Shown: positions 1 to 44,281 of the stretch, in pieces
How positions within the stretch are numbered: position 1 is the first letter of the stretch
Layout of the letters: every line of letters starts with the position of its first letter
Source: Escherichia phage UAE_MI-01
Sequence record: MW862804
Strand: one strand, 5' to 3'
Length of the DNA: 44,281 nucleotides
Translations under genes and position numbers: made by a program
The notes under the pieces: model-generated
The model's database searches: none
What the model saw: the letters and a program-made list of their open reading frames with translations, nothing else
Told to the model about the DNA's origin: nothing

Positions 1-280
1 TCTGAAAGACTGGGCTTTGTCCCGCCTGTCCCGATCGGCTAAAACCCGCGGCAGCACTGGCGGGGACAGGGGTGCTGTCCCGCTTTGTCCCGCCTCATTC
101 TGTCCCGCTTTTTGTCCCGCTTAGTTTATGCAATAAAACTGCATAACTATTCACATTTTGGGGGCGGGACAGATCGGGACAGCACCCCTGTCCCGCTTTT
201 AATTTATGCAATTGTGGTGAGTAAATATGCAGTTTTAGAGGTGCGGGACAAAACGGGACGTCCCGCCTGTCCCGCTCCGT
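1..280. repeat. Noncoding module copy A (right part): 13-nt mini-hairpin TCTGAAAGACTGG, array of at least 12 GTCCCGC/GCGGGAC heptamers, palindrome TTATGCA-ataaaac-TGCATAA at 126..146
   Basis: Direct reading; heptamers at 19-25, 77-83, 87-93, 102-108, 114-120, 164-170, 190-196, 243-249, 260-266, 269-275; near-identical to 16698..16850. Confidence 0.85.
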
Positions 281-956
281 TATGCGGGGTTCTGCCGCGC
301 CATTTCATCCAGCGCAACGCGTTCCATTAGCTTGATATATTTAAACGCACGTTGCGCGTTTTCGATGCCGTGCATCTTAAATAGCCATTCCAGTACGCCG
401 TAGTCGATGCCGTATGCGCCGCCGAATCCGGTACGCCATTGCGTGGCGCAATCGGTGAAGACTGCGACTATCTTCGCATTGTCGGGCCATATCGCAACAG
501 GCGGACAAACATCTTCGGGGGCCGCACCCCATAAACTTGCGGCTAAATCTTCGGAGGGTGGCGGCGGGCCATAAAAGCGTCGCGCCGCCTCAATTAGTTT
601 TTTTCACGCAGGCCCATCAGTTCGAGATAGTACGACGTGTGGAACACACCGAACGCGCGAGGGTAGTTAACCACCAGGCGGCGGACGTTCTCCGCGTTAA
701 ATTCATCTGGCAGATTCCAGCCTTCAGCGACGTGCATGATGGCCTCGACCATAACGTTAAATCCTTCCGGGTCGTTGTCGTCGTATTCCGACAGCTTGCG
801 CTCCGTGTCCTGCATGGTCTGCGAAAACTCGTCGATCGGACGGTGGCGTACTGTAAACGTCATTTTTCCCGGTTCGTTCTCACCAGGGCGCGGGATCTCA
901 ATCGGCAGCTTAAAAGTCGGCTTAGGGTCAAGTGTAAAGAGTGGTGCTTTAGCCAT
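280..956 (-). CDS. Tail assembly chaperone, -1 frameshift-extended form (lambda G-T-like fusion)
   Basis: Slippery heptamer A_AAA_AAC (minus strand, plus 597..603) two codons before the G stop; the -1 frame stays open for about 105 further codons to TAA at 280..282; position between major tail protein and TMP. Confidence 0.6.
594..956 (-). CDS. Tail assembly chaperone (lambda gpG-like), short form
   Basis: ATG at 956 with GGAGAA RBS just after a terminator hairpin; acidic small protein directly downstream of major tail protein gene. Confidence 0.6.
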   Translation of the reverse strand: MAKAPLFTLDPKPTFKLPIEIPRPGENEPGKMTFTVRHRPIDEFSQTMQDTERKLSEYDDNDPEGFNVMVEAIMHVAEGWNLPDEFNAENVRRLVVNYPRAFGVFHTSYYLELMGLREKN

Positions 957-960
957 TGTA

Positions 961-984
961 GTATTCTCCAATAAAAAGGGGCCG
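961..984 (-). terminator. Rho-independent terminator/attenuator between major tail protein and chaperone genes
   Basis: Minus-strand hairpin GGGGCCAGCACGGCCCC followed by TTTTTAT. Confidence 0.6.
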
Positions 985-1024
985 TGCTGGCCCCATATTA
1001 TCACTCGCTATTTAAGCGACCAAA

Positions 1025-1750
1025 TCAAGACAATGCCTCGACCAGATCCTTACGGTAGATAACCATATCAGACTGCATGGTCAGAGTGGACTCCACCGTC
1101 TCCACGTTGTTTACTTCAGCCGATGGAATCTTCCGGAAAGACACTTTAGCCGGGTAAATGCGGATCTCACCTTTGCCGCTTGCCGCTGCCGGGTTAGTGA
1201 ACTTGATCACAGTAGTTTTCTGTGTGTCGTCCAGGTCTTCCAGAATCGGGCGGATCGGGTCTTCTTCGTCGTGGGTGAAGGTGTAAGTCTGGACCAACGG
1301 GTTTTTCGTGGTGTTCAGACTAATCGCGGTATTCACCTGCAACGGCTGGAAGGTAGTAGTCTGCTGGTCGCCACCAGACACGGCGACGTTAGTGATAAAC
1401 GGGAAGTCGATAAAGCCCGACACCTTCACCACCTCGCCTGGTGTGCCTACGCCGAAAGCACCGGTAGGATATTTGGTAACGTCCGAGGTGTCGAAGCGCG
1501 CCAGTGTAACGTCGTTAGTCGCCACTTTACCCACGATGAACGCGCGGTTCAGCGCACGGACCCACGGGGTTTTAGTGAACATAACCACGTCACCAACTTG
1601 CAGGCCATGAGAAGCCGCGCAGGTGATAACGCAACCTTTCGTAAGATCAGAGATCGACGCGGCGGCGTTGGTAGCTGCCGTAACAGCGATGCCGTCGCCC
1701 AGTACGGACCCAATCTGGACGCTAGACCCGTTAGGAAGTTGATAACCCAT
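1025..1750 (-). CDS. Major tail (tube) protein
   Basis: 241 aa; AGGAG RBS; position upstream of G/GT chaperone and followed by terminator, typical for highly expressed tail tube gene. Confidence 0.65.
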   Translation of the reverse strand: MGYQLPNGSSVQIGSVLGDGIAVTAATNAAASISDLTKGCVITCAASHGLQVGDVVMFTKTPWVRALNRAFIVGKVATNDVTLARFDTSDVTKYPTGAFGVGTPGEVVKVSGFIDFPFITNVAVSGGDQQTTTFQPLQVNTAISLNTTKNPLVQTYTFTHDEEDPIRPILEDLDDTQKTTVIKFTNPAAASGKGEIRIYPAKVSFRKIPSAEVNNVETVESTLTMQSDMVIYRKDLVEALS

Positions 1751-1811
1751 AATGAACGCTCCTGTTTAGATATACGGTTTAATGATACAGCACGCGCAGA
1801 ATTGCGCCAAA

Positions 1812-2234
1812 TCAGGCGCAACAGGTGTAGGGGACTGTAACCACAATGCGGGCACGATCAACATCCTCAACCACTGAACTGGTATAGGGCGCATCCTGAA
1901 GCTGGAATGCCGCGCCGGAAATCTTTACCGCCAGCCACTTATCCGACGTAGCGATGGCGTCCGCCAGTTCGCTCGCGTACTGTGTGCCAGTACCCGCGGG
2001 AAACACAACGGCAACCTGATAAACGCCTGCATATATTCTCCCCTTTTGCTGGAGGCCCACAAACTGGGTCGGGGCCGGTAGCAGGTACGGCTCCAGGTAG
2101 ACACCACTCCCGATTGCGTGGTCCCCTTGCACGTTCTCCCAGTTAACCCGGATCGGACGCGGGCTTGTGCTCAGGCTCGCCGATAACTCTTCTACCACGC
2201 TGTTAAGCGCTTTGCGGATTGCGGTATTGCTCAT
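1812..2234 (-). CDS. Tail terminator / tail completion protein (putative)
   Basis: 140 aa; synteny immediately upstream of major tail protein; start overlaps upstream stop (TAATGA). Confidence 0.4.
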   Translation of the reverse strand: MSNTAIRKALNSVVEELSASLSTSPRPIRVNWENVQGDHAIGSGVYLEPYLLPAPTQFVGLQQKGRIYAGVYQVAVVFPAGTGTQYASELADAIATSDKWLAVKISGAAFQLQDAPYTSSVVEDVDRARIVVTVPYTCCA

Positions 2235-2827
2235 TATTTCACCTTCGAATTAATTTCTGCCGCTACGACGCGAACAATCCCCGCTGGCGCTTGTTTACTC
2301 CAGCCATACTCAAGTCGCTGCGCGTATGGCACGTTGTTAGTAAACCAGATCGACCCGTATTCACTCGAATCATAGTGCGCCAACACTTCACGCCCAGCGG
2401 CTAATGTTGCCGTTCCAGCCTTGTCCACGCGATCAATAGCGCCAACAGCCGGGCGGTCGAACGTCACCTGCCAGTTTCCCCGGAAGCGTCCGCCGGTGTA
2501 ATTCTTCGCAGCCCAGCCACGCTGGCGGAACGTGACGTTGCCGTTTTTAGTCTTGAATGATACCAGCACGCTGGCGTGCTTTTTCTGCCCGCGCTTCAGT
2601 TTGCCACCATTCTTGCGACGCTGCGCGGCGTTCACCTTGTTCGCGTGCTGGCGGGCCAGCGCGTAAGCCCTGTTAATTTTCCACCGGCGAGGGTCGCCCA
2701 CCGGGGAGATCTCAATAAGGCGTCCGAGTATTTGCATCCCGTACGCCCGCACCGCCTTATCGTTGTTCTCCTTCGTCTTATCCACCCACGTAGCAATAGT
2801 GGCGGCGAATGAGTAGACTTCAGCCAC
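2234..2827 (-). CDS. Head-tail joining protein (HK97 gp10-like, putative)
   Basis: 197 aa; GTG start with AAGGGG RBS; synteny in neck module. Confidence 0.4.
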   Translation of the reverse strand: MAEVYSFAATIATWVDKTKENNDKAVRAYGMQILGRLIEISPVGDPRRWKINRAYALARQHANKVNAAQRRKNGGKLKRGQKKHASVLVSFKTKNGNVTFRQRGWAAKNYTGGRFRGNWQVTFDRPAVGAIDRVDKAGTATLAAGREVLAHYDSSEYGSIWFTNNVPYAQRLEYGWSKQAPAGIVRVVAAEINSKVK

Positions 2828-2828
2828 G

Positions 2829-3182
2829 TTAGCCCCTTAGCTGTAGTTGAAACAGCATGGTCGTCCCCGCCGGTTGCAGTGGGTTAGGGTTAACGACCCG
2901 GTAGTCAGTGCCGTTCAGGTTAACAAGGTCGCCCACCCGCAATTGCTCAACTGCCCGACATAAAAACTTCACATCACCGGCAACGATACGCGTTCCGTCG
3001 ATCTCGCTAGGCTTGTACTCCTCGCGAAGACCGATGACGTCGAACGACGTTGGCGGGACCACCACTTCGTCGCCGTCTACGCGATTAACCGATCCCGGAC
3101 GCGTAACCGTAACGGTCATGCCGAATTTTTTAATCAGCGGATTCACTTTCCGCTTTAATCCCGCGTAATTAAAGCCCGCCAT
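2829..3182 (-). CDS. Head-tail adaptor / head closure protein (putative)
   Basis: 117 aa; synteny. Confidence 0.4.
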   Translation of the reverse strand: MAGFNYAGLKRKVNPLIKKFGMTVTVTRPGSVNRVDGDEVVVPPTSFDVIGLREEYKPSEIDGTRIVAGDVKFLCRAVEQLRVGDLVNLNGTDYRVVNPNPLQPAGTTMLFQLQLRG

Positions 3183-3288
3183 CTTCTTCGCTCTCCTGTG
3201 CCGGTGGTACTGGTTCTGGCTCCGGTTCTTGTTCCGTCGGCTGTTTAGTATATGCGGCGAGAATAGCCGCCAGTAATGCAGGATTCAT
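3169..3288 (-). CDS. Small hypothetical protein (39 aa, hydrophobic N-terminus, Pro/Glu-rich C-terminus)
   Basis: ATG 4 nt after upstream stop with GGGGG RBS; fills the gap between 3290 and 3182; overlaps next start by 14 nt. Confidence 0.3.
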   Translation of the reverse strand: MNPALLAAILAAYTKQPTEQEPEPEPVPPAQESEEDGGL

Positions 3289-3289
3289 A

Positions 3290-3790
3290 TCACCCCCGGA
3301 ATACGTCAAAATTACCCGCTGCGTTGCCGTCGGAGTCAATCCAGTGGCCCAGCAAGCCATCCCACCACGGGAACGAGACACCGCTACCAATCGTCGCAGG
3401 GTCATATTCCATCGTGATCGGGCCAACAGTCTCGCGGATAGTCTCCTTACCACTGCCAACCGGAGAAATATCGACCTCGTCAGCCACCAACATTGCCAAC
3501 CGGTAAACGGCTTGCTCAACGGCAACAGGGATTGATGCGAAGTCTACAATCTGCCCCGCGGGAACTACCGACACGACTTTGGTTAGCGTGTCGCGCACCG
3601 GCTTACCGTCCGATGGGTAATTGATGCGGGGCCATGCGTCGATGCCTGTCTGGTCTGCGGGTTCTCCGATCCAGTTGATGCCGTTAAGGAAGTCATTAAC
3701 TACGGTAATGTGTCGAGTTGCATCGCTCAGCGTGACTTCAACGCCTCGCACTGCGGCATAATCGACAAAGGTTTGCGGGTCGCCATACAT
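3290..3790 (-). CDS. Head-tail connector protein (putative)
   Basis: ATG at 3790 with AGGAG RBS directly after the capsid terminator; synteny downstream of major capsid gene. Confidence 0.45.
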   Translation of the reverse strand: MYGDPQTFVDYAAVRGVEVTLSDATRHITVVNDFLNGINWIGEPADQTGIDAWPRINYPSDGKPVRDTLTKVVSVVPAGQIVDFASIPVAVEQAVYRLAMLVADEVDISPVGSGKETIRETVGPITMEYDPATIGSGVSFPWWDGLLGHWIDSDGNAAGNFDVFRG

Positions 3791-3803
3791 TTCATTCACT
3801 CCT

Positions 3804-3832
3804 ATAAAAAAGGCGGGCATAAGCCCGCCCCT
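3804..3832 (-). terminator. Rho-independent terminator after major capsid gene
   Basis: Minus-strand hairpin GGGCGGGC-ttat-GCCCGCC followed by TTTTTTA. Confidence 0.7.
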
Positions 3833-3848
3833 TTGGGATGTGCGCCCG

Positions 3849-4949
3849 TTAAGACGCGGTAGTCGCAGTCAGCGTAACCAGTACGCCAGCCGTTTCCTTG
3901 ATGTGACGGGTAGGCACTTCCTGTGCGGCCTGGGTCTTACGACGGCCTTTAGTATCGCCATCACCCACAGCGCCAACATCTTGAACGGTTGCCGGTGCGT
4001 TGTCTACCTGGCCCTGATCCAGCTCCCAGTTAGCGGAAGTGGTGATGTCGGACAGTTTGAACGAGCGAACACCTTCAACCGGAGTACGCGCGGACGCCTT
4101 CAGACGATAGCCTTTAACCGCCACGTTGAAGTCGAACTCGCCCTGCCACCAACGTTCGATGTTCTCGTTACCGCCTTTCTCCTGCGCCAGCATATCAAGA
4201 CCGTTGGTGGTAACTGCAACCGCGCCAGGGACCAGACCCAGCATGTTACCCGTGCCCATAGCATCGGCAGCGGCATCGGAGATAATGAAGCGACGGCCCA
4301 GGCCATCACCCATTACCTGGAGATCGCCAATTGCGAATACCTGTTCAGCGGAAGGGAGTGCCTGGTACGCAATGAAGTTTGCCCAGGTGACGCCGTCCAT
4401 AAACCAGGACTTAATCAAAGACGCCTGATCGCCGAACTTAGAAGCCGCCAGCGGGAAGTCTGCCAGGGTCGGGAAGGTACGACCGCCAACGCCGTCAACG
4501 CGCGCCGGTTGGGTGTATTTTGCCGCTGCGTTGCTCTCGATCGCCGCTTTACTTGCGCCGATGCCAGCCTTCAGGTAATGCAGCATAATCGCTTGAGTAG
4601 CCTGTGCCGCAATCTCAGCCGCAACGCTGTTAACGTTGGTTTCGATTTTAGCCATCATAGCCTTAGTGATTGCTACCGGACCCACTTTCGCGGACAGGTT
4701 GACGGAGTTGGTCAGCATACGCGCCAGCACTTTTGCGGTCGCCGGAGTACCTACAGGGGCATAGGCGTTGCGGTCGGTAACGAGGTTGGCGATCAAGCCT
4801 ACGGACATTTTTTCTATAACATCCTTCAGCACTTCACCCGTGCCGAGAACAACAGCACCGTTAGCGGCAGCGTTGAACACGTTCAGGTTGTCGGGGATCA
4901 TTTGCGTAACCGCGGTGACGAGTTTACGCTGGAACACTGTTAAAGACAT
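3849..4949 (-). CDS. Major capsid protein
   Basis: 366 aa; Ala/Gly/Val-rich composition; scaffold gene upstream, strong terminator downstream. Confidence 0.75.
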   Translation of the reverse strand: MSLTVFQRKLVTAVTQMIPDNLNVFNAAANGAVVLGTGEVLKDVIEKMSVGLIANLVTDRNAYAPVGTPATAKVLARMLTNSVNLSAKVGPVAITKAMMAKIETNVNSVAAEIAAQATQAIMLHYLKAGIGASKAAIESNAAAKYTQPARVDGVGGRTFPTLADFPLAASKFGDQASLIKSWFMDGVTWANFIAYQALPSAEQVFAIGDLQVMGDGLGRRFIISDAAADAMGTGNMLGLVPGAVAVTTNGLDMLAQEKGGNENIERWWQGEFDFNVAVKGYRLKASARTPVEGVRSFKLSDITTSANWELDQGQVDNAPATVQDVGAVGDGDTKGRRKTQAAQEVPTRHIKETAGVLVTLTATTAS

Positions 4950-5046
4950 ATCGAAATCCTTTGAGTTGTGAGCATTCGCCCAGTACCGTTAATGTTACCT
5001 TAGATTTACGCGCTCGCAAAATTGCCCGCTTTCGCGGGCAATTTGC

Positions 5047-5748
5047 TTACTCGTCGCCCATTTTAGCGATGATTTCACCAGCCTGTTTCGTCAGATCGGT
5101 GATGCCGAAGCTGTGGCCCATAGAGATTTTCGACTTCACATCTTCGACAACATGCGTCGGTTTGCTCGGCGCACCACCGGCTGGCGTGCCAGCCAGGACG
5201 GATGCAAAATCGGCGTTATTACGGAACTCTTTTTCAAGCTCTTCCATAGTCAGCGCGGATGGTTTGCCATCCTGCAAGACACGCACCTTCAAGCTGCCGT
5301 CTTCGCCGTCTTCCAGCGTCAGGCGGTCCATAACGTGGCGTTGCATGATGCCCGCATTCTTACCGAACAGCTTCGAGGCCAGGTCTTTGGCAGCGCTGCC
5401 GATGGTTAGATCGTGGATCTGCTTGCGGTAGGCTTCGATTTTTCCCGATGTGTCTGCTTCGTGTTTCGCAAACTTATCTTTCCAGGACTTGTCGATCGCT
5501 TCGAGGTCGCCATTTTTGCGCGCGGCGGCTTCCTCTTTCTCTTTCGCAAGGCGCTCAGCTTCGGCGCGGCGTTCGGCTTCTGCTTTCTTCTCGCTCACTA
5601 GCTTCGCGTTGTTGTCTTTCAGACCCTTGATCTCCGCCTGTACTTCTTCGGCGGTCATGAACGTTGATTTATACCCGTCACCATCGGCAACAAAAAGCGC
5701 CTTCATACCTTCCGGCAACGCGTCATATTCTGCTTTAGTAAGTTTCAT
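5047..5748 (-). CDS. Scaffolding protein
   Basis: ATG at 5748 with AGGGGGA RBS; charged coiled-coil-like (KEKEEAAARK, AEAERRAEAERLAKE) protein immediately upstream of capsid. Confidence 0.65.
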   Translation of the reverse strand: MKLTKAEYDALPEGMKALFVADGDGYKSTFMTAEEVQAEIKGLKDNNAKLVSEKKAEAERRAEAERLAKEKEEAAARKNGDLEAIDKSWKDKFAKHEADTSGKIEAYRKQIHDLTIGSAAKDLASKLFGKNAGIMQRHVMDRLTLEDGEDGSLKVRVLQDGKPSALTMEELEKEFRNNADFASVLAGTPAGGAPSKPTHVVEDVKSKISMGHSFGITDLTKQAGEIIAKMGDE

Positions 5749-5903
5749 GCTATCCCCCTGGGATTGTGGCAGAGCAGGCCACCCGCTCGACTTCACGCTT
5801 CTAATATTATCAGCGATAAAAATAATCGCAAAATTCGCTTGCGTTGCGGGAATTGGTTGCGCTATATTGGTTGCACACCAACAGAGATATGAAGGAAAAC
5901 AAG

Positions 5904-6218
5904 ATGACTAACATGACCGTAGCAACTCCAGTAGACGCCGCAATGGCCCGTTTCAATAAAGCTACCGTAGCGAACACCTTTACCTTTCACGCAATGCGTA
6001 ACGCGGAAGCGTTGAATCTGTGCCAGAGCATGAATGCTTCCGAAGCGGCAAAAGCGGCGATCAACTCCGCAACATTTGATAATCCGGCTTGCGGCCTGGT
6101 TCCGGCATCTTTCATAAACGCCCTGGTCGAAGCCTTTAACGATTTCATGTGCGTCGATGCCGTTGAAGCTGTATGTGCCCGCTTAACTTCCACCGGTGGC
6201 AACATCAAATTCAACTAA
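5904..6218 (+). CDS. Hypothetical protein (moron, opposite orientation to flanking structural genes)
   Basis: ATG 5904 with GAAGGA RBS; preceded by TTGGTTGCACACCAACA motif. Confidence 0.5.
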   Translation: MTNMTVATPVDAAMARFNKATVANTFTFHAMRNAEALNLCQSMNASEAAKAAINSATFDNPACGLVPASFINALVEAFNDFMCVDAVEAVCARLTSTGGNIKFN

Positions 6219-6257
6219 ACCAACCGGGGCGAAAGCCCCAATAATGAGGACATAAAA

Positions 6258-7042
6258 ATGAGACTGACGAAAGACATTAAAAATCAGATCCTGGCTAACA
6301 TCCTGCGCGACCACGAAATAGCGACCGAAGCCAAACAAATCATGATGGACTCGCGCGATCTGGCTTATGCCATTACGCTGGACTGTATGCCATTACGCTG
6401 GACTGTATGCCAGAAGGCATTCGCACGTTCGCAGCGCTCCGCGAGCATATCAAGGCAATTCGCGACGACCAGTCGCAGATGTACGGCGTCAGCGTATACA
6501 CCAACAAGGCGACGTATAGTTATAACTCCGACCGCCCGAAAGGTATCGGCAGCGTTTACAACGCCACTTTCGAAATCAACGCAGGCGGAAATGTTCGCAC
6601 CTTGTCATTGAGTGGAGACGGTCGCCAATACCGCGTGCATCGCGGGTACTGGGAAGAGAAATATATGAATAAGCTCGCGCCCGATCTCGGCGATATCGTT
6701 CCGGGGTTCGAGACAGTTATGCTGGCTTCAGTGTGCGAAGTGGACGAGGACGGGAAAGCGCTGCCGATATATCTCCCACGCGGTCGCGTAGACTACCCGG
6801 CGGACCATGACTTCTGTAAGCGCCTGGACCGCAACGACAAGGCCCGTAGCGAGTTGCGCGCGAAGTATGATGCGTTCAGACTCACCGTTACCGGTGTACT
6901 GGACCTGCACAATACTGACAAGAAGCTGATTAAAGCATGGCCTGAAGTTGAGCAATTCATCCCATACCCGGACAAGCCAAAATCCACGGCGGTGGCGCTG
7001 GATGTGAAAACACTCAACGAGATTTGCGGCATTCCGCGCTAA
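6258..7042 (+). pseudogene. Hypothetical moron gene split by a 20-bp tandem duplication (frames rejoin if one copy is removed)
   Basis: ORF 6258..6611 and ORF 6407..7042 are in different frames; the 20-mer TATGCCATTACGCTGGACTG occurs twice in tandem (6366..6405); deleting one copy restores one continuous ORF of about 255 codons. Confidence 0.6.
6366..6410 (+). repeat. Perfect 20-bp tandem duplication (2.25 copies) inside a coding region
   Basis: Direct reading. Confidence 0.9.
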
Positions 7043-7044
7043 CG

Positions 7045-7072
7045 AAAAAGGGGCCATTATGGCCCCTTAATT
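7045..7072. terminator. Bidirectional terminator between moron island and Rz1
   Basis: GGGGCC-attat-GGCCCC flanked by A-run and T-rich tract. Confidence 0.6.
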
Positions 7073-7287
7073 ATTTGCTGCAACTCCAGCACCTGCGCCC
7101 TTAGCTTCGCCCCGCATTCCATATTTTTCACGTCAATCATCAAATCCTCGTCGGGGTCTGCGGACGGGTTATCGAACTTGCACGGCGGTCGCAGTGCCGA
7201 CTCCGTTAGCGGCATCAACGGCACGTTGCTTGATCCGCACGCGCTCAGCATCAAAACTACAATCAGGGCGGTTAGGGCGCGTAACAT
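7057..7287 (-). CDS. Rz1: o-spanin (Rz1-like outer membrane lipoprotein), overlapping the Rz gene in another frame
   Basis: Signal peptide plus lipobox MLSAC, Pro-rich; start embedded in Rz reading frame and extending past Rz stop. Confidence 0.6.
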   Translation of the reverse strand: MLRALTALIVVLMLSACGSSNVPLMPLTESALRPPCKFDNPSADPDEDLMIDVKNMECGAKLRAQVLELQQIIKGP

Positions 7288-7498
7288 ATTTAACAACCTC
7301 TTTTGTAATGGTCCGGTACTCCACGTCGCGGGCTTGTTCTGCCTGCACGGAGCGCTCAATAACTTTAGTTTGCTGCCGTTGGGCTTGGGCTTGCGCTTCT
7401 TGCGCCGCCTCCGCCACTACGCCAGCGCGATAGGAGTCGCCTAGCCAGAATCCTACAGCCAGACCGATAACCAGTCCGATCGCTGCATATTTAATCAC
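7169..7498 (-). CDS. Rz: i-spanin (Rz-like)
   Basis: N-terminal TM segment (IGLVIGLAVGFWLG) followed by Gln/Ala-rich coiled coil; overlapped Rz1. Confidence 0.65.
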   Translation of the reverse strand: MIKYAAIGLVIGLAVGFWLGDSYRAGVVAEAAQEAQAQAQRQQTKVIERSVQAEQARDVEYRTITKEVVKYVTRPNRPDCSFDAERVRIKQRAVDAANGVGTATAVQVR

Positions 7499-8594
7499 GC
7501 CATAGCCCCCGGTTTTTAAGCTGTGCGATAGTCATTAGTTCGCCGGAATCGGTGAACATCTTCGGCACTTTCACGCCGCGCATAATCTGGTCGGCGCGTT
7601 GCACTCCATATAATTCCTCCAGGATATGGCGCGGCTGGCGCTGCACCCATGAGAAGAAATCAGTCTGCGCGTCGACCTGCTCACTCAGCAATCTGCCTGC
7701 GTCAGCCTTCAGTGCCGGACGCTTACCACTGGGCCAATCTTCCATACCTTTGACTTTCCACGTCTCCGTCGAACGGCAGCAATAATGTAGCTTGCCCGGA
7801 CCAGCGCCATATTGTGATCCCGCCACCACTTTCCCGCCACGCTTCCCTTTCGTATCGGGAGTAACATCAACCGGATAAAACAGGCGATCGCGTAGCTGGC
7901 ACATGGGAGAAGTATGCGTGTCCAATGTAGATAACCATTGGCGGCCTTCGAGAATATCGTCATTTGCTTTTACCATTAGTTCGCGGGCGGTCGCCGCGTA
8001 GTGGTTGACTGCGGACTTAACAACGCTTGAGATGGCTTGCGCACTACGACCGCCGAGCGCGCGCCTCACGTCCGCGATAATTTCCATAGTCGGCTTGCCC
8101 TGGATGAATCCGGCGCGCACCTGATTGCCGATCTGCGTCCTGGTCCACTCAGAAAGTGAATCAGGCCATTGCATCATGGTATTACCCTGGAACGGGTTTT
8201 TCATAGCCGTCGCTGCGATCTGCGCACCGGTCACTACGCCCACAACCTCAACCGCGGGCACAGCGACCACTGGCTGGATTGCTGCCGTTAGCGTGTCGGC
8301 GAGATAATCAGCCTCGGTGTCAGCGAACTCCTGAAGGCTTTCTGCCAGCGCCTTAAACTCGGTGCGCAGTTCCGTTTTGACGGTCTTGTCGAGTTGCGTT
8401 AGCAGGGTGGAAAGCGCCCTGTTATTCATTGACGATTTGCCATCAAGCAACTCGGTCAGCTTTCCCAGTAATGTGGGCCGGAACTTCTCCCACATAGCCA
8501 ACACCCTCCGCGCCTGGTCATTGCTCAGGCGCTGGGTGAAGATGTGACGGCGAATCATTCGATCCGCCATATATTGATTAATTGTCTTCGCCAT
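7491..8594 (-). CDS. Head morphogenesis / minor head protein (Mu F / SPP1 gp7-like, putative)
   Basis: 367 aa; immediately downstream of portal gene. Confidence 0.55.
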   Translation of the reverse strand: MAKTINQYMADRMIRRHIFTQRLSNDQARRVLAMWEKFRPTLLGKLTELLDGKSSMNNRALSTLLTQLDKTVKTELRTEFKALAESLQEFADTEADYLADTLTAAIQPVVAVPAVEVVGVVTGAQIAATAMKNPFQGNTMMQWPDSLSEWTRTQIGNQVRAGFIQGKPTMEIIADVRRALGGRSAQAISSVVKSAVNHYAATARELMVKANDDILEGRQWLSTLDTHTSPMCQLRDRLFYPVDVTPDTKGKRGGKVVAGSQYGAGPGKLHYCCRSTETWKVKGMEDWPSGKRPALKADAGRLLSEQVDAQTDFFSWVQRQPRHILEELYGVQRADQIMRGVKVPKMFTDSGELMTIAQLKNRGLWRD

Positions 8595-10098
8595 TGTCCG
8601 CTACCTTGTCCGGGTCTTCTTCGGTAGATTCTACCGCATCCGGGGACATTTGAGGCAATGGATTCTGATTTCGCAATTCGTCTTCCACCTGCTCGACGGT
8701 TTGCGAGTCGTCAATAACGCCCTGGGCCATCATCCACTTGATAAAGTCCGCCAGACGGACCGTACCGGTCTGCACACCCGCCATCATTGCGGTCATAAGC
8801 TGTGCGTCAACCGTGATTTCGGTGTAAAACTTATTCAGCGTTACGCGTTGGTCTGCGGTGTCGCCAGTGAACAGCTTAACGATTTGCAGCGCACGGTTGA
8901 AAGCCTTCTCAACGTTACCGGCAATCAGTGACAGGATACTGTTATCAGTCTGCGCATCGTAGGCCGCTTCAGTTGCCGTCTTCGGTGCGGTCCCCTTCTC
9001 GACCAGGGCCGCGCCCAGTTTAGCCATTTGCAATTCGCGTCGCTCACACAGTGCGACCGATAAGTTGCGCTCCTCCGCCTGAAGCAGTTTGGCGTCCATG
9101 TTCTGGCCCAGGATAACGCCCTTAGTTGCCCCGAGCGCGATTCCGCCTTTCAGGTTCTTGTCCGCCCACGATTGGGTCAGACCAGTCGCAATGAGGGTAG
9201 GTTGCCCCACGATGTGCGCAATCTCAGCGACGTCTGCTTCGGCGTTGTAGTGCTTAATGTTGAGGGACGCAATATCCGCCAGCGGTGCGGCGTCCGGTGT
9301 CGCGTTGTTGTCCACCGCACCACACCAGCAAAATGGCAGTTGAGTAAGCGCATTACCGGAGGCATCCACCAGCGGTACAAGATCGGTGCGGGTGAATCCA
9401 CGCGGCAAGTCCATTTGCACTTCTGACGTGTCTGCATTGTAAAACCAGCGGCGGGCGTGTGCCTTGCCGTCAATCATGCGAAGCTCGGTCCAGATGGTCA
9501 CTTCGTGGTTTGCGAAGTCGTCCGGGTCTTCGGTGCTGATTTCGTCTGTTTCCTTCAGCACAATTAGCGTATCTACGCCGTGGGTCTGCCGCCAGTTGAT
9601 GATCTGTTCAGCCGTATACAGGCGGATAAGCGGGCGGTGTGCTGCCATTTCAGCGGCGGTCTGCGGTACTACGTTACCCAGTTCGTCAAAATGCGCCTGG
9701 CGGTCGTAGTCGACCATAAACCCGGCACGGCCTGATTGCAGAACTTCAGACATAGCACCGCGCAGGAGTTGCGCCAGCGGCATACCGCTGCCGTCAACGT
9801 CATCAATCAGGTCAGCCATCGCCCCGGAAAGGTCCATACTCACCGGTTTGGCGAAGGCAACGCCTAACAGTGCATTCAGTGTGCGGGCGGTGGCGTTCAG
9901 GAAGACCGCACGTTGCTTATACGCCTTATAGCGTGCACGCGATTTCGGATCGGTAGTGTCGCCGCTGGCTGGGTGTGGCAGGTACAATGGCCCGCACGCC
10001 TTTACGGCGCGCTCCCCTGCCACACAATCACGGATCATTTTCCACTCGGGCGCGATGCGCGCATAGAGCGGGTGCTGGTTGTCAACGTTAACGGTCAT
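8578..10098 (-). CDS. Portal protein
   Basis: 506 aa; between terminase large subunit and head morphogenesis gene; acidic C-terminus. Confidence 0.75.
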   Translation of the reverse strand: MTVNVDNQHPLYARIAPEWKMIRDCVAGERAVKACGPLYLPHPASGDTTDPKSRARYKAYKQRAVFLNATARTLNALLGVAFAKPVSMDLSGAMADLIDDVDGSGMPLAQLLRGAMSEVLQSGRAGFMVDYDRQAHFDELGNVVPQTAAEMAAHRPLIRLYTAEQIINWRQTHGVDTLIVLKETDEISTEDPDDFANHEVTIWTELRMIDGKAHARRWFYNADTSEVQMDLPRGFTRTDLVPLVDASGNALTQLPFCWCGAVDNNATPDAAPLADIASLNIKHYNAEADVAEIAHIVGQPTLIATGLTQSWADKNLKGGIALGATKGVILGQNMDAKLLQAEERNLSVALCERRELQMAKLGAALVEKGTAPKTATEAAYDAQTDNSILSLIAGNVEKAFNRALQIVKLFTGDTADQRVTLNKFYTEITVDAQLMTAMMAGVQTGTVRLADFIKWMMAQGVIDDSQTVEQVEDELRNQNPLPQMSPDAVESTEEDPDKVADNGEDN

Positions 10099-10109
10099 GG
10101 TCGGTTTCC

Positions 10110-11495
10110 TTAGTAGAAGTCTACAGTAGGAACAGCGGCGATTGGACGAATCACAGGGAACAGGTGCGCAATAGGGTATCCCGCTGCGTCATTCATGTGG
10201 TCCACTCCTGCAGTTTTATCCGGCTCGCCTTTCTTAAGGTCGTACACCTGCTGTTCCAGACATTTCGCTAGTGTAGGGCATTTATCCAGGTTGACAAAAT
10301 ACTGGCGCACGCCCTTCGAGTTGCACATCATCGTATTCATCGCGATCAATCGGTCTTTCACAGGTGGGTTAACGCTGTCATATTCCACCTCGAAGCCAGC
10401 GTCTTCCAGTTGTGCGATATCGGACGACGACGCGTTGACCGTCTTGCGGGATTTGCCGCTGCTGTCCGGGTAAACGACAACACGACCGGCAGCACAATGA
10501 TCGGGGTAGCGCTCCTCGATCGCTTCAATCATAGCCGGGGTATCAAACAGGTCCACTAATTCATCCACGGCGTGAATCTCGTCGCGGAACTCCTTGTTCT
10601 CGGTGGTACGCTGCCGTCTTACATACACGACCGCCGCCATTTTCGTGACGTTAAAGTCCATACCGATAATCAGCGTATCTTCCGGTTGTACTTCTTCGGT
10701 GCTGGCGTTCTCCTCGCGATTGAACATCTTGTACACCGCGCCCGACGTAAGGTTAACAAACAGGCCGTTCAGGTACGCGTCGATCAGGTTAGCCGGGTAC
10801 TGACTGCGCAGCGTGTCGATAAAGTCTGCCGGTAAATGGTGGTTGTCTGTGGTCTTCGCCCGGATCAGGCGCTTTTGGCTATCCTTCTCCACCTCGAAAA
10901 TTTGGTACATCGCCCGGTAGCCTTCAGGCGTGGATACTATGACGAACTGGCGGACGAAGCCCGCACGCAGACGACCGAGCAATTTGTGATACGCCGCCAG
11001 CGCAACGTCTTGCTTCGTGGTGTCGAACTCGTCGGCAACAATCCACGCGGCGTTGACCCCGATCAGGCGAGTATAATTCTCCATTGATTCACAGATAACG
11101 CGAGTCCATTTGCCTTTCACCAGCACATTATAGATCTTGTCCTGCTTATTGAACTTCCACCGGAAGCCAGCCTCGTCAAACGCCTTTTCCAATTCCGGGT
11201 ACATGATCTTGACCAGGAGGGGAATAGTCGGCTCCGTCACAATGCCATCATGACCGGGGTTTAGTGTGAGAAGCTGGATTACCTTACGCGCAGCGACCCA
11301 CGACTTTCCGCCCCCGAAGCCGGAACACAGGCCGAGGATTTTAGTCTTCGTGTCGCGTAGTAGTTCGACCTGGTGCGGTAGGCAATCAGGCTGGTAAAGA
11401 CGCACCGCCTGCGCAACGCGTGTAGGGCGTGGCGGTCGGTTGCGCTTTGCGATCGCGCGTTCCAGTGCGCGGTGCTCTGCCGCATAGTTACGCAT
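10110..11495 (-). CDS. Terminase large subunit
   Basis: 461 aa; P-loop-like GFGGGKS near N-terminus; follows TerS-like gene with overlapping stop/start. Confidence 0.8.
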   Translation of the reverse strand: MRNYAAEHRALERAIAKRNRPPRPTRVAQAVRLYQPDCLPHQVELLRDTKTKILGLCSGFGGGKSWVAARKVIQLLTLNPGHDGIVTEPTIPLLVKIMYPELEKAFDEAGFRWKFNKQDKIYNVLVKGKWTRVICESMENYTRLIGVNAAWIVADEFDTTKQDVALAAYHKLLGRLRAGFVRQFVIVSTPEGYRAMYQIFEVEKDSQKRLIRAKTTDNHHLPADFIDTLRSQYPANLIDAYLNGLFVNLTSGAVYKMFNREENASTEEVQPEDTLIIGMDFNVTKMAAVVYVRRQRTTENKEFRDEIHAVDELVDLFDTPAMIEAIEERYPDHCAAGRVVVYPDSSGKSRKTVNASSSDIAQLEDAGFEVEYDSVNPPVKDRLIAMNTMMCNSKGVRQYFVNLDKCPTLAKCLEQQVYDLKKGEPDKTAGVDHMNDAAGYPIAHLFPVIRPIAAVPTVDFY

Positions 11496-12046
11496 TATTC
11501 GCCCTGGCCTTTGCCGGTAGGTTCCACTACGACGTCGCCGTTATCATCGTCGTCGTCATCCAGTGGGATATCGTCGCGGACTCCGTGGTTGGCTTTAAGC
11601 AGGAACGTAGCGAAGCCCGCCGCGATGGTTACGCCGCCAGCTTCCATCAGGAAAGTTTTCTGCAATTCCATAGCGTCCGCCATCGCCTCGGCGAACTCCT
11701 CATGTGCGCGCGCCCAGCGGTACAGGCAGGCAACGCCTACGCCAATTTCTGCGGCAAATCGGCCGAAGGTTGGCATTTTATTGCGCGGTATTACCTGCGC
11801 GGCCCCCTTATCAGAGTAGTTGACCTGCCAGGCTACGGCATCGGCGAAATAACGACGAAGCTGATCACAATACACAGTGCGGTAGTCGGTAGGGCGTCCG
11901 CATTTCCCGCCTTTACGGCGCTTGCCGTATTCGATCTCAGGTCCGAGATTGGTATGTTCGGTTTGCTCGCCTGGTTTACGGCGCGGGGTAACTGCGACTC
12001 GCCCGTCCAGTTTGGCGCGTCGGCCCTTAACTTTGATTTCTGCCAT
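11495..12046 (-). CDS. Terminase small subunit (putative)
   Basis: ATG 12046; basic N-terminus, HTH-like segment (FGRFAAEIGVGVACLYRWA), acidic tail; directly upstream of TerL. Confidence 0.55.
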   Translation of the reverse strand: MAEIKVKGRRAKLDGRVAVTPRRKPGEQTEHTNLGPEIEYGKRRKGGKCGRPTDYRTVYCDQLRRYFADAVAWQVNYSDKGAAQVIPRNKMPTFGRFAAEIGVGVACLYRWARAHEEFAEAMADAMELQKTFLMEAGGVTIAAGFATFLLKANHGVRDDIPLDDDDDDNGDVVVEPTGKGQGE

Positions 12047-12176
12047 GATATAAGCCCTTTTGTGCATATGCGCCGACCATCGGCAACATAGGAGACGGCC
12101 CTGCCATCTAACGGGGATTATAACAGGCACAAAAAAGCCCACCAAATCGGCAGGCTGGGGTGGTTACAGCGCTGGG

Positions 12177-13319
12177 TTACTTCAACATTTCCGGGCTAAT
12201 GGTTAAGCGTGCAACTTCGCCGTAGTTGGCGCTATAGGTAATGACGTTGGCGCTACGGCCGGACATCCAACCGCCACGACTGGCGTAGGCGTCTTTCGCT
12301 GCGAGCGTCCGGTGCTGTTCAACAATCATATTGCGAGACTCGACAATCTTCTGGTGGTGAAAATGGCCTACGTGCGCGTAGCTGTATTCGCTGGCCCCGA
12401 AAGCCTGTCTGAATTTAGAAATCATGACGGTTTCGATAGCGTCAAAGCGCGCTTTGTGCCCGTGGTGGAAGAATAGCGTGGTCTTACCGTGCTGCACCAT
12501 TTTGTAGACGTCCGGGGACGTATCCACATCGACGCGCGGCTCGTTCTCGTACAGCGTGTTGAACATCTCAGCAAGCCAAATCATGCCCGACTCATCATGA
12601 TTCCCCTGGACGATTAGCAGTTTGACTTTGTGGTGTTTTTGCAGCGCCAGTTCGACGACGTTGCGCACCATGCGAATCATGTAGCGGACAAGTTTCTGAT
12701 ATCGGGTGTCGGCGTCCAGTATGTGACCACTTGCCGGAGTGACAGCATCGAGGCTATCAAAGTGGGCCATATCACCGAGGATATTAATTACGGCAGTGCC
12801 TGCGTCCGGTGCGCGGGCGAAGGCTTCGACAAACCAGCGGTAGAACAGGTCTTCGGCGATCGCCATATCCCAGTCTTCGCCAGTCTCCTCGCCCCAGGCC
12901 AACATTCCCAGGTGGAAGTCTGACACGGTGTACAGGTTGAGCAAGTCGAGCGCCTGGATCGGGACTGGCGGGGCGTTTACTGGCGCTGCCGGTGTGATTT
13001 CGCTGTTCATACCCTCGACAACAGCGCGCATAGCTTCGAGTTGGCGCTCCTTGTCCTGCTCAGTGATAACCCACGACATGACCTCTTCGCCATTGCCGCG
13101 TACCAGGGCCGATACGCGCTTAACACCGAAGCCATCGGCAACGCGCTTGCGGATTACGGCATCGTTGCCGTGTCCAATGCCTTTTTTCGACAGGCGGGCT
13201 TTCCGCATGTAGACGTTTCGGAGGGACAAACCGTACTTCTTAGAAATCTCTTTCGATGTAGCGCCGGATTGTAATTCAGCAATCAATTGCTCGTCTGTGA
13301 TTTTAGTTTGCGGGTGCAT
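12177..13319 (-). CDS. HTH domain fused to calcineurin-like metallophosphoesterase
   Basis: ATG 13319 with AGGAAG RBS; N-terminal HTH-like segment (TSKEISKKYGLSLRNVYMRKARL); phosphoesterase motifs GDMAHFD, GNHD, HGH, GHFHH. Confidence 0.65.
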   Translation of the reverse strand: MHPQTKITDEQLIAELQSGATSKEISKKYGLSLRNVYMRKARLSKKGIGHGNDAVIRKRVADGFGVKRVSALVRGNGEEVMSWVITEQDKERQLEAMRAVVEGMNSEITPAAPVNAPPVPIQALDLLNLYTVSDFHLGMLAWGEETGEDWDMAIAEDLFYRWFVEAFARAPDAGTAVINILGDMAHFDSLDAVTPASGHILDADTRYQKLVRYMIRMVRNVVELALQKHHKVKLLIVQGNHDESGMIWLAEMFNTLYENEPRVDVDTSPDVYKMVQHGKTTLFFHHGHKARFDAIETVMISKFRQAFGASEYSYAHVGHFHHQKIVESRNMIVEQHRTLAAKDAYASRGGWMSGRSANVITYSANYGEVARLTISPEMLK

Positions 13320-13384
13320 AATTACTTCCTGATTATGGGACCGGGGACAATATATCACGGGACTTATCGAGGCGGGCAATAAAA

Positions 13385-13404
13385 AGCCCGGATAATACCG
13401 GGCT
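13385..13404. terminator. Bidirectional terminator hairpin
   Basis: AGCCCGG-ataata-CCGGGCT flanked by A5 and TTATT. Confidence 0.6.
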
Positions 13405-13411
13405 TTATTGT

Positions 13412-13579
13412 TTACGTCACGGGGTCAGATTCTTCCTGTGGCGGCGGGCTTGGCAGCTTCGCATCGAATACCCCAGCGTGGTTGATAGTATCCGCGATGA
13501 TAGCTCGCGCGCCAGGGTCTTCGGTTTTAGCCAGCGCGGCGAGCGCGTCGGCGTTATGATCAAGAATGCTTTTTAACAT
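13412..13579 (-). CDS. Small hypothetical protein (54 aa) downstream of endolysin
   Basis: ATG 13579 with GAGGAA RBS 16 nt after endolysin stop; stop just before terminator; translated by hand. Confidence 0.4.
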   Translation of the reverse strand: MLKSILDHNADALAALAKTEDPGARAIIADTINHAGVFDAKLPSPPPQEESDPVT

Positions 13580-13594
13580 ACTGTGTTCCTCGTA

Positions 13595-14086
13595 TTATGC
13601 TGCGTTACGACCGATTCTCTCGGCAACGTCCCACTGCTTACCATCAAACAACGCCTGTCTGCCGATTGCACGGCGCACCAGACCCTTAAGCACTTCGCCA
13701 CCCTGCTTGCGGAACTGCGGCAGAGTAGCTCGTACCTTCGCCCAGTCGCCCAGTCGCACCGCATCGTCAAAGTCGTTGGCAATGTTGTCCGGTACGATCG
13801 GGCCAGGACCGGCATTGATTACCAGGTCCACCAGCGCGTCGAATTGCGCCTGGTTAATGCTCGGATGCGCGTATTTGTTCACCCAGTCCTCGGCATACGC
13901 CACATCGCGCTTGAGCAGTTCCAGCGCTTCAGCACGGGTAATGCTTCGAGGCGGATTAGTGCCGGTGTGCCCATAACCCCAGGTGTACAGGCCGCGGGCC
14001 TGCTCTTTCTTGGTCGCGAAATACGGCACGGGGCTGAAAGCCTCCCATGCTGCCGTAAATCGTAGACCGTTATCACTGAATCGCAT
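13595..14086 (-). CDS. Endolysin (lysozyme, T4/P22-type glycoside hydrolase family 24)
   Basis: N-terminal catalytic signature E...YTWGYGHTG; follows two small membrane proteins. Confidence 0.75.
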   Translation of the reverse strand: MRFSDNGLRFTAAWEAFSPVPYFATKKEQARGLYTWGYGHTGTNPPRSITRAEALELLKRDVAYAEDWVNKYAHPSINQAQFDALVDLVINAGPGPIVPDNIANDFDDAVRLGDWAKVRATLPQFRKQGGEVLKGLVRRAIGRQALFDGKQWDVAERIGRNAA

Positions 14087-14318
14087 GTTTTACCCCATTT
14101 AAAACAGCATTACGCAGTGTGCGCAATGCAAACAGCCAGATTAACGCGGTCCAGGTGGTGTCCGATACGTCTCCTGTTTGCAACAATCCGATAAGACAGA
14201 CCATTGCCGTTAACAGATATAACACCCGGCCGAAGAAGCCATCCTGAACGGATGGCGCGTACACGTTAAACAGGGACGAAGCCCCTATGATAACAAACAA
14301 CAGGACGGTGATAATCAT
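14073..14318 (-). CDS. Holin-like small membrane protein
   Basis: 81 aa, at least two hydrophobic segments; overlaps endolysin start. Confidence 0.55.
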   Translation of the reverse strand: MIITVLLFVIIGASSLFNVYAPSVQDGFFGRVLYLLTAMVCLIGLLQTGDVSDTTWTALIWLFALRTLRNAVLNGVKHAIQ

Positions 14319-14605
14319 TTTGCGCCCCCCGGAAGGTGTAGCGACGCAATTGTCTCCCGGATCCGGTCAGCGATTGGCATCCAGAAGATGGCAGTTACGA
14401 AGCCCAAACCGGCGACAGTGCGCTCCCCGGACAAACCAGACCACTCGGCAATAGCTGGCGCACCAAATATGGCGCACAGGAAGCCAACTACGACATATAA
14501 AACGAAGTTCAACGGCCCTTTCGTCGCCTCGCCGTGAATGCGTGCGCCTACGAAGCCACCAGCAAGACACGCAAGGGCGAATAACCACTCGTTTAGCTTA
14601 TCCAT
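14315..14605 (-). CDS. Holin/antiholin-like membrane protein
   Basis: 96 aa, multiple hydrophobic segments; overlaps next gene (ATGA-type coupling). Confidence 0.5.
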   Translation of the reverse strand: MDKLNEWLFALACLAGGFVGARIHGEATKGPLNFVLYVVVGFLCAIFGAPAIAEWSGLSGERTVAGLGFVTAIFWMPIADRIRETIASLHLPGGAK

Positions 14606-14610
14606 AAAAA

Positions 14611-14638
14611 AGTCCCAGTAAGTTTTAGCTCACTGGGA
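14611..14638 (-). promoter_or_regulatory. Stem-loop immediately upstream of the first lysis-cassette start codon (possible attenuator or RBS-sequestering structure)
   Basis: Minus strand GTCCCAGT-12 nt-ACTGGGAC followed by TTTTTT and then ATG at 14605. Confidence 0.45.
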
Positions 14639-14657
14639 CTATATCACGCTTGCATAA

Positions 14658-14945
14658 TTAATCGAAAATAGACCACTTGCCGACGCCTTTCCACTCCCAC
14701 CCGGATGACCGGACGGCTTCGAATGTTCGACCGCCTATCATATCCCGATACCACAGCCACCACATGCGAATCCTGGTCGGGTGCTCCTTGATTCCACGGC
14801 GCTTGTATACCTCGAACGTCATGCGGGTAATGCTGGCAGCTTCGACGGCGGGCCAAATCAGGAAGACCCACACCAACAGCGCCAGCACCATAGCAAAGAG
14901 TGTCGCGCACCCCAATCCAAACCAATAAATCAAATCGTGTAACAT
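14658..14945 (-). CDS. Hypothetical membrane protein
   Basis: ATG 14945 with GGAAGGGG RBS; hydrophobic N-terminal half. Confidence 0.45.
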   Translation of the reverse strand: MLHDLIYWFGLGCATLFAMVLALLVWVFLIWPAVEAASITRMTFEVYKRRGIKEHPTRIRMWWLWYRDMIGGRTFEAVRSSGWEWKGVGKWSIFD

Positions 14946-15066
14946 CGTATTGCCCCTTCCGGTTTGCCGATATGGCGCGCCCATGCACGCGCCACGAAGT
15001 AATTGCGAAATACCCGACCGCCTATCTCAAATCGGTTATGCATCAGCATATCACGGATAGACGCGC

Positions 15067-15639
15067 TCATTTCAGAATCACCGAGCGCGGGTCGATAGCT
15101 TTCATGCTGCCGTCTTGTTCCACCCGGATGAATCCAACGCCGTATTCCAGCGCATGGCGCTGTGCATTCGTCACGGCATCAAAGCGATTGACGATTTCGT
15201 GTGCGGCGCGGCCCATATTCGCCTGCACCTGGTGGGAGTCGTAGGTTGCGTAGGCGTGTTGTGTCTTGCGGAACTCAACGCGCTCATGCGGATGGCGGTC
15301 ACGAAGGCGGTAGTTTCTGCCTACTCGCTCGTAGTTGATTAGCCCGAAAAATGCCACGCTCTTAACCATGTTGCCAGCTACGCCGCCCTTGCGCGTCTGC
15401 ATACGAAGGTTACTAAAACCCACATATTCTACGATCCACAATTGCCCGTCGCGGATATCACGCAGCACATCGCCGCGCTCAATATCGTGCGTGAGTACGT
15501 CGAAGAACTGCGGCAGCGTGTGTTTCGGTGCCCGCCACACCCGATTGCCTGCCGCGTTTTGTAGGCGGACGTAGGAATCCAGGGTCTGGATCGGCTTCAG
15601 GATTTTGCCATCGTGCTTACGGCGGAATAGTAATTTCAT
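15067..15639 (-). CDS. Hypothetical protein
   Basis: ATG 15639 with AAAGGAGA RBS; 190 aa. Confidence 0.5.
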   Translation of the reverse strand: MKLLFRRKHDGKILKPIQTLDSYVRLQNAAGNRVWRAPKHTLPQFFDVLTHDIERGDVLRDIRDGQLWIVEYVGFSNLRMQTRKGGVAGNMVKSVAFFGLINYERVGRNYRLRDRHPHERVEFRKTQHAYATYDSHQVQANMGRAAHEIVNRFDAVTNAQRHALEYGVGFIRVEQDGSMKAIDPRSVILK

Positions 15640-15652
15640 TGCTCTGTCTCCT

Positions 15653-15862
15653 TTAAAGTTTAACCGTGCCGCACTTGTCGCACACGATGATTTCTTGCTG
15701 GTGGTCGTGGTTGCATTCGCTTTCGTCGATCTCGTCGGCGGTAAGGTTGTCGCCGTCACATACCGTAGCGATGCCGTAATGCTTGTAGTCGTCGTGGCAG
15801 GATTCCAGGTCGATAAACTCCTGCGAGAATCCCTCCATTAGTGTTTTTTGCATTGGTGTCAT
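15653..15862 (-). CDS. Small Cys-rich (zinc-ribbon-like) protein
   Basis: 69 aa; C-terminal CDKC pair plus additional Cys/His; ATGA start/stop coupling with upstream gene. Confidence 0.45.
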   Translation of the reverse strand: MTPMQKTLMEGFSQEFIDLESCHDDYKHYGIATVCDGDNLTADEIDESECNHDHQQEIIVCDKCGTVKL

Positions 15863-16128
15863 TTGCTCAGTCTCCAGTGTTTGCTTACCCGCTCAACGGC
15901 AGGCTTCCGGCGTAATGTAATACGAATGCCAATTGGTTGCAAGGACGTTTTTATGGCTAACCCATGCTCCCTGGCGAACTGGTGCAAGTAGCGAGTCTGC
16001 GTTAATGGCTTCACATCATCGCGGTAGCACCAGAACACAGAATCGCCCTCATTCGCATTCTTAGCCCATATTCGTACGCAATGCAGTGGGATGCTCCACG
16101 AAAGGCGTTTTGCGCGTCTGCGGTCCAT
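15859..16128 (-). CDS. Hypothetical protein
   Basis: 89 aa; tightly packed in operon. Confidence 0.4.
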   Translation of the reverse strand: MDRRRAKRLSWSIPLHCVRIWAKNANEGDSVFWCYRDDVKPLTQTRYLHQFAREHGLAIKTSLQPIGIRITLRRKPAVERVSKHWRLSK

Positions 16129-16137
16129 TTTGGCCCC

Positions 16138-16443
16138 TTATTTCGCAAGCTGGGCGAATAGTTCGCGCTGGGCTTTAATCCGGGCGACGTTTGTCACTGC
16201 TGTCTCACCGATCCCGAAGCGATACGCCAGGCGCTCGCGGGCAAAAGCCATCGCATATTCGCAGATTGCCACGCGCAGCGGTTCTAGTTCGTCCAGGCTG
16301 GCGAACATATCGTCGAACGCGTGCATGATTCCCTGCTGGGCCAGGATGACAACCTGGCGAGCGTCGTCTGCGTTGCCGTCTGTGTGCTTCGCTTCATACA
16401 GCTTCGCCACCGCCATTGTGTAATTCCAGATTAAAGCTCTCAT
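16138..16443 (-). CDS. Hypothetical protein (first gene of the minus-strand operon)
   Basis: ATG 16443 with AAGAGGA RBS; TTGGTTGC motifs upstream. Confidence 0.45.
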   Translation of the reverse strand: MRALIWNYTMAVAKLYEAKHTDGNADDARQVVILAQQGIMHAFDDMFASLDELEPLRVAICEYAMAFARERLAYRFGIGETAVTNVARIKAQRELFAQLAK

Positions 16444-16659
16444 CGTTCAGTCCTCTTGTTGGTGTGCAACCAAAATAGCAGGGTGCCAGGGTGAATGCAA
16501 CCAATATTAATCACGCGTATGAAAAAGTTGATCGCTATCTGCTGTGACTGCAAACTGCATTTCTCACCCTCCATTCTGCAACTCGCATTGGTTGCCTAGT
16601 TCATCGACGACCGCAATCCGCATCATGCTGCCGTGCGTTATGCAATCCTGGATTTTATG

Positions 16660-16850
16660 CAGTCTCAGACGAGGGGGGTGACAGACCCCCCGTCTAGTCT
16701 GAAAGACTGGGGTTTGTCCCGCTTGTCCCGCCCCCCCCCAGGCCGCGTCATCCGTGGGTGGGACGGGGTGCTGTCCCGCTTTGTCCCGCCCCTGGTCTGT
16801 CCCGCTTTTTGTCCCGCTTAGTTTATGCAGTTTTATTGCATAACTATGCA
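16660..16850. repeat. Noncoding module copy B: hairpin, mini-hairpin, GTCCCGC heptamer array (6-7 copies), C9 homopolymer, palindrome TTATGCA-gttttat-TGCATAA at 16823..16843
   Basis: Direct reading; about 85-90% identical to the junction copy over the conserved core. Confidence 0.85.
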
Positions 16851-16902
16851 CTATATTCACACTACACGGCAACCAATGCGACCGCCTAAAAGCCCATAAA
16901 AT

Positions 16903-16983
16903 GGCAACCAATGCGCGCAAAATTTAATCATTTACCGATATGGGAATTCCCATAACGGCAACCAATGCGCGCAAAATTTAATC
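16903..16983. repeat. Two 27-bp direct repeats GGCAACCAATGCGCGCAAAATTTAATC (16903..16929, 16957..16983) flanking a perfect 16-bp palindrome TATGGGAATTCCCATA (16939..16954); third partial copy at 16868..16882
   Basis: Direct reading; lies at and just beyond the 3' end of the primase gene. Confidence 0.8.
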
Positions 16984-19242
16984 TTTTAAATCGTCATCGG
17001 TCGCTGAAAGCGTGATAGGGATATCCGATTTGATGACCAAATTAGACGACCCATAGATGGCCCCGGTGTGCGGATCGGTATAGAAACCTATCACTCCGCG
17101 CTCCACCATATCGTCGATTGCCTTCGTCGAAGTGCCACCTTTTGCGAGTCCCGCCTGGCGGACGATTGCCGATTTACTGAATCCGGTATGGTCCGGGTTA
17201 TCTTCCATCAGTTTTTCCAGTGCCGCATAAAGCACTTTCTCTTTTTCATTGCGCGGTCCGGCGGTGTTCTCTTCCTTAACTGCGGCCTTGCCTGCTGCCT
17301 TCGCCTGTTCGATGGCGAACGGTGCCAGGGCAACCGGTACAAGATACAGCGTCTCATCGCGCGGGGTGGATGCAATCGGCTTGACGTCCCAACCGGCAAC
17401 CACATCTCCGAAGTCTGGCCCGGTGCTGGTGGACTGGTGTGCCTCGAACGCTTCTGACTTGCGGAGATCCACCTTAACTTTGCACTTGAGCAGGACGAAG
17501 CCGCGCGGCGCTTGCTTGATGCCGTTACGTGACTTTTCGTGATACAGGTTCAATTGTCCGGGCTGGTTGTCGTCCGGCTGTTCCAGGAAGAAAGCGGAAT
17601 CGACAGCACCATGCAGCGCGCCGGACCCGCGTGGGGTTCTGCTGCCGTTTGCACCTTTCGCCGGGTGGTGAATGACGCCCGCACTGCCACCTGTGTTTTC
17701 CGCGATGGCCTTCAGAGCTTTGACCACTTCGCCCATATCGCTGGCGTTGTTCTCGTCGAACGGTTTAGCATCGGCGGACCGCAACGCAACCGTCTGGTTG
17801 AGTGAGTCGAACGCCACCAGGCCAACCGGCTCGCCGTTAGCGGTGCGGTTGATAAAGCTGATAACTTCACGCAAGCCAGATTTGCTGGTGATATCCCAGC
17901 CGCGGGATTGCAGATCGATAATGTGCAGCTTGTCCAGGTCGTGCTCGTATTTAATCTGCAATGCTTCTTTACGCTGGTTGGAGGCTTCACCACCTTCCGC
18001 GTCGAAATAGAAGCAATGAGACTGGACGACCTTCGCACCGCCGAACGGGATCCCTGCGGCAACCGCGCCCATTTGGCCCAGCACATAGAAAGACTTACCG
18101 ATATTCGACTCACCCGCCATGTACCAGGTCGATTTAAAGTTAATCAACCCCTCGATAATCGGGTCGTGCTTACTGAACAGCGCGACCGGCTCGTTATCCA
18201 GATCCGCATCGGTGCACACGCCGTATTCTTCGCCGTCGCCAACCGCATCAACAATATGTTCGTATAAGGATTCGACTTCCTCGTCGTCCAGCCCCGGAAG
18301 GATGGCGGCGATTTGCTTGCGCGACATGTTGTGTGGCTCGACGTTCAGGTGGTCCGGGATCCCGATAAGACGCAGCGCCAGGTGCTGGTGTCTGTTCAGT
18401 TCCGAGCAACACTCGTTGCCGGTGTGCATACACTTGAAACGGATCTCGCCATCCTTGACCATAATGGCGGTGGACCCTTCGCCGCTGTGCAGATGTTCGT
18501 TCGGGCACGGCACTTCATAACCGCGACCGGAAGATAACTCCTCGAATCCTGCCTGGAAGCACCAGTCCAGAATGCCGTCTGCCACTGCGTCGTCGCCCTG
18601 GGTCAGTTCGCGGCGGACTTCCTCTTTCTCAACTCCCAGCTTGTCCGCCAGGCGGAGCAGACGACGGACGCGGGCGCGCTTGCCATAGTGGCATTTAATA
18701 ACAGACTGCTGGTGTGGCAGGTACATCAGGCGGTTTGTGTCTTTCGTGCAGTCGTCGAAGTCCACATCTGACAGGCCCAGTTGGTGTAATAGCGCATACT
18801 GGACACGGCCCAGGTCTTCAGCCGGTACAGGCTTGTCAGTGAGTACCAGGAATCGAGCGCAACGCGTGCCGCCTTTCAGTGGGTGACGGTCGCCGGTTGT
18901 GGTGTGGAAGACGTGCTCCAGCCCCGCGTCAGTGAACGCCTTACGGCAACGGCGTAAAGTGCGGGTGTCGGTGCGGTCAATATCGAAGAACAGGATCGAG
19001 CGGTCCACCGCACTGGTCTTACGACGCAATCCGTCACTGGTATACGCCACGATGCCGTCGGCCTTACGCTTGCGGCGCGCATACTCGGCTTTATCTTCTG
19101 TCTTGTTGATATGCACCGAGGAGATTTCTTTCGCATCTTTGATAAATTCGAAAAATTCATCGGTGGTCATCTGGAAGTTTTCCGCCCTGGCTTTTTCGCC
19201 TTTTTTAGCGGGTCTTGTTACAGCGAATTTAATTAAGCTCAT
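16978..19242 (-). CDS. Bifunctional primase-polymerase / P-loop (RecA/DnaB-like) replicative NTPase
   Basis: 754 aa; N-terminal FFDIDR-type primase-polymerase motif, Cys/His zinc-binding cluster, Walker A GESNIGKS in C-terminal half. Confidence 0.7.
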   Translation of the reverse strand: MSLIKFAVTRPAKKGEKARAENFQMTTDEFFEFIKDAKEISSVHINKTEDKAEYARRKRKADGIVAYTSDGLRRKTSAVDRSILFFDIDRTDTRTLRRCRKAFTDAGLEHVFHTTTGDRHPLKGGTRCARFLVLTDKPVPAEDLGRVQYALLHQLGLSDVDFDDCTKDTNRLMYLPHQQSVIKCHYGKRARVRRLLRLADKLGVEKEEVRRELTQGDDAVADGILDWCFQAGFEELSSGRGYEVPCPNEHLHSGEGSTAIMVKDGEIRFKCMHTGNECCSELNRHQHLALRLIGIPDHLNVEPHNMSRKQIAAILPGLDDEEVESLYEHIVDAVGDGEEYGVCTDADLDNEPVALFSKHDPIIEGLINFKSTWYMAGESNIGKSFYVLGQMGAVAAGIPFGGAKVVQSHCFYFDAEGGEASNQRKEALQIKYEHDLDKLHIIDLQSRGWDITSKSGLREVISFINRTANGEPVGLVAFDSLNQTVALRSADAKPFDENNASDMGEVVKALKAIAENTGGSAGVIHHPAKGANGSRTPRGSGALHGAVDSAFFLEQPDDNQPGQLNLYHEKSRNGIKQAPRGFVLLKCKVKVDLRKSEAFEAHQSTSTGPDFGDVVAGWDVKPIASTPRDETLYLVPVALAPFAIEQAKAAGKAAVKEENTAGPRNEKEKVLYAALEKLMEDNPDHTGFSKSAIVRQAGLAKGGTSTKAIDDMVERGVIGFYTDPHTGAIYGSSNLVIKSDIPITLSATDDDLKD

Positions 19243-19252
19243 TGCCGTGGCC

Positions 19253-19582
19253 TTACTTAGAAGTTTTATTATTGCGTACCCAGGAGCGCACTGTGCTCTG
19301 ATTAATCCCAGTCAACTCGGCAATCATCGCCCATGATTTGCCCTCGGCGCGCAAACGGATAACCTGCTTTTTGTATTCTTCCATTTCTTCATTGTGCTTC
19401 TGCAGCTTGCTTGCTGCCGTGCCGTTGAGCAATTCCAGCCTGGCGCGTAATTCTTTTTCTACACTGCGCAGACGTTCAATCTCAAATAGCACCGCCCCCA
19501 CGGCATCGGTATACGCCCATGACCGGCTTGTCTCACTGCAAACAGTCTTCGTTAACATTTCGATTGCGTCGTTGATATTCAT
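19253..19582 (-). CDS. HTH DNA-binding regulator (putative)
   Basis: 109 aa; coiled-coil middle, C-terminal HTH-like segment (KSWAMIAELTGINQSTVRSWVRN); palindrome GTTGGT-taatga-ACCAAC 14 nt upstream of its start. Confidence 0.5.
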   Translation of the reverse strand: MNINDAIEMLTKTVCSETSRSWAYTDAVGAVLFEIERLRSVEKELRARLELLNGTAASKLQKHNEEMEEYKKQVIRLRAEGKSWAMIAELTGINQSTVRSWVRNNKTSK

Positions 19583-19759
19583 TGCTCTGCCCTCAGTTGG
19601 TTAATGACCAACGAAACTACACCTAAAACCGAAAGGTGTCAAATCCTTTGGATATTGAAACGGGCGCGCACGCGTGTAATAATAATTCCCGTCTCATTGT
19701 CTCTTATTGGTTAGCGCCGTCGCATTTTGCCTCGGCGCTTTTTTTTTTGAAATTAGTTG

Positions 19760-19788
19760 TTGACTCCCTTCTGCAACCAATCTAATAT
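19760..19788 (+). promoter_or_regulatory. Sigma70-like early promoter (TTGACT-17 bp-TAATAT) with CAACCAAT motif in the spacer and a T10 tract upstream
   Basis: Direct reading of the -35/-10 hexamers and spacing. Confidence 0.55.
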
Positions 19789-19984
19789 TCACTCCGTCGA
19801 CAGGATGCAGGACGCAAACTGGAGAGGGGCAACGCAGGGGCCGGATCGAAGTGTCAGGATTCCCAACCGTGATTATATAACCAGGTCCACTACCCGAAAG
19901 GGAGAACGCGTAACCTGGCAATATGTTAAGGCCACCGACGAAGTTTACTGCCGACACCTAAACTTAACCAATCGGAGATACACC

Positions 19985-20527
19985 ATGTTTGAACAAATCG
20001 TAAACCTGATCACTCGCGGCGTAGTAGCACTGGAAATCATCGCTAAACATTATGAAACCGTTGGCGCTGCCGTAGACCCAAAAGCAAACGGCACTGCTAA
20101 GAAAGGCAAGGCCAAGCCAGATACTGAAGTCGAAGACGACGACGATCAGGACGAAGTCGAAGATACGCCTAAAACGAAAAAAGGCGCGGCAAAAGAAACC
20201 AAGTCTAAAGGTAAGGCCAAAAAAGAAGTCGTAGAAGATGACGACGACGATGACGCCGATGACGTGAAGCCAGCGAAGGGTAAAAAAGCTCCGGCGAAAG
20301 GCAAAGGCAAGAAAGATGCCGATCCGCTGGCAGAGATGCGCGACGAGATCAAACAGTATGCCGCTATTATCGCTGGTGGTGACGACGACGATGCCAACGA
20401 CGAATTCGACGACCTGCTGGAAGCGTTCGAGATCAAATCAATCGCCAAGCTGGAAGATGACGACGTCGAAGACTTCCACAAAGACCTGAAAGAAATCGTC
20501 GAAACCTATTTCGAATTGGAAGATTAA
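19985..20527 (+). CDS. Highly charged early protein with alternating Lys-rich and Asp/Glu-rich blocks
   Basis: ATG 19985 with GGAGAT RBS; first gene of the plus-strand operon; followed by terminator. Confidence 0.55.
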   Translation: MFEQIVNLITRGVVALEIIAKHYETVGAAVDPKANGTAKKGKAKPDTEVEDDDDQDEVEDTPKTKKGAAKETKSKGKAKKEVVEDDDDDDADDVKPAKGKKAPAKGKGKKDADPLAEMRDEIKQYAAIIAGGDDDDANDEFDDLLEAFEIKSIAKLEDDDVEDFHKDLKEIVETYFELED

Positions 20528-20533
20528 TGTATT

Positions 20534-20561
20534 CCGGCCCGCTAATCTGCGGGCCTCTTTT
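20534..20561 (+). terminator. Rho-independent terminator
   Basis: CCGGCCCGC-taatct-GCGGGCC followed by TCTTTT. Confidence 0.6.
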
Positions 20562-20574
20562 AGAGGACGAGACA

Positions 20575-20826
20575 ATGGCACGATTCACGCTAATCGAGGC
20601 GGTGGATTCCCGCGACCAGCGCCCGTACTATTGGCTATTCGAACGCATCGGCAGCTTTCAGTCACGAGTTGCCGTAATAGATAAACGCCGTAACACCCCC
20701 GCGCAAATTAAGCGCACCACCTTTACTAACCCCGACTTTTATATTTGGGCAGACTCCAATCTGGAATATGTTCGCTTCGCGGTTGCATCCGAAGCAAGAA
20801 CGATTGACCGCTGGGAGACGAAATAA
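20575..20826 (+). CDS. Hypothetical protein
   Basis: ATG 20575 with GAGGA RBS. Confidence 0.45.
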   Translation: MARFTLIEAVDSRDQRPYYWLFERIGSFQSRVAVIDKRRNTPAQIKRTTFTNPDFYIWADSNLEYVRFAVASEARTIDRWETK

Positions 20827-21015
20827 ATGGCTATATTCTTTGTTTTATTTCGTTGCCGTATTACCGGCGATGAGCAACCGGAAATCGTTATGAATCAGAA
20901 CTGGAATTGCTGCTGGATGCAAGCCCGAGGACTGGCGGCTACCATGAACGAAGCCGCGAAGCGGGCTGGGGTTAAACATGAATATTACATTGCTCAGTTT
21001 TCAAGGGTGGAATAA
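20827..21015 (+). CDS. Small hypothetical protein
   Basis: ATG directly after upstream stop; 62 aa. Confidence 0.35.
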   Translation: MAIFFVLFRCRITGDEQPEIVMNQNWNCCWMQARGLAATMNEAAKRAGVKHEYYIAQFSRVE

Positions 21016-22445
21016 TGGCGATTAAACCAAAACGTAAAACGCAATCCGGTAGCAATACGGAACACTCATTACTTGGTCCATCCGGTGCTAAAAAATGGAT
21101 GGGTTGCCCTGCCGCCCTGGTGGTGGAAAAAGATATCCCGAACGAATCCGGGCAAGCCGCGATTAACGGTACGAGTATGCACACCGTATCGGAGGTGGTG
21201 CTAAACCGCATTATCGCCGGTGAGAAGCTGATAACCGCGAAGACGTATAAAGGGTGCTACGTCGAGAACGAAGGCAAGGGGCCAGTAAAGGCACACCCGA
21301 AAGCACCGAAAGGCGGCGTACTGGTCAATGACGACATGGTGAAACAGTGCGACGCGTACATCGACCACTGGCGACCGCTCCTCGAAGTGGCGGAGTTTGT
21401 CCAGCTTGAGATGCGCGCCGATCTGACCCGCGTCCTTCACTCAGGCTACGAGATCGACGGCAACCGGATTAAAACGTTCGGTACTGCCGATATGGTCATG
21501 GTCATGAAAAAGACCGACGGTACGTACATGCTGATTGTTGGCGACCTGAAGACCGGGCGGCATAAGGTCGAGGCAAAAGAAAACAAACAGCTTATGTTGT
21601 ACGCGCTCGGCCTGCTGCGCAAGCTGCAAACCATGTACGACATTACGACCGTTCGCCTGGTTATCTTCCAGCCGTATTGCGGCGGGGCGTCGGAGTGGGA
21701 TATTTCGGTAGAAGCGCTGGAGATATTCGCGAAGTTTGCATCCAAGCGCGCTATTGCCGCACTGGAGGCGTATTCCCGAGGCAAGAAGGGGCTTACACGT
21801 GCCGACTTCCGTCCCAGCGTTGATGCGTGCCAGTGGTGCAGATTTGCGGATCAGTGTAGCGCCAGGGCGAAGGCCGCAATCGATACGATGACACCCCCAA
21901 CGGCAACCGACGAAGACCTGGGCGACGACGTGAGTATTGCGACTGCGGAAGAATGCGCCAACCATGACCGCAATATGACCCGCGAAGCCCGGAAGGCGGC
22001 ACGACGTGCGAAGCGTGGTAAGAAAGAAGCGGCCCCCGGGGCTATGAGCGCGGAGGAACTGCGCAAGGCTTATGAAGGCCTGGACGCAATGCGCCAGCAC
22101 ATCAAAGCTATCGAGTCCGCGGTATTCAAAGCGGTAATGGCGGGTGATGGCGAATCGCTGGGCCTCAAGATGGTCGCCGGTAAGGAAGGGATCCGTAAGT
22201 GGGCGGACGAGAGCGAAGTGATTGAAATCTTCACGAAGGCCCGGATCAAGCGCGATGTGATGTACAAAGAAACATTGCTCAGCCCTACGGATGCCGAGAA
22301 GGTACTGAAGGACGAAAAACCGAAAGTGTGGGCTAAGCTGTGTGATAAAATCACACGCGCGCCAGCTAAACCGGTGTTAGCACCGATCGACGACCCGCGC
22401 CCTGCGTGGTCGGAAGCTACTGACGAGGACTTAAGCAATGAATAA
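21015..22445 (+). CDS. PD-(D/E)xK exonuclease (Cas4/RecB-like, DUF2800-type)
   Basis: D...VGDLKTG motif, C-terminal Cys cluster CQWCRFADQC; position in PolA replication module. Confidence 0.55.
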   Translation: MAIKPKRKTQSGSNTEHSLLGPSGAKKWMGCPAALVVEKDIPNESGQAAINGTSMHTVSEVVLNRIIAGEKLITAKTYKGCYVENEGKGPVKAHPKAPKGGVLVNDDMVKQCDAYIDHWRPLLEVAEFVQLEMRADLTRVLHSGYEIDGNRIKTFGTADMVMVMKKTDGTYMLIVGDLKTGRHKVEAKENKQLMLYALGLLRKLQTMYDITTVRLVIFQPYCGGASEWDISVEALEIFAKFASKRAIAALEAYSRGKKGLTRADFRPSVDACQWCRFADQCSARAKAAIDTMTPPTATDEDLGDDVSIATAEECANHDRNMTREARKAARRAKRGKKEAAPGAMSAEELRKAYEGLDAMRQHIKAIESAVFKAVMAGDGESLGLKMVAGKEGIRKWADESEVIEIFTKARIKRDVMYKETLLSPTDAEKVLKDEKPKVWAKLCDKITRAPAKPVLAPIDDPRPAWSEATDEDLSNE

Positions 22446-22680
22446 AGTATTTGCAATCTTATTGATGTTTTTGCTCGGCGCGCTGGGCTTTATCCTGCAT
22501 TGCGTGCAAGGCGTGTTAATGGTGGCGTGGATGATTCGCCATCCGACCCGCTGGCTGGATGACGGCTATAGCGAAGTTGCCGTCGATTGGGTGGAAAAGA
22601 ACATCGACCGACCGCCGCTAAGCTGGATCGAGAACGCCACCAACTACGTTACCAGAAATCTTTTTAGTGAAAATGCTTGA
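22438..22680 (+). CDS. Small membrane protein
   Basis: 80 aa; two hydrophobic segments; start overlaps upstream stop. Confidence 0.4.
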   Translation: MNKVFAILLMFLLGALGFILHCVQGVLMVAWMIRHPTRWLDDGYSEVAVDWVEKNIDRPPLSWIENATNYVTRNLFSENA

Positions 22681-22770
22681 CCGCTTAGGCGCAACCAAGT
22701 AGATTAGCAACCAAGCCGAACGGGGTGGCTTCCAATAACCCCGATACATGTGAAAATGAGGAATTGGAAA

Positions 22771-23556
22771 ATGGCTAAAGTCAACCTGAAAAATGTGCGC
22801 GTATGTTTCCTGAAAATTTGGGAACGTGATACCCCTAAACAGGACGGACAAAAACCGGCATACCGCGCCGTGATTCTTCTTGATAAAGAAGATCCGCAGG
22901 TGGACAAAGTGGAAGCGGCAGCGCGCGCAGTGCTCACCGACAAGCTGAAATCCGAGAAGAATGCCGATAAGTGGATGGACCGCCACTACGCCCAGGATTC
23001 TAAGGAATGTGCAGTTCGCGACGGCGACGAGCGCGATGAAGTAACCGAAGAATTCGAAGGAATGTTGTACATCAACGCTAAATCGTTCAAACAGCCAAAC
23101 ATCCAAACGTCACTCGGCGAGAAGCAGACCGAACAGGGTCTGACCGTAGAAGGCGACGAAATCGAAGGCCAGGAGATCTACTCCGGTTGTTATTGCAATG
23201 TGTCACTGGATATTTGGGCGTGGAACAACACCAACGGCAAGGGACTCGGTGCTGGACTGCTGGGTTTACGCTTCCGTGATGACGGTGAAGCCTTCGGCGG
23301 TGGCGGATCTTCGTGCTCCGATGAAGACCTGGACAACGACGACGAAGATGAAAGCCCGCGCAAGTCCAAAAAGTCAAAACGTCGTGATGACGATGACGAA
23401 GACGACAAGCCGCGCAAGTCCAAAAAGTCCAAGCGCCGCGATGACGACGATGATGACGAAGACGAGAAACCTCGTAAACGTCGTAAGCCACGCGATGACG
23501 AAGATGATGAGGACGACGACGAAGACGAAGCACCACGCAAACGTCGCCGCCGTTAA
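22771..23556 (+). CDS. ssDNA-binding protein-like (DUF2815-type, putative) with C-terminal basic/acidic repeats
   Basis: ATG 22771 with GAGGAA RBS; synteny between DUF2800-like nuclease and PolA; C-terminus built from 54-63-nt tandem DNA repeats. Confidence 0.4.
   Translation: MAKVNLKNVRVCFLKIWERDTPKQDGQKPAYRAVILLDKEDPQVDKVEAAARAVLTDKLKSEKNADKWMDRHYAQDSKECAVRDGDERDEVTEEFEGMLYINAKSFKQPNIQTSLGEKQTEQGLTVEGDEIEGQEIYSGCYCNVSLDIWAWNNTNGKGLGAGLLGLRFRDDGEAFGGGGSSCSDEDLDNDDEDESPRKSKKSKRRDDDDEDDKPRKSKKSKRRDDDDDDEDEKPRKRRKPRDDEDDEDDDEDEAPRKRRRR
23356..23556 (+). repeat. Imperfect tandem coding repeats (54, 60 and 63 nt) encoding PRKSKKSKRRDDDD(E/D)n units
   Basis: Direct reading. Confidence 0.8.
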
Positions 23557-23574
23557 GGGCAAAGCCCACTATTC

Positions 23575-23597
23575 AAGCCCGCTTAGTGCGGGCTTTT
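23575..23597 (+). terminator. Rho-independent terminator
   Basis: AAGCCCGC-ttagt-GCGGGCTT followed by TTTT. Confidence 0.65.
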
Positions 23598-23614
23598 TAA
23601 TAGGACAATGGAAA

Positions 23615-23785
23615 ATGCGCATTAAAGCCAGCGAAGTAAAAGTCGGAATGCAGGTATGGTCTAAATTGCTGGGCGAGTATTTCACCGTTGCCGAGGTTCG
23701 CAACAACGGCGAGGAGATAACCCTTTCCGACGGTATCTTCTCCATGATCGGCAGCGCCGACGCCGTAGTGAGGATTAAGCAATGA
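23615..23785 (+). CDS. Small hypothetical protein translationally coupled to DNA polymerase
   Basis: ATG 23615 with AGGA RBS; stop overlaps polymerase start (ATGA). Confidence 0.45.
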   Translation: MRIKASEVKVGMQVWSKLLGEYFTVAEVRNNGEEITLSDGIFSMIGSADAVVRIKQ

Positions 23786-26073
23786 AAGACTTTGAACGCC
23801 TGTTTCTCGATACAGAGACATTTAGCGGGGTGGATCTGAAGAAAGCGGGAGCATACGCCTACGCGGAACACCCAACTACTGAGATTATGATTTGCACATA
23901 CGCCATCGACGAGGGCCGCGTGCAGACCTGGGATTGCACCGAATCCCCCACAATGCCGCGTGAACTGCGCAAGGCGCTCCGCCAGGTATCCCGCAAGAAA
24001 GCAAAAATCGTGATGGCTAACGGCCTCCTGTTTGACCGCCTGGTTATTCGCGAGAAGTGGGGCATTGACCTGCCGGTAGGCCAGATCGAAGATACCATGA
24101 TTATGGCCTTTCGCCACGCGCTGCCGGGTAGCCTCGATATGCAATGCCAGGTGCTGGGCGTTGACGCAGAGCACGCGAAGGATAAGGCGGGCAAGGCGCT
24201 GATCAAACGATTCTGTAAGCCAACCCCTAAGACCTACAAAATCCGCCGCTACACGCGCGAGACGCACCCCGAGGAGTGGGCTAAATTCCTGCGCTATGCC
24301 GCGCTTGACATTATAGCGATGAGGGAAGTCTACTGGCGCATACCGGACTGGGGTAACACGCCGAAGGAAGATGAAATCCTGCTTATTGACCAGTTGATCA
24401 ACGACCGCGGCTTCTATGTGGACGTTGACCTGGCGAACGCCGCGATCAAAGCGGTGCAGGCGCATAAGGAAGAATTGAAGGAAGAAGCATGGGAGCGCTT
24501 CGGCGGTAAGCTGACTGGCAATGACTTCCTGCCAGCGCTGCGCGACCTCGCGCCTGCGTTCACAATACACAACGCGCAGAAATCCACGCTTAACGACCTG
24601 CTGGAAGACCCGGACTTCCCCGACGAGGGCAAAGTGCTTATCGAGATGCGCCTCGGTGCATCATCAACGGCATCGACTAAGTACAATCCGCTCGTTAATG
24701 GCTTATCTGCAGATGGTCGCCGTCGTGGGTGTCTCCAGTATGGTGGGGCGAAACGCACGCTACGCTGGGCGGGCAAAGGCTTCCAGCCGCAAAACCTGGC
24801 GCGCGGCGAGTATAGCGACGACCACGAAGGGAAGATTAAGCGCCGTGATGGCGAGAGCGACGTTTCTTTTTGGGTCCGGTCGCACATGCTCACCAACGGC
24901 ATCAACTCCCTGTTACGCGGGACAGCGCACTGGGCGTATGACATATCGAAGTTAACGGCCTCGACCGTTCGCGGGTGCATTATCCCGGCTAAGGGCAAGA
25001 AGTTTGTTGTAGCTGACTATTCTAACGTGGAAGGTCGCGGGCTTGCCTGGATCGCTGGTGAGAAAACCGCGCTAATGGTGTTTAGGGCGGGTCGCGATAT
25101 CTATTGTGAAACTGCCGGTAAGATGTTTGGCCTCGACCCGGAATACATCAAAGCCAACCGAAAAGACTTGCGCCAGATTGGTAAGGCGTGCGAATTGGGG
25201 TTGGGCTATGGTGGCGGCGTTGCAGCGTTCCTGCAGTTTGCTAAAAACCTGGGCCTCGACCTTTACACGATGGCGGACGTCATGAAAGGCACATTCCCCG
25301 ATCACATTTGGGCAGCGGCGAAGCGGGGTTATGAATACGCCCGCATTAACGAAGCGAAGCGCCCGCCGAAGCCTGGCAAGAAGGACGAGCGCCCAACTTA
25401 CATACTGCCGAAAAACGTGTGGTTGACGTGTGACGCGATCAAACGTATGTGGCGTGAGGCCCACCCGAAGACGGTAGCCTTTTGGGCAGAGCTTGAGGAC
25501 GCGGTGTTGTGCGCAATCCGCAATCCGGGCAAAGCATACTGGGCTGGCGCTAACGTTCGCCCGGATGGTAAGAAAGCGCTCAAGATAGTGCGCACGAAGG
25601 CGAAGCATGACCCAACCTTCGACGAGGAGCGCGACGACCCGAACGCGGCGGGGTGGTGGCTTAAAATTGAGTTGCCTTCAGGGCGCATCATGAGCTATCC
25701 CGGCATCGCGCTGTCTGTCACGACCGAGATAGACGAGGACACCGGCAAGAAGCGCACCAGTACCCGCATCAAATACCAGGGCGAGAATCAGACGACGCGC
25801 CAGTGGGGCTTCCAGTATACCTACGGCGGCAAACTGACGGAAAACATCGTACAGGCGCTGTGTCGCGATATCCTCGCGTGGTCCATGCCGGGGGTTGAAG
25901 CCGCGGGCTATGAGATCGTACTGTCAGTGCACGATGAATTGATAACCGAAGTGCCGGATACTGACGACTACACGACCGAGGAGCTATGCGCGCTGATGTG
26001 CGACCTGCCTGTTTGGGCGAAAGGCTTCCCGCTTGCCGCTGAAGGCGACATTATGTACAGGTATAGAAAATAA
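23782..26073 (+). CDS. DNA polymerase, family A, with 3'-5' exonuclease domain
   Basis: Exo I motif LFLDTETFS; polymerase motifs DYSNVEGR (A), RQIGKACELGLGYGGG (B), SVHDE (C). Confidence 0.9.
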   Translation: MKDFERLFLDTETFSGVDLKKAGAYAYAEHPTTEIMICTYAIDEGRVQTWDCTESPTMPRELRKALRQVSRKKAKIVMANGLLFDRLVIREKWGIDLPVGQIEDTMIMAFRHALPGSLDMQCQVLGVDAEHAKDKAGKALIKRFCKPTPKTYKIRRYTRETHPEEWAKFLRYAALDIIAMREVYWRIPDWGNTPKEDEILLIDQLINDRGFYVDVDLANAAIKAVQAHKEELKEEAWERFGGKLTGNDFLPALRDLAPAFTIHNAQKSTLNDLLEDPDFPDEGKVLIEMRLGASSTASTKYNPLVNGLSADGRRRGCLQYGGAKRTLRWAGKGFQPQNLARGEYSDDHEGKIKRRDGESDVSFWVRSHMLTNGINSLLRGTAHWAYDISKLTASTVRGCIIPAKGKKFVVADYSNVEGRGLAWIAGEKTALMVFRAGRDIYCETAGKMFGLDPEYIKANRKDLRQIGKACELGLGYGGGVAAFLQFAKNLGLDLYTMADVMKGTFPDHIWAAAKRGYEYARINEAKRPPKPGKKDERPTYILPKNVWLTCDAIKRMWREAHPKTVAFWAELEDAVLCAIRNPGKAYWAGANVRPDGKKALKIVRTKAKHDPTFDEERDDPNAAGWWLKIELPSGRIMSYPGIALSVTTEIDEDTGKKRTSTRIKYQGENQTTRQWGFQYTYGGKLTENIVQALCRDILAWSMPGVEAAGYEIVLSVHDELITEVPDTDDYTTEELCALMCDLPVWAKGFPLAAEGDIMYRYRK

Positions 26074-26351
26074 TGACCCCCGAAGGCAAGATCCAAAGTC
26101 ACCTTATGAAGCTGGTGAAAGCCGTCGGCGGATTCTGCCGTAAAGTGGCATGGGAGGGGCGCGCGGGAGCGCCCGACCTTATAATCATCATCAACGGCAA
26201 GATAGTTTTCGTCGAAGTGAAGCGCCCAGGCGGTAAACCTAAGCCGCACCAGGTACGAGAACATGAGCGAATGGCCCGCCGCGGTGCGGACGTTCGCGTC
26301 ATAGACAACATAGCCGACTGTGATTTATTGGTTGCTGAATTGGTCGCGTAG
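26073..26351 (+). CDS. VRR-NUC domain nuclease
   Basis: 92 aa; ...IVFVEVKRPGGKPKPHQ... signature; ATGA coupling to polymerase. Confidence 0.65.
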   Translation: MTPEGKIQSHLMKLVKAVGGFCRKVAWEGRAGAPDLIIIINGKIVFVEVKRPGGKPKPHQVREHERMARRGADVRVIDNIADCDLLVAELVA

Positions 26352-26391
26352 CGGTATAGTGTGCCGGTTAGCCATATCGAGGATTTTAGAG

Positions 26392-26565
26392 ATGATTGAA
26401 GAAAAACGTTGCAGTAATTGCGGCTGCGTTAAACCGCTATCCCAGTTCCATAAATACACCGGGAAGACTGCGCGAAGCCCGGACGGGTATCGGGCAGAGT
26501 GCAAATCATGCCGCAATAAAAAAGAGCGCGAACGGCAGCGCCGCTACCGCGCAGAGCAAAAATAA
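26392..26565 (+). CDS. Small zinc-finger protein
   Basis: CSNCGC ... CKSC pairs followed by basic tail; GAGGA RBS. Confidence 0.45.
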   Translation: MIEEKRCSNCGCVKPLSQFHKYTGKTARSPDGYRAECKSCRNKKERERQRRYRAEQK

Positions 26566-26572
26566 TTAATAC

Positions 26573-26596
26573 GGCGGGCTTGTCCCGCCATTTTTG
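26573..26596 (+). terminator. Rho-independent terminator (stem contains a GTCCCGC heptamer)
   Basis: GGCGGGC-ttgt-CCCGCC followed by ATTTTT. Confidence 0.55.
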
Positions 26597-26608
26597 GGAG
26601 ACATGACG

Positions 26609-26827
26609 ATGAAAGAACATTACCGACTCACCAAGCTGGGCGAATGTAAACCGGGCGATCGCGTATGGCTTATTGCTGGCATTAATTCCCCGCTGCCGTT
26701 GACGGTGTGCTGGCAGAAGTTTAAGCGCTTCCGGGCCACCGGTGTCCATATCGGACACGCCACCAACTACGACGCCACAAAAAGGAACTGGAACAGTGAG
26801 ACAGAAGTCTGGAAAAAGGCGGAATAA
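26609..26827 (+). CDS. Hypothetical protein
   Basis: ATG 26609, GGGAG RBS 8 nt upstream. Confidence 0.4.
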   Translation: MKEHYRLTKLGECKPGDRVWLIAGINSPLPLTVCWQKFKRFRATGVHIGHATNYDATKRNWNSETEVWKKAE

Positions 26828-26831
26828 AGAA

Positions 26832-28256
26832 ATGGCAAGATTCCGACGTCGCGAATATCAGAAATTGATAACCGCGTTCATCCTCAAGCATAAGCGCTGC
26901 AATATATGGGCGACAATGGGGTCGGGTAAAACCGGCGCGACTATGTGGGCGCTGAATAAAATGTTCCAGACTGGCATCCTGTCCAGCCAGGAGGACCGCG
27001 TACTGGTGCTGGCCCCGCTTCGCGTTGCGTCGGGCACATGGCCCCCGGAGCAAGAAAAATGGCGCTTCCCCGCCCTGCTGGTAGTAGACGGCACCGGACC
27101 AGAGAAGGACCGCATCGCTGCGCTTGAGAGCGACGCTAACGTGGTTTGTGTTAACTATGATGTGGTTGAGTGGCTGGTTGACTATTGCGGCGACGAGTGG
27201 CCCTTTACGGTCGTTGTTGCCGATGAATCCACTAAGCTGAAAGGCTACCGCAGCAAGCAGGGCAGCAAGCGCGCCCGCGCCCTGGCCGCGATCGCGCATA
27301 AGCACGTCAAGCGCTGGATTAACCTGACCGGCACACCCGCGCCAAATGGCTTGAAAGACTTATGGGGTCAGACGTGGTTTGTCGACGGCGGCGAACGCCT
27401 CGGCAGTAGCTATAAGGCATTCACAGACCGCTGGTTTATTAGCAAGCCGGTTAAGCCTGGCAGCTTCACTATGCAGCACGCTCCGCTAAAGAACTCCGAG
27501 AAAGAGATACAACAACGTCTGTCAGATGTATCCCTCACCGTTGACGCGGCTGAATACTTCGGGTGCGACAAGCCAATCTATACGCCGGTTGTTGTGGACC
27601 TGCCGAAGAAAGCCCGCAAGATTTACGACCAGTTTGAAAGCGAGCTATTTGCCGAACTGGAAAGCGGGACAGTGGAAGCGGCGAACGCGGCATCGAAGAC
27701 AATTAAGTGCCTTCAGCTTGCTTCGGGGGCCGTGTATAAAGTCGACGAAGACGGCGAGCGCACCGATGAATGGGTGAAAATTCACGACGCAAAGCTGGAC
27801 GCGCTGGAAAGTATCGTGGAAGAGTTGAACGGTGCGCCGTTGCTCGTTGCGTATCAGTACAAGCATGACCTGGCACGTCTTAAGAAGAAATTTCCGCACG
27901 GCGTTGCGTTGGGTAAAGGAAAGCAGGGCAATAAGGATATGGAAGCATGGAACAGGGGCGAGATCCCCATCATGTTTGCACACCCGGCATCGGCGGGCCA
28001 CGGCCTTAACTTGCAGGACGGCGGTCATCACCTGGCAATCTTCTCCGACACCTGGAACTTTGAACACTTTTCGCAGATCGTCGAACGTATCGGGCCGGTT
28101 CGCCAGATGCAAGCCGGGCACCCTCGTCCGGTATTCGTCTACATTATCCAGGCGCGTGGCACACTTGACGAACTTGTCGCCGAGCGGCGCGACAGTAAGC
28201 GGGATATTCAGGACGACTTGATGGAATACATGAAAGCTAAAAAGGCGCGTAAATGA
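26832..28256 (+). CDS. SNF2/DEAD-box superfamily II helicase
   Basis: Walker A MGSGKTGAT, DEAD-like VVADESTKLK, C-terminal helicase domain; start chosen at MARFRR to avoid an 86-nt overlap. Confidence 0.8.
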   Translation: MARFRRREYQKLITAFILKHKRCNIWATMGSGKTGATMWALNKMFQTGILSSQEDRVLVLAPLRVASGTWPPEQEKWRFPALLVVDGTGPEKDRIAALESDANVVCVNYDVVEWLVDYCGDEWPFTVVVADESTKLKGYRSKQGSKRARALAAIAHKHVKRWINLTGTPAPNGLKDLWGQTWFVDGGERLGSSYKAFTDRWFISKPVKPGSFTMQHAPLKNSEKEIQQRLSDVSLTVDAAEYFGCDKPIYTPVVVDLPKKARKIYDQFESELFAELESGTVEAANAASKTIKCLQLASGAVYKVDEDGERTDEWVKIHDAKLDALESIVEELNGAPLLVAYQYKHDLARLKKKFPHGVALGKGKQGNKDMEAWNRGEIPIMFAHPASAGHGLNLQDGGHHLAIFSDTWNFEHFSQIVERIGPVRQMQAGHPRPVFVYIIQARGTLDELVAERRDSKRDIQDDLMEYMKAKKARK

Positions 28257-28948
28257 TTATCTGGTCATTGTTTGACGGCAGCGGCTTGATGATTGAGCGT
28301 GCTGCCGAGATGGGGCATAAGTGCTATTGCTTCAACTACTCCGAATCCGACCACGGGTCGTACCTGGACTACCGGATTTATGGTCGCGGGATCCGCTATC
28401 GCAATGCGTTTATTGATCTGGACTTTGTAGACCGCGCGATGAATGGCGATTTCGGTACGCCGGATATCATTTATGCGTTCCCACCGTGTACGGATCTGGC
28501 GGTGAGCGGTGCACCCGCTTTCCCGCGCAAGCGCGCCCGCGACCCCGCCTTTCAGCTTAAGGCGGTGCGCACCGCGAAGATCGCCGCTTACCTGGGTGAT
28601 TTCTTCGAAGTGCCATATATGATTGAGAATCCGCGCAGCGTGCTATCAACTCAATGGCGTAAGCCGGACCACTCGTTTGACCCGTGGGAGTATGGAGGAT
28701 ATCTTCCGGAGGATGACGTGCACCCGCTCTTCCCGGAATACATCAACGCCCGCGATTCATATCCGAAGCTGACCTGCTTATGGACTGGCAACGGCTTCCG
28801 TATGCCCGAGAAGAAACCTGTTTTCGTTGAAAAAGGGTACTCGAAGCAGTATAGTCGCCTCGGAGGCAAATCAGCCCGCACAAAATTAATCCGGTCGCTC
28901 ACCCCGCGCGGCTTCGCGATAGCGGTCAATGAGGAAAATTTAAAATGA
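28253..28948 (+). CDS. C5-cytosine methyltransferase-like protein with atypical motifs
   Basis: Motif I-like SLFDGSG, motif IV-like FPPCT (PCT instead of PCQ), motif VI-like IENP; only 231 aa; ATGA coupling. Confidence 0.45.
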   Translation: MIIWSLFDGSGLMIERAAEMGHKCYCFNYSESDHGSYLDYRIYGRGIRYRNAFIDLDFVDRAMNGDFGTPDIIYAFPPCTDLAVSGAPAFPRKRARDPAFQLKAVRTAKIAAYLGDFFEVPYMIENPRSVLSTQWRKPDHSFDPWEYGGYLPEDDVHPLFPEYINARDSYPKLTCLWTGNGFRMPEKKPVFVEKGYSKQYSRLGGKSARTKLIRSLTPRGFAIAVNEENLK

Positions 28949-29268
28949 ATACTACATTCGAGGCCATTGATTTTTCGGTTGCAATGACTAACCAGTTATT
29001 CTCCTACGACAGCAAGACCGGCGTCATTCGCCTGAAGTCCACCGGATGCAAGATCGGCAACCTTAACACTGCCGATGGCGGTACTCGTATCGAATGCAAC
29101 GGCAAGACGCTATCCGGCGCACGCGTGGCGTGGATTATTGAGACTGGCAATACAATCCCTCCAGGCTATGCCGTAGTGTGCCGTCAACGCACACCAGGCC
29201 ATTACGGCAACCGCATTAGTAACCTGTATCTGGTAGACGTTGCGCGCGACCCAAATTTTTATTCGTAA
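28945..29268 (+). CDS. Hypothetical protein
   Basis: ATGA coupling; 107 aa. Confidence 0.45.
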   Translation: MNTTFEAIDFSVAMTNQLFSYDSKTGVIRLKSTGCKIGNLNTADGGTRIECNGKTLSGARVAWIIETGNTIPPGYAVVCRQRTPGHYGNRISNLYLVDVARDPNFYS

Positions 29269-29349
29269 ATTGGTTGCATAACCGTATTGGTTGCATTATA
29301 TTGAGGGTGTCCGGTTTGGACGCCCTTTTTAATACCCGGAGACAGTGAT

Positions 29350-29592
29350 ATGAAATCATTATTTTTCGACTACGACGGCGACCTTCGATTTTGGGTGCTC
29401 CTCACCCTAATGATTGCCGTTTGTGTTTGCGTACCTGCCGCGGGTGTCTACTACTCGGAACGCTACGAATGCCGGACTGTGTACGCGGAGCAAACAGGTC
29501 GCAACACCCAATGGCGCTATGGTGTCTGCTGGGTAGAGATGGACGGCAAATATATTCCACGCGATGAAATCCGCACTACGGAGACTAAATAG
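29350..29592 (+). CDS. Small membrane protein
   Basis: GGAGA RBS; one hydrophobic segment; preceded by tandem TTGGTTGCA motifs. Confidence 0.45.
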   Translation: MKSLFFDYDGDLRFWVLLTLMIAVCVCVPAAGVYYSERYECRTVYAEQTGRNTQWRYGVCWVEMDGKYIPRDEIRTTETK

Positions 29593-30057
29593 ATGAAAAT
29601 TTTACAAGAAGAAAAAGCATACTGGGCCGCGCAATGCCTCGAAGCCCGTGAACAGGCCGAACGTGCGAACGCGTTGGCGGACACCAACCAGGCGCTATAT
29701 GAAGGAGAGAAGAAAGTGCGCCGGGAGTTAGAGGAGCGCTTCGAACTGCTATTCGAATTGATGGGGATTATGCAACGCACAGGATACACCACCAGCGTTG
29801 CGCTAAACCGCATTACTGCCGAAGGTCTGCGTGAACATTGCAAACGTGCGGAGGCGTATGTGCCTCCGAAGGGTCGCCAGTCTAAGATCGACAGGAAAGA
29901 CCTGGTGCTTATGGCGTGGCGCAACCCTACAAACGGCAGCTTTTACCCAGACGCGCGCCCGCTTAGTGCCGAGGAGACAAAGCGCGTGCAACGCATTCTC
30001 AAAACCGGCAATAAAATCGCCCTGTATGCGATAGACACCGACCATGCAGAAGAGTGA
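29593..30057 (+). CDS. Hypothetical protein
   Basis: 154 aa; start abuts upstream stop. Confidence 0.45.
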   Translation: MKILQEEKAYWAAQCLEAREQAERANALADTNQALYEGEKKVRRELEERFELLFELMGIMQRTGYTTSVALNRITAEGLREHCKRAEAYVPPKGRQSKIDRKDLVLMAWRNPTNGSFYPDARPLSAEETKRVQRILKTGNKIALYAIDTDHAEE

Positions 30058-30529
30058 GCAAAAAGATAGCTGGCGCACGCCGCCAGCTTTATTTAAACCG
30101 CTGCGCCGGAAATACCGATTCCGTTACGATATGGCGGCAAGCGACACCAACCATCTGCTACCACGTTACTTCACGGCGGAGCACAGCGCGCTTGATGCGG
30201 ACTGGGCAGAGTTGAAAGGGTGGAAGTGGTGCAACCCGCCGTATTCCGATCCGCTGCCGTGGGTTGAGTGCGCAGCGCACGGGCGCCGGACTGTCATGCT
30301 GCTAAATCAGGATACGTCAACGAAGTGGGCGAAGCTGGCCCGGAAGACCGCAAACCTGATAATTCTTCTGGACTGGCGTATCCGATTTATACACGCTGTG
30401 ACCGGTGAAGTCGGGCCGAGCAATAACAAGTGTCAGCAATTGATAATCTTTGACGAAGCGCCACCCATAGGCAGCGCACAAATTGAAATAATGAGCGAAG
30501 GAGAACTCCTTGAATATCTTAATAGTTGA
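30044..30529 (+). CDS. DNA N6-adenine methyltransferase (phage Dam family)
   Basis: WRTPP...F near N-terminus and NPPYS catalytic motif; about 160 aa as typical for this family. Confidence 0.7.
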   Translation: MQKSEQKDSWRTPPALFKPLRRKYRFRYDMAASDTNHLLPRYFTAEHSALDADWAELKGWKWCNPPYSDPLPWVECAAHGRRTVMLLNQDTSTKWAKLARKTANLIILLDWRIRFIHAVTGEVGPSNNKCQQLIIFDEAPPIGSAQIEIMSEGELLEYLNS

Positions 30530-30734
30530 CCGCGACCCCGCGGTCGTAGACCAAATGCAAAAAGACTATAACATTGACCCGCGCCGCGATCGTGTGCGTC
30601 GCGTGTCACGACCTGAGTACCTCCTGGGCATGGACCTTACTGGGTGGCTTGTCATTACCCGACGTTGCCATTTCGTGTGCAACTCTTTCACCGCGCGGAG
30701 CGCCCGATACACCCTTATTGAGGCATTGAAATGA
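30510..30734 (+). CDS. Hypothetical protein (TTG start)
   Basis: AAGGAG RBS 6-7 nt before TTG; stop overlaps next start (ATGA). Confidence 0.35.
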   Translation: MNILIVDRDPAVVDQMQKDYNIDPRRDRVRRVSRPEYLLGMDLTGWLVITRRCHFVCNSFTARSARYTLIEALK

Positions 30735-31201
30735 AACTACTGATTTGTGACCTGGATGGCGTTATTAACGGTTCAAGCGATGCGCGTGCCGACCTGGTGC
30801 CGGGGATAAAAACGAAATCCACCTTCTGGGCGAAGTGGCACAAAGCGCATATACGCGAAGATCTGAACATGGATATGCTGCCGCTGTTGCGCATGTATAA
30901 AGCGCAAGGCTTCGAGATCGCGTATCTGACAAACCGGCAGCGAGAATGTTGGGACACCACCGCCGAACAACTGGAAGTATTCCCGACAGGCCGGTTGTTT
31001 ATGCGCCACATGCTGGACGATACCCCGCCGCCAGAGTTTAAGGCGTGCGCCGTGTTCAAAATGGTCTGCTATGCGGACGTGTCGGAACTGGTCATCATTG
31101 AAGATTGCGAGAAGAACATCGCGGCAATTCGTCGGGCGTGCGGAGATTTGGTCCCGAAAATTTATGCGATAAACGTTGCAAAATTCACTTGCAACCAATA
31201 G
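30731..31201 (+). CDS. HAD-superfamily hydrolase (nucleotidase/phosphatase-like)
   Basis: N-terminal LICDLDGVI matches HAD motif I (DxDG). Confidence 0.55.
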   Translation: MKLLICDLDGVINGSSDARADLVPGIKTKSTFWAKWHKAHIREDLNMDMLPLLRMYKAQGFEIAYLTNRQRECWDTTAEQLEVFPTGRLFMRHMLDDTPPPEFKACAVFKMVCYADVSELVIIEDCEKNIAAIRRACGDLVPKIYAINVAKFTCNQ

Positions 31202-31264
31202 GTTGGTTGCACTATAGTAAACGTGTCGGGGGCAATACTGCCCCCTCACTAAAAGGGTAATACT

Positions 31265-31756
31265 GTGAAAGCATACGAATACTGCAAAAACGCCGCCACC
31301 ACTATGGAACAGCGCGGGAAAGAAAACGGCTATGACAACGCTAAAGAAGAACGCAGCGCTAAACAGATCGCCGCCGTGTTTAACGCGCTTACCGGTCGCG
31401 ACCTTACCGAGCAAGAAGCCTGGACCTTCCTGATCTGCCTGAAGCTGGTGCGCCAGCACCGTAAGCACCAGGAAGATAACATCGTGGATCTGGTCGCGTA
31501 TGCGGCCCTGCTGGGCGAATCTTACATGACCGTGCATGACGAGATCCAGATCGATACAACGGCAGCACAATTCGACAGCCTCAAAGGCGGGCATTCATCT
31601 GAGGGCAAGACGGTTAAAGCCGCTAATTTTGGCATCGCAGATCAGGACGTCCAGCCTATGGTCGTGCTCACCGGCGAAGACGGATCTAAAATCTGCATGA
31701 CGCAGGAAGATTTCCGTAACATGGAAAAAACACTGGTGACTGGCGCACTTAAATAA
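31265..31756 (+). CDS. Hypothetical protein (GTG start)
   Basis: AAGGG RBS; preceded by palindrome CAACCAA-tagg-TTGGTTG. Confidence 0.4.
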   Translation: MKAYEYCKNAATTMEQRGKENGYDNAKEERSAKQIAAVFNALTGRDLTEQEAWTFLICLKLVRQHRKHQEDNIVDLVAYAALLGESYMTVHDEIQIDTTAAQFDSLKGGHSSEGKTVKAANFGIADQDVQPMVVLTGEDGSKICMTQEDFRNMEKTLVTGALK

Positions 31757-31798
31757 TTCTAATCGCGGGCTTCGGCCCGCATCAATGAGGACCACACA

Positions 31799-32374
31799 AT
31801 GTACGGCGAATATGAAATATCGGGTAAACAATTCCACCTTGCGGCAATGATAGCAAGCATCGAGTTTGACCAGTGGCGATACAAGTCTGACGCGTGCAAG
31901 CAAAGCCGTCTGGTCGGTGTGCTGGGTGAGATGTTTGCGGGCATGTACCTCGAAGGGCAGGCGGGCGGGCGTAGCTGTATCCCGCAAGGTTTGCTAATGC
32001 GCACCGGCCTGTTTAGCGCTAACACTATCGACCGCGGCGATATTATCATGGTCGGCAAGCGCAAGGTAAAATCCGGTCCCGACTTCCGCGAACATGTGAT
32101 CGATGCCGTATGGACTTACGAGGTTAAAGCCACCAGCGGCATCCGTCGAGGACTGGTAGAGGCACGCTGCGCTCGCGAGTATCTTACCCGTCGCGTTGCC
32201 GGTGTTATCCTTGTGGGCGTAGATTTCGGGCAACATAGCGCGCACGGCGTGATCGAGGATATCGCGGAGCCATACGTGATAGTGAACGACTGGCCCCTGG
32301 TGGAAGTGGATGGTAAGGAATACTACGAAAGCCCGCTTGTGCGGCGCAAAATGGACTGGGAAAACTCAAACTAA
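31799..32374 (+). CDS. Hypothetical protein (possibly nuclease-like)
   Basis: 191 aa; D...EVK arrangement is weakly suggestive of a PD-(D/E)xK site; last gene before bidirectional terminator. Confidence 0.35.
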   Translation: MYGEYEISGKQFHLAAMIASIEFDQWRYKSDACKQSRLVGVLGEMFAGMYLEGQAGGRSCIPQGLLMRTGLFSANTIDRGDIIMVGKRKVKSGPDFREHVIDAVWTYEVKATSGIRRGLVEARCAREYLTRRVAGVILVGVDFGQHSAHGVIEDIAEPYVIVNDWPLVEVDGKEYYESPLVRRKMDWENSN

Positions 32375-32378
32375 AAAA

Positions 32379-32395
32379 GGGGGCCGCACGGCCCC
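32379..32395. terminator. Bidirectional terminator between replication module and tail fibre gene
   Basis: GGGGGCC-gcac-GGCCCC flanked by A6 and T-rich tract. Confidence 0.65.
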
Positions 32396-32401
32396 TTCTC
32401 C

Positions 32402-34018
32402 TTATTTACCTTCCAGCTTCTCCACTTTATGCAACAGGTGGACGAAGGCGGCACACAGATCCATCAACAGCACGTTACTATCCAAAGACAGCACATCGTC
32501 GGTATACCCGATCTCCTTGCGGTCGACTACAACCTCATTCCCTTCCTCGTCCACCCCCTTGACGTCCTCATAAATGGCGTAACCCGGCAGCAAATGCACG
32601 TATTCTGGGTCGATCCTTGCCAGGTCCTGCGCGATAAGGCCGTATCGCTGTACGTCCGACTCCTTATACTTGAACATTGCCGGAAGCCATTGGCGAACGC
32701 GGTTGTAGCTTTCCTCGCCGTCTGTGTATTGGATTTCTTTTTTAAGGTCGCGGTCCGATAGCGGCGCTTTCTGGAACTCGTTAACCGACGGGTTGCCGCT
32801 GTTACCGCTAATAAGCCTTTGGTCTGGCAAGAAGCGGAATAGCGCCTCAGTCACACCATTCTTCCACACATGGACGCGGTAGTCTGATACGTGTGTATCC
32901 CCACCCCTTACCAGGCCCGCGCGCGTCCAGTCCGCATACCACCTATACATCGTATGCCCAACCCAGCTATCAATCCCGTATAAAGCGTTTGACAGACTTA
33001 GCCCGTTAGCCTCTAGGGGCGCTAACTCTACTGAACTGCCGCCATTCAGGTGCAGCGCACCTAACTTAACTAAACTATCCTCGCCGACCCCAAGATTAGT
33101 GCGCGCAGCGGCTACAGTAGTCGCCCCTGTTCCGCCCTTGGTGATAGGCACTGTGTTCTCCGTAGCGACAGACCCCAAACCTAGATTTGAGCGTGCCGCC
33201 GATTGATCTGCTACGTCTGCCAGGTTCTGAGACGTCTTCATGAATTGCGTAGGGTCGATCGCGTTTTTGAAGTCTTCTGCTTCGTCCCGATACCCTTTCG
33301 CGGCATCTCTGGCGGCTTGCGCGTCAGTCTTCGCCGTATTGGCCTGGTCCCGAATAATGCCGGTATCCGTCCTGATCTGATTCGTCTGGTCCTTGATGGC
33401 TTGCGTATCGGCCTTAATCTGATTCGTCTGCGTCTTGATGGTGTTGGTGGCGTCGTGGATCGCCTGCGTATCGGCCTTGATTTGGTCGGTCTGCGTCTTG
33501 ATGGTATTGGCATCGTTCTTGAAGCCTTCGGCCTCATTGCGAAATCCTTGCGCGGCTGCTTCAGACGCGGCGGCTTGTTGTTGTAGGTTGCGCATCTCCA
33601 CCGGGTCGATCTGCTTCATTAGCTGCGACAGATATCCCCATGACATGCCCTGCATAACCTGCCCGTTAGGTAACGTCACTGTGATTTCTTCAGCGTCGCC
33701 AAAGATTGCACGCCAGTTGTTTTCGTCAGCGATCATCAAGCGCAACGCTTTTTGGGCCTGTACTGTTACGCCCATCGTTGCCAGAGACATGGTATCGCGC
33801 TTAACGCCATCCCACGCGAGGCCAGTTGCCGTGGGGCCGTCGAACGGCAGCACAAGCGTAAGCGCGGTGTCGCTTTCTATGGACGCGATTGCCACGGTGT
33901 ATGGGACTTGCCCTACCACCAACGTTAAGAAGTCGCCAGATGCAAACGCGGTAAACGTCGTGCCTACCCCGACAACCGCCTTGCTGTTATTCGTTACGGA
34001 TAGTGTACCCGCTGCCAT
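32402..34018 (-). CDS. Tail fibre protein with coiled-coil repeats and C-terminal intramolecular chaperone (peptidase S74-like) domain
   Basis: ATG 34018 with GAGGA RBS; repeated IKTQTDQIKADTQAI heptad-like units; C-terminal SDRDLKKEI ... GLIAQDL segment characteristic of auto-cleaving fibre chaperone domains. Confidence 0.65.
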   Translation of the reverse strand: MAAGTLSVTNNSKAVVGVGTTFTAFASGDFLTLVVGQVPYTVAIASIESDTALTLVLPFDGPTATGLAWDGVKRDTMSLATMGVTVQAQKALRLMIADENNWRAIFGDAEEITVTLPNGQVMQGMSWGYLSQLMKQIDPVEMRNLQQQAAASEAAAQGFRNEAEGFKNDANTIKTQTDQIKADTQAIHDATNTIKTQTNQIKADTQAIKDQTNQIRTDTGIIRDQANTAKTDAQAARDAAKGYRDEAEDFKNAIDPTQFMKTSQNLADVADQSAARSNLGLGSVATENTVPITKGGTGATTVAAARTNLGVGEDSLVKLGALHLNGGSSVELAPLEANGLSLSNALYGIDSWVGHTMYRWYADWTRAGLVRGGDTHVSDYRVHVWKNGVTEALFRFLPDQRLISGNSGNPSVNEFQKAPLSDRDLKKEIQYTDGEESYNRVRQWLPAMFKYKESDVQRYGLIAQDLARIDPEYVHLLPGYAIYEDVKGVDEEGNEVVVDRKEIGYTDDVLSLDSNVLLMDLCAAFVHLLHKVEKLEGK

Positions 34019-34098
34019 AGCTGAATCCTCATAAATTGGTTGCAATCCAGGTCGAGCGGTGTAATACTAAAACTCAACCAAATATAGGGGATGATACC

Positions 34099-34317
34099 AT
34101 GAAAACCTTAATTATGATTTGTGCGGTTCTTTTGTCCGGTTGCGCCAACATGCCGTCTAAAATCTGCGACGCGACATATGTTAATAGCGGCATGGAATAC
34201 TCGGTCCCGGTGTTCGGTGTTGCCGATTTTAGTGGGCATAAAATGCTGCGGGCGGGCTACCCGTTCAACTTCCGGTATGTTTCGGTAGACCACTTCAAAA
34301 GCACCACTTGCAAATAA
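34099..34317 (+). CDS. Small outer-membrane lipoprotein, Cor/Llp-like superinfection exclusion candidate
   Basis: Signal peptide with lipobox LLSGC; 72 aa; divergently oriented inside the tail fibre region; own RBS and terminator. Confidence 0.45.
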   Translation: MKTLIMICAVLLSGCANMPSKICDATYVNSGMEYSVPVFGVADFSGHKMLRAGYPFNFRYVSVDHFKSTTCK

Positions 34318-34333
34318 GCCCCAGAAGGGGCTT
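34318..34333. terminator. Bidirectional terminator
   Basis: AGCCCC-agaa-GGGGCT. Confidence 0.55.
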
Positions 34334-35005
34334 TCATATTCCATCCACGTTAATCGCTGTCAAAGCAACCCCAGTGTTTTGATACCCCGCGACGCTACCA
34401 GACCCCGCTTGTGTTGCCACGGCGTTAATCCGTGTTCCGCTTCCGTTGTCGTAAGCCCCTGCCCCCGCCGTGATCTGGATAATCTGCGGCTGCCCCTGTA
34501 CAAAGATCTGAATCAGAGTAGCGCCCATTAACATAGGTGATACCGCGTACTTACCTGGTAGCGTCTGGTCTATGTTAATCCCTCCGTTATTGCCGAAGCT
34601 GCCAACGGTGACTAAATCGGTGAGTACCTTGCTTTCGTTGGTTAGTATGCAAGTCCCGCTGGCGTCCCAAATAGCAAACCCCCATCTCGGCAGCGGTTGC
34701 GGGAATCGCGCGAATATGTACGCCGTGACGGTAAAATGTGGGTTATTCTGCCCCTGAATGCTTCCGCTAAATATAATCCGGTTACCTGATCGTGACGCCG
34801 CCAGGACGCAGCGGTTATTTGACCGCATAAACACCATCGCCGGATAGTTCGATGGGATATCCACGCCCCCGCTTGCGGTTTTATAATCAGCACCGGCGTC
34901 CACTGAATTTGCCGACACCTTAGCGTAGAGGACGAACGGCGTTGAGTTTGGCGTGACGAATGGGTTGCCGTTGTTGTTATCGATTAACGCGCCGAAGTTT
35001 GCCAT
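34334..35005 (-). CDS. Tail-associated protein (putative distal tail / fibre protein)
   Basis: 223 aa Gly/Asn/Ser-rich; downstream of J-like gene; GGAGAA RBS. Confidence 0.4.
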   Translation of the reverse strand: MANFGALIDNNNGNPFVTPNSTPFVLYAKVSANSVDAGADYKTASGGVDIPSNYPAMVFMRSNNRCVLAASRSGNRIIFSGSIQGQNNPHFTVTAYIFARFPQPLPRWGFAIWDASGTCILTNESKVLTDLVTVGSFGNNGGINIDQTLPGKYAVSPMLMGATLIQIFVQGQPQIIQITAGAGAYDNGSGTRINAVATQAGSGSVAGYQNTGVALTAINVDGI

Positions 35006-35007
35006 TT

Positions 35008-35310
35008 TTACGCTTTCTCCACAAAAACTACTACTTCACATTCTGACGCCGGGTAGTTTCCAATACCGACGCTGTTTGCCGCAGATACTGTTATCGTGTT
35101 CCCGCTGGCACGGATCGCCCGACCGACCGTAGTGCCGCCTACGTCCAGCGTAACCGCAAAACCTACTTTCATACCGGACGGGATATCGAACGACCACGCC
35201 CCCCATGTTTGACCTTGAGTCAGTTTAATAATTCCGACAACCGAGACAGGCTTGATCCCGTAGTTGTTTGGTCGCCCTTGCGCGTCCCATGTTGCGACAC
35301 CGAAAGCCAT
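35008..35310 (-). CDS. Small tail-associated protein (putative)
   Basis: ATG 35310 with GGAGG RBS after intergenic hairpin; synteny. Confidence 0.4.
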   Translation of the reverse strand: MAFGVATWDAQGRPNNYGIKPVSVVGIIKLTQGQTWGAWSFDIPSGMKVGFAVTLDVGGTTVGRAIRASGNTITVSAANSVGIGNYPASECEVVVFVEKA

Positions 35311-35347
35311 GCTATACCTCCAAAAGAAAGGGGCCGAAGCCCCTATG

Positions 35348-38300
35348 CTACCAACTACCAGTGAGTTCACCAATCTGCACGCGGAGCACGCCGTTTCCGT
35401 CCCTAACGCTGATTTGCGTGTTTGTCTGTTTCATCCCGCCGCCGTTACCGGTTCCCAGGTTGATAAACGTTCCGTCTTTCCCTAAGCGCCAACCACGCGT
35501 GTTGCCGTCATAGTTATTCGATTGCAGCGTGTCCGTGATCTGCGCGAAGTTGATGGACGCATTCTTGATGCGTGCGGTGTCAATGTACACCTGTCCGCCG
35601 TCAACAATAAACGCGGACGAAAGCGACCCATTCGACGGGTGCATGATGTAGAACTGGTCCGCCTTGAACGCGATGCGTGATTTAACCGCGCCGCCTTCCG
35701 CAACGACGGAAAGTTGCATACCGGCATCGTAGTAAGTCCCGTTATACGTTACGCCCGCCTTGAGGCTGTAGGTAGCGTTACCACCGGAGTGGTTAAACGT
35801 AGACGTCATCTTCTGCTCTATAGCGGCGGACTGCTGCCCGAACTGTGCCGCCACCTGGGTCTTGTACTCCGCCAGCGCGCCCGCTACGTCTGCCGTTGCC
35901 GTTTGTACCTGCTGGATGGCGGCTTCCTGTTCCCCAAACTTAGCGGCAACAGTTTGCTGATACTGGGCGAATGCTTGCTCGTGCGTGCTTTGCGCGGTCT
36001 GCAACGTGTGGATTGCCGCTTCCGCATCGTCAAGGCGCGTGCCGATCAACGTCTCCAGTTGCGCTACGGCCTTGTTGGCATCCGCGGCTACGTTATAAGC
36101 CACCTTGATTTCTGCGTAAATCCCTTTGTACTCGGCACGGGCGTTAAACAACTGCTGCGCGTCGGTGAGCATTGCCTCGTAAATACCCTGCGGGATCGTG
36201 TCGATTGCTTCCTGGAAGCGTTTACCATCCTCGGAAGTCAAGAACTCGTTATCAAGCCCCTTCATGTACTCGTCAACTTTGTCACTCACCTGCCCTTCAA
36301 ACGGGGCCGACCAGTCCGACAGGTTGCCGATTTTATCCGCTACACGGGCGCGCAACTGCTGGTAAATTCCGAACTCCAGCGACGTTTGAGCGTACTCCGC
36401 GCCAGGATATGGGACGTTTGTTAAGAATTTCCATTCCGTTTCGCCCGTCTTGCGCACTTCAAGCTCGGTGTAAGAGATATCCGTCGCGGCGTTGTTGTGG
36501 TTCCACTTCCATAGGATCTGGTGCAAACCTGAAATCGCGTTGGTGATGATTGGCGCATTAAGTCCACCGAGGCGACCTTCGATCGGCGTGATGGGAGACG
36601 ACACCCACGGGGACGAGATTTCACCCATACCGATTGCGCGGACGCGTGCCTGATAGTTACCGGAGAACACGTTGGGGATGTGCGCCCCATTCGACGCCGT
36701 GCGCGGGATATTCACCCAGTCGTTACCCCACTGGATTTCCATATTCTGCAGGCTTGTACGCCGCCACTGGATTTCATACACCACGGCATCCTTCACCGGC
36801 GGGAAAACAATATCCACGTTGGTGATTAGCTGGCCTTGCGATGAGATCTGCGACGGGGTGATGGTAACGGATTCCGGCCCCTTCATTACACCGTCTGGCA
36901 CTTGCGTGAAGATACCAGGATCAAGGCGAGCGCCATTATCAACGGCATCATACTTGCTGTCGTTGTATTCAATCCCGCGCACCGAAAAAGTGCTCGTAGA
37001 GTCGTCATACTCCAGATCGGTGATGCGGAATTTTTGCAACTGGATATCGTCGCCATCAACGCAAAACGGCTGGTCTGGAATCGGGTCGGCATCCAGTGCG
37101 GTTTTTAGCGTGACCTTGTTGCCGTTGACGCTGGCGATCTCGCGAGTCTCCACATTTCCGCTATCTGTGCGGACCAGGAACTTATCGCCAGGGCGGAATG
37201 TGATTTCGCTGTCTGTGTTAAGCACGGTACGCGTGCCAGGGTCCGACAACAGGCGACCGCCGCGAGTCTCGAATCCGCCAGAAATATTAGTATCTGCGAT
37301 CGCAACTACGCTACCAGGGATAAAGAATAACCCCTCCATGCCCACCTTAAAACTAACTTGCTGGTCAAGCTGGTTTGAGATTAGCGCCCAGTGCCCGCGG
37401 CGTTGCGCTTCAGATTCACGCGTACAGCCGATCGCCGTAATATCAAGACGGTTAATCTTATGGCGGCGCACCAGTTCGACGCGCTGTCCCGTTGCGATGG
37501 CATCTTCATAGTGGTTCTTCGGGTTGCCGTATGCGACCGCGAAAGTTGAATACCGAGTTTTCTGGCTGCCAGATGCGTAGTCGAATCGTCCATCAATAAC
37601 CGAGGCGTTGGTGATAGTGTGTGACACTGCCGCGACCGGTTGGTCACTGACGATATTCAACATCTGGTTTCCCCACCAGGTCATTCCGGCGAAGATGGCG
37701 GCTAAATCCTTAAGCACGGTCCAGGCGTCTGTCTGCGACTGGATGTACATATCATTCTTAAATCGGATTTCCCGTCCGCCGTTGCCGTCGCTGACCAGCT
37801 GGTCGCAGCGCTGCGCAATCTGGTAGAGCGCGTACCGGTTCAGCATTTGCGGTTTGATACGCCGACCGAGGCCGAATCGCTCAGTAATACAAATATCGTA
37901 CCAGTGCCACGCTGGGTTATCCGTCCATGCGCGTTTGAATGTGCCGTCCCAGTCTCCCGAATAAGTATGATTGATCGGGTCGTAGTTGTTCGGGATTAAA
38001 ACCTTGCGGCCTTTGCACTTGATGGACACGCGCGGGATGTTCTGGAACGCTTTAGCGTCGAACTCCACAAACAACAGCGCAGTTAGAGGGTAACGCAGGC
38101 GGGCGTCGATAATCTCAGTGATGGACTGCACCCGGATATCATTAACCACTTTCGCCGATGTGGAGTCTGCCGTTATGCGGTGCACCTCCACGCGCCAGCC
38201 GGTGTTAACGTTCGGCGGCAGTTCGATGCGGTGATCGCGCTCGTACAGCGACATTGTTTTACCAACGGCAGCGAATGTAAACTCACGCGGGTCGGCGTTA

Positions 38301-38767
38301 TCCGTATACACAACGATCTTATAATCGATGCGCCCGCCCACCAGGTCGCCATTATCTTCGTTTGTGTACAAGGCCGGAATGCCGATGCGAATGCGCACGG
38401 CGTCCAAACTGGTGTCGTTAATCTGGCGCACCCACGGCGTGCCGTTTTCCAGTTTTACACCGACGGATTGCTCACTTTCCACCGCTGAAAATCCGTGGAT
38501 CACGTCCTGGTGCTGTGTGCCTGGGCGGAACTCCACTCGCGCGCCGGGGAAGTTTTCGGACAAGTCAGCGTTCTGGATCGGCGTTCCGTCCAGATATACA
38601 CGCTGCCGCAATTCGCTGGCGCTGGTAATACTTTCGAATTCACCCTCGCCCAGCGCAAGCAAGATGCGGATTTTAGCCAGGGAATGCAGGCTATCCGGCG
38701 TTTCCTGCGGAGTGTGCTGTTTGCCGCCGCCGCCTTTATGCCCTGTGACGTCGTAGATAATCGTCAT
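35348..38767 (-). CDS. Central tail fibre / host specificity protein (lambda gpJ-like)
   Basis: 1139 aa; N-terminus MTIIYDVTGHKGGGGKQHTPQETPDSLHS resembles the lambda J N-terminus; follows I/K/L/M genes. Confidence 0.85.
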   Translation of the reverse strand: MTIIYDVTGHKGGGGKQHTPQETPDSLHSLAKIRILLALGEGEFESITSASELRQRVYLDGTPIQNADLSENFPGARVEFRPGTQHQDVIHGFSAVESEQSVGVKLENGTPWVRQINDTSLDAVRIRIGIPALYTNEDNGDLVGGRIDYKIVVYTDNADPREFTFAAVGKTMSLYERDHRIELPPNVNTGWRVEVHRITADSTSAKVVNDIRVQSITEIIDARLRYPLTALLFVEFDAKAFQNIPRVSIKCKGRKVLIPNNYDPINHTYSGDWDGTFKRAWTDNPAWHWYDICITERFGLGRRIKPQMLNRYALYQIAQRCDQLVSDGNGGREIRFKNDMYIQSQTDAWTVLKDLAAIFAGMTWWGNQMLNIVSDQPVAAVSHTITNASVIDGRFDYASGSQKTRYSTFAVAYGNPKNHYEDAIATGQRVELVRRHKINRLDITAIGCTRESEAQRRGHWALISNQLDQQVSFKVGMEGLFFIPGSVVAIADTNISGGFETRGGRLLSDPGTRTVLNTDSEITFRPGDKFLVRTDSGNVETREIASVNGNKVTLKTALDADPIPDQPFCVDGDDIQLQKFRITDLEYDDSTSTFSVRGIEYNDSKYDAVDNGARLDPGIFTQVPDGVMKGPESVTITPSQISSQGQLITNVDIVFPPVKDAVVYEIQWRRTSLQNMEIQWGNDWVNIPRTASNGAHIPNVFSGNYQARVRAIGMGEISSPWVSSPITPIEGRLGGLNAPIITNAISGLHQILWKWNHNNAATDISYTELEVRKTGETEWKFLTNVPYPGAEYAQTSLEFGIYQQLRARVADKIGNLSDWSAPFEGQVSDKVDEYMKGLDNEFLTSEDGKRFQEAIDTIPQGIYEAMLTDAQQLFNARAEYKGIYAEIKVAYNVAADANKAVAQLETLIGTRLDDAEAAIHTLQTAQSTHEQAFAQYQQTVAAKFGEQEAAIQQVQTATADVAGALAEYKTQVAAQFGQQSAAIEQKMTSTFNHSGGNATYSLKAGVTYNGTYYDAGMQLSVVAEGGAVKSRIAFKADQFYIMHPSNGSLSSAFIVDGGQVYIDTARIKNASINFAQITDTLQSNNYDGNTRGWRLGKDGTFINLGTGNGGGMKQTNTQISVRDGNGVLRVQIGELTGSW

Positions 38768-39375
38768 TCGTTCAAGTCCTCGGTTACGATTCCGGCTGAA
38801 ATAATAGCGCCGCCGATCTCACGCTCGCCCCATAATACACCAAGAGCCGTGCCTTGCGCGGTCGTGTTTACCGGCCCCCCGAACGCATACGACGCCTTGT
38901 TATCCACGTCCTGCCTTGTCTGCAATCCTTTCGGTTGTGGCGACAGCAATTGCATAACGCCACCCAGCGCCATCGACATCCCGAACGAAAACGTCGCCGT
39001 ACCGATAGCGGCAGCGGTTGCAGCCGAAGCCCCAAAAGCGGCAGTAGCAAGTCCGCCCGTATAGAACGACGCCACTACGATAGCGACACCCGCCAGCAAT
39101 TGTCCCAACCCTCTTTTTGCGCCCGTCATAACCGGCGCGATGGTAACGACGCGGTTGCCGTGGAACTCGCCCAGCTCATCATAGCCGGTCATCGTGTGGT
39201 CGCCTTTGCGCACCTTGAACATCATATTGTCCAGGTGGGCCGACATTAGAAAGTCCTGTAAGCCGGGTAACTTCACGCACAGGCCGGTAATACCCTCGCC
39301 AGGAGTGAAGCAGTCCAGTTTATGCACTTTACCGAATCGACGTCCTAAAACGCCGTATAATTTAAATGTGGTCAT
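38764..39375 (-). CDS. Tail assembly protein (lambda gpI-like)
   Basis: ATGA coupling with K; hydrophobic Gly/Ala-rich C-terminal half; synteny. Confidence 0.55.
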   Translation of the reverse strand: MTTFKLYGVLGRRFGKVHKLDCFTPGEGITGLCVKLPGLQDFLMSAHLDNMMFKVRKGDHTMTGYDELGEFHGNRVVTIAPVMTGAKRGLGQLLAGVAIVVASFYTGGLATAAFGASAATAAAIGTATFSFGMSMALGGVMQLLSPQPKGLQTRQDVDNKASYAFGGPVNTTAQGTALGVLWGEREIGGAIISAGIVTEDLNE

Positions 39376-40112
39376 TGCCATTCTGTGATATCCCACGGTA
39401 AGTCTTTGTGACGCACCCATTTAACCACATTGTCGCGGAAAAATCCTGCCCGGAAGGGGACCACGCTCGACAGACTGCCGTAGATATGGTGTAGGAGTTG
39501 GTTGCCCGGAAGGAATATCCCGGCGTGGTTAGGCACTGGCGCGCTAATCTGCATGATGACCATCGCCCCCGGCGTATTCTCCTCGCATTCCCTGAAGCCC
39601 GCGCCGTACCAGTTATCCATATACAGATTTTCGCCTGTCTCCCACCAGTTATATGGCACGCGGAAGTCTGGCAGGTTTACGCCCTGCTTTTTGTGCCATG
39701 CCATGACGAGGCCGTAACAGTCAGTAACCCCGAGAACAAATCGGCGGCCTACCAGCGGCGGGTCTTCCGGGTCGATCTCGATAAAGTCGCCATATTCGTT
39801 AGTGATGGTCCAGACGACGCCGCTGCCGTTGCATCCGTTAACGTCTCCCAGTGATGGGGTAAGCTCGCGCTGACCCGGGTGTGAGTGGACTACGCGAACG
39901 ACGTCGCCCATATCCTCGGCATCCATCCAGGCCATATCACTAATAGTAAACGCGTCTTTGCGTGAGCGCACGCCGGTCGGGTCTTCGAATACGTTCTGAC
40001 ATGGTACGAATACTTGCTTGCGACCCACCATGACTACCAACCCACAGGCTTCTTCCGGCAGACATGCCGCAACGTGCGCGGCGATATCGCTTTTAACCTT
40101 TTTCGTTAACAT
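39372..40112 (-). CDS. Tail assembly protein K-like (JAB/MPN metalloprotease plus NlpC/P60-like domain)
   Basis: JAMM-type motif VVHSHPGQ...S..D; synteny between L and I. Confidence 0.75.
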   Translation of the reverse strand: MLTKKVKSDIAAHVAACLPEEACGLVVMVGRKQVFVPCQNVFEDPTGVRSRKDAFTISDMAWMDAEDMGDVVRVVHSHPGQRELTPSLGDVNGCNGSGVVWTITNEYGDFIEIDPEDPPLVGRRFVLGVTDCYGLVMAWHKKQGVNLPDFRVPYNWWETGENLYMDNWYGAGFRECEENTPGAMVIMQISAPVPNHAGIFLPGNQLLHHIYGSLSSVVPFRAGFFRDNVVKWVRHKDLPWDITEWQ

Positions 40113-40114
40113 GG

Positions 40115-40903
40115 CTACCCCTTAATTAATCTGGACCCAGGAAAGCCGCCGAAGTCCAGCACCGCCGCTTTCGGGTCCGCAAGCCCTTGCCCAAATCGAA
40201 GATAACAGTCGGACAAACAGCCGCCGCATCGGTCCATATTCATCGCAATGACTTCATTACCTCGCTCGTCGTAATACTTGATGCCGGGCTTCGCAAGGTT
40301 CCAGGTGCACCCGTCCCCGCTGGCGTACTTCCCGTTGAGCGCCCATTCGCACATATTCATGATTTGGCGACGGGGAACGACCTGCCCTTCCATATCCGCA
40401 GGCGAGGATAGTGCGAAGGTAATTTGCTTGCCCGGATTGCGCCCGACCTGCGAGTCGATGTAATACTCCTGAACTCGTTTCTGCGTCGGGTCTGGATCTG
40501 TCCCGTTGTCCAGGAACTTCGCGAACGTATCAATGATCTCAACCTTCGCGCCCAGTAGCTGGTCGTGGTTCAGCGACAGCCGGGTTATTATGCCGCCAAT
40601 ATCGACGATTGTTAGTTGCGGTTCTGCTGCCGTCGATGTGGAGAAGTTAAGGCCAGACAGATCGAAGGGCCAGAATTCGAACTCCTGCCCCCCGAAGAAG
40701 ATGGATTTAGGTTTTAGCTTATCCTCGTCACCACCAGCGGCAGCAATATCCTCGGCAGTGTGCGGAATGAAGCAGTAATGAAAATAGTGATGGCCCGCTC
40801 CGATCGCGCCGTCGCCTGGTTCCACGTCCTGCGCGTCAATGTGAATCAGGCGAACGCGGCCCGATGGGTCGAAGCGCGTCGCCTCGCGATAAAGTTTATT
40901 CAT
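40115..40903 (-). CDS. Minor tail protein L-like
   Basis: 262 aa with C-terminal Cys cluster; synteny between M and K. Confidence 0.65.
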   Translation of the reverse strand: MNKLYREATRFDPSGRVRLIHIDAQDVEPGDGAIGAGHHYFHYCFIPHTAEDIAAAGGDEDKLKPKSIFFGGQEFEFWPFDLSGLNFSTSTAAEPQLTIVDIGGIITRLSLNHDQLLGAKVEIIDTFAKFLDNGTDPDPTQKRVQEYYIDSQVGRNPGKQITFALSSPADMEGQVVPRRQIMNMCEWALNGKYASGDGCTWNLAKPGIKYYDERGNEVIAMNMDRCGGCLSDCYLRFGQGLADPKAAVLDFGGFPGSRLIKG

Positions 40904-41499
40904 CTTACAAATCCAATAGCAGTCTTAAGGGTGGCGGATACAGTTGCCGTGTGGTGCCCGTTGTCTGTGTATGACAAGCTCGAACGCTCGACCACGAATA
41001 AACCTGTTTCGCCATCCGGGGCGGTGACGACAAACGGCTTGACGAAGTGCCCGCGAAGGAAGTTGTAAACCAGTTTAGGGTTGCACCATTTGTCAGTAGT
41101 CAGTCCGACGAATTGCACAGGGAACTGTTTCGTTTCGGCGTTCGGGCCGTCCGCGATGTTCTGCCCGTAGCCATTACCAAATTGCAATTCCTCCGACCGG
41201 AAAGCCAACTGCACGTCGCCGCCGCCCTGCAATTGCATGTGCCAGTAATAGGGCCATTCGTTTGATCGCGGGTCGTGTGCTTCGATTAGCTCATATGCCG
41301 CACCGGATTTCGTCGGACCGGCCCAGTTATCTTTCAGTGTAATGACCGTGTTCGAGTTGAACGCCGCAATTTTGCCGGTGTAGTCGTTGCCGTCGATGCG
41401 GGCGAATACGAGTACCTTCCCGATCTCGCTAAGGAACGCCGTTCCCGCGCCTGTAACGGTCTTACTTCCTTTCGTTAGTGTGATTGTACCTTGTGACAT
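40900..41499 (-). CDS. Minor tail protein M-like
   Basis: ATG 41499 with GGGGG RBS; synteny directly after TMP. Confidence 0.55.
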   Translation of the reverse strand: MSQGTITLTKGSKTVTGAGTAFLSEIGKVLVFARIDGNDYTGKIAAFNSNTVITLKDNWAGPTKSGAAYELIEAHDPRSNEWPYYWHMQLQGGGDVQLAFRSEELQFGNGYGQNIADGPNAETKQFPVQFVGLTTDKWCNPKLVYNFLRGHFVKPFVVTAPDGETGLFVVERSSLSYTDNGHHTATVSATLKTAIGFVR

Positions 41500-41534
41500 A
41501 AAAAGCCCCCACGATGGATGTGAGGGCCATTTTA

Positions 41535-44177
41535 TCATCGTTTATAAAGTACACCACCCGGTTTCGTTGCCTTCACGATCTCGGACTTCACCGCCTCGGT
41601 GATCTGCTTGCCGAACGCCTGCGCGGTACGGGGGTCCGGCCCGCTGACACTGGTATCCGTTTTACCGGTACCCGTGTAAACGTTAGTCGTCACGACCATA
41701 CCCCCGCCTGCGCCAGACGCGGCAACGCCCAGTTTCCCGTCCGGCCCGCGCTTCAGTGGCATGATGGCCTCGGGACCAGCCTCGCCCATCAATCCTGCGC
41801 CCTTAGCGAACGCCTGGACGCCATAACTGAAAAAGGTAGGCTGGCTTACCACTTTCCCCGAATAGGCCGCGAGATTGCCTCCTGCGTACGCTCCGCCGTC
41901 CGCATTCTTGGTGAGGCCCGAGAAGATAGCGCCGAACAATCCGTTTTTGCCGCCGTCGCCACCAAAAGCGCTAACGATCGACTTGAAAGCCTGCGAGGTA
42001 GCCAGCTTGATTAATTCGCTCAGGATGGACTTAACCATATCCTTTGCGTTCAGCTTGCCCGTCTCGAAAAACTCGTTCATCGTGTCTTGCATAGCGCTGA
42101 ACGTGAATTTTGTGAGCGTCGTCATCTGCGTATATCCGTTACCCATATCATCCACACTATCCTTAAGCCCGCGGCTGAAGCCATCCCATAGCGAGGCGTT
42201 AGCTCCGGTCTGTGCTTCCTGCACTTCGCGCAGCTTAGACACCGCCTTGTCTATATCGGTATCGTTAGCGCCAACCCGCTTCAGGCGATCAATTAGCTGC
42301 AATTCTTCGCGCAGGTTTGCCGCTTCGCGAGTGGAAAGCGCATACCCCGCGGCGGTGGCTTTTAGTTCGGCGTTCTGGTTCTTAACGAAGGCATCGATCT
42401 GCGCGTGCGCCTTAACCTGCTGCTCTTTCGCATCCAGCAATTTGGCTTCTTCGACGATCTGCTCGCGGACTTCCTTCACGCGCCCGAACTCGACTAATTG
42501 CTGCTTTTCTGCTGCCGTTAGCGCTCTTTCTTTGCTCGCAGCGATTAACTGCTCATTGTCGGCGATCAGCTTGTTTAAGGCCGCTTGAGCGCGTTGCGTG
42601 CGGGTCTGCGTAGACGCGTTGGCTTCGATCTGCTTGCCGGATTCTCGAAGCTGGGCCAGTTCGCTCCGTGCGACTTCCAGCATTTTCATACCGGCATCCA
42701 CGCGAACAGCCGCGGCCTTCTTCGGGGCGGGATCTTTGTAGCGCTCGTTTACCTGCTTCACCGCCTCGGCAAGCTCTTTCTCGTCAATAACGCCACGCTT
42801 ATTCAGCAAATTGAGACGGGCGATCTCGTCGGCGCGCTTCTTCGCGTTAGTTGCGTACTCCTTCTCGAACGCGGCGCGGTCGCGAGCGGTGCGGTTGGCC
42901 TCCTCGTTCGCCTTTGCGGATTCGTCCGCGGCACGGGCGTTGTCGCGCTCCGCACGGTTACGCAGGGTGAGCGACGCCACTACTTTCTCCTGGGCGACCA
43001 GTTCGCTGTAAAGCATGTTAATACGCGCTTTCTGCGCTTCAGTCATTACCCCACCGGCAGCGTTTACCGCTTTCATCTCGGCATAGTAAGCCGTGGTTAG
43101 TCGCTGCAATGACTCACGCGCTTTCATCTCAGATTCATTGGAGGACTGCGCGCGGCCCACATCCAGGATGGCGTCCCACATTGATTTGGCTGCCGATGTG
43201 ACGCCGTTCATCGACCGCTCAAGCGTACCCATGTTGGACTTGATTTCATTGGTCATGCTGGTGAACGACGCAGCGGCTGTTTTGTTAGCCAACGCAACTG
43301 CGTCTGTCTCACGACCCGCATCAACGAGCGACTGTACCTGCTGGATCTGCGCTTCGTTTACGACGTGATACTTATCCGCCAGCGCACGCAGTCCGCCAAC
43401 GGGGTCGGTTGACAGCTTCGCCACAGCCGCTACCACATCCTCGATCGGCTGGCTGGACACCTTCGCGAAGTCATTCACTACCTTAGCCAATGCGCCGAAG
43501 TCACCACCCGCTTTCACACCTGCCGCCGCCAGCGCCTGGATTGTGTCACGCGTCTTGCGAAATGACCCGCCCATGCGCTCGGCGTTCTCGGACAGCACCA
43601 GGATCTGGTTAGCGGTGAGGCCGGAGATATTACCAGACAGCGCCAGCGTCTTGTTAAGCGCTGCCACCTGGTTCTCTGCTCGGGACGTAATTGCCACGCC
43701 CACGCCTAAAGTCGCCGTTACAGCGGTGAGGCCGATCCCTACGGGGCCGAGGAAGCCCGCAACATACCGAAGCGTGTTACCCAGTCCGCCAAATGCGCCG
43801 GTTAGCTGTGGTAACTGCTGAAGCATGACGCGGTGCACCGGCATACCCATCTCAAGCGTAACCGCGATATCCTGTAACTGGAATGCGGCGTTACGCGAGG
43901 CAAAGCCCAAGTTTTTTGTCGACATGCCTAATCGGCTGGCGAGTCGCTCCTGTTTCGTCATGCCGTCGGCGGCGCGCTGCGATTCAGTCGCTAACTTTTC
44001 CATTCCGCCCGCGGCGTCGCCAGTAACCTTTTTCGACTTGCCGAGTGTGTCGTTTAATTTTTTTACTTTCTGTTCTGTGTTCTCGGATTTCTGCGCAAAT
44101 GTGTCCAGCACAGTATTAGCCGTTTTAATTTGCGCGACGTCCGCCTTGAGCGTGATGCCCGCTGCCTGATCTGCCAT
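41535..44177 (-). CDS. Tail tape measure protein
   Basis: 880 aa, Ala/Gln/Lys-rich predicted coiled coil with Gly-rich hydrophobic segments near N-terminus; follows chaperone genes across the window junction. Confidence 0.85.
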   Translation of the reverse strand: MADQAAGITLKADVAQIKTANTVLDTFAQKSENTEQKVKKLNDTLGKSKKVTGDAAGGMEKLATESQRAADGMTKQERLASRLGMSTKNLGFASRNAAFQLQDIAVTLEMGMPVHRVMLQQLPQLTGAFGGLGNTLRYVAGFLGPVGIGLTAVTATLGVGVAITSRAENQVAALNKTLALSGNISGLTANQILVLSENAERMGGSFRKTRDTIQALAAAGVKAGGDFGALAKVVNDFAKVSSQPIEDVVAAVAKLSTDPVGGLRALADKYHVVNEAQIQQVQSLVDAGRETDAVALANKTAAASFTSMTNEIKSNMGTLERSMNGVTSAAKSMWDAILDVGRAQSSNESEMKARESLQRLTTAYYAEMKAVNAAGGVMTEAQKARINMLYSELVAQEKVVASLTLRNRAERDNARAADESAKANEEANRTARDRAAFEKEYATNAKKRADEIARLNLLNKRGVIDEKELAEAVKQVNERYKDPAPKKAAAVRVDAGMKMLEVARSELAQLRESGKQIEANASTQTRTQRAQAALNKLIADNEQLIAASKERALTAAEKQQLVEFGRVKEVREQIVEEAKLLDAKEQQVKAHAQIDAFVKNQNAELKATAAGYALSTREAANLREELQLIDRLKRVGANDTDIDKAVSKLREVQEAQTGANASLWDGFSRGLKDSVDDMGNGYTQMTTLTKFTFSAMQDTMNEFFETGKLNAKDMVKSILSELIKLATSQAFKSIVSAFGGDGGKNGLFGAIFSGLTKNADGGAYAGGNLAAYSGKVVSQPTFFSYGVQAFAKGAGLMGEAGPEAIMPLKRGPDGKLGVAASGAGGGMVVTTNVYTGTGKTDTSVSGPDPRTAQAFGKQITEAVKSEIVKATKPGGVLYKR

Positions 44178-44245
44178 TATGCAGTCCCCCTTTTTATGCA
44201 GTTGCCGTCGGTTATTGTATCAGCGAATTTAAAACAAACCTTATT

Positions 44246-44281
44246 CAGTCTCAGACGAGGGGGGCCATTGACCCCGTCTAG
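44246..44281. repeat. Noncoding module copy A (left part): conserved hairpin CAGTCTCAGACGAGGGGGG-loop-CCCCGTCTAG, continuous with window position 1
   Basis: Matches 16660..16697 (same stem, different loop); window end plus window start reproduces the contiguous internal copy. Confidence 0.85.

Follow-up and report, generated by a model that had tools for sequence, protein, structure and literature searches.

The sequence analyzed here, all 44,281 nt of MW862804 (Escherichia phage UAE_MI-01; hereafter the window), is a complete Dhillonvirus genome of the SO-1/HK578-like type. It contains two co-linear copies, A and B, of a module of ~200 bp each that are ~79% identical, with 159 identical columns in an alignment of about 200. 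A preliminary description had reported two copies of ~190 bp, and the alignment confirms them within the slightly wider bounds given in Table 1. Copy B is found between the helicase-primase gene, which ends at 16978 and adjoins the module, so that B is directly downstream of it, and the block of small, lysis, terminase, and head genes. Copy A is found between the tail-chaperone genes and the tape-measure (TMP) gene, so that the placement of A ahead of the tail block and of B ahead of the lysis/terminase/head block was right. The copies are 16.7 kb apart and in direct orientation to each other; both have the orientation of the surrounding late genes, and both are located where gene blocks begin. 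The noncoding region around module B measures 416 to 534 bp and also contains a second repeat family (GGCAACCAAT), and module A is housed in a gap of 383 bp between the stop codon of a gp16-like gene (280) and the TMP start (44177).

Table 1. Features of modules A and B and their surroundings (window positions; a dot where no strand is assigned)
Feature	Position	Strand	Remarks
Module copy A	about 44241..44281 + 1..160		Runs across the window junction; slightly wider than first described
Module A hairpin	44247..44281, on into 1-11	.	Left arm, loop, and most of right arm
Module A, second part	1..120	+	Hairpin end (1-11) and iteron array
Module A AT-rich island	118..150	.	73% AT; palindrome TTATGCA-ATAAAAC-TGCATAA at 126-146
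Module A extension	160..279	.	Without counterpart in B; inverted/direct heptamer clusters 164-196 and 243-275
TMP leader	44177..44222	-	Candidate extended -10 TGATACAAT at 44214-44222
TTATGCA pair in TMP leader	44177, 44194	-	17 bp apart
Module copy B	16655..16860		Slightly wider than first described
Module B extended imperfect hairpin	16661..16708	.	~50 nt; AGTCTCAGACGAGGGGGG / loop TGACAGA / CCCCCCGTCTAGTCTGAAAGACT
Module B iteron array	16716..16817	+	Six exact GTCCCGC (TGTCCCGC); doublets 16716/16725, 16773/16783, 16799/16811
Module B AT-rich island	16815..16860	.	70-73% AT; palindrome TTATGCA-GTTTTAT-TGCATAA at 16823-16843
Module B flank	16869..16966	+	Three GGCAACCAAT "type-2" repeats, 54-bp tandem duplication, palindrome TATGGGAATTCCCATA
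Direct TTATGCA pair flanking module B	16638..16661	+	17 bp apart
Dispersed 8-mer ACGGCAGC	16627-16634	-	Adjoins the TTATGCA pair flanking module B
Candidate sigma-70-type promoter	16472..16505	-	For first large ORF after B; read from sequence
Helicase-primase (754 aa)	16978..19242	-	Candidate initiator for heptamers
Small HTH protein (109 aa)	19253..19582	-	HTH_23 / Sigma70_r4_2 matches; just upstream of helicase-primase

The proposed check for conservation among phage genomes was borne out: essentially every one of the 157 Dhillonvirus records has both modules, with at least 80% of module A covered in 151 and the remaining records broken there. The claim that the architecture was undescribed was too strong. 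The duplicated block itself is not new, since both loci are already marked in GQ502199 (Sodalis phage SO-1, 87 to 88% identical genome) as repeat "region A" and "region B," where the annotation lists palindromic as well as direct and inverted repeats and notes that the two regions resemble each other; HK578 has an annotated terminator in A, and the oriL/oriR pair of SPP1 offers a parallel. In the literature, we found no description or test of a Dhillonvirus origin, of these repeats, or of the SO-1 regions. Assemblies are prone to breaks at the modules, and ORFs annotated across them (e.g., StarDew gp50/gp51) are probably not real.

The blocks follow in both copies in the order first described, i.e., hairpin, heptamers, and the palindrome TTATGCA-N7-TGCATAA. 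The window contains 22 occurrences of GTCCCGC, where 9.5 would be expected, and none of 100 shuffles reached 22; 16 of the 22 exact matches fall within the two modules, with ten in 19..275 and six in 16716..16817. The array that had been described exists, but instead of a roughly helical spacing of 10 to 15 bp, the GC-rich TGTCCCGC units are paired in doublets 9 to 12 bp apart. Besides its six exact units, module B has one degenerate inverted heptamer at 16758. In the module A array, GTCCCGC lies at 19, 77, 87, 102, and 114 and GTCCCGA at 28. Module A is also larger than claimed, because heptamer-like sites extend across the whole 383-bp gap: 13 with one mismatch at most, two inverted clusters among them, or 14 when GTCCCCC at 44184 is included. 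Both modules thus contain at least three short direct repeats, as an iteron origin does. Compared with the remaining noncoding region, the heptamer columns show only a modest excess of conservation (78% versus 66% invariant), and the genome-wide heptamer count placed no heptamer at any promoter elsewhere in the genome.

AT-rich islands of 70 to 73% abut both arrays, supplying the adjacent AT-rich element of iteron origins. They belong to the top 1% of the genome, in which the 99th percentile of 30-bp AT content is 67%, and the B island, whose own hairpin has a z of −3.7, is a candidate DNA-unwinding element on the basis of its composition. The sequence between the blocks had been called divergent, which does not apply to the 7-nt palindrome spacer: this is ATAAAAC in A and GTTTTAT in B, an exact inverse. 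A tree of 15 copies shows that the spacer has two mirror states, with at least four whole-unit flips and no intermediates, as would be expected if the AT-rich palindrome were often single-stranded or extruded. This recurrent inversion of a whole spacer documents hairpin-mediated inversion in nature, on a small scale but cleanly. Across phages, the palindrome is conserved in B, and the right arm of A is degenerate in most relatives. Loop and spacer variants are common to the A and B copies of different phages, which indicates exchange between copies, and the A palindrome of the window looks like the product of conversion by a B-type copy. Between the two heptamer clusters of the module A extension is another AT-rich stretch (197-235) that includes a TTATGCA at 204. 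TTATGCA itself occurs 18 times, against 5.4 expected, and is clustered in both modules. The type-2 repeat flank of module B directly follows the helicase-primase stop codon, and TATGGGAATTCCCATA in it is a perfect 16-bp palindrome (16939-16954).

A hairpin and a separate mini-hairpin had been described. The hairpin stands, whereas the separate element does not; the best fold is a single extended imperfect hairpin of ~50 nt that takes in the mini-hairpin, with AGTCTCAGACGAGGGGGG as its left arm and CCCCCCGTCTAGTCTGAAAGACT as its right arm. Folded as DNA, both copies have free energies of −12 to −16 kcal/mol on either strand, with z from −3.5 to −4.2: −15.7 (+) and −15.1 (−) kcal/mol with z of −3.8 and −4.2 for B and −13.6/−12.1 kcal/mol with z of −4.0/−3.5 for A. 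In 15 phages, the stems are invariant and the loop is hypervariable. Identical stems recur in a lineage with a 68%-identical helicase-primase, and what is held invariant, even in a lineage at 59 to 68% protein identity, is the stem sequence and not pairing alone, there being no compensatory changes. The TMP start codon follows the A-copy hairpin at a distance of 76 nt; the B-copy hairpin lies 107 nt upstream of the start of a small ORF at 16561 and about 225 nt upstream of that of a large ORF at 16443. No T run, as an intrinsic terminator would have, adjoins the main hairpin on either strand. A "flip" of the loop between A and B was rejected, as the hairpin loops are not mirror images and only the palindrome spacer is.

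The 754-aa protein encoded beside module B is a candidate initiator that includes a DNA-binding domain, as expected next to an iteron origin. Its N terminus is an AEP primase (D87xD89 invariant, H120 nearly invariant), followed by a Zn motif (C246, H252, C271, and H273), a RepA-type helicase at aa 357 to 531 (RepA/AAA_25), and a C-terminal winged helix at aa ~666 to 737, predicted with a pLDDT of 80 to 91. It thus combines the RepB′-like AEP primase and RepA-family helicase of IncQ plasmids. Searching it against PDB sequences gave no match at an E value of ≤0.1, and its top structural matches included generic winged helices only, the P4 alpha origin-binding domain 1KA8 being absent from them. 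The winged helix is the least conserved and fastest-diverging domain, and its divergence tracks repeat type: identity is 0.53 to 0.61 in same-repeat pairs versus 0.25 to 0.35 in most different-repeat pairs, with 0.60 to 0.76 in the helicase core. In the closest different-repeat pair, P0017 and SE1, identity is 0.83 in the AEP domain and 0.55 in the winged helix. The small HTH protein is an alternative candidate binder of the arrays or of the type-2 repeats. It too co-varies with repeat type, with 82% identity between the window and L031 and 32% between L036 and SE1; the attempt to drop one of the two candidate binders by this means therefore failed, and the array binder could be a transcription factor. 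A pairing of the type-2 motif with the small HTH protein via early promoters proved true of the GTCCCGC lineage only.

Relatives keep the plan and change the repeat (TCTCCCC, CTCGCAA, or GGGATC), and those with new repeats also have a replaced hairpin. In the syntenic position after the helicase-primase gene, the lineage with the 68%-identical protein has GCGGGACA and the same hairpin, SE1 has TCTCCCC, L032 and L033 have (C)TCGCAA, and L036 has GGGATC. At least two of the changed-repeat lineages have a second copy in the late genes. In L033, a second CTCGCAA module follows a Mu-F-like head gene, and the copies are in late-gene orientation; in L035 and L036, GGGAT(A/C) clusters are common to both sites. 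The GTCCCG(C) module found upstream of TMP in L034 is 76% identical to the B copy of L034, and SE1 has a single array. Kagunavirus and Jerseyvirus relatives have another gene order and no comparable long noncoding region after the gene and are therefore uninformative. A plasmid collection contained no DNA match to module B and one full-length relative of the helicase-primase only, on a 44-kb "plasmid" with the appearance of a Kagunavirus-like phage; the collection therefore provides no plasmid replicon to lend functional evidence.

Three roles had been put forward for the modules: a replication origin, a binding array for an activator or antiterminator, and a packaging site. The evidence favors the first, leaves the second unsupported, and makes the third unlikely. 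Most likely, the modules are binding sites for the phage's own primase-helicase, forming a replication origin and a second origin-like site. Both the arrays (seven sites in B and 13 in A), each joined to a top-1% AT island and a long conserved hairpin, and the position of B immediately 3′ of the gene for a primase, helicase, and winged helix suggest this reading. So do the retention of repeats at the syntenic site in relatives, the recurrence of the two-copy plan with lineage-specific repeats, the divergence of the winged helix with repeat type, and the flipping of the palindrome spacer as a unit. SPP1 offers a direct precedent, and the modules have no promoter or terminator consensus and match no Rfam family. 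The more specific assignment, with B an iteron-type origin and A a second initiator-binding site like SPP1 oriL/oriR or P4 ori/crr, has, judging from the sequence comparisons, about an even chance of being correct. The kind of element is not new, though it is interesting.

A sequence of events can be proposed for such an origin. The early operon would make the small HTH protein and the multifunctional replication protein, whose domains are assigned by fold and profile. The winged helix would bind TGTCCCGC doublets, and the bound protein would oligomerize on the GC-rich array and melt the adjoining AT-rich palindrome. Helicase would then be loaded, and the AEP primase would use the exposed ~50-nt hairpin as a structured signal for priming or assembly, a role that may be likened to that of ssiA/ssiB in RSF1010, where RepB′ is the primase, and to that of the pRN1 stem-loop located downstream of orf904. 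Module A might be a second firing origin, a looping partner of B, as in P4 ori-crr, or a protein-DNA barrier; as a barrier, it would stall forks and so switch replication to concatemer synthesis for headful packaging, as proposed for SPP1 oriR.

Several observations speak against an origin. GC skew tracks the orientation of the genes and gives no signal at either module, and the orientation pattern of the dispersed 8-mer ACGGCAGC is likewise constant across A and B, with no switch at either. SE1 manages with one array, and conservation of the heptamers exceeds that of the other noncoding columns only modestly. The small HTH protein co-varies with repeat type just as the winged helix does, and the late-gene orientation and head-of-block position of A, B, and the L033 copies would also fit a role linked to transcription.

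If the arrays are instead sites of late-gene transcription control, they would be coated by the 109-aa HTH protein or a 400-aa HTH-phosphoesterase. They could activate promoters at the heads of the lysis/packaging/head (B) and tail (A) blocks or act as a roadblock or insulator between early and late transcription, and the hairpin, as RNA, could be an antiterminator, a processing site, or a 5′ stabilizer. We consider this unlikely, although it accounts for the presence of both copies, and of the second copy of L033, before gene blocks in gene orientation and for the co-variation of the small HTH protein. Conserved stems with a variable loop also resemble the lambda nut boxB or HK022 put sites. 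Moreover, an inverted pair, CGGGAC|GTCCCG, followed by TTTT on the minus strand lies after gp16, where HK578 has an annotated rho-independent terminator, and the TMP leader contains TGATACAAT, a candidate promoter element by its sequence that is conserved in 8 of 8 relatives covering the leader; A may therefore separate two transcription units. On the other hand, a scan of 16562-16977 and 1-500 found no sigma-70-like promoter or canonical terminator in the 190-bp core, and Rfam 15 at the gathering threshold gave no match in the whole window. The promoter-like element on the B side (ATTGGTTGCAT, with −35 TTGCAT, a 17-nt spacer, and −10 TATTTT, ahead of the ORF starting at 16443) is outside the duplicated core, about 150 bp closer to that ORF. 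It carries a different, dispersed genome-wide motif, ATTGGTTGCA, which also precedes good −10 boxes at 26327 and 29269 and which at 19773 lies in the opposite orientation within the spacer of a plus-strand early promoter. Further evidence against transcription control comes from the absence of the heptamer from every other promoter of the genome, from the invariance of the stem sequence, without compensatory changes, at 59 to 68% protein identity, and from the arrays of 7 to 13 sites joined to an AT-rich island, which are unusual for activators and normal for origins.

Less probable again is a combination of the two roles, in which initiator-bound modules, placed deliberately at the heads of late blocks, couple late expression or the concatemer switch to replication. 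An arriving fork or loaded helicase-primase would clear a roadblock or activate adjacent weak promoters, giving a replication-licensed late switch in a phage without a known late sigma factor or activator. Such a switch, if true, would reconcile the late-block positions with the origin-like anatomy, and it would explain why second copies are kept independently in late operons, in gene orientation, in unrelated lineages.

We are slightly more doubtful still that the hairpin as RNA is the functional unit, for example, as an RNase III site or stabilizer of minus-strand late transcripts, with the arrays separate or accessory. With DNA parameters, the fold of the hairpin on the transcribed (minus) strand is stable (z of −3.5 to −4.2); the hairpin lies at the distances given above from TMP and the two ORFs after B, and has fixed stems with a variable loop. 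But stems that never vary provide no covariation, no Rfam family matches, and this proposal leaves unexplained the co-duplicated arrays and AT island and the joint replacement of repeat and hairpin in relatives.

It is very unlikely that the module is a duplicated intergenic element, selfish or neutral, that does nothing for the phage. The visible exchange of loop and spacer variants between A and B and the apparently B-converted A palindrome are what such an element might show; against it, essentially all of the 157 genomes have kept both copies, which also persist in the lineage at 59 to 68% protein identity, and the two-copy plan recurs with unrelated repeats in other lineages. Least probable of all are pac or cos sites recognized by the small terminase: short repeat arrays do occur in pac and cosB sites (SPP1 pacL/pacR, P1 pac, and lambda cosB), and several records, including the window, break inside region A, but the breaks are scattered (window positions 44251, 44272, 1, 69, and 392), one record has a 126-bp end overlap typical of an assembler artifact, the break of the window falls within a segment that is identical in A and B, and two cos sites 16.7 kb apart would give subgenomic packaging. 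We therefore rejected the window break as a physical terminus. Packaging of this phage looks headful, and this, together with the P22/Sf6 gp3-like TerS (TerL is of the Terminase_6 type), makes a cos or pac role unlikely; with headful terminases, pac is usually in or beside terS, which here is separated from B by 4.4 kb and from A by 11.5 kb. PhageTerm likewise predicted headful packaging for the relative Opt-212 (PMC9022532). The one cos site claimed in print, ATCTTAAGGG of phage EE09, maps outside the modules, with its best match (one mismatch) at 40922, and was dismissed as unrelated to them.

Dhillonviruses are common and much-used coliphages (the BASEL collection, defense-system screens, and therapy candidates) whose replication origin and late-gene control are undescribed, and the present analysis supplies an origin candidate with a likely initiator domain. 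The repeat and winged-helix swaps across lineages form a natural series for studies of specificity change. As an origin with a copy in the late region, the modules would be a second example of the SPP1 style, in Gram-negative phages, of a plan that has been linked to the theta-to-sigma switch.

Among known systems, Bacillus phage SPP1 is also a ~44-kb headful-packaging siphovirus, whose two repeat and AT-rich modules lie at the initiator gene and among late structural genes, 13 kb apart on the circle compared with 16.7 kb here. SPP1 oriR reportedly lies after gene 7, the spot equivalent to that of the second L033 copy after the Mu-F-like head gene. The two SPP1 origins are similar, made up of directly repeated units plus an unwinding element that is AT-rich; the initiator gene contains one, the other is in a noncoding gap interrupting the conserved late structural gene order, and gp38 bound at oriR has been proposed to stall the fork and trigger the theta-to-sigma switch (PMC6316719, PMC3485210). 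SPP1 differs in using an origin-binding protein, a loader, a DnaB-type helicase, and host primase, where here a single protein has AEP, RepA-type, and winged-helix domains, and in having oriL within gene 38, unlike B, which is found downstream of the helicase-primase gene. No long hairpin has been described for SPP1, and binding and function have been shown there, whereas here we infer them.

The octamer iterons (TGTTCACC) of satellite phage P4 form two clusters apart from each other, ori and crr, which are both required in cis, and the P4 helicase is of the SF3 type, compared with RepA/AAA_25 here. P4 alpha is a multifunctional primase-helicase whose C-terminal winged helix binds short origin repeats (PMC4234260). 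A primase-helicase with a C-terminal winged helix and short repeats is thus common to both phages, but the P4 primase is of the Toprim type, whereas the fold here is AEP.

The oriV of the IncQ plasmid RSF1010 has RepC iterons, a RepA helicase, a RepB′ primase, and the ssiA/ssiB hairpins; its three functions reside on separate proteins and are fused here. RSF1010 has two opposite-strand hairpins per origin, whereas there is one per module here, with the modules facing the same way, and its sites show no sequence similarity to the modules. In the archaeal plasmid pRN1, ORF904 combines prim-pol (AEP), helicase, and a C-terminal winged helix, is preceded by a gene for a small DNA-binding repressor, and is followed just downstream by an essential stem-loop origin, shown experimentally and also proposed for Bordetella phage BIP-1 (PMC4234260). 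The domain set, the gene for a small DNA-binding protein ahead, and the origin-like stem-loop 3′ of the gene all recur here; the pRN1 system has an SF3 helicase and no iterons, whereas the phage described here has a RecA/RepA-type helicase and prominent iteron arrays.

At 44,281 bp, the window spans the complete genome of a phage in Dhillonvirus, a genus of SO-1/HK578-like virulent siphoviruses infecting E. coli, and is 92 to 93% identical to many database phages across 12 kb. Its ends fall inside copy A of the duplicated noncoding module. A co-linear alignment, with 159 identical positions in ~200 columns, bore out the preliminary description of two copies with the same block order. The heptamer GTCCCGC occurs 22 times in the window (9.5 expected), 16 of them within the two modules, and TTATGCA, the palindrome arm, is also enriched and clustered; the array unit is TGTCCCGC, present as doublets 9 to 12 bp apart. 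The hairpin and mini-hairpin previously treated as separate are best described as a single extended imperfect hairpin of ~50 nt (z of −3.5 to −4.2 on either strand). Module A is larger than first reported: it fills the 383-bp gap that separates the gp16-like stop (280) from the tape-measure start (44177), where 13 heptamer-like sites occur, some of them in two inverted clusters. Module B lies within a noncoding region of 416 to 534 bp that bears another repeat family, GGCAACCAAT, as well as a 54-bp tandem duplication, which is found in some phages and missing in others. Within this duplication, directly 3' of the helicase-primase stop codon, is a perfect 16-bp palindrome, TATGGGAATTCCCATA. ORFs annotated across B in some records (StarDew gp50/gp51) are unlikely to be real because one-base indels and loop-length changes disrupt the frame among close relatives. 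In both modules, GC-rich arrays (20 to 33% AT) adjoin 40- to 50-bp islands of 70 to 73% AT, above the genome 99th percentile (67% AT), with the palindrome inside the island. This is the usual layout of iterons plus an unwinding element.

Positions of the modules, gene blocks, and motifs in the phage genome
Feature	Position	Strand	Detail
Copy A	about 44241..44281 + 1..160		alignment to copy B
Copy B	16655..16860		alignment to copy A
Palindrome, A	126-146
Palindrome, B	16823-16843
54-bp tandem duplication	16900-16988
Palindrome TATGGGAATTCCCATA	16939-16954
Minus-strand block	19582 down to 280	-	small HTH protein, helicase-primase, small genes, lysis, HTH-phosphoesterase, TerS, TerL, portal, head, tail tube, tail chaperones
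Minus-strand block beyond junction	44177 down to 32402	-	tape measure, tail tip, fibres
Replication genes	19757 to 32374	+
gp16-like DUF1799 frame	280-597	-
gp15-like tail-chaperone gene	594-956	-
GAC/GAT/GAA-rich runs	20102-20473, 23336-23546		in ORFs 19757-20527 and 22750-23556 (+)
21/42-nt periodic repeat	33363-33530		in ORF 32402-34045 (-)
ATTGGTTGC motif sites	5852, 5866, 16466, 16497, 16587, 16869, 16904, 16958, 19773, 26327, 29269, 29286, 31191, 34035
Motif-borne promoter-like site	29269		TTGCAT-N17-TATATT
Motif-borne promoter-like site	26327		TTGCTG-N17-TATAGT
Motif-borne promoter-like site, first large ORF after B	16505-16472	-	TTGCAT-N17-TATTTT; outside duplicated core
ACGGCAGC	e.g. 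1674, 5293, 16627, 26532, 38265, 42511

Several other features of the genome were recorded. The gp16-like DUF1799 frame lacks its own start codon and overlaps the gp15-like gene at that gene's end, which fits a programmed frameshift product of the lambda G/G-T type. The GAC/GAT/GAA-rich runs (families D1, D3, D4, D8, and D9) lie within plus-strand early ORFs and encode highly acidic stretches alternating with K/R-rich stretches. The periodic repeat comprises five copies inside a 547-aa ORF that matches in position the gene annotated as tail fibre in SO-1.

The architecture had been thought undescribed, but both loci are already flagged in GenBank GQ502199 (Sodalis phage SO-1) as "region A" and "region B," repeat regions that resemble each other and contain repeats of direct, inverted, and palindromic type. 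Elsewhere, a terminator is annotated within region A (HK578 and some German isolates), and a repeat region is annotated in two Danish phages; a literature search found no description or test of either region. Comparison with the database also confirmed conservation, as both modules occur in essentially all 157 Dhillonvirus records. Some Dhillonvirus records, e.g., OQ221563.1, are labelled Acinetobacter or Campylobacter phage. In a set of 9 A and 15 B copies, no variation occurs in the hairpin stems, the AGTCT/AGACT arms, or the heptamers, and the 7-nt hairpin loop is hypervariable. The fraction of invariant columns is 0.78 to 0.80 in heptamers versus 0.66 to 0.71 in other noncoding sequence, only a modest excess; the whole region is under constraint. 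Judged by sequence comparison, the modules are a real, strongly conserved, and functional feature already flagged in a database record.

The arms of the B palindrome are invariant, and its 7-nt spacer is either GTTTTAT or the exact mirror, ATAAAAC, with no intermediates. When placed on a tree derived from flanking sequence, these states require at least 4 independent flips among 15 phages (loci L001, L005, L007, L008, L010, L012 to L018, L020, L022, and L024). Such unit-wise inversions are the product of hairpin-templated strand switching, which suggests that the palindrome is often single-stranded in vivo. The two palindromes of the window are in opposite spacer states. In most phages the right arm of the A palindrome is degenerate, and the perfect A palindrome of the window seems to have been converted from one of B type; identical loop and spacer variants in A and B of different phages indicate that the copies exchange sequence.

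Outside the genus, the noncoding region 3' of the helicase-primase gene is syntenic, and the short repeat differs by lineage. Metagenomic relatives L031/L034 (helicase-primase 68% identical to that of the window) have the repeat GCGGGACA with the same hairpin and a second copy just upstream of the tape-measure gene that is 76% identical to their own B copy over 212 bp. Salmonella phage SE1 (44%) has TCTCCCC, and no second copy was found in its full genome. L032 (48%) has TCGCAA/TTGCGA and a different hairpin, with no second copy seen within the covered part of the contig. L033 (48%) has (C)TCGCAA, also with a different hairpin; its second copy lies directly after a Mu-F-like head gene and can be aligned to the first block by block. 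L035/L036 (46%) have GGGAT(C/A) clusters and, upstream of the tape-measure gene, a second copy; this case is the weakest, being based on shared short motifs. By this comparison, what is conserved is the plan: an array and hairpin follow the helicase-primase gene and are usually accompanied by another copy inside the late genes, whereas the repeat word is replaced. The ~50-nt hairpin retains its stem sequence, not pairing alone, even in a lineage of 59 to 68% identity, which points to a structured site recognized sequence-specifically. In L031, a (CACACG)n microsatellite (12590-12613) is also present downstream of module B, within noncoding sequence.

The sole Pfam match of the 754-aa helicase-primase is AAA_25 (RepA-family); its C-terminal winged helix has a generic fold, and the P4 alpha origin-binding domain was absent from the top structural matches. 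Among six helicase-primase proteins, no domain diverges more than the winged helix, whose similarity tracks repeat type: identity is 0.53 to 0.61 in same-repeat pairs and 0.25 to 0.35 in most different-repeat pairs, with 0.60 to 0.76 for the helicase core. In the closest different-repeat pair, protein P0017 and SE1, the AEP primase domain is 0.83 identical and the winged helix 0.55. The small HTH protein, encoded just upstream, also co-varies with repeat type, so that either it or the winged helix may be the array binder. A parsimonious pairing, which we infer, would assign the two-site heptamer arrays to the winged helix and the dispersed GGCAACCAAT/ATTGGTTGC motif to the HTH protein. The CHD5UKE2 (L005, NC_073059.1) helicase-primase (17928-20189) is 42 to 74% identical to that of the window (16978-19242) over the first ~200 aa (the AEP primase) and 90 to 100% over the remaining 550 aa, which implies a mosaic gene and recombination inside it. 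A full-length relative of 34% identity is encoded by CP088689.1, a 44,086-bp E. coli "plasmid" that is probably a Kagunavirus-like phage genome.

The best-supported reading of the modules, to which we give an even chance, is an iteron-type origin with a duplicated second initiator-binding site: module B would be the origin, and module A would be a second site bound by the initiator. GC skew was uninformative on the modules.

A role for the arrays in late transcription control is doubtful. The A, B, and L033 copies are oriented like the late genes, and a terminator-like inverted heptamer pair with TTTT after gp16 and a conserved TGATACAAT before the tape-measure gene suggest that region A may separate two transcription units. 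Against such a role, scans of the duplicated core found no sigma-70-like promoter or canonical terminator, Rfam gave no match, and the first large ORF after B has its best promoter-like site outside the core. That site carries ATTGGTTGC(A) (= GCAACCAAT), which has 24 matches with ≤1 mismatch in the window (12.3 expected). At several intergenic sites this motif forms a TTGCAx −35 box 16 to 17 nt upstream of good −10 boxes, and at 19773, in the region adjoining the HTH gene, the early promoter TTGACT-N17-TAATAT contains it in the spacer. The GGCAACCAAT/ATTGGTTGC motif, located in or close to promoter-like sites across the genome, probably functions as a promoter or operator motif of the phage.

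Still less probable is action of the hairpin at the RNA level. Packaging sites are unlikely, given headful-type TerS and TerL, a PhageTerm assignment of headful for a relative, a published cos claim that maps elsewhere, and scattered record breaks in region A, one with an assembler-type 126-bp overlap. These breaks fall at differing positions in PNS1, Maverick, Kente, CHD5UKE2, and the window; in CHD5UKE2, about 126 bp is duplicated at both record ends, apparently an assembler overlap left uncorrected.

The bare 8-mer ACGGCAGC, a copy or variant of which lies beside the arrays, occurs 24 times in the window (2.5 expected; 0 of 100 shuffles reach this count), with no extended consensus and in all three reading frames. 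Its strand is minus at 15 of 16 sites from 39.8 kb via the junction to 20.1 kb and plus at 6 of 8 between 26.5 and 38.3 kb. The 8-mer is abundant, too, in SO-1, CHD5UKE2, SE1, and L032, lineages with different iterons, and is possibly a primase recognition site or Chi-like signal.

The closest functional parallel to the two modules is SPP1, which has two similar origins 13 kb apart, each combining direct repeats with an unwinding element that is AT-rich; oriL sits at the initiator gene, oriR occupies a noncoding gap breaking up the late structural genes, and the initiator on oriR has been proposed to stall forks and thereby set off the theta-to-sigma switch (PMC6316719, PMC3485210). The phage hairpin, as a structured site that is probably read sequence-specifically, resembles ssiA/ssiB, which are recognized by RepB' (PMC8567376), and the helicase-primase resembles a fusion of a RepB'-like AEP primase, a RepA-family helicase, and a DNA-binding domain replacing RepC of IncQ. 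P4 alpha and pRN1 ORF904 have a similar layout in that both end in a winged helix at the C terminus, and for pRN1 a stem-loop immediately downstream of the gene serves as origin (PMC4234260). Family membership by homology is not established: P4 has a different type of primase, pRN1 a different type of helicase, and IncQ a different hairpin arrangement.

Follow-up and report, generated by a model that had tools for sequence, protein, structure and literature searches.

The window analysed here, a 44,281-nt stretch of DNA from Escherichia phage UAE_MI-01 (MW862804), is a circularly permuted genome of the Dhillonvirus type (HK578/SSL-2009a group), in which a primase-helicase of 754 amino acids is encoded in one operon with a small HTH_23 or sigma70-region-4-like protein. 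The primase-helicase comprises an N-terminal alpha/beta domain, a Zn-ribbon-like motif, a helicase core resembling that of RSF1010 RepA and a C-terminal winged helix, located by AF2 models at residues ~666-737 (window 17032-17247) with a predicted H-H-H-beta-beta topology. RSF1010 RepA (SF4/RecA fold) was the best structural match of the helicase core, while Pfam recognised AAA_25 only and returned no match for the primase domain; comparison of the primase with PDB, by single sequence and by profile, gave marginal RepA matches only and no P4 alpha. The top matches of a fold search with the winged helix were all winged-helix DNA binders (MarR, histone H1 and Rio2), at weak E values of 0.01-0.2, and P4 alpha (1KA8) was not among the top 50; the search supports assignment to the winged-helix fold class only.

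The original prediction had described, at the 3' end of the primase-helicase gene, two identical 27-bp direct repeats, a third partial copy and a perfect 16-bp palindrome, with one of the repeats running over the end of the gene. All of these were recovered (Table 1), the right-hand repeat being the one that covers the stop codon and the last codon; a fourth exact copy, in inverted orientation, had been missed. The repeats are, as sequence comparison shows them, copies of a short candidate protein-recognition motif, here termed M, which is defined by the core GCAACCAAT and, locally, by the 13-mer GGCAACCAATGCG, the latter occurring as four exact copies in 44 kb, all inside 16584-16969. Three copies of M are situated at the primase stop codon at spacings of 35 and 54 bp, one inverted copy lies ~270 bp away and a further pair sits on the promoter of the next operon. 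The core of the innermost copy is invariant in 15 relatives and, together with the preceding AC, this copy also reads ACGGCAAC; where relatives lack the 54-bp segment described below, it is copy B that adjoins the primase stop codon, and copy B is deleted in L003 (L and P numbers designate related sequences). A promoter and terminator scan of 16300-17200 revealed neither a convincing promoter overlapping copies A-D nor an intrinsic terminator 3' of the primase gene. A 118-aa ORF at 16564-16920 (gp50 in StarDew) was rejected as a gene, being intact only in the window and L014. By eye, three readings of M were also discarded, namely a sigma54 promoter (wrong GG-to-GC spacing), a PdhR-type box (half-site spacer of 5 nt, not 3) and an IHF site (the TTGAT part of the consensus is missing).

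Table 1. Positions of the features discussed, in window coordinates
Feature	Position	Strand	Remarks
Second TGTCCCGC cluster	1..275	+	nine copies in both orientations, octamers 18-275; without the M 13-mer
Sigma70-type promoter of the downstream operon	16466..16504	-	-35 TTGCAT 16495-16500, 17-nt spacer, -10 TATTTT 16472-16477
M copy D	16584..16596	-	fourth exact 13-mer, inverted; far side of iterons; invariant in relatives
Conserved box ACGGCAGC	16627..16634	-	within ACACGGCAGCA; retained in every lineage; one copy of the octamer over-represented genome-wide
G/C-rich hairpin GACGAGGGGGG-loop-CCCCCCGTC	16668..16694		stem conserved, loop variable; z -4.7
Six TGTCCCGC octamers, candidate initiator iterons	16715..16817	+	start-to-start spacings 9, 48, 10, 16 and 12 bp
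AT-rich hairpin TTATGCA-N7-TGCATAA	16823..16843		adjoins iterons
M copy C, GGCAACCAATGCGA	16868..16881	+	innermost copy; 13-mer GGCAACCAATGCG at 16868-16880
M copy B, 27-bp GGCAACCAATGCGCGCAAAATTTAATC	16903..16929	+	identical to copy A
Perfect 16-bp palindrome TATGGGAATTCCCATA	16939..16954		part of the 54-bp variable segment
M copy A, 27-bp GGCAACCAATGCGCGCAAAATTTAATC	16957..16983	+	covers primase-helicase stop and last codon; within the 54-bp variable segment
Primase-helicase gene	16978..19242	-	754 aa; stop codon 16978-16980
109-aa HTH_23 / sigma70-region-4-like protein	19253..19582	-	first gene of the primase operon
M half-site palindrome TTGGTTAATGACCAA	19597..19611		directly after the -10 of the leftward early promoter driving the HTH and primase genes
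Rightward early promoter TTGACT-17-TAATAT	19760..19788	+	M core GCAACCAAT in spacer, 19773-19780

The 27-bp repeat pair can be extended to 35 nt at 94% identity and 54-bp spacing, and the outer repeat forms, together with the palindrome, a 54-bp unit that is present in six and absent from nine of 15 close IMG/VR relatives. In GenBank, 157 records match the primase region at large, and 31 match at least 80% of 16925-16992. The outer repeats owe their identity over 27 bp to a 54-bp insertion/duplication polymorphism rather than to a conserved design, and the palindrome-bearing unit appears to be dispensable. Perfect 16-bp palindromes are expected by chance ~0.68 times per 44 kb, and one of at least 16 bp was found in 131 of 200 simulated genomes; the length of the palindrome alone is not beyond chance. 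As DNA, the palindrome is predicted to form a hairpin of -7.4 kcal/mol (z -3.8). A recent insertion or duplication of 54 bp would account for both the 27-bp identity and the palindrome, and would merely have added one more M site. It is rather probable that the pair and the palindrome are the by-product of such a slippage or duplication event and have no function of their own, as the unit is a presence/absence polymorphism which duplicates the stop-codon context of the primase gene, and the palindrome bears a single mismatch in three of the six relatives carrying it. This explanation covers copy A and the palindrome only, as opposed to copies C and D, which are invariant, and to the M core, which is under selection genome-wide. 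The identical repeats and the palindrome, which were the first features to catch attention, represent the least conserved part of the locus.

Across the genome, the M core GCAACCAAT is among the most over-represented 8-mers, with 19 copies against ~2 expected and the excess located outside genes; in the window, GCAACCAA occurs 19 times against 2.0 expected and CAACCAAT ranks first among over-represented 8-mers. In 37 robust genes M is not enriched, with two sense and no antisense occurrences compared to 1.4 and 0.5 in synonymous-codon shuffles. By these counts, M is under DNA-level selection in non-coding DNA. The core lies inside sigma70-type core promoters (in the -35, the spacer or at +1) throughout the genome, both divergent early promoters included, and it is mostly paired there; three such promoters were called independently by a promoter scan (19760-19788, 22677-22705 and 31189-31218). 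In StarDew, an annotated relative, 11 of the 13 M sites outside this locus are positioned no more than 100 nt from a CDS start (P = 5e-5), the distance to the nearest CDS start being used since overlap with CDSs is uninformative in an annotation over-extended to 95% coding.

Individual promoters display the same arrangement. The half-site palindrome of the leftward early promoter is invariant in Dhillonvirus relatives, and in L029 (69% primase identity) its outer half-sites and an M core are kept while the centre differs. The rightward early promoter, with its M core, is invariant in close relatives, and the core is likewise kept in L029. In the promoter of the downstream operon, which was read by eye and falls below the threshold of the promoter scan, one M core (16497-16504) overlaps the -35 and another (16466-16473) overlaps the -10/+1 region; this promoter with two M cores is also found in L029, L036, L037, L038 and L033. 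Eiauvirus has an equal M-on-promoter design, eiAU carrying one M at the -35 and one at +1. M overlaps core elements of several promoters and is enriched in non-coding DNA, and by its distribution it behaves as an operator and not as an origin-specific iteron. The original prediction had offered a regulator array as an option besides a replication origin, and it is this option that the evidence favours.

The M sites bracket a conserved module composed of the AT-rich hairpin, the six TGTCCCGC octamers, the G/C-rich hairpin and the ACGGCAGC box. The window contains 18 copies of the octamer where 2.2 would be expected, two clusters account for 15 of these, and CGGGACA within the array is invariant in close relatives. 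The first cluster has the AT-rich hairpin adjoining it and the primase stop ~160 bp away; the second, ~16.7 kb from the first, is conserved in StarDew upstream of the tape-measure gene and constitutes, together with 44241-44281, a ~200-bp paralogue of 16654-16857. The AT-rich hairpin is conserved down to 37% primase identity, and its 7-nt loop is found inverted from one relative to another, as it is from one of the window's two hairpin copies to the other, while the G/C-rich hairpin is not followed by a T-run. The layout of proximal M array, hairpin, iterons, G/C hairpin, CGGCARC box and M-controlled promoter recurs in Dhillonvirus relatives, L029, L036-L038 and L033 (the sequences of L032 and L039 end before the distal part), and parts of it are kept in L027 and in the Edwardsiella phage eiAU-183. 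An M array at the primase 3' end was found in every related lineage examined; its position flanking the iterons is kept down to 37% primase identity, and the M sequence itself is nearly constant down to 45%. GC and cumulative skew follow the direction of transcription only, with a minimum at ~19.6 kb in the divergent early region and no signal at 16.8 kb, and are uninformative as to where replication starts. A cos sequence, ATCTTAAGGG, reported for phage EE09 (PMC10673088), is absent from the window. Both octamer clusters precede a late operon, and may instead have a role in late transcription or packaging.

The inverted orientation of copy D raises the question of base pairing. The 14-mers at 16583-16596 and 16868-16881 form an inverted repeat whose 14-bp arms match perfectly and are separated by 271 nt. 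Pairing of the arms, be it in unwound DNA or in a transcript reading through the region, might loop out the iterons and create, for instance, a cruciform or an RNase III site. We consider this extremely improbable, as it is the sequence itself rather than complementarity alone that is conserved across lineages, changes at the arm edges are not compensatory, and the proximal and distal sets of L036 share one orientation. An Rfam scan of the whole window gave no match, and structured-RNA or ssDNA pairing of the inverted copies was rejected.

The type of octamer changes together with the type of the primase-helicase winged helix in ~14 lineages, with M remaining constant. The octamer GCGGGACA is paired with an FSKSAI..QAG winged helix in the window, L029 and L038, and GTGTGGCA with an FSRRAIL winged helix in L032 and L036, while L037 carries GTGTGCCA, L039 carries GGTGCCA and the XRE lineages (see below) carry further types. 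Seven HTH_23 lineages possess four iteron types, each matching a winged-helix type, and for P0007 and P0012 the iteron type was predicted from the protein sequence, both predictions being confirmed once the contigs were retrieved. Both M and the HTH_23 recognition helix are constant across lineages that differ in octamer type. Co-variation is the only line of evidence tying the octamers to the winged helix encoded next to them; with their iteron-like features, the TGTCCCGC octamers are likely to be better initiator-site candidates than M.

These observations bear on the origin arrangement as it had originally been proposed, in which the primase-helicase would bind the GGCAACCAATGCG repeats as iterons of the origin, with the palindrome as the site of unwinding or loading. 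The repeats do abut the gene of the presumed initiator, M arrays are found at the primase 3' end in all lineages, M-type repeats dominate both origin-like clusters of eiAU-183, and the palindrome is able to form a hairpin. Nevertheless, we regard this as very unlikely: M sites are scattered over core promoters genome-wide, phages that are 92-95% identical have anything between one and three local copies, the 35- and 54-bp spacings are unlike those of iterons, and M is left as it is where the winged helix changes, whereas TGTCCCGC-type repeats change with it. The palindrome fares no better as a core element, given the absence of its unit from most close relatives and a length within chance expectation, and natural variants without the 54-bp unit already suggest normal replication. 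What holds of the proposed arrangement is that the repeats are part of a conserved, origin-like non-coding module 3' of a primase-helicase with a winged helix; what does not hold is their designation as iterons and that of the palindrome as a core element.

The 109-aa HTH_23 protein is the best candidate for an M-binding regulator in the Dhillonvirus lineage, this being the least certain of the assignments; its recognition helix is invariant wherever the protein is present. Motif M is also shared by eiAU-183, L033 and L035, in which no HTH_23 homologue was detected and which carry an unrelated XRE-type HTH protein with divergent recognition helices; no XRE homologue was found in the window. 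Since M is common to these XRE lineages lacking HTH_23, its binder may be a conserved factor, whether encoded by phage or host, or else a different region of the primase-helicase. Among the other conserved early proteins screened as M binders (VRR-NUC, DUF6378 and Nmad5) no further transcription factor was found, and the phrog_3127 protein was rejected as low-complexity and highly charged.

In P1 oriR, DnaA boxes flank the iterons, and M sites might be likened to these if a conserved host factor, or a domain of the primase-helicase, were to bind M on both iteron flanks, bending or looping the origin and aiding helicase loading, with the promoter copies reflecting a secondary, autoregulatory use. 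M is indeed found on both sides of the iterons in HTH_23 and XRE lineages alike, its near constancy across the primase identities given above fits such a factor, and, of the DNA-binding replication proteins, the primase-helicase alone was found in all lineages. In eiAU, which has two clusters homologous to those of the window, M fills both, an arrangement compatible with an operator and with an accessory origin function alike. We nonetheless consider an accessory origin function somewhat unlikely, as most M copies reside in core promoters far from either cluster, the second iteron cluster of the window is without M, and no domain or host factor of this specificity was found.

A separate observation concerns the octamer ACGGCA[AGT]C, which is strongly over-represented genome-wide, with 69 occurrences in the window. 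In genes it occurs 39 times in sense and 15 times in antisense orientation, compared to 7.7 and 4.2 in synonymous-codon shuffles, and it is enriched in every locus with this primase-helicase and not clearly so in T1, whose primase and helicase are separate proteins. Around the iterons, ACGGCAAC (at 16866 and 16955 on the plus strand) and ACGGCAGC (at 16627 on the minus strand) lie on opposite strands, a geometry that recurs in L029, L022 and L027. RSF1010 ssiA and ssiB offer an analogy for a reading in which these copies are recognition sites of the fused primase, each located on the strand travelled by an outward-moving 5'->3' helicase, so that the first primers would give rise to the leading strands of opposite forks. 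The excess of the octamer above shuffle expectation in genes, its enrichment in loci with this enzyme, the strand geometry and the RepA-like helicase core are all consistent with this reading, which is purely inferential and in our opinion highly doubtful: of the M copies only A and C carry the octamer and B and D do not, the sense-strand bias is equally compatible with a role at the mRNA level, and the literature searched yielded no primase that recognises an 8-nt site.

A broader view, which we judge quite unlikely, would treat the ~400-bp module as a bidirectional origin with three separately evolving signals, namely octamers read by the winged helix, M sites and primase-recognised ACGGCA[AGT]C. 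Here, lineage-specific octamers would be read by the winged helix of a fusion of primase, RepA-type helicase and winged helix; the factor recognising GCAACCAAT would also repress phage promoters and so link replication to the transcription programme; and ACGGCA[AGT]C, as the recognition sequence of the fused primase, would be selected ~five-fold over synonymous-codon expectation in all phages with this enzyme. Lagging-strand priming sites would thereby be available everywhere, with the first primers flanking the iterons. If true, an 8-nt primase recognition site that shapes codon choice across a whole genome would be unprecedented.

We give an even chance to the reading that the M copies are regulator-binding sites bracketing a putative iteron origin. 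The octamers would be the binding sites of the primase-helicase winged helix, and the module would constitute a replication origin arranged like P4 ori/crr and pRN1. The M array may then consist of auxiliary operator sites of a repressor-like DNA-binding protein, which is the least certain step, and may cooperate with those M sites that lie on the promoter ~365 bp downstream, either through looping or by acting as a roadblock. Together, these sites would control the downstream promoter and prevent transcription of the primase operon from running on into the origin. Dhillonviruses belong to the E. coli siphophages that are isolated most often, and they feature in collections for phage therapy and host-range work; the literature searched contained no account of how their origins, operators or promoters are built. 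The candidate origin, whose iterons are lineage-specific and match the winged helix, bears on replicon compatibility and engineering, and the genome-wide operator-like motif and the strongly selected octamer are further cis elements that can be tested.

Satellite phage P4 has its octamer iterons in two clusters that lie apart from each other, with one of them near the replication gene. The present module is alike in that one octamer, TGTCCCGC, populates two cis regions (16715-16817 and 18-275), as in P4 ori/crr. Like P4 alpha, the protein described here unites primase, helicase (hexameric in P4 alpha) and C-terminal winged helix in one polypeptide, a layout shared by P4 alpha and ORF904 (PMC2777425). 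It differs in that its helicase is RSF1010 RepA-like (SF4/RecA fold) and not SF3, its primase domain has no Pfam match, no homology to the DnaG/Toprim-type primase of P4 alpha was found with Pfam or against the PDB, and its winged helix does not retrieve 1KA8. The clusters, moreover, lie 16.7 kb apart in a 44-kb virulent phage, and a second class of motif, M, flanks the iterons and marks promoters.

In plasmid pRN1, the origin is downstream of orf904 and the repressor gene orf56 is co-transcribed upstream of it (PMC4234260). Common to both systems are a small DNA-binding protein co-transcribed with a multifunctional replication protein, and a cis element in the non-coding DNA just 3' of the stop codon, which is essential in pRN1 and putative here (PMC4234260, PMC2777425). 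Unlike the present module, with its candidate octamer iterons and short hairpins, pRN1 has an iteron-free origin in the form of a 100-nt stem-loop, and a helicase of the SF3 type.

The oriV of the IncQ plasmid RSF1010 contains iterons, G/C-rich and A/T-rich segments and ssiA/ssiB, and is served by the RepA helicase, the RepB' primase and RepC. The module resembles it in the RepA-like helicase, in the iteron block beside G/C-rich and A/T-rich segments and in candidate priming motifs on opposite strands, these being short octamers only, as no IncQ-type ssi signals (~40-nt hairpins on opposite strands) adjoin the repeats. In contrast to RSF1010, primase, helicase and putative origin binder are here fused in one protein. 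Finally, M recalls the operators of lambda OL/OR, lac O1-O3 and deo, in which a short motif recurs in the -35, spacer or +1 of several promoters, often as pairs or half-site palindromes, with extra copies a few hundred bp away; it departs from them in that its extra copies enclose a putative origin and in that the motif is common to lineages with unrelated small HTH proteins.

The two identical 27-bp direct repeats described in the original prediction (GGCAACCAATGCGCGCAAAATTTAATC) were confirmed at positions 16903-16929 and 16957-16983, as were a third, partial copy of 13 nt (16868-16880) and a perfect 16-bp palindrome, TATGGGAATTCCCATA, at 16939-16954; it is the right-hand repeat that overlaps the end of the primase gene, where it covers the stop codon (16978-16980). 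The 13-mer GGCAACCAATGCG is present in four exact copies in 44 kb, three at these repeats and one, previously missed, in inverted orientation at 16584-16596. The palindrome is unremarkable on its own, as approximately 0.68 perfect 16-bp palindromes are expected by chance per 44 kb; in simulations, one of at least 16 bp turned up in 131 of 200 genomes. An alignment of 15 close relatives revealed that a 54-bp segment, comprising the outer repeat, the palindrome and a duplicate of the primase stop-codon context, is present in six sequences only, and that the palindrome carries one mismatch in three of the six relatives with this segment; one relative, L003, also lacks the middle repeat copy. In GenBank, 31 records match at least 80% of 16925-16992, as opposed to 157 phage records for the wider primase region (16400-19300; megablast, 92-95% identity), almost all of the latter being Escherichia/Shigella Dhillonvirus (HK578/SSL-2009a/SO-1 group). 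By contrast, the 10-12-nt cores of the innermost (16868) and inverted (16584) copies are invariant in the 15 close relatives. The eye-catching repeats and palindrome are the least conserved part of the locus, and the palindrome unit is dispensable. The inverted copies are unlikely to pair in RNA or single-stranded DNA, since the sequence itself is conserved and changes at its edges are non-compensatory, and since the proximal and distal sets share their orientation in the related locus L036.

The motif at these repeats, termed M (core GCAACCAA(T)), is present 19 times in the window against 2.0 expected copies, and the top ranks of an unbiased 8-mer scan were occupied by CAACCAAT, GCAACCAA and the TGTCCCGC family. 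Within 37 robust genes M was observed twice in sense and never in antisense orientation (1.4 and 0.5, respectively, in synonymous-codon shuffles); it is therefore not enriched inside genes and its excess is entirely non-coding. The remaining copies are mostly paired and located within sigma70-type core promoters, three of which were called independently by a promoter scanner, while the others were read by eye (see table). In the annotated relative StarDew, 11 of the 13 M sites outside this locus lie at most 100 nt from a CDS start (P = 5e-5). The M copy in the spacer of the rightward early promoter is invariant in 13 relatives, one of which displays just 69% primase identity. Directly after the -10 element of the leftward early promoter, from which the HTH and primase genes are transcribed, lies the half-site palindrome TTGGTCATTAACCAA; it is invariant in close relatives, and the 69%-identity relative retains the outer half-sites and an M core with a different centre. 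In this divergent early region, M occupies operator positions. M is thus a selected non-coding motif of core promoters, which also flanks the iteron block.

Positions of promoters, intergenic elements, octamer sites and genes; the intergenic elements are ordered along the minus strand (the direction of transcription), from the primase stop to the next gene
Feature	Position	Strand	Remarks
Promoter TTGACT-17-TAATAT	19760-19788	+	M in spacer (19773-19780); scanner
Promoter TTGACC-17-TAGATT	22677-22705		M in spacer and at +1 (22691-22714); scanner
Promoter TTGCAA-18-TATAGT	31189-31218		Overlaps palindrome GCAACCAATAGGTTGGTTGC; M 31191-31210; scanner
Promoter TTGCAT-17-TATATT	near 29270-29310		M 29270-29294; by eye
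Promoter TTGCGT-18-TATATT	near 5830-5880		M 5853-5874; by eye
Promoter TTGCAT-17-TATTTT	16472-16500	-	Precedes next operon; M 16466-16504; by eye
M core	34036-34043		Inside or beside sigma70-type promoter
Three M copies			First elements after primase stop
Hairpin TTATGCA-N7-TGCATAA	16823-16843		In AT-rich stretch
Six copies of octamer TGTCCCGC	16715-16817
G/C hairpin	16668-16694		Stem conserved, loop variable
Conserved box ACACGGCAGCA			Between G/C hairpin and inverted M copy
Inverted M copy	16584-16596		Last in the series
ACGGCA[AGT]C near iterons	16866-16873, 16955-16962	+	Right of iterons
ACGGCA[AGT]C near iterons	16627-16634	-	Left of iterons
ACGGCA[AGT]C, example	44201-44208	-
Replicative helicase-primase (annotated so)	16978-19242	-	754-aa ORF
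Small HTH protein	19253-19582	-	109 aa; directly upstream of primase gene; C-terminal HTH matches HTH_23 and Sigma70_r4_2

The arrangement downstream of the primase gene was compared across loci encoding primase-helicases of 37-89% identity, including Edwardsiella phage eiAU-183, whose genome is complete and syntenic with the window. A recurrent layout emerged: M lies within or just after the last primase codons and is followed by the TTATGCA hairpin, the iterons, a G/C hairpin and one or two CGGCARC boxes, and then by a sigma70 promoter that serves the next operon and is overlapped by M at its -35 and spacer. The layout is complete in L029, L036, L037, L038 and L033, while the sequences of L032 and L039 end before its distal part. 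The more distant L022, L025 and L027 retain the hairpin, iterons, box and promoter, with a clear M-like motif in L027 only; L034 and L035 have a weak hairpin or none, and no promoter was identified in either. The M array at the primase 3' end is therefore an old, conserved feature, although the particular 27-bp repeats are not conserved. No 8-mer is more strongly over-represented in eiAU-183 than GCAACCAA (23 copies versus 2.2 expected), and a promoter there follows the same design (TTGGTTGCAT-17-TATAGTTGGTTGCA). M positions are partly syntenic between the two phages, with sites upstream of an SSB-like gene and of the HNH/helicase block and close to the scaffold gene. In the TTATGCA-N7-TGCATAA hairpin, the 7-nt loop is exactly inverted (ATAAAAC versus GTTTTAT) between the window copies at 16823-16843 and 126-146, as is also seen among close relatives, and this flip-flop suggests that the hairpin or cruciform does form. 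A 118-aa ORF across the iteron region (16564-16920, minus strand; gp50, hypothetical, in StarDew) is broken in 13 of 15 relatives and intact in the window and one relative only, and is very likely spurious.

The window contains 18 copies of the octamer TGTCCCGC, where 2.2 would be expected; nine of these, in both orientations, make up a second cluster at 18-275, which is conserved in StarDew and lies upstream of the tape-measure gene. Joined to the window end (44241-44281 with 1-275), this cluster represents a paralogue of approximately 200 bp of 16654-16857, with a paralogous hairpin and AT-rich hairpin. One hairpin copy is split across the window ends (44247-44281 plus the first bases) and its counterpart at 16658-16700 is intact, which makes the window a complete, circularly permuted genome, its start cutting the G/C hairpin; headful packaging has been predicted for the genus from published read analyses (PMC9022532). 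The eiAU-183 GenBank record likewise begins inside its equivalent cluster. An extended -10 promoter-like sequence, TGATACAAT, read by eye, follows the second cluster (minus strand, roughly 44213-44221).

AAA_25 was the only Pfam match of the primase-helicase. In an AlphaFold model (50-sequence alignment, mean pLDDT 75), the protein has an N-terminal alpha/beta domain, followed by a Zn-ribbon-like segment in which Cys and His residues are conserved, by a helicase core that superposes on RSF1010 RepA (TM 0.67-0.70), and by a C-terminal H-H-H-beta-beta domain. The matches of the latter, modelled separately (pLDDT 77), were all winged-helix DNA-binding domains (MarR family, histone H1, Rio2), albeit with weak E-values, and P4 alpha was absent among them. 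No other part of the putative initiator varies as much as this winged helix, and the iterons co-vary with it across lineages: GCGGGACA accompanies helix-2 segment FSKSAI..QAG in the window, L029 and L038, GTGTGGCA accompanies FSRRAIL in L032 and L036, GTGTGCCA accompanies FSARQIML in L037, and GGTGCCA accompanies FSKAAIMRASG in L039, while the XRE lineages possess CTCGCAA, TTCCGCACA, TCCGACAG, GGGATAA, GGGATGA or CGCCCCG, in each case with a distinct winged helix. The protein alignment had allowed the pairings in L036 and L038 to be predicted before the DNA was seen, and both predictions were confirmed. This co-variation is evidence, but not proof, that the octamers are the binding sites of the winged helix. 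The last six codons (16981-16998, minus strand) encode an acidic tail, D-x-D-L-x-D, which is conserved down to 37%-identity relatives and could act as a docking peptide for SSB, the polymerase or another partner.

M is unchanged across lineages whose iterons and winged helix differ. With M in promoters genome-wide and the palindrome unit in 6 of 15 relatives, the proposal that the repeats are the origin iterons and the palindrome a core element is not supported. The main rival interpretation is that M is an accessory origin element; in eiAU-183, GCAACCAA fills both clusters equivalent to the octamer clusters of the window. We favour a model in which the TGTCCCGC block and the AT-rich hairpin would constitute the replication origin and the 18-275 cluster a P4-crr-like or second-origin cluster, while the M copies at the primase stop codon would be auxiliary sites of a repressor-like protein. 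These copies would act jointly with M on the promoter approximately 365 bp downstream, through looping or as a roadblock, thereby controlling that promoter and shielding the origin from read-through transcription, as no intrinsic terminator was found after the primase gene.

A candidate for such a repressor is the 109-aa protein, whose HTH (SWAMIAExTGINxSTVRSWVRN) is invariant in Dhillonvirus-like lineages while the remainder diverges, and whose own operon has M on its promoter, both of which fit an autoregulated repressor. Depending on the record it is labelled transposase, resolvase or Gam nuclease inhibitor, labels that have no support beyond the HTH. In more distant relatives this position is occupied by an XRE-type HTH gene unrelated to it; the HTH_23 protein was not detected in eiAU-183, L033 and L035, which possess the same M despite XRE-type proteins with mutually different recognition helices, and no other conserved transcription factor was found in a search for an M binder. 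M may thus instead be bound by a host protein, by a different surface of the primase-helicase or by some conserved factor of the phage. The rightward early operon begins with a gene (19985-20527, plus strand; phrog_3127, kept in eiAU-183) for a 180-aa low-complexity protein of alternating Lys-rich and Asp/Glu-rich blocks; this gene is often annotated approximately 75 codons too long, engulfing the early promoter. An Nmad5 (nucleotide-modification-associated domain 5) gene (6407-7042, plus strand), found also in eiAU-183, L029 and L034, is located in a small plus-strand island within the structural block and lies downstream of the M-bearing promoter at approximately 5830-5880.

A further octamer, ACGGCA[AGT]C, is present in 69 copies across the window, compared with a single copy of ACGGCACC; ACGGCARC alone accounts for 52 copies versus 4.8 expected. 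Inside genes, 39 sense and 15 antisense copies (approximately 2.6:1) were counted against 7.7 +/- 2.5 and 4.2 +/- 1.8 in synonymous-codon shuffles, and as the octamer is found in two reading frames, enrichment operates at the DNA/RNA rather than the protein level. Every related locus with this primase-helicase shows the enrichment, eiAU-183 and the loci of 37-46% primase identity among them; T1 displays no clear enrichment. We speculate that it is a primase recognition site, which its geometry around the iterons would fit; an mRNA signal is another possibility.

The literature searched contained no description of origins, iterons or operators in either Dhillonvirus or Eiauvirus. Among known systems, IncQ oriV was ruled out because no ssi-type hairpin signals are present. 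P4 ori/crr contains two iteron clusters, to which the two clusters of the window may be likened. The domain order of P4 alpha with ori/crr is also alike (P4 domain layout: PMC2777425), but membership of the P4 family was rejected, as the helicase is RepA-like rather than SF3 and alpha yielded neither a sequence nor a fold match. The plasmid pRN1 has a similar order of genes and sites: its small repressor gene orf56 is transcribed together with the multifunctional orf904, and the origin follows directly downstream (PMC4234260).

Follow-up and report, generated by a model that had tools for sequence, protein, structure and literature searches.

The 8-bp word TTGGTTGC lies in the core of nearly every early and middle sigma70-type promoter, about ten in all, of the coliphage genome analyzed here, and strong purifying selection acts on it throughout the clade. 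We propose with moderate confidence that a global transcription regulator encoded by the phage may use the word as its operator and work mainly by occluding promoters. The best candidate for the binder of the word is a 109-residue helix-turn-helix (HTH) protein, HTH109. We have filed this protein and site pair as a so far undescribed case of a phage global regulator with promoter-embedded operators.

The window, i.e. the whole stretch of 44,281 bp that was analyzed, represents the entire genome of a Dhillonvirus-type coliphage in circularly permuted form. It is matched by 178 phage records and shows 96.5% identity to phage NHEP3 over 4 kb, and the NHEP3 annotation was transferred by tblastn to give a gene map in which 7.9% of the genome is non-coding. 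This map is wrong in places (an ORF laid over the iteron element described below and the strand of a lipoprotein gene), and a number of the small ORFs in it run across regulatory or origin elements. The minus strand carries, from about 19582 down to 1, the HTH gene, the helicase-primase gene, small genes and the lysis, packaging, head and tail genes; early and replication genes lie on the plus strand from 19985 to 32374, and tail genes on the minus strand from 44177 to 32402. The transferred annotation contained no integrase, partition, CI-like or other lysogeny genes. All promoters and transcription starts are predictions from sequence. No Rfam family was found in the window at the gathering threshold, and the 190-nt leader was not unusually stable as RNA (z = +0.5).

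TTGGTTGC/GCAACCAA was found 19 times in the window, spread over about 34 kb, whereas 100 dinucleotide-preserving shuffles averaged 1.96 copies and never exceeded 5. Twelve of the 19 copies lie wholly in non-coding DNA (binomial p = 1.8e-9), and this rises to 16 when gene ends or last codons and doubtful small ORFs are counted (p = 1.8e-15). The first-pass annotation had described a motif family recurring in intergenic regions in front of genes, and had named an equal frequency in coding and non-coding sequence as speaking against it; the enrichment was confirmed and the two frequencies were clearly unequal (p about 2e-9). The word is also sharply defined, since only 42 one-mismatch variants accompany the 19 exact copies where the random ratio is 1:24. 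Words of the form ACGGCA[AG]C, which ranked above the motif in a k-mer enrichment screen, were set aside as a codon effect on the coding strands, and CTCATTGTC, for which enrichment was looked for, showed none. The word's restriction to promoters, at fixed offsets, led us to reject target sites of a methyltransferase or homing endonuclease. When a viral collection was scanned for paired copies, the matches listed were mostly tandem repeats coding for collagen-like or tail-fibre sequence.

A frequency table was built from 63 non-redundant sites drawn from ten sequences. A was preferred at -1 and any base except T at +8, and positions beyond these carried no information; hence the unit is not a palindrome but an asymmetric 8-10-mer, (A)TTGGTTGC(V). 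The earlier description of the sites as often palindromic was accordingly too broad: palindromic arrangements do exist (31191/31203, TTGGT-N5-ACCAA at 5867 and 16466, and 19596-19612) but are a minority. Paired copies are separated by 9, 12, 13, 14, 16, 17, 31 or 35 bp, and such mixed distances indicate that there is no fixed phasing.

The promoter-associated copies all fall inside predicted sigma70-like promoters, with 1 to 3 copies in each, and they take three placements: covering the -35, within the spacer directly next to the -10, or at +1. A scan of all copies for -10-like hexamers gave sharp peaks at offsets of +27, +10 and -4 for direct copies and peaks at +9/+10 and -6/-7 for inverted copies, against a background expectation of 0.2-1.4 per offset. 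Orientation was split by promoter class. Over ten sequences every copy in TTGAC promoters was inverted (30/30), while TTGC promoters held 63 direct and 19 inverted copies; counted by independent promoter families (3 vs 7) the split gave a Fisher p of 0.008. Translation starts had been listed earlier as a further class of target, and this part of the claim was not upheld, as copies are near starts because the promoters are close to genes and the proximity is a by-product of promoter position. The positions given in the first-pass annotation agreed within 1 nt at 5853/5867, 16466/16497, 19773, 22691/22707, 29270/29287, 31191/31203 and 34036, and to these we added copies at 15933, 16588, 16869, 26328 and 39498 and the variant TTGGTCGC at 26340.

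Among the TTGAC promoters, the early rightward promoter P_R2 (19760..19788, plus strand; TTGACT-17-TAATAT) carries an inverted copy at 19773-19780 which ends 2 nt before the -10, in agreement with the site previously placed at 19774 in the spacer of this promoter. Upstream of the copy the spacer is variable and contains indels; GCAACCAATCTA is invariant. The SSB/DNA polymerase promoter (22677..22714, plus strand; TTGACC-17-TAGATT) has two inverted copies, at 22691-22698 in the spacer and at 22707-22714 over +1. The divergent promoter P_L of the HTH109/helicase-primase operon (19614..19642, minus strand), read from the sequence as TTGACA-17-TAGTTT, is kept in relatives as TTGAC(A/G)-17-TATATT or TAGTAT. 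From about +1 to +17 of P_L lies the palindrome GTTGGT-taatg-ACCAAC (19596..19612, plus strand), which had been reported with a spacer one base longer. The palindrome itself stood, and a perfect copy of the word is found there in distant relatives; in the window it holds only a degenerate copy, TTGGTTAA at 19597-19604, matching at 6/8 positions. In the window and in Gluttony-type phages the P_L site has decayed to TTAACCAA inside the palindrome. The more distant relatives have a perfect GCAACCAA 9 nt after the P_L -10 and about 14 nt before the ATG, so that it falls between the -10 and the ribosome-binding site of the regulator, and in HK578-type phages no copy was found at P_L. Two other proposed sites in this region, 19704 (TTGGTTAGC) and 19971 (AACCAAT), were dropped, being 6/8 matches that are not conserved as a motif in relatives.

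At the TTGC promoters the direct copies over the -35 (29270, 26328, 16497 and 34036) supply the hexamer through the TTGC of the word itself, and at the first three of these, as well as in relatives, the copy begins exactly 27 nt before the -10. Direct copies in the spacer stand 2 nt before the -10 (5853, 29287, 31203), and those at +1 overlap the end of the -10 (5867, 16466). The promoter of a Lar-like gene (26328..26360, plus strand; TTGCTG-17-TATAGT) has its direct copy at 26328-26335 over the -35, with a start 27 nt ahead of the -10; its spacer holds the conserved variant TTGGTCGC at 26340-26347. In the promoter at 29270..29302 (plus strand; TTGCAT-17-TATATT) there are direct copies at 29270-29277 over the -35 and at 29287-29294 in the spacer; the bases between them differ among phages and both copies are kept. 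At 31189..31218 (plus strand; TTGCAA-18-TATAGT) an inverted copy at 31191-31198 supplies the -35 (TTGCAA) and a direct copy at 31203-31210 occupies the spacer, the 4-nt gap between them reading tagg here and ccta in phage Gluttony. The promoter at 34036..34068 (plus strand; TTGCAA-17-AATACT, with TG before the -10), whose direct copy at 34036-34043 covers the -35, drives a plus-strand lipoprotein gene at 34099..34317 that is antisense to the tail genes and is annotated in relatives as a Cor/lipoprotein gene.

Two further promoters of this class lie to the left. The promoter of an accessory cassette inside the head genes (5839..5883, plus strand; TTGCGT-18-TATATT) has direct copies at 5853-5860 in the spacer and 5867-5874 over +1, the latter within TTGGTTGCACACCAACA, and the homology of some genomes ends directly 3' of CACCAACA. 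The promoter of the gene at 16443..16138 (16457..16504, minus strand; TTGCAT-17-TATTTT) has direct copies at 16497-16504 over the -35 and at 16466-16473 over +1. Upstream sequence is shared by the promoters at 5839 and 31189, and downstream sequence by 5867 and 16466. Promoters of the late region are of another type. They have an extended -10, gTGaTAtAnT, at about 14640, 13360 and 990 on the minus strand, or, before terS, the form TTGGTG-17-TATAAT, and in the late-region gaps examined no promoter contained an exact copy of TTGGTTGC.

Between the helicase-primase gene and an iteron element, three direct copies of the TTGGTTGCC subtype were found (16869..16965, minus strand; at 16869, 16904 and 16958). 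Two of these are in 35-nt repeats whose copies are 54 bp apart (16900-16988); repeats had been noted here earlier at 16903..16983, correctly as to their presence, although their length had been given as 27 bp. Of the three copies, the proximal one begins 21 nt ahead of a TATAGT, and copy 16869 has a -10 with no usable -35. Other Dhillonviruses carry just two of the three copies, and the more distant relatives also keep TTGGTTGCC copies there. The iteron element itself, about 190 nt long and directly 3' of the helicase-primase gene, consists of TTGGTTGCC copies, a TTATGCA-N7-TGCATAA hairpin, 4-6 direct GCGGGACA octamers and a long hairpin, and a second copy of it wraps the ends of the window. 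A conserved copy of the promoter word marks its distal end (16588..16595, plus strand), inside a doubtful annotated ORF. The iteron word is GCGGGACA in the window, in five Dhillonvirus genomes and in the metagenomic relative L008, GGTGCCA(A) in L006 and L007, and GTGTGGCA in L009, with the scaffold of the element kept; TTGGTTGC is unchanged in these relatives, including the copies that flank the element. A role for TTGGTTGC as a replication-origin iteron was therefore rejected, as the word is dispersed and invariant and the GCGGGACA arrays fit that description instead. HTH109 was likewise rejected as the iteron binder, since iterons differ between relatives and its HTH is constant.

Conservation was assessed from alignments made region by region over six Dhillonvirus genomes, each of which has 18-20 copies. 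Clear footprints were seen: the 8-mer and the -10 are invariant, and the bases up to the -35 or between copies vary freely, even by indels. In the four metagenomic relatives (L006-L009), which are syntenic with about 72% identity in alignable DNA, the word occurs at 10-13 copies per 10-20 kb, and its contexts and geometry are those seen in the window. Their early promoter, the equivalent of P_R2, reads TTGAC-GCAACCAA-c-GCAACCAA-tc-TAGTAT, the spacer being filled by two tandem inverted copies 9 bp apart. In these relatives the -35 copy is fixed at 27 nt from the -10, and the second copy floats at 10, 11 or 14. The conservation in related phages that had been suggested as a check was thus found in the Dhillonvirus genomes and in the four metagenomic relatives. 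As a whole, the earlier reading of the motif as a regulator's binding site fits a compact, invariant site with footprints, fixed offsets and both orientations, and was not supported for translation starts, 19704 and 19971.

The HTH109 gene (19253..19582, minus strand) is the first gene of the leftward operon, behind the predicted P_L. In its 109-residue product a hypervariable N-terminus is followed by a long helix and then by an HTH that occupies residues ~68-107 at the C-terminus; the AF2 model (pLDDT 88) has helices at 3-15, 21-79, 84-91 and 95-107. Among 20 small proteins scanned with Pfam (10 from the early region and 10 others) it was the sole recognizable DNA binder, scoring above the cut-offs for HTH_23, HTH_28 and Sigma70_r4_2 (27.9 bits for the last, cut-off 25.7). 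Homologues were found in 153 phage records, and a profile search for distant homologues returned this clade alone, in 33 protein clusters. In 24 aligned family members residues 47-106, i.e. the LELLNGTAASKLxKHN segment and the HTH, are nearly invariant, and it is the first ~46 residues that set the allele classes apart. Alleles of the HK578 type, with the N-terminal half replaced, are less than 50% identical overall, the HTH core being kept with more substitutions. Identity over the C-terminal half reaches 83-87% in the ~72% relatives, on par with DNA polymerase, compared with 66-69% for the adjacent helicase-primase and no conservation for most small early proteins. The iterons change and the promoter word and the HTH do not, which would pair the invariant HTH with the invariant word; the variable iterons would match the more divergent helicase-primase. 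This argument is circumstantial but speaks against HTH109 as the reader of the iterons; motif and HTH are both invariant, with no true co-variation between them.

Foldseek searches with the HTH109 model gave no significant full-length analogue, and no sequence relative was found among solved structures. The last 35-45 residues superpose at about 1 Å on the HTH domains of LuxR/GerE/NarL, DeoR and resolvase proteins. HTH109 differs from the LuxR/GerE, sigma region 4 and resolvase proteins in having no receiver, ligand, sigma region 2 or recombinase catalytic domain. It was rejected as a serine recombinase or transposase, as the catalytic domain is absent and the resolvase similarity, which is not significant, is that of the E-helix and HTH, and as a sigma-70 family (ECF) factor, as the region 4 HTH matches and region 2 is missing from a protein of one long helix and one HTH. 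The PHROGs label "transposase" derives from HTH similarity alone, and the database labels transposase, resolvase and Gam inhibitor are probably wrong. In the literature searched, nothing was found on TTGGTTGC or on the function of HTH109, nor was any Dhillonvirus/HK578 promoter, transcription programme or relevant phage TSS map. A preprint confirms the operon, groups gp45 with replication initiation and gives it no function; this grouping raised the iterons as an alternative target of the HTH.

In the mechanism we favor, HTH109 would be expressed early from the consensus P_L promoter, would probably dimerize or oligomerize through its 59-residue helix, and would read each copy of the word with one C-terminal HTH; the mixed spacing and the tandem copies 9 bp apart fit independent recognition of sites. 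Because the copies cover the -35, the spacer by the -10, or +1, which are elements that polymerase contacts, occupancy would be expected to exclude it, and occupied sites would mainly block RNA polymerase. The outcome would be a feedback shut-off of the early and replication operons and, in most lineages, of the regulator's own operon, with the late extended -10 promoters, which lack the word, staying free. HK578-type phages keep all the other copies and have none at P_L, so autoregulation would not be universal.

Several observations point instead to activation, namely the strict 27-nt geometry at the -35, the direct orientation in promoters with a weak -35, and copy 16869. HTH109 could be a dual or activating regulator that assists or replaces -35 recognition at TTGC middle promoters through direct copies and represses TTGAC early promoters through inverted ones, giving an early-to-middle switch comparable with that of T4 MotA boxes or with monomeric activators whose effect depends on orientation. 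We regard this as possible, though distinctly less probable than occlusion. The orientation rule favors it, with 30/30 copies inverted in TTGAC promoters and direct copies at -27, -10/-11/-14 and +4 in TTGC promoters. So does the 27-nt distance that is kept at the -35 in distant relatives while the second copy floats, together with the passing of the Sigma70_r4_2 threshold by the HTH and the -10 at copy 16869 with no usable -35. Nevertheless, copies that abut the -10 or lie over +1 are in positions typical of repression, the 27-nt spacing is equally explained if the TTGC of the word serves as the -35, and the common orientation may stem from descent of duplicated promoters (5839/31189 and 5867/16466). 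Given the orientation rule, promoters of the weak -35 class may also be activated by HTH109. In a fuller form of this idea, which is somewhat less probable again, HTH109 would act as one monomer per site through its sigma-region-4-like HTH, as a dual regulator whose effect depends on orientation. Inverted copies would then shut off the consensus early promoters, direct copies over the -35 or in the spacer would recruit or reposition host RNA polymerase at -35-deficient middle promoters independently of MotA/AsiA, and a link between transcription and the initiation of replication would come from the TTGGTTGCC copies on the flanks of the iteron origin.

The middle promoters of phage T4 offer a comparison for activation. 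There a MotA box stands at a set distance from a sigma70-type -10, in place of the -35 or overlapping it, and MotA and AsiA bring about sigma appropriation. The phage analyzed here is similarly virulent, has no RNA polymerase of its own, and has a direct copy 27 nt before the -10. It differs in that no MotA/AsiA-like protein was detected by Pfam among the 20 small proteins scanned, which also counts against the dual reading, and in that most copies lie elsewhere than over the -35, with copies in the spacer, at +1, in inverted orientation and in promoters with a consensus -35.

The word could also be a regulatory site for a binder other than HTH109, be it a DNA-binding protein of the host or an early phage protein of unrecognized fold. 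Neither Pfam nor PHROG assigns a function to most of the small early proteins, a word invariant across phages is equally what one would expect from a conserved host factor, and the phages with the HK578-type allele, under 50% identical and with no P_L copy, still have 19-20 copies elsewhere. However, the ~72% relatives keep the motif and the HTH of HTH109 and do not keep most of the small early proteins. No E. coli factor is known to have a TTGGTTGC-type site, and we consider another binder rather unlikely.

We give very little weight to the view that no dedicated binder exists and that a promoter cassette was spread by duplication and recombination, with TTGC as the -35 and the word as a linker at module junctions. 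Several promoters are indeed clearly paralogous and homology between genomes breaks directly after the promoter, but relative to the -10 the word takes three positions and either orientation, it stays invariant next to diverging flanking bases, and it also occurs in the spacer of promoters with their own TTGAC -35. Equally improbable is an RNA-level element controlling translation, in which +1 copies would form 5'-UTR hairpins (TTGGT-N5-ACCAA) or pair with a short P_R1 transcript carrying UUGGUUAGC: three +1 palindromes do lie close to ribosome-binding sites, and a short transcript with a good terminator (z = -3.2) between P_R1 and P_R2 has 8 nt complementary to the region before the ribosome-binding site of the first early gene, but relatives do not conserve the sequences at 19704 and 19971, each stem spans just 5 bp, and most copies, being at the -35 or in the spacer, are upstream of predicted starts and so untranscribed from their own promoter.

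Occlusion by HTH109, the preferred reading, can be set beside known phage repressors. Lambda Cro and Mu Ner are early shut-off and autoregulatory proteins that bind a few palindromic operators at one control region. HTH109 resembles them as a small early HTH protein encoded beside divergent early promoters, with putative sites that overlap these promoters and, in most lineages, the leader of its own gene; here, in contrast, there are about 16 asymmetric sites at about 10 promoters genome-wide. Many copies of one asymmetric site, distributed genome-wide and controlling several operons, are found for P1 C1, which has 22 operators with the 17-bp asymmetric consensus ATTGCTCTAATAAATTT (PMC8546580). 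C1 is the immunity repressor of a temperate phage, whereas the present phage is virulent, its site is 8-10 bp, the sites lie at three defined positions in core promoters, and the candidate is a 109-aa HTH protein whose matches in Pfam were to generic HTH families only. The L5-type repressor gp71 has 20-30 asymmetric 13-bp operators/stoperators in short intergenic spaces, and some true operators lie within promoters; most of the sites are outside promoters, face one direction relative to transcription and block elongation (PMC6550527). Here nearly all sites are in core promoters, with both orientations tied to promoter class. L5 motifs co-vary with their repressors between subclusters, whereas here motif and HTH are both frozen, and L5 is temperate and this phage virulent.

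Dhillonviruses are common and widely used coliphages, represented in the BASEL collection, in defence-system studies and among therapy candidates. One 8-bp word at about 10 early and middle promoters and one candidate regulator amount to a testable map of temporal control, and the putative operator/regulator pair would offer a compact, orthogonal part for phage engineering.

Two further copies of the word lie inside genes. The copy at 15933..15940 (plus strand), within the gene at 15859..16128, is conserved in the 5 relatives and, when read on the minus strand as TTGCAA-17-TACATT, may belong to an internal promoter. The other, at 39498..39505 (plus strand) in a minor tail gene, has no promoter context and is probably a chance occurrence.

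Homology between Dhillonvirus genomes was often found to end directly 3' of promoters bearing the motif (the conserved 8-bp word which is the putative operator of the HTH109 regulator), as at 5883, 16443 and 29340, and since the gene cargo behind the same motif-bearing promoter also differed from one genome to another, mosaic junctions coincide with conserved motif-bearing promoters. A promoter of this type is predicted to drive a plus-strand gene at 34099-34317 which adjoins the tail-fibre gene; its 72-aa product (MKTLIMICAVLLSGC...) is a lipoprotein and probably serves in superinfection exclusion as a Cor/Llp-like protein. In the close relative NHEP3 this locus is annotated with a pair of small ORFs read from the other strand. 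The Nmad5-domain gene (PF18757) is unbroken in NHEP3 (270 aa). Here a 20-bp sequence, TATGCCATTACGCTGGACTG, is duplicated in tandem without mismatch (2.3 copies, 6366-6412), which frameshifts the gene and splits it into 6258..6611 and 6407..7042. Two words scored above the motif for enrichment in a k-mer screen of the whole window, ACGGCAAC, present 28 times where 2.1 copies were expected, and ACGGCAGC, present 24 times; these were dispersed along coding strands as Asp/Asn-Gly-Asn/Ser codons and were rejected as signals, being a codon-usage effect.

The N-terminal 46 codons of the candidate regulator gene (19445-19582) are hypervariable and fall into at least three unrelated allele classes, one of which is the HK578 type, longer by 40 aa, and these classes are shuffled between phages which are otherwise approximately 90-95% identical. 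In contrast, the C-terminal 60 residues are frozen. The N-terminal variability suggests diversifying selection or module exchange acting on a partner-binding or oligomerisation surface.

Upstream of the regulator, a second rightward promoter, TTGAAA-17-AATAAT, was located within 19655-19749, back-to-back with P_L, the predicted leftward promoter of the regulator/helicase-primase operon. A strong terminator hairpin (z = -3.2) with a T-run lies about 30 nt past this promoter, implying a transcript of approximately 55 nt. The same short-transcript layout, with a conserved 'gtctcattgtc' start followed by a terminator, is shared by the four metagenomic relatives of about 72% DNA identity. A leader of approximately 170 nt (19790-19960) separates P_R2, the predicted early rightward promoter, from the first early gene. 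This leader is nearly identical base for base in the distant relative L009 as well as in five of the Dhillonvirus genomes, and is missing in CHD5UKE2 and L006-L008. Its RNA stability was not out of the ordinary (z = +0.5) and it gave no Rfam match; its reading frame is continuous with the downstream gene, and it is marked as coding in the NHEP3 annotation.

In the late region, extended -10 promoters (gTGaTAtAnT) were found on the minus strand at ~14640, ~13360 and ~990, two of them followed directly by terminator-like hairpins ahead of the next gene, while 5' of terS a terminator overlaps the promoter TTGGTG-17-TATAAT (12100-12140). Control of the late genes by attenuation or antitermination may underlie this layout.

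An element of approximately 190 nt occurs twice, on the minus strand directly 3' of the helicase-primase gene (16650-16845), where it overlaps an annotated 102-aa ORF, and across the window ends (1-290, running on into 44210-44281). Each copy combines two hairpins, TTATGCA-N7-TGCATAA and a long one (CAGTCTTTCAGACTAGACGGGG...CCCCTCGTCTGAGACTG), with the octamer GCGGGACA in four to six direct copies. The two look like an iteron origin and a second cis site, an arrangement comparable to P4 ori/crr. Relatives retain the scaffold with the iteron word exchanged for GGTGCCA(A) or GTGTGGCA, and the first-hairpin loop is inverted (gttttat versus ataaaac) both between copies and between phages.

Follow-up and report, generated by a model that had tools for sequence, protein, structure and literature searches.

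The window analysed here, the entire 44,281-nucleotide record MW862804 of Escherichia phage UAE_MI-01, is the genome of a Dhillonvirus (HK578/JL1-like). It contains a gene for a small, highly charged protein, which we refer to as the charge-block protein, together with the following features:

19760..19788, plus strand: sigma70-type promoter found by consensus scan (TTGACT at 19760-19765, 17 nt, TAATAT at 19783-19788)
19794..19960, plus strand: structured RNA leader at the 5' end of the mRNA, about 165 nt, its seven helices derived from comparative alignment
19974..19978, plus strand: Shine-Dalgarno sequence GGAGA, 6 nt upstream of the ATG, read from the sequence
19985..20527, plus strand: coding sequence of the charge-block protein, 180 aa, PHROG 3127 family
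20536..20561, plus strand: intrinsic-terminator-like hairpin found by scan (GGCCCGC-TAATCT-GCGGGCC, then TCTTTT)
22750..23556, plus strand: Enc34-type SSB, the candidate partner (Pfam PF10991, E 1.4e-31)

As read from the sequence, the open reading frame starts with the ATG at 19985 and stops with the TAA at 20525-20527. The start Met is supported by distant relatives whose upstream sequence is unrelated and in which conservation begins at the same residue. Several GenBank records instead use a longer start, giving ORFs of 207-239 aa. This extension crosses the conserved non-coding RNA, and we excluded it because the open frame of one allele (L049) reaches only one codon upstream of Met1.

The product has a pI of 4.4 and a net charge of -23, with 53 acidic residues (32 D and 21 E) and 30 basic ones (28 K and 2 R). 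The first-pass annotation had described alternating Lys and Asp/Glu blocks, quoting residues 39-60 (KKGKAKPDTEVEDDDDQDEVED) and 75-93 (KGKAKKEVVEDDDDDDADD), and both the ORF and its composition bear this out. Within the linker, residues 28-110 (22 K/R, 23 D/E), the sign of the charge switches 7 times, against 22.5 +/- 3.3 expected from 5000 shuffles; none of the shuffles gave so few switches and none exceeded the observed value of a kappa-like segregation measure, so that the alternation is real. The description of the protein as very acidic holds overall and can be refined: the alternating region is net neutral, and the net negative charge lies almost wholly in the C-terminal 70 residues.

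Family alignments, a profile search and AF2 models show that the protein consists of an N-terminal amphipathic helix, a repeat spacer and a hyper-acidic three-helix C-terminal domain, which is the architecture of PHROG 3127 as a whole:

19985..20065, plus strand: module 1 (residues 1-27), the amphipathic helix at the N-terminus, conserved in the alignment
20066..20314, plus strand: module 2 (residues 28-110), a spacer of tandem basic and acidic units, disordered and net neutral
20315..20524, plus strand: module 3 (residues 111-180), the C-terminal domain of three helices, hyper-acidic with a net charge of about -20

The first module had been noted earlier as a short hydrophobic N-terminus. Such a segment does exist, but it is a conserved amphipathic helix of ~26 residues and not a membrane span: its Eisenberg mean hydrophobicity of 0.29 (muH 0.46) is below the membrane-span range. 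AF2 predicts a helix at residues 2-26 with low confidence; L8, R11, A15, E17, I19 and A20 are invariant in the family alignment, dN/dS is 0.14, and over 25 residues the segment is ~92% identical to records of Kagunavirus and other Salmonella and E. coli siphophages. The spacer is built from basic units (KPAKxKKAPAKGKxKK) and acidic units (EVVEDDDDxDAEDE), with pLDDT below 50 for residues 19-106 of the AF2 model. Unit copy number varies, so that family alleles range from 115 to 180 aa; the 115-aa allele (P0092) keeps both end modules, while its spacer is nearly absent and retains about four lysines. In most of the divergent family members the blocky, near-neutral character of the spacer recurs, although its sequence does not.

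The C-terminal domain carries the motif GDxDxxxDEFDDLLE...KLxDxDVxxFH and is modelled by AF2 with a pLDDT of about 90 as helices 114-131, 135-147 and 158-176. Its dN/dS of 0.039 at a dS of 0.52 indicates strong purifying selection. When a profile of this domain was searched against 1.84 billion representatives, only 40 clusters matched; the domain almost always forms the C-terminus of a short protein (31-212 aa), and 3 of the 40 clusters contained two matched stretches. Structure prediction, which had been proposed as a check, yielded a confident acidic head but neither an Ocr-like nor any other solved fold: the best hit of the domain model in a Foldseek search of the PDB had an E of 0.76, and a BFVD search returned family members only, including the MB78, eiAU gp46 and St162 proteins.

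Residues 1-180, the full length of the protein, align with all 178 positions (1-178) of the PHROG 3127 profile at E 1.3e-49. Homologues occur in 179 database clusters at E<=0.001, and tblastn started from a distant member of the family reached 384 phage records. The homologues include HK578 gp44, SO-1 gp46, Bas14 gp48, Bas18_0048, EE09 CDS56 (EE09_56) and the '13.88 kDa late protein' of the Salmonella phage MB78. The family spans phages of E. coli, Salmonella, Edwardsiella, Serratia and Klebsiella. At the locus itself, the DNA of Bas18 is 93% identical. Pfam gave no match at E<=0.1 except two sub-threshold hits, one to DUF6669 and a compositional one to BUD22 (E 0.051), NCBIfam gave no family match, and at E<=10 a PDB sequence search gave only three chains, all unrelated. 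The initial statement that the function is unassigned still holds, since the one family matched has none assigned. The protein is real and widely conserved, has no function in annotation and belongs to a family that nobody has studied; our literature search for experimental work on PHROG 3127 found none.

The gene had been placed first downstream of a sigma70-like promoter, and this agrees with the two hexamers located here, which follow a T10/A-T-rich stretch, and with the promoter that the depositors of HK578 annotated at the equivalent site. The terminator-like hairpin begins 9 nt past the stop codon. GC-rich hairpins that differ in sequence, mostly with a T-rich run, occupy the same position in 8 of 9 other lineages (9 of 10 with the window). 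In most lineages the gene is flanked by a promoter and its own terminator-like hairpin. This layout should yield more product than the downstream enzymes receive. In EE09-infected cells at 25 min, CDS29, CDS40, CDS56 and CDS61 were the only phage proteins detected, and CDS56 was not among the proteins tabulated for cell-free lysates (PMC10673088). CDS56 is the charge-block homologue and CDS61 is the SSB, meaning that the acidic protein and the SSB were co-detected in this infected-cell proteome. There is therefore evidence of abundance, which comes from one low-depth proteome study of a kind that may over- or under-represent Lys-rich proteins with a high charge.

In all lineages examined, the charge-block gene is the first of a nuclease-SSB-PolA operon. 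The order of genes (HTH regulator, charge-block gene, small ORFs, DUF2800 nuclease, Enc34-type SSB, PolA, SNF2) is fixed down to about 30-38% identity, as far as the contigs extend. Among 57 IMG/VR loci with the Enc34-type SSB clade, 51 have the gene upstream on the same strand; at least 5 of the remaining 6 are uninformative because the locus begins less than 2.3 kb upstream of the SSB. Among the homologues, IMG/VR loci and lineages examined, the gene was never found apart from this replication module. Judged from sequence comparison, it behaves as a core gene of the module and does not resemble an arms-race accessory gene, because synteny is fixed across lineages sharing 38% identity and the acidic domain has a dN/dS of 0.04.

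The C-terminal tail of the neighbouring SSB (about 23347-23553) also consists of repeated acidic and basic blocks and ends in the tip PRKRRRR. Every lineage examined that carries the family has a blocky SSB tail, and most of these tails have Arg-rich tips (APRKRRRR, ERPRRRSR, APRRERRRR, EQPRRRRR); in two divergent lineages (L102 and L104) the tails end in acidic residues after an Arg/Lys block. The SSB tail of Enc34, by comparison, is purely acidic. The link between the charge-block gene and this type of tail is correlative, drawn from sequences within one clade with Enc34 as the single out-group. Enc34 ORF3, which has the same gene position, was considered as a homologue of the charge-block protein and rejected, with no detectable homology (hhalign probability 0.6%).

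The explanation that we tentatively prefer, and consider possible, is that the protein is an abundant, non-enzymatic and modular electrostatic adaptor that serves the replication-recombination module stoichiometrically. We base this on the architecture, the purifying selection, the copy-number-variable spacer, the synteny, the terminator hairpin, the EE09 proteomics and the SSB tails. The N-helix would self-associate or dock the protein on a partner, and the acidic head would offer a polyanionic, DNA-like surface to a basic segment. Its likeliest target may be the charge-blocked, mostly Arg-tipped tail of the cognate Enc34-type SSB, or alternatively some other basic surface with which the replication machinery binds DNA. 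The repeat spacer might act as a flexible, self-attracting tether of tunable length, and the net effect would be that SSB and replication proteins are held or concentrated, or kept off dsDNA, early in infection. The principle that a polyanion binds a basic surface is shared with the acidic tails of E. coli SSB, T7 gp2.5, T4 gp32 and Enc34 ORF6, which are DNA-like, bind basic surfaces of replication proteins and compete with DNA (PMC5686142). Here, however, the polyanion takes the form of a folded domain and is carried by a protein of its own, which is abundant, and the cognate SSB tails differ from acidic tails in their alternating acidic and basic blocks and often Arg-rich tip. Besides the acidic tail ends of two lineages and the limits of the SSB-tail link and of the proteome study given above, two points count against the adaptor: a three-helix bundle is a generic fold, and high expression from the first early position fits a host-directed inhibitor equally well.

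A more far-reaching proposal, which we regard as unlikely, has two separate parts: that the protein is a charge-driven scaffold of a replication compartment, and that the 165-nt leader is a new class of phage cis-acting RNA. As a scaffold, the blocky spacer and the acidic head, which the N-helix would render multivalent, would condense together with the likewise blocky and often Arg-tipped SSB tail, and with ssDNA, into a membrane-less replication/recombination hub whose material properties are tuned by repeat copy number. If so, several hundred enterobacterial siphophage genomes would have a condensate scaffold in common. Either an adaptor or a scaffold would provide a simple bacterial-virus model of how the patterning of charge in disordered proteins organises DNA transactions. 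Dhillonviruses and Guernseyvirinae, with their relatives, rank among the most commonly isolated coliphages and Salmonella phages and are used in therapy cocktails and in BASEL and SECphi defence research. Assigning the protein a function would close a gap in our picture of a replication module in which the nuclease, the SSB and the polymerase are known triggers of retrons, Hachiman and Borvo.

A somewhat doubtful alternative to the adaptor, though one to be taken seriously, is a DNA mimic directed at the host for a purpose other than anti-restriction, in which the acidic head, present in multiple copies via the N-helix, fills the DNA-binding site of a host protein; it would represent a new inhibitor class. 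RecBCD, a nucleoid protein (HU or H-NS) and RNA polymerase are candidate targets. The modelled C-terminal domain shares the general trait of DNA mimics, being small, compact and strongly acidic (~70 residues, net about -20), and the evidence of abundance, the first early position and the conservation across phages of five host genera all fit a mimic with a conserved host target. Its gene also shares an operon with the phage exonuclease and SSB. This recalls lambda Gam and T7 gp5.9, RecBCD-inhibiting DNA mimics that are likewise acidic, helical operon-mates of an exonuclease; lambda gam adjoins exo/bet, and T7 gene 5.9 adjoins gene 6. The charge-block protein differs from both in architecture, with no homology or fold match, and neither in sequence nor in fold does it resemble Ocr, ArdA or any other protein of solved structure. 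P2 OLD, a system linked to RecBCD status, restricts HK578; the loci of escape are the neighbouring genes gp43 and gp46 and the gp45-46 promoter. However, none of the Dhillonvirus escaper or trigger studies that we found maps to the charge-block gene itself: the anti-Tmn protein is ORF35, Ksap1 is a 74-aa protein encoded elsewhere in the genome, RAZR and Swarozyc are triggered by the portal protein, retron IX is triggered by the DUF2800 nuclease, and the SSB and the polymerase are sensed by Retron-Eco8 and Borvo, respectively. The confinement of the gene to this replication module also argues against a host-directed mimic.

It had also been suggested that the basic blocks could bind nucleic acid. 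In its full form this would make the protein nucleoid-like, with Lys-rich PAKK/AKGK blocks binding DNA and the acidic blocks or head auto-inhibiting or tuning the interaction, which we consider quite unlikely. The Lys/Pro/Ala-rich blocks resemble those of histone H1, Hc1 and the HupB tail, and the acidic tail of HMGB1 tunes binding in a similar way. Some relatives carry AT-hook-like KRGRKP/KPRGR strings, the protein seems abundant, and the gene adjoins a divergent control region that may hold the origin. On the other hand, each basic block has its acidic counterpart and the spacer is therefore net neutral, not net-basic; no nucleoid-protein family was matched in Pfam or NCBIfam; and constraint falls on the helix and the acidic head, not on the basic blocks. 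Since their number varies and spacer length is dispensable, down to the near-absence seen in the shortest allele, nucleic acid binding by the basic blocks is weakened as a key function. Nucleolin, nucleophosmin, BUD22-like nucleolar proteins, the HMGB1 tail and prothymosin-alpha with histone H1 provide eukaryotic resemblances, which are compositional only and involve no homology. We know of no phage protein of this blocky polyampholyte kind with a shown function.

Very unlikely, in our estimation, is a factor for host RNA polymerase that acts in an early-to-middle switch as an anti-sigma, a sigma region 1.1-like protein or an acidic activator. No RNA polymerase was seen in the window, the gene is expressed first, the acidic helical domain contains the DEFDDLLE motif, and the name '13.88 kDa late protein', borne by homologues, hints at regulated expression. 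However, the protein shows no likeness to known RNAP-binding phage proteins, the one PDB hit related to RNAP, a T4 gp33 complex, had an E of 2.2 and a TM of 0.37, and the linkage is to replication genes rather than late-gene regions.

We give very little credence to a membrane-anchored replication organiser, with the N-helix in the inner membrane and the head recruiting proteins or DNA. The model for this is phi29 p16.7, an early membrane protein that organises DNA replication and comprises an N-terminal hydrophobic helix, a linker and a helical C-terminus. The charge-block protein shares this module order, including the small helical C-terminal part, and is also encoded by an early replication-module gene. 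Its helix, however, is amphipathic with a clear polar face, contains R11 and E17, both invariant, as well as D/E10 and H16 in most lineages, and has a family mean hydrophobicity of 0.03-0.45 (Eisenberg), below membrane-span level; moreover, the head is acidic rather than DNA-binding, and no homology to p16.7 exists.

The original proposal of an anti-restriction DNA mimic, taken here as one of the Ocr/ArdA type that blocks type I (or other) restriction-modification enzymes, now seems highly improbable. Like T7 Ocr (gp0.3) and ArdA, the protein is small, strongly acidic and encoded by the first early gene after a strong host-type promoter, but it is not homologous to them, and its acidity resides in a 70-residue three-helix bundle accompanied by a neutral spacer and a conserved helix. 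No match to Pfam Ocr (PF08684) or ArdA (PF07275) was found at E<=0.1, nor to ArdA in NCBIfam, and the Ocr fold, an elongated helical dimer imitating bent B-DNA, was not matched in the fold search. Core-gene behaviour and purifying selection also speak against it. The BASEL study, whose Dhillonvirus isolates include Bas18, sets Queuovirinae, as resistant to type I and II restriction systems, against Dhillonvirus and Drexlerviridae; dhillonviruses are described as more sensitive to type I/II restriction than 7-deazaguanine-modified siphoviruses, and the type I resistance of T7-like phages is credited to Ocr or a SAM hydrolase. Because sequence and fold likeness are lacking and dhillonviruses are described as the more restriction-sensitive phages, an Ocr-like role is unlikely, and the charge-block protein is probably not an Ocr-type restriction inhibitor.

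The leader upstream of the gene begins 6-8 nt past the -10 box and is a structured RNA, supported by covariation and lacking an Rfam listing. Its helices are:

19796-19803/19948-19955, plus strand: paired helix P1
19818-19/19943-44, plus strand: paired helix P2
19826-30/19931-36, plus strand: paired helix P3
19832-34/19868-70, plus strand: paired helix P4
19837-46/19853-64, plus strand: paired helix P5
19881-86/19913-18, plus strand: paired helix P6
19890-95/19900-04, plus strand: paired helix P7, with a GAAA loop at 19896-99

The single-sequence folding energy (z 0.82) is uninformative, so comparative analysis was needed. In a MAFFT alignment the share of paired cells is 92%, compared with 29-50% after the partner strand is slid, and there are 14 compensatory pairs; in a CM alignment the corresponding values are 92%, 31-49% and 18, with P3, P6 and P7 100% paired. 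Rfam gave no match at gathering score across the window and none at E<=5 within the leader (19796-19960). A put-like antiterminator was considered as its role and weakened, as 4 of 8 other leader-bearing phages have no terminator-like site within the <=2.5 kb scanned downstream. The leader is present in a single copy in the window and is 78-94% identical to intergenic stretches, without annotation there, in Drexlerviridae, Murrayvirus, Sortsnevirus and Jilinvirus phages; in unrelated phages it also follows promoter-like hexamers. It is a ready candidate for a new family of phage regulatory RNAs. The leader is also modular, in that the same RNA precedes unrelated genes in unrelated phages.

The first gene of the replication operon encodes a 180-residue protein, referred to here as the charge-block protein. 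Its locus is laid out as follows.

Features of the locus, with window positions and strand
19253-19582, minus strand: divergent gene for a 109-aa HTH protein whose only motif is a C-terminal HTH_23 / sigma70-r4-like one
19760-19788, plus strand: promoter TTGACT-17-TAATAT, with a leader of ~190 nt downstream
19794-19960, plus strand: 5' leader RNA, ~165 nt, with a seven-helix structure supported by covariation
19985-20527, plus strand: charge-block coding sequence, 180 aa, ATG 6 nt 3' of GGAGA
20536-20561, plus strand: all-GC hairpin of 7 bp followed by TCTTTT, 9 nt 3' of the stop codon
20575-20826, plus strand: next gene, 83 aa, PHROG 4965 (unknown function), homologue of HK578 gp43
21015-22445, plus strand: DUF2800 PD-(D/E)XK nuclease, equivalent in position to Bas14_0045
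[quoted passage not shown]

The protein has a pI of 4.4, with 53 D/E and 30 K/R residues (net -23). Residues 28-110, which include the two segments cited in the first-pass annotation (39-60 and 75-93), contain 22 K/R and 23 D/E with just 7 charge-sign changes, compared with 22.5 +/- 3.3 in shuffled sequences. Changes this few occurred in 0 of 5000 shuffles, and none of the 5000 exceeded the observed kappa-like segregation index, which confirms the alternation of Lys and Asp/Glu blocks that had been described by eye. This spacer is net neutral, and the negative charge resides in the final 70 residues (about -20 net).

Several GenBank records, including those of Bas18 and EE09, place the start 50-60 codons farther upstream, and database entries for the protein reach 207-239 aa; the HK578 depositors annotated the short form. 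Sequence comparison shows that the short form, starting at the Met at 19985, is correct, because conservation sets in at this Met in relatives whose upstream DNA is unrelated, because the frame of one allele (L049) is open for only one codon upstream of Met1, and because the 'extension' passes through a conserved non-coding RNA. The additional ~55-60 residues (MQDANWRG..., window 19805-19984) are an artefact of an open frame through the leader RNA. The extended annotation is found in MZ501095 (bas18_0048), OR756193 (EE09_56) and database entries P0001, P0006 and P0024.

From an alignment of close and distant relatives we distinguished three modules: residues 1-27, 28-110 and 111-180. The first is a conserved helix (invariant L8, R11, A15, E17, I19 and A20), amphipathic with a broad hydrophobic face (Eisenberg <H> 0.29, muH 0.46; 0.03-0.45 across the family). 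The 'short hydrophobic N-terminus' noted earlier is this amphipathic helix and not a membrane span. The second module is predicted to be disordered (pLDDT <50 at residues 19-106) and consists of tandem units, each with KPAKxKKAPAKGKxKK as its basic part and then EVVEDDDDxDAEDE as its acidic part. Dhillonvirus alleles that are otherwise nearly identical differ in how many units they have, so that the proteins measure 115, 122, 143, about 170 or 180 aa, and in the 115-aa allele (P0092) only ~15 linker residues are left. In most divergent members the character of the spacer recurs (highly charged, near-neutral, blocky) but its sequence does not. Structure prediction, which had been proposed as a check, gave a confident three-helix bundle for residues 111-180 (pLDDT about 90), with the motif GDxDxxxDEFDDLLE...KLxDxDVxxFH, next to the disordered spacer. 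Pooled over 15 Dhillonvirus alleles, dN/dS was 0.039 for this acidic domain (dS 0.52) and 0.14 for the N-terminal helix, which places selection on the two ends, with the alternating blocks serving as a length-variable spacer.

The protein matches PHROG 3127 (unknown function) from end to end, and no relative was found by sequence in Pfam, NCBIfam or PDB. A profile of the acidic domain matched only 40 clusters among 1.84 billion representative proteins, all of them short (31-212 aa) and with the domain nearly always C-terminal. Three of these (P0123, P0124 and P0133) have two matched stretches each and appear to carry two tandem acidic domains after the same N-terminal helix and spacer, an argument for a head that works as a binding module in its own right, with changeable valency. 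With a distant member as tblastn query, the family was found in 384 phage records, from Dhillonvirus, Kagunavirus, other Salmonella and E. coli siphophages, Edwardsiella eiAU, and Serratia and Klebsiella phages. Some homologues are named '13.88 kDa late protein', after MB78. About 170 records match the 1.3 kb around the gene at 91-97% identity, nearly all of them Escherichia/Shigella siphoviruses of the genus Dhillonvirus (HK578, JL1, SSL-2009a, SO-1, BASEL Bas14-18), so the 44.3-kb window is essentially a Dhillonvirus genome.

In all lineages whose neighbourhood was read, a divergent control region that includes an HTH regulator is followed by the charge-block gene as the first gene downstream. 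Within the limits of the contigs, the genes after it are one or two small ORFs, the DUF2800 nuclease, the Enc34-type SSB, PolA and a SNF2 helicase. It lies upstream of the SSB gene on the same strand in 51 of 57 IMG/VR loci found via the SSB, and at least 5 of the remaining 6 begin <2.3 kb upstream of the SSB and are uninformative on its presence. The charge-block protein belongs to a family that is catalogued but unstudied; its architecture is unusual and well defined, and its genomic context is fixed.

The 109-aa HTH protein is labelled 'transposase' in some records (PHROG 9366, HK578, EE09) and 'Gam nuclease inhibitor' in phage rolling; we consider it more likely to be the regulator of the divergent promoters. 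A frameshift in gp43 allows HK578 to escape the P2 OLD abortive-infection protein, so this gene is dispensable and tied to DNA processing. An HK578 escaper of OLD has a deletion in the gp45-46 promoter region, which falls in the same divergent intergenic region as 19655-19750. There, a second promoter-like site, TTGAAA-17-(TG)AATAAT (19655-19683, plus strand), is followed after ~30 nt by a hairpin GCGCCG...CGGCGC (19714-19738) and a T10 run (19739-19748); it would yield only a ~55-60-nt transcript, or be an attenuator placed immediately 5' of the main promoter. A 36-aa ORF is annotated at 19604-19714 in some records. Bas14_0045 is the trigger of a type IX retron (Sen3), according to a 2026 preprint.

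[quoted passage not shown] At the same place, eight of nine other lineages have a hairpin rich in GC, in most cases with a T-rich run behind it.

Post-stop hairpins in six of the related loci
L002: 8471-8520
L003: 3538-3598
L042: 4501-4545
L102: 6943-6991
L103: 704-756
L105: 3729-3787

These hairpins share a position but no sequence, so what appears to be conserved is the order of gene and terminator. A promoter-gene-terminator cassette heading an operon would suit a product required at higher levels than the enzymes encoded after it. Consistent with this, only four phage proteins were detected in infected cells 25 min after infection with Dhillonvirus EE09, CDS56 and CDS61 (SSB) among them (PMC10673088), and the locus tag EE09_56 identifies CDS56 as the charge-block gene. 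The published evidence indicates that the EE09 homologue is abundant (PMC10673088). CDS56 is absent from the table of proteins detected in cell-free lysates (PMC10673088), which makes it unlikely to be part of the virion. It is this combination of wide distribution and abundance that makes the protein of note.

What might such a protein do? We tentatively suggest, as a possibility we hold with less than even confidence, that it is an abundant electrostatic adaptor of the replication-recombination module. In the mechanism we infer, the acidic head would offer a polyanionic surface to a basic segment, the N-terminal helix would bind either another copy of itself or a partner, and the spacer would work as a flexible tether that attracts itself and can be tuned in length. 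Our favoured candidate partner is the C-terminal tail of the cognate SSB. Classical SSBs, including the structurally characterized Enc34 ORF6 of the same type, have an acidic tail end, and translation confirmed that the Enc34 tail is purely acidic. In contrast, the window SSB tail reads ...DDDEDESPRKSKKSKRRDDDDEDDKPRKSKKSKRRDDDDDDEDEKPRKRRKPRDDEDDEDDDEDEAPRKRRRR, itself made of repeated acidic and basic blocks, with DDDDEDDKPRKSKKSKRR repeated and a terminal PRKRRRR. All related lineages examined have blocky tails, most of them Arg-tipped: the tip is Arg-rich in Dhillonvirus, the L002 group, L003, Kagunavirus and L101, and acidic after a basic block in the divergent lineages L102 and L104. The Enc34 gene at the position of the charge-block gene has no detectable homology to it. 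The proposed link between SSB tail and acidic head is correlative.

The main rival to the adaptor is a mimic aimed at a DNA-binding protein other than restriction enzymes. A factor acting on RNA polymerase is possible and lacks specific support. A nucleoid-like role, with the Lys blocks binding DNA, is weakened by the neutrality of the spacer and by its dispensable length. The anti-restriction mimic of the Ocr/ArdA type proposed in the first-pass annotation is not supported: there was no sequence match, and the evidence speaks against it, since fixed synteny and strong purifying selection are the pattern of a core replication module and an arms-race gene would differ. A membrane-anchored organizer like phi29 p16.7 is unlikely because the N-terminal helix is too weakly hydrophobic.

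The leader RNA, unlisted in Rfam, adds to the interest of the locus. By blastn, 52-105 nt of it have counterparts of 78-94% identity in unrelated phages, in intergenic DNA that carries no annotation: Drexlerviridae (slyngel, swan01, KMI8, Motto), Murrayvirus Lumpael, Sortsnevirus IME279, Jilinvirus PT1 and Bas97. In each carrier it begins a few nt 3' of a promoter-like -10 box and stops 20-45 nt before a start codon, and the genes downstream are unrelated. Under the seven-helix model, 92% of cells are paired in an 11-sequence MAFFT alignment, and sliding the 3' partners lowers this to 29-50%. There are 14 compensatory pairs, and 0 of 500 shuffles reached the score. Covariance-model realignment gave 92% against 31-49% and 18 compensatory pairs, in 22 rows that include two weak chance matches and were fitted to the structure, and hence favour it. 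In that alignment helices P3, P6 and P7 are 100% paired, with up to 5 pair types per position; most members cap P7 with GAAA, GCAA or GAAC, and the slyngel group does so with ACCA. A search of Rfam 15 found nothing at the gathering score across the window, nor at E<=5 within the element, whose core sequence was not found in a relevant context in the literature searched. The element is single-copy in the window and absent from some Dhillonviruses (rolling, LM40P1) and from the other lineages with the charge-block protein, so we regard it as an independent, modular element outside the function of that protein. Processive antitermination is weakened because 4 of 8 other carriers scanned show no terminator-like site downstream (up to 2.5 kb); the element may instead protect the 5' end of the mRNA or control translation.

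Three records with non-enterobacterial host labels have DNA typical of coliphage groups. MG065648 (Campylobacter phage A144) is ~91% identical to the window over 1.3 kb despite its label, and OQ221563 (Acinetobacter phage NJ01) and ON843697 (Pseudomonas phage Motto, classified in Drexlerviridae) contain the leader element. Mislabelled hosts or contamination may explain these records.

Follow-up and report, generated by a model that had tools for sequence, protein, structure and literature searches.

Textbook bacterial and phage SSBs recruit their partners through an acidic tip at the end of the protein. In Escherichia phage UAE_MI-01 (sequence record MW862804; 44,281 nt, called the window here), the acidic-hydrophobic extreme C-terminus of the bacterial SSB type is absent, and the SSB ends in PRKRRRR. 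An earlier note on this DNA had flagged the interval 23356-23556, proposing that tandem DNA repeats build a basic/acidic tail on an SSB-like protein and that variation in repeat number could tune interactions with replication partners. This raises the questions of how the tail arises and varies, how far it is constrained, and which part of it is likely to contact other replication proteins.

The SSB gene and its repeat-built tail

The flagged interval closes the SSB gene at its 3' end. The gene is arranged as follows:

22758-22762, plus strand: Shine-Dalgarno-like GAGGA, read from the sequence, 8 nt 5' of the SSB start codon
22771-23556, plus strand: SSB gene of the Enc34 / T7 gp2.5 type, 261 aa plus stop
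22771-23295, plus strand: OB-fold core, SSB residues 1-175 (from AlphaFold2, Foldseek and pN/pS)
23296-23355, plus strand: Gly linker GGGGSS and proximal acidic motif CSDEDLDNDDEDES, with the [ST]D[DE]DL core at 23317-23331
23356-23409, plus strand: cassette U1, 54 nt, PRKSKKSKRRDDDDEDDK (PRKSKKSKRR + DDDDEDDK)
23410-23469, plus strand: cassette U2, 60 nt, PRKSKKSKRRDDDDDDEDEK (PRKSKKSKRR + DDDDDDEDEK)
23470-23532, plus strand: cassette U3, 63 nt, PRKRRKPRDDEDDEDDDEDEA (PRKRRKPR + DDEDDEDDDEDEA)
23533-23553, plus strand: basic C-terminal tip PRKRRRR, identical in 23 of 23 Dhillonvirus SSBs
23554-23556, plus strand: SSB stop codon
23575-23598, plus strand: terminator-like hairpin AAGCCCGC-UUAGU-GCGGGCUU followed by a U-run, 3' of the SSB stop codon

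We preferred ATG 22771 as the start codon over GTG 22750 and ATG 22756 because of the GAGGA at 22758-22762, and with numbering from 22771 the match to Pfam family PF10991 starts at residue 3. That the protein is an SSB was confirmed by sequence and by structure. It matches PF10991 over residues 3-193 (E=1.3e-31; 110.1 bits, cut-off 26) and PHROG 112, 'Gp2.5-like ssDNA binding and annealing protein' (E=9e-51), and its PDB sequence matches 4klk, 4jg2 and 5odj are solved Enc34-type SSB structures (1e-10 to 3e-12). The AlphaFold2 model, with a pLDDT of 95-98 in the core, resembles both the Enc34 SSB and T7 gp2.5: Foldseek returned 4klk at 1e-12, the Enc34 SSB entries 5odl/5odj at 2e-12 and 5e-11, and T7 gp2.5 (1je5) at E=1e-6, with TM values of 0.72-0.75 per target length for 4klk and 5odl/5odj. 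The aromatic positions W68, Y137, F168 and F175 are conserved across the family alignment.

The phage is a Dhillonvirus, an HK578-like E. coli siphophage, and relatives of its SSB at 80-97% identity occur in 153 phage records, Dhillonviruses with few exceptions. The gene sits in the phage replication module, with a DUF2800 / PD-(D/E)XK exonuclease upstream (21015-22445) and a family-A polymerase downstream (23782-26073); an AAA_25 helicase-like protein and an SNF2 helicase are also near, and relatives have the same gene order. The hairpin 3' of the stop codon was missed by a simple consensus terminator scan and was confirmed by folding, with an energy of -24.6 kcal/mol (z=-4.8; equalled in 0 of 200 shuffles).

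Behind the core, the SSB carries 86 further residues, which run from a Gly linker through the conserved acidic DEDL motif and three basic-acidic cassettes to the basic tip. The earlier description of three in-frame units of 54, 60 and 63 nt followed by PRKRRRR proved exact in coordinates and lengths, and the origin of the tail in tandem DNA repeats was borne out as well. Tandem Repeats Finder detected a period-54 array at 23336-23460 (2.3 copies, 83% matches, score 178), the top score within the window. U1 and U2 are identical at 48 of 54 aligned bases, including an exact match of 20 nt; when the codons of the tail were shuffled 2000 times, a match of that length arose once. The differences between the basic blocks of U1 and U2 are synonymous in 4 of 4 cases. 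U3 is a diverged copy with a DNA identity of 62-66%. Coding on the minus strand or in other frames was considered and rejected: the open reading frames at 23190-23540, 23087-23569 and 23198-23785 stay free of stops as a by-product of runs of GAY/GAR/CGN codons, and the alternative frames read as Ser-rich (minus strand) or Thr/Met-rich (+1 frame).

The tail has a pLDDT of ~50 and no secondary structure in the AlphaFold2 model, and is predicted to be disordered. With 28 K/R and 37 D/E among its 86 residues (charged fraction 0.76, net charge -9), it shows charge segregation far above chance, the kappa being ~0.62 as compared with 0.13 +/- 0.05 for 2000 shuffles (maximum 0.35). It thus combines the features of a block polyampholyte, namely predicted disorder, many charged residues and segregated opposite charges. 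The net charges are +1 for U1, -1 for U2, -6 for U3 and +6 for the tip, and the tail is net negative at every cassette number. It is net negative and has a conserved proximal acidic motif, yet it contains 28 basic residues and has a strongly basic C-terminus, and so departs in part from the acidic unstructured tail that marks its family. The alternation is by itself no proof of selection, because duplicating one basic-plus-acidic unit yields alternation automatically.

Cassette number and selection on the tail

The cassettes were compared in 23 Dhillonvirus SSB genes, that of the window and 22 others; relatives were taken from GenBank, and a scan of IMG/VR, swamped by low-complexity peptide patterns, gave 8 loci. 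The repeat-number variation that the earlier note had supposed is real, as sequenced Dhillonviruses carry 0, 1, 2 or 3 cassettes. Phage welsh has none and EP23 has one, two are present in Henu5_1, Psq-1, EK99P-1, CHD5UKE2, Sloth, TheodorHerzl, SECphi4, JL1 and LM40P1, and three in the window, SECphi18, Kente and others. Among 60 GenBank records, an evenly spaced pick from the 153, ~47 (~78%) had three cassettes, 11 had two, 1 had one and 1 had none.

The array is a variable-number tandem repeat inside a coding region, with head-to-tail units and copy-number differences. The deletions measure 54, 57, 63, 111 and 177 nt, each divisible by 3. That of welsh, 177 nt, corresponds exactly to U1 + U2 + U3, Henu5_1 is without exactly the 54 nt of U1, and TheodorHerzl, SECphi4 and JL1 have lost U3 through in-frame deletions of 57-63 nt. 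Direct repeats lie at the breakpoints, of 20 nt in Henu5_1, 13 nt in welsh and 6 nt in EP23, and of merely 2-3 nt for the 57- and 63-nt deletions. The array would evolve through the direct repeats that it contains, by slippage or by unequal recombination between them, with whole cassettes moving in or out in frame. Some of the short variants could be assembly collapses; overall this is unlikely, because independent isolates and metagenomes show at least 8 different architectures.

An array of this kind might instead be a phase-variable contingency locus that switches the tail by frameshift, or might serve a feature on the other strand or in another frame. Two sequences, P0005 (GenBank phage vB_EcoS-22664B1) and P0009, indeed carry the tail in the +1 frame, and there are long stop-free frames on both strands. 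However, each of these two is a single-member cluster and may contain sequencing errors, the length differences in the 22 other sequences are all multiples of 3, as are the unit lengths, and the alternative frames are by-products of codon runs. With all indels multiples of 3, frameshift phase variation is largely refuted, and we regard this reading as highly improbable.

Across the 23 genes, pN/pS was 0.14 in the tail versus 0.065 in the core and 0.01-0.37 inside the cassettes, values that are imprecise in low-complexity, indel-rich alignments, while the tip PRKRRRR showed 0 nonsynonymous changes. Where present, the cassettes are under purifying selection. The acidic runs also differ by single codons. 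These data bear on neutral low-complexity expansion, in which slippage products would be tolerated in a disordered tail and only DEDL, perhaps together with the tip, would be functional. Such tolerance would agree with 0 to 3 cassettes in viable isolates, with the loss of three cassettes by one event in welsh, with the ~124 of 150 closest family representatives that have no basic block, and with the single-codon variation in the acidic runs. It would not lead one to expect a cassette pN/pS far under 1, U1/U2 basic-block differences that are synonymous throughout, the retention of three units in most sampled isolates, or the independent expansion of the same architecture in distant lineages with different periods. 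We therefore consider neutral expansion rather unlikely.

Indeed, alternating tails are found in ~10% of the wider SSB family, the remainder having the usual acidic tail, and in the plain-tailed majority the C-terminus is an acidic-hydrophobic tip (DDDIEF, DDLPW or DDLA, for example). Homologs with alternating tails reach as far as ~27% core identity, and their genes share a module with a DUF2800 exonuclease, a polymerase and an SNF2 helicase, as in the window. The arrays behind these tails repeat at the DNA level with periods of 42, 57 and 84 nt, and on a tree of the core the alternating tails fall into at least 2 groups; they have been built by independent tandem arrays. We found no description of alternating-charge SSB tails in open-access papers and preprints.

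Because welsh is without all three units, the cassettes are dispensable, and because welsh forms plaques and most family representatives have no internal repeat, the repeats are not essential. The earlier note had named absence of the repeat from functional orthologs without a phenotype as evidence against its proposal; the absence is what we found, both in plaque-forming welsh and in ~83-90% of the closest family representatives. For the same reasons, any function of the cassettes must be modulatory, and it could be slight. The explanation that we favour as a whole, and hold to be probable though far from certain, is a slippage-evolving, linker-like polyampholyte extension behind a real docking motif. 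Tandem duplication of a ~54-63 nt cassette, made up of one basic and one acidic block, would have produced the disordered extension and placed it between an acidic-hydrophobic docking motif (SDEDL...) and the basic tip.

A shared acidic motif upstream of the repeats

The proximal motif is retained in all Dhillonvirus variants of the SSB, welsh included, and it falls within the PF10991 match, where it agrees with the family-wide consensus A.DDDLDDDD. The pattern [ST]D[DE]DL recurs in other proteins of the module:

22419-22433, plus strand: TDEDL near the C-terminus of the DUF2800 / PD-(D/E)XK exonuclease, which ends ...SEATDEDLSNE
21906-21920: second copy of the motif in the exonuclease
16987-17001, minus strand: TDDDL near the C-terminus of the AAA_25 primase/helicase-like protein, which ends ...LSATDDDLKD

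In the proteome of the window, the pattern was observed 4 times versus 0.056 expected, and 0 of 2000 shuffles reached 4. The C-terminus of the exonuclease scored 23.6 against the proximal tail of its own SSB and 17.1 against those of other phages (0 of 20000 permutations; 12 loci). The motif co-varies between exonuclease and SSB across phages. The part most likely to contact replication partners is thus not the repeats, as had been proposed, but the conserved DEDL motif, which precedes the flagged interval. In the shared-motif model, the docking-type peptide of the SSB reads CSDEDLDNDDEDE.

There is a likeness to the T7 replisome, where the acidic C-tails of gp2.5 and gp4 dock on gp5, in that one acidic-hydrophobic motif is found on several proteins; here it occurs once in the SSB, twice in the exonuclease and once in the AAA_25 helicase-like protein. 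In T7, gp2.5 and the gp4 helicase-primase both dock through these tails on the gp5 polymerase (PMC13402713). Here, however, the motif is [ST]D[DE]DL and not an acidic run with a C-terminal Phe, it is internal in the SSB, and the docking is putative. DEDL may recruit the exonuclease and helicase, or compete with them at a shared site.

Possible roles of the charged extension

The OB-fold variant of this SSB is common to T7 gp2.5 and to the ORF6 SSB of the Enterobacter/Hafnia phage Enc34 (PF10991, formerly DUF2815; PDB 5odj/5odl), and the Enc34 protein also has the same Pfam family and the same place in the replication module (DUF2800 exonuclease, SSB, family-A polymerase). The tails of Enc34 SSB and T7 gp2.5 are ~21-29 residues long and acidic only, the C-terminal residue of gp2.5 being aromatic, whereas the tail here has 86 residues, with four basic blocks alternating with acidic ones, is built from repeats and ends in PRKRRRR. 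As here, the unstructured C-terminal segment of Enc34 SSB opens with an acidic stretch, and without its tail Enc34 SSB binds dsDNA (PMC5686142).

E. coli SSB belongs to another OB-fold family and follows the same modular logic of a DNA-binding core, a variable disordered spacer and a short docking motif. Its linker is Gly/Gln/Pro-rich and almost uncharged, and its docking motif lies at the extreme C-terminus, whereas in the phage protein the docking-type motif comes before the spacer and the spacer is ~80% charged. The length and composition of the E. coli linker tune cooperativity and condensation (bioRxiv 10.1101/2022.01.17.476650, 10.1101/797431; PMC12143593). As a linker-like extension, the cassettes would form an adjustable electrostatic spacer that corresponds to the disordered linker in bacterial SSBs. 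The acidic blocks may extend the canonical competition with DNA and binding partners, while the basic blocks and the tip may bind weakly to nucleic acid and to acidic stretches within the same molecule or on its neighbours. Jointly, these effects would modulate cooperativity, discrimination between ssDNA and dsDNA, and access to DEDL.

The earlier note had also stated that the tail mirrors an early acidic protein. An upstream 180-aa protein (19985-20527) does have alternating K-rich and acidic blocks, and the likeness is one of composition only; between it and the SSB tail we found no DNA or peptide relationship beyond low complexity. Gene conversion or a common origin with the cassettes was rejected: the longest stretches of identical DNA (8-19 nt) consist of acidic codons in runs, comparisons inside one phage give no longer matches than comparisons across phages, and the usage of K versus R differs.

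Most related modules encode, ahead of the exonuclease, a small protein in which charged blocks alternate, and the charge blocks of this protein and of the SSB tail might self-associate through multivalent electrostatic contacts, as a scaffold that concentrates SSB and replisome on phage ssDNA. The very high charged fraction and charge segregation of the tail and its predicted disorder would suit such a role. In other systems, alternating charge blocks drive phase separation (PMC9106583), and E. coli SSB condenses via its tail (bioRxiv 10.1101/797431). Ki-67 and the C-terminal domain of Caulobacter RNase E (BR-bodies) are likewise disordered, with alternating and highly segregated charge blocks (PMC9106583, PMC12510024), but they are unrelated and far longer. 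Variants with 0 and 1 cassettes are nevertheless viable, the two charged proteins have no specific sequence relationship, and the support is purely analogical. We regard a condensate scaffold as quite unlikely.

A broader reading, which we consider unlikely, is that Dhillonviruses and their relatives organise their replication module electrostatically, with multivalent scaffolds formed by the tail and the upstream protein plus competing [ST]D[DE]DL motifs. The scaffolds would condense the replisome on ssDNA with a valency set by the fast-evolving cassette number, and SSB, exonuclease and primase-helicase would each use [ST]D[DE]DL (DxF in other lineages), as a co-evolving short linear motif, in competition for one docking site. 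Such a system would be akin to the T7 hand-off, apart from the internal position of the motif and the SSB C-terminus, which is basic and not acidic.

The SSB is an otherwise ordinary replication protein to which a real, yet adjustable, tail has been added. A well-populated branch of the Enc34/gp2.5 family carries a repeat-built alternating-charge extension behind the acidic motif, with a poly-arginine tip in the Dhillonviruses. The SSBs of SECphi4 and SECphi18 are the trigger of Retron-Eco8, and tail variants could therefore also matter for immune sensing. The one functional study of a Dhillonvirus SSB, that of SECphi4 SSB as this trigger, gives no positions of escape mutations in its main text and omits the 'flexible C-terminal residues' from its figure. 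Natural isolates with 0, 1, 2 and 3 cassettes exist in standard collections, including BASEL phages (TheodorHerzl, KarlBarth), SECphi phages and welsh, and E. coli K-12 therefore allows a direct test of how the length of the linker and its charge blocks affect the cooperativity of the SSB, its dsDNA discrimination, its condensation and its recruitment of partners. Lastly, the co-varying DEDL/DxF motif offers a handle on the cohesion of a very common, unstudied module, that of DUF2800 exonuclease, PF10991 SSB and family-A polymerase.

The SSB gene and its charged tail

The window is an essentially complete genome of a Dhillonvirus, an HK578-like E. coli siphophage, and a search with its SSB gene returned 153 phage records at 80–97% identity, almost all of them from Escherichia or Shigella Dhillonviruses. 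Upstream of the SSB gene lies that of a DUF2800/PD-(D/E)XK exonuclease, with an 80-aa ORF between the two. Downstream come a 56-aa ORF and then the gene of a family-A polymerase. Genes for an SNF2 helicase and for a primase/helicase-like protein of the AAA_25 type lie nearby, and together these neighbours make up the usual module. The 56-aa ORF is kept in every Dhillonvirus locus. We also noted that the polymerase gene spans ~3.19 kb in Sodalis phage SO-1 (L016, 1397-1571) and Shigella phage EP23 (L020, 1401-1636) as against 2.29 kb for the short form, to which that of the window (23782-26073) belongs; in SO-1 the gene is annotated with a group I self-splicing intron.

Features of the SSB gene and its 3' end
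8 nt 5' of the SSB ATG, + strand: GAGGA (sequence reading)
22771-23556, + strand: SSB gene, 261 codons
23356-23556, + strand: interval under study, final 201 nt of the SSB gene
23356-23409, + strand: unit U1, 54 nt, PRKSKKSKRRDDDDEDDK
23410-23469, + strand: unit U2, 60 nt, PRKSKKSKRRDDDDDDEDEK
23470-23532, + strand: unit U3, 63 nt, PRKRRKPRDDEDDEDDDEDEA
23533-23553, + strand: basic tip PRKRRRR, stop codon next
23575-23598, 3' of the SSB gene: hairpin and U-run, dG -24.6 kcal/mol, z -4.8
23615-23785, + strand: 56-aa ORF between SSB and polymerase, PHROG 10102

Residues 1–175 are an SSB core of the Enc34/T7 gp2.5 type. This core matches Pfam PF10991 (E=1.3e-31), the SSB matches PHROG 112, and its sequence matches among solved structures are 4klk, 4jg2 and the Enc34 SSB 5odj (1e-10 to 3e-12). 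In the AlphaFold2 model the core has a pLDDT of 95–98, and Foldseek paired the model with the Enc34 SSB (E about 1e-12, TM 0.72–0.75) and with T7 gp2.5 (E 1e-6), confirming the SSB fold, a check that the earlier note had called for.

Residues 176–261, in contrast, are modelled by AlphaFold2 without secondary structure and at a pLDDT of about 50. Among these 86 residues are 28 K/R and 37 D/E (charged fraction 0.76, net charge -9), and the charges are strongly segregated (kappa about 0.62, compared with 0.13 +/- 0.05 and a maximum of 0.35 in shuffles). The tail is a blocky polyampholyte, disordered by AlphaFold prediction, and runs from a Gly linker (GGGGSS) through an acidic motif (CSDEDLDNDDEDES) and three basic-acidic cassettes to the basic tip, with net charges of approximately +1 (U1), -1 (U2), -6 (U3) and +6 (tip). 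The earlier description of three repeats of 54, 60 and 63 nt ending in PRKRRRR was exactly right in coordinates and lengths, and the period-54 array (score 178) is the top array of the window in Tandem Repeats Finder. U1 and U2 are identical at 48 of 54 aligned bases and share an exact run of 20 nt, attained by 1 of 2000 codon shuffles; all four differences between their basic blocks are synonymous. U3, an older copy, has diverged.

The +1 frame relative to SSB is open over 23198-23785 (+ strand), across the core end, tail, stop codon, terminator and intergenic region, and runs into the 56-aa gene, which uses that frame. Its openness is probably coincidental, because other phages have an intervening stop (…GQ*). 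The tails of two database SSBs, P0005 (GenBank phage vB_EcoS-22664B1, 269 aa) and P0009 (261 aa), are translated in the +1 frame (…AMTKMKHRARLRSPNVV…, terminus …KGKAHYSSPL.AGFL.GQ). Either the repeat was misread in sequencing, or these are natural frameshift variants in which the entire charged tail is replaced.

Cassette number among isolates

Repeat number, which the earlier note proposed to compare among isolates, was scored in SSB genes taken from 18 GenBank Dhillonviruses and four IMG/VR contigs, and ranged from zero to three cassettes. The linker, the DEDL motif and PRKRRRR were present in all compared Dhillonvirus tails, and which cassette is missing differs from phage to phage. Extra architectures occur in metagenomic clusters (P0003, P0004 and the IMG/VR sequence IMGVR_d).

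Internal cassettes in the GenBank phages
0 cassettes: welsh (202 aa; ...DEDLDNDDEDEAPRKRRRR)
1 cassette: EP23 (224 aa)
2 cassettes: Henu5_1, Psq-1, EK99P-1, CHD5UKE2, Sloth, TheodorHerzl, SECphi4, JL1, LM40P1
3 cassettes: window, SECphi18, rolling, Gluttony, SO-1, CHD2B1, Kente (265 aa, acidic run longer)

Compared with the window, Henu5_1 is missing exactly 54 nt, and a direct repeat of 20 nt marks both breakpoints; in welsh the loss is exactly 177 nt (54+60+63) and the direct repeat is 13 nt long. The remaining deletions are of 57, 63 and 111 nt, the last alone having a 6-nt breakpoint repeat. All are multiples of three, and with every indel in frame we consider phase variation or coding on the other strand very improbable. 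The array is thus remodelled by slippage or unequal recombination. In 60 evenly spaced records of the 153, which include some duplicate RefSeq/GenBank entries, ~47 had three cassettes, 11 two (two of these calls inferred from alignment extent), one had one and one had none. The cassettes are thus dispensable for plaque formation, and three is the common state.

Across 23 genes, pN/pS rose from 0.065 in the core to 0.136 in the tail, with single cassette blocks at 0.01 to 0.37, the tail figures being rough given the low-complexity alignment; the tip had zero nonsynonymous changes. These values still speak against a peptide sequence that drifts freely for as long as it is present, and we regard neutral expansion of the cassettes as unlikely. 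The tip also had a pS of only 0.09, compared with 0.30–0.87 in other tail segments and 0.30 in the core, which may reflect the few codons, Arg codon preference, or mRNA constraint beside the stop and terminator.

Tails and acidic motifs in related replication modules

A full-length search reached relatives down to about 27% core identity, whose tails show the same pattern, a block rich in P and R/K and then a D/E run, from one to more than eight times over. As the tail itself biases this search, a second one queried 1.84 billion representatives with the core alone (residues 1–184). Among the best 150 of its 2210 matches, ~124 had plain acidic tails with a hydrophobic/aromatic end (DDDIEF, DDLPW, DDLA etc.) and ~16 had genuine alternating tails. 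Alternating tails cluster strongly on a neighbour-joining tree of 262 cores (nine parsimony changes, compared with ~88 for shuffled labels) in at least two groups, one around the Dhillonviruses, mostly with a basic tip (…PRRRRR), and one keeping an acidic-hydrophobic tip (…RDDDVA, …DDDDVV, …DDDDI). In distant members, too, the SSB lies in this module (DUF2800 exonuclease, SSB, polymerase, SNF2 helicase). Their loci carry tandem arrays of their own with other periods (L029, 42 and 84 nt; L030, 57 nt; L027, 42 nt), so the tail expansions are lineage-specific and ongoing. The alternating tail is thus a minority form that recurs among the tails of the family. A distant SSB (L007, 1057-1695; 43% identical over matched residues 134–194) has zero cassettes and passes directly from acidic motif to basic tip (…KDFDEGEEKPKKKKNK), the minimal layout also seen in welsh, which may be a seed state for cassette duplication.

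The acidic motif of the SSB recurs in other replication proteins of the window.

Occurrences of [ST]D[DE]DL
23317-23331, + strand: SDEDL, SSB proximal motif, upstream of the interval under study
21906-21920, + strand: exonuclease copy, TATDEDLGDD
22419-22433, + strand: exonuclease C-terminus, SEATDEDLSNE
16987-17001, - strand: C-terminus of the AAA_25 helicase-like protein, LSATDDDLKD

These four occurrences compare with 0.056 expected in the window proteome, and none of 2000 within-protein shuffles gave four. In 12 loci the exonuclease C-terminus is closer to its own SSB proximal tail than to the SSBs of other phages (mean best 7-mer score 23.6 vs 17.1; 0 of 20000 permutations attained the observed total).

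Examples of SSB proximal tail and exonuclease C-terminus in one locus
L030: ATDDDLE and ATDEDLE*
L029: DDDFNDDDDD and DEFNEEDDDE*
L006: QDFEAID and NDFEALD*
L007: KDFDEG and RDFSDG

A shared motif was noted at loci L005-L007 and L027-L037; it takes the form D[DE]F in other lineages, and in two more Leu-type lineages the helicase C-terminus also carries it (AASDEDLE* and DCDLSDSD*). As the Leu-type lineages are mutually related, independent co-switches are few, perhaps two or three. In T7, the acidic C-tails of gp2.5 and gp4 use one docking surface on the polymerase (summarised in PMC13402713). By analogy, an acidic motif common here to SSB, exonuclease and helicase-like protein looks like a common replisome docking motif. 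The canonical docking element of the SSB is most likely this conserved motif, and since it precedes the repeats, these would hold the position of a spacer or extension.

The earlier note also saw the tail composition mirrored in an early acidic protein. In this 180-aa protein a conserved N-terminal helix and an acidic C-terminal domain flank a stretch in which K-rich and acidic blocks alternate, and most related loci have a counterpart upstream of the exonuclease, likewise with alternating charged blocks.

The charged protein and its counterparts
19985-20527, + strand: 180-aa protein, PHROG 3127 (function label 'unknown')
Counterparts: L029 3629-4093; L032 2-475; L033 1193-1684; L034 634-1224; L036 5137-5607; L037 3365-3814

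The parallel holds for the alternating blocks but is compositional only: K versus R usage differs, and SSB tail and 180-aa protein from one phage matched no better, in DNA or peptide, than those taken from different phages. In these small proteins the variable K-rich and D/E-rich region is itself often tandem-repeated (e.g. KKAPAKKAPA).

A proposed linker-like role for the cassettes

The proximal motif and basic tip are invariant, and the cassettes are dispensable but conserved in their residues. We think it fairly probable that they form an adjustable extension with a part like that of the disordered linker in bacterial SSB, where cooperativity and condensation depend on how long the linker is and what it is made of (bioRxiv 10.1101/2022.01.17.476650, 10.1101/797431); a stronger role of the tail as a condensate scaffold seems quite unlikely. 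In the linker-like reading, the acidic blocks would add to what is known of gp2.5 and Enc34, competition with DNA and partner binding; the Enc34 SSB binds dsDNA once its tail is deleted (PMC5686142). Basic blocks and tip would contribute weak interactions, either with DNA or with acidic stretches in their own molecule or a neighbouring one. Cassette number would alter length and valency while net charge stays negative (-3 to -13), because U1 and U2 are near-neutral and the tip offsets the acidity of U3.

The repeats were confirmed exactly, and their earlier interpretation is partly supported. A description of an alternating-charge SSB tail was not found in the searchable literature; the Enc34 structure paper (PMC5686142) and the SECphi4 work treat the tail merely as 'acidic' or 'flexible'. 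Within a known protein family, this is a genuine and undescribed form of the C-terminal tail of SSB and, since natural cassette-number variants already exist, it is readily testable.
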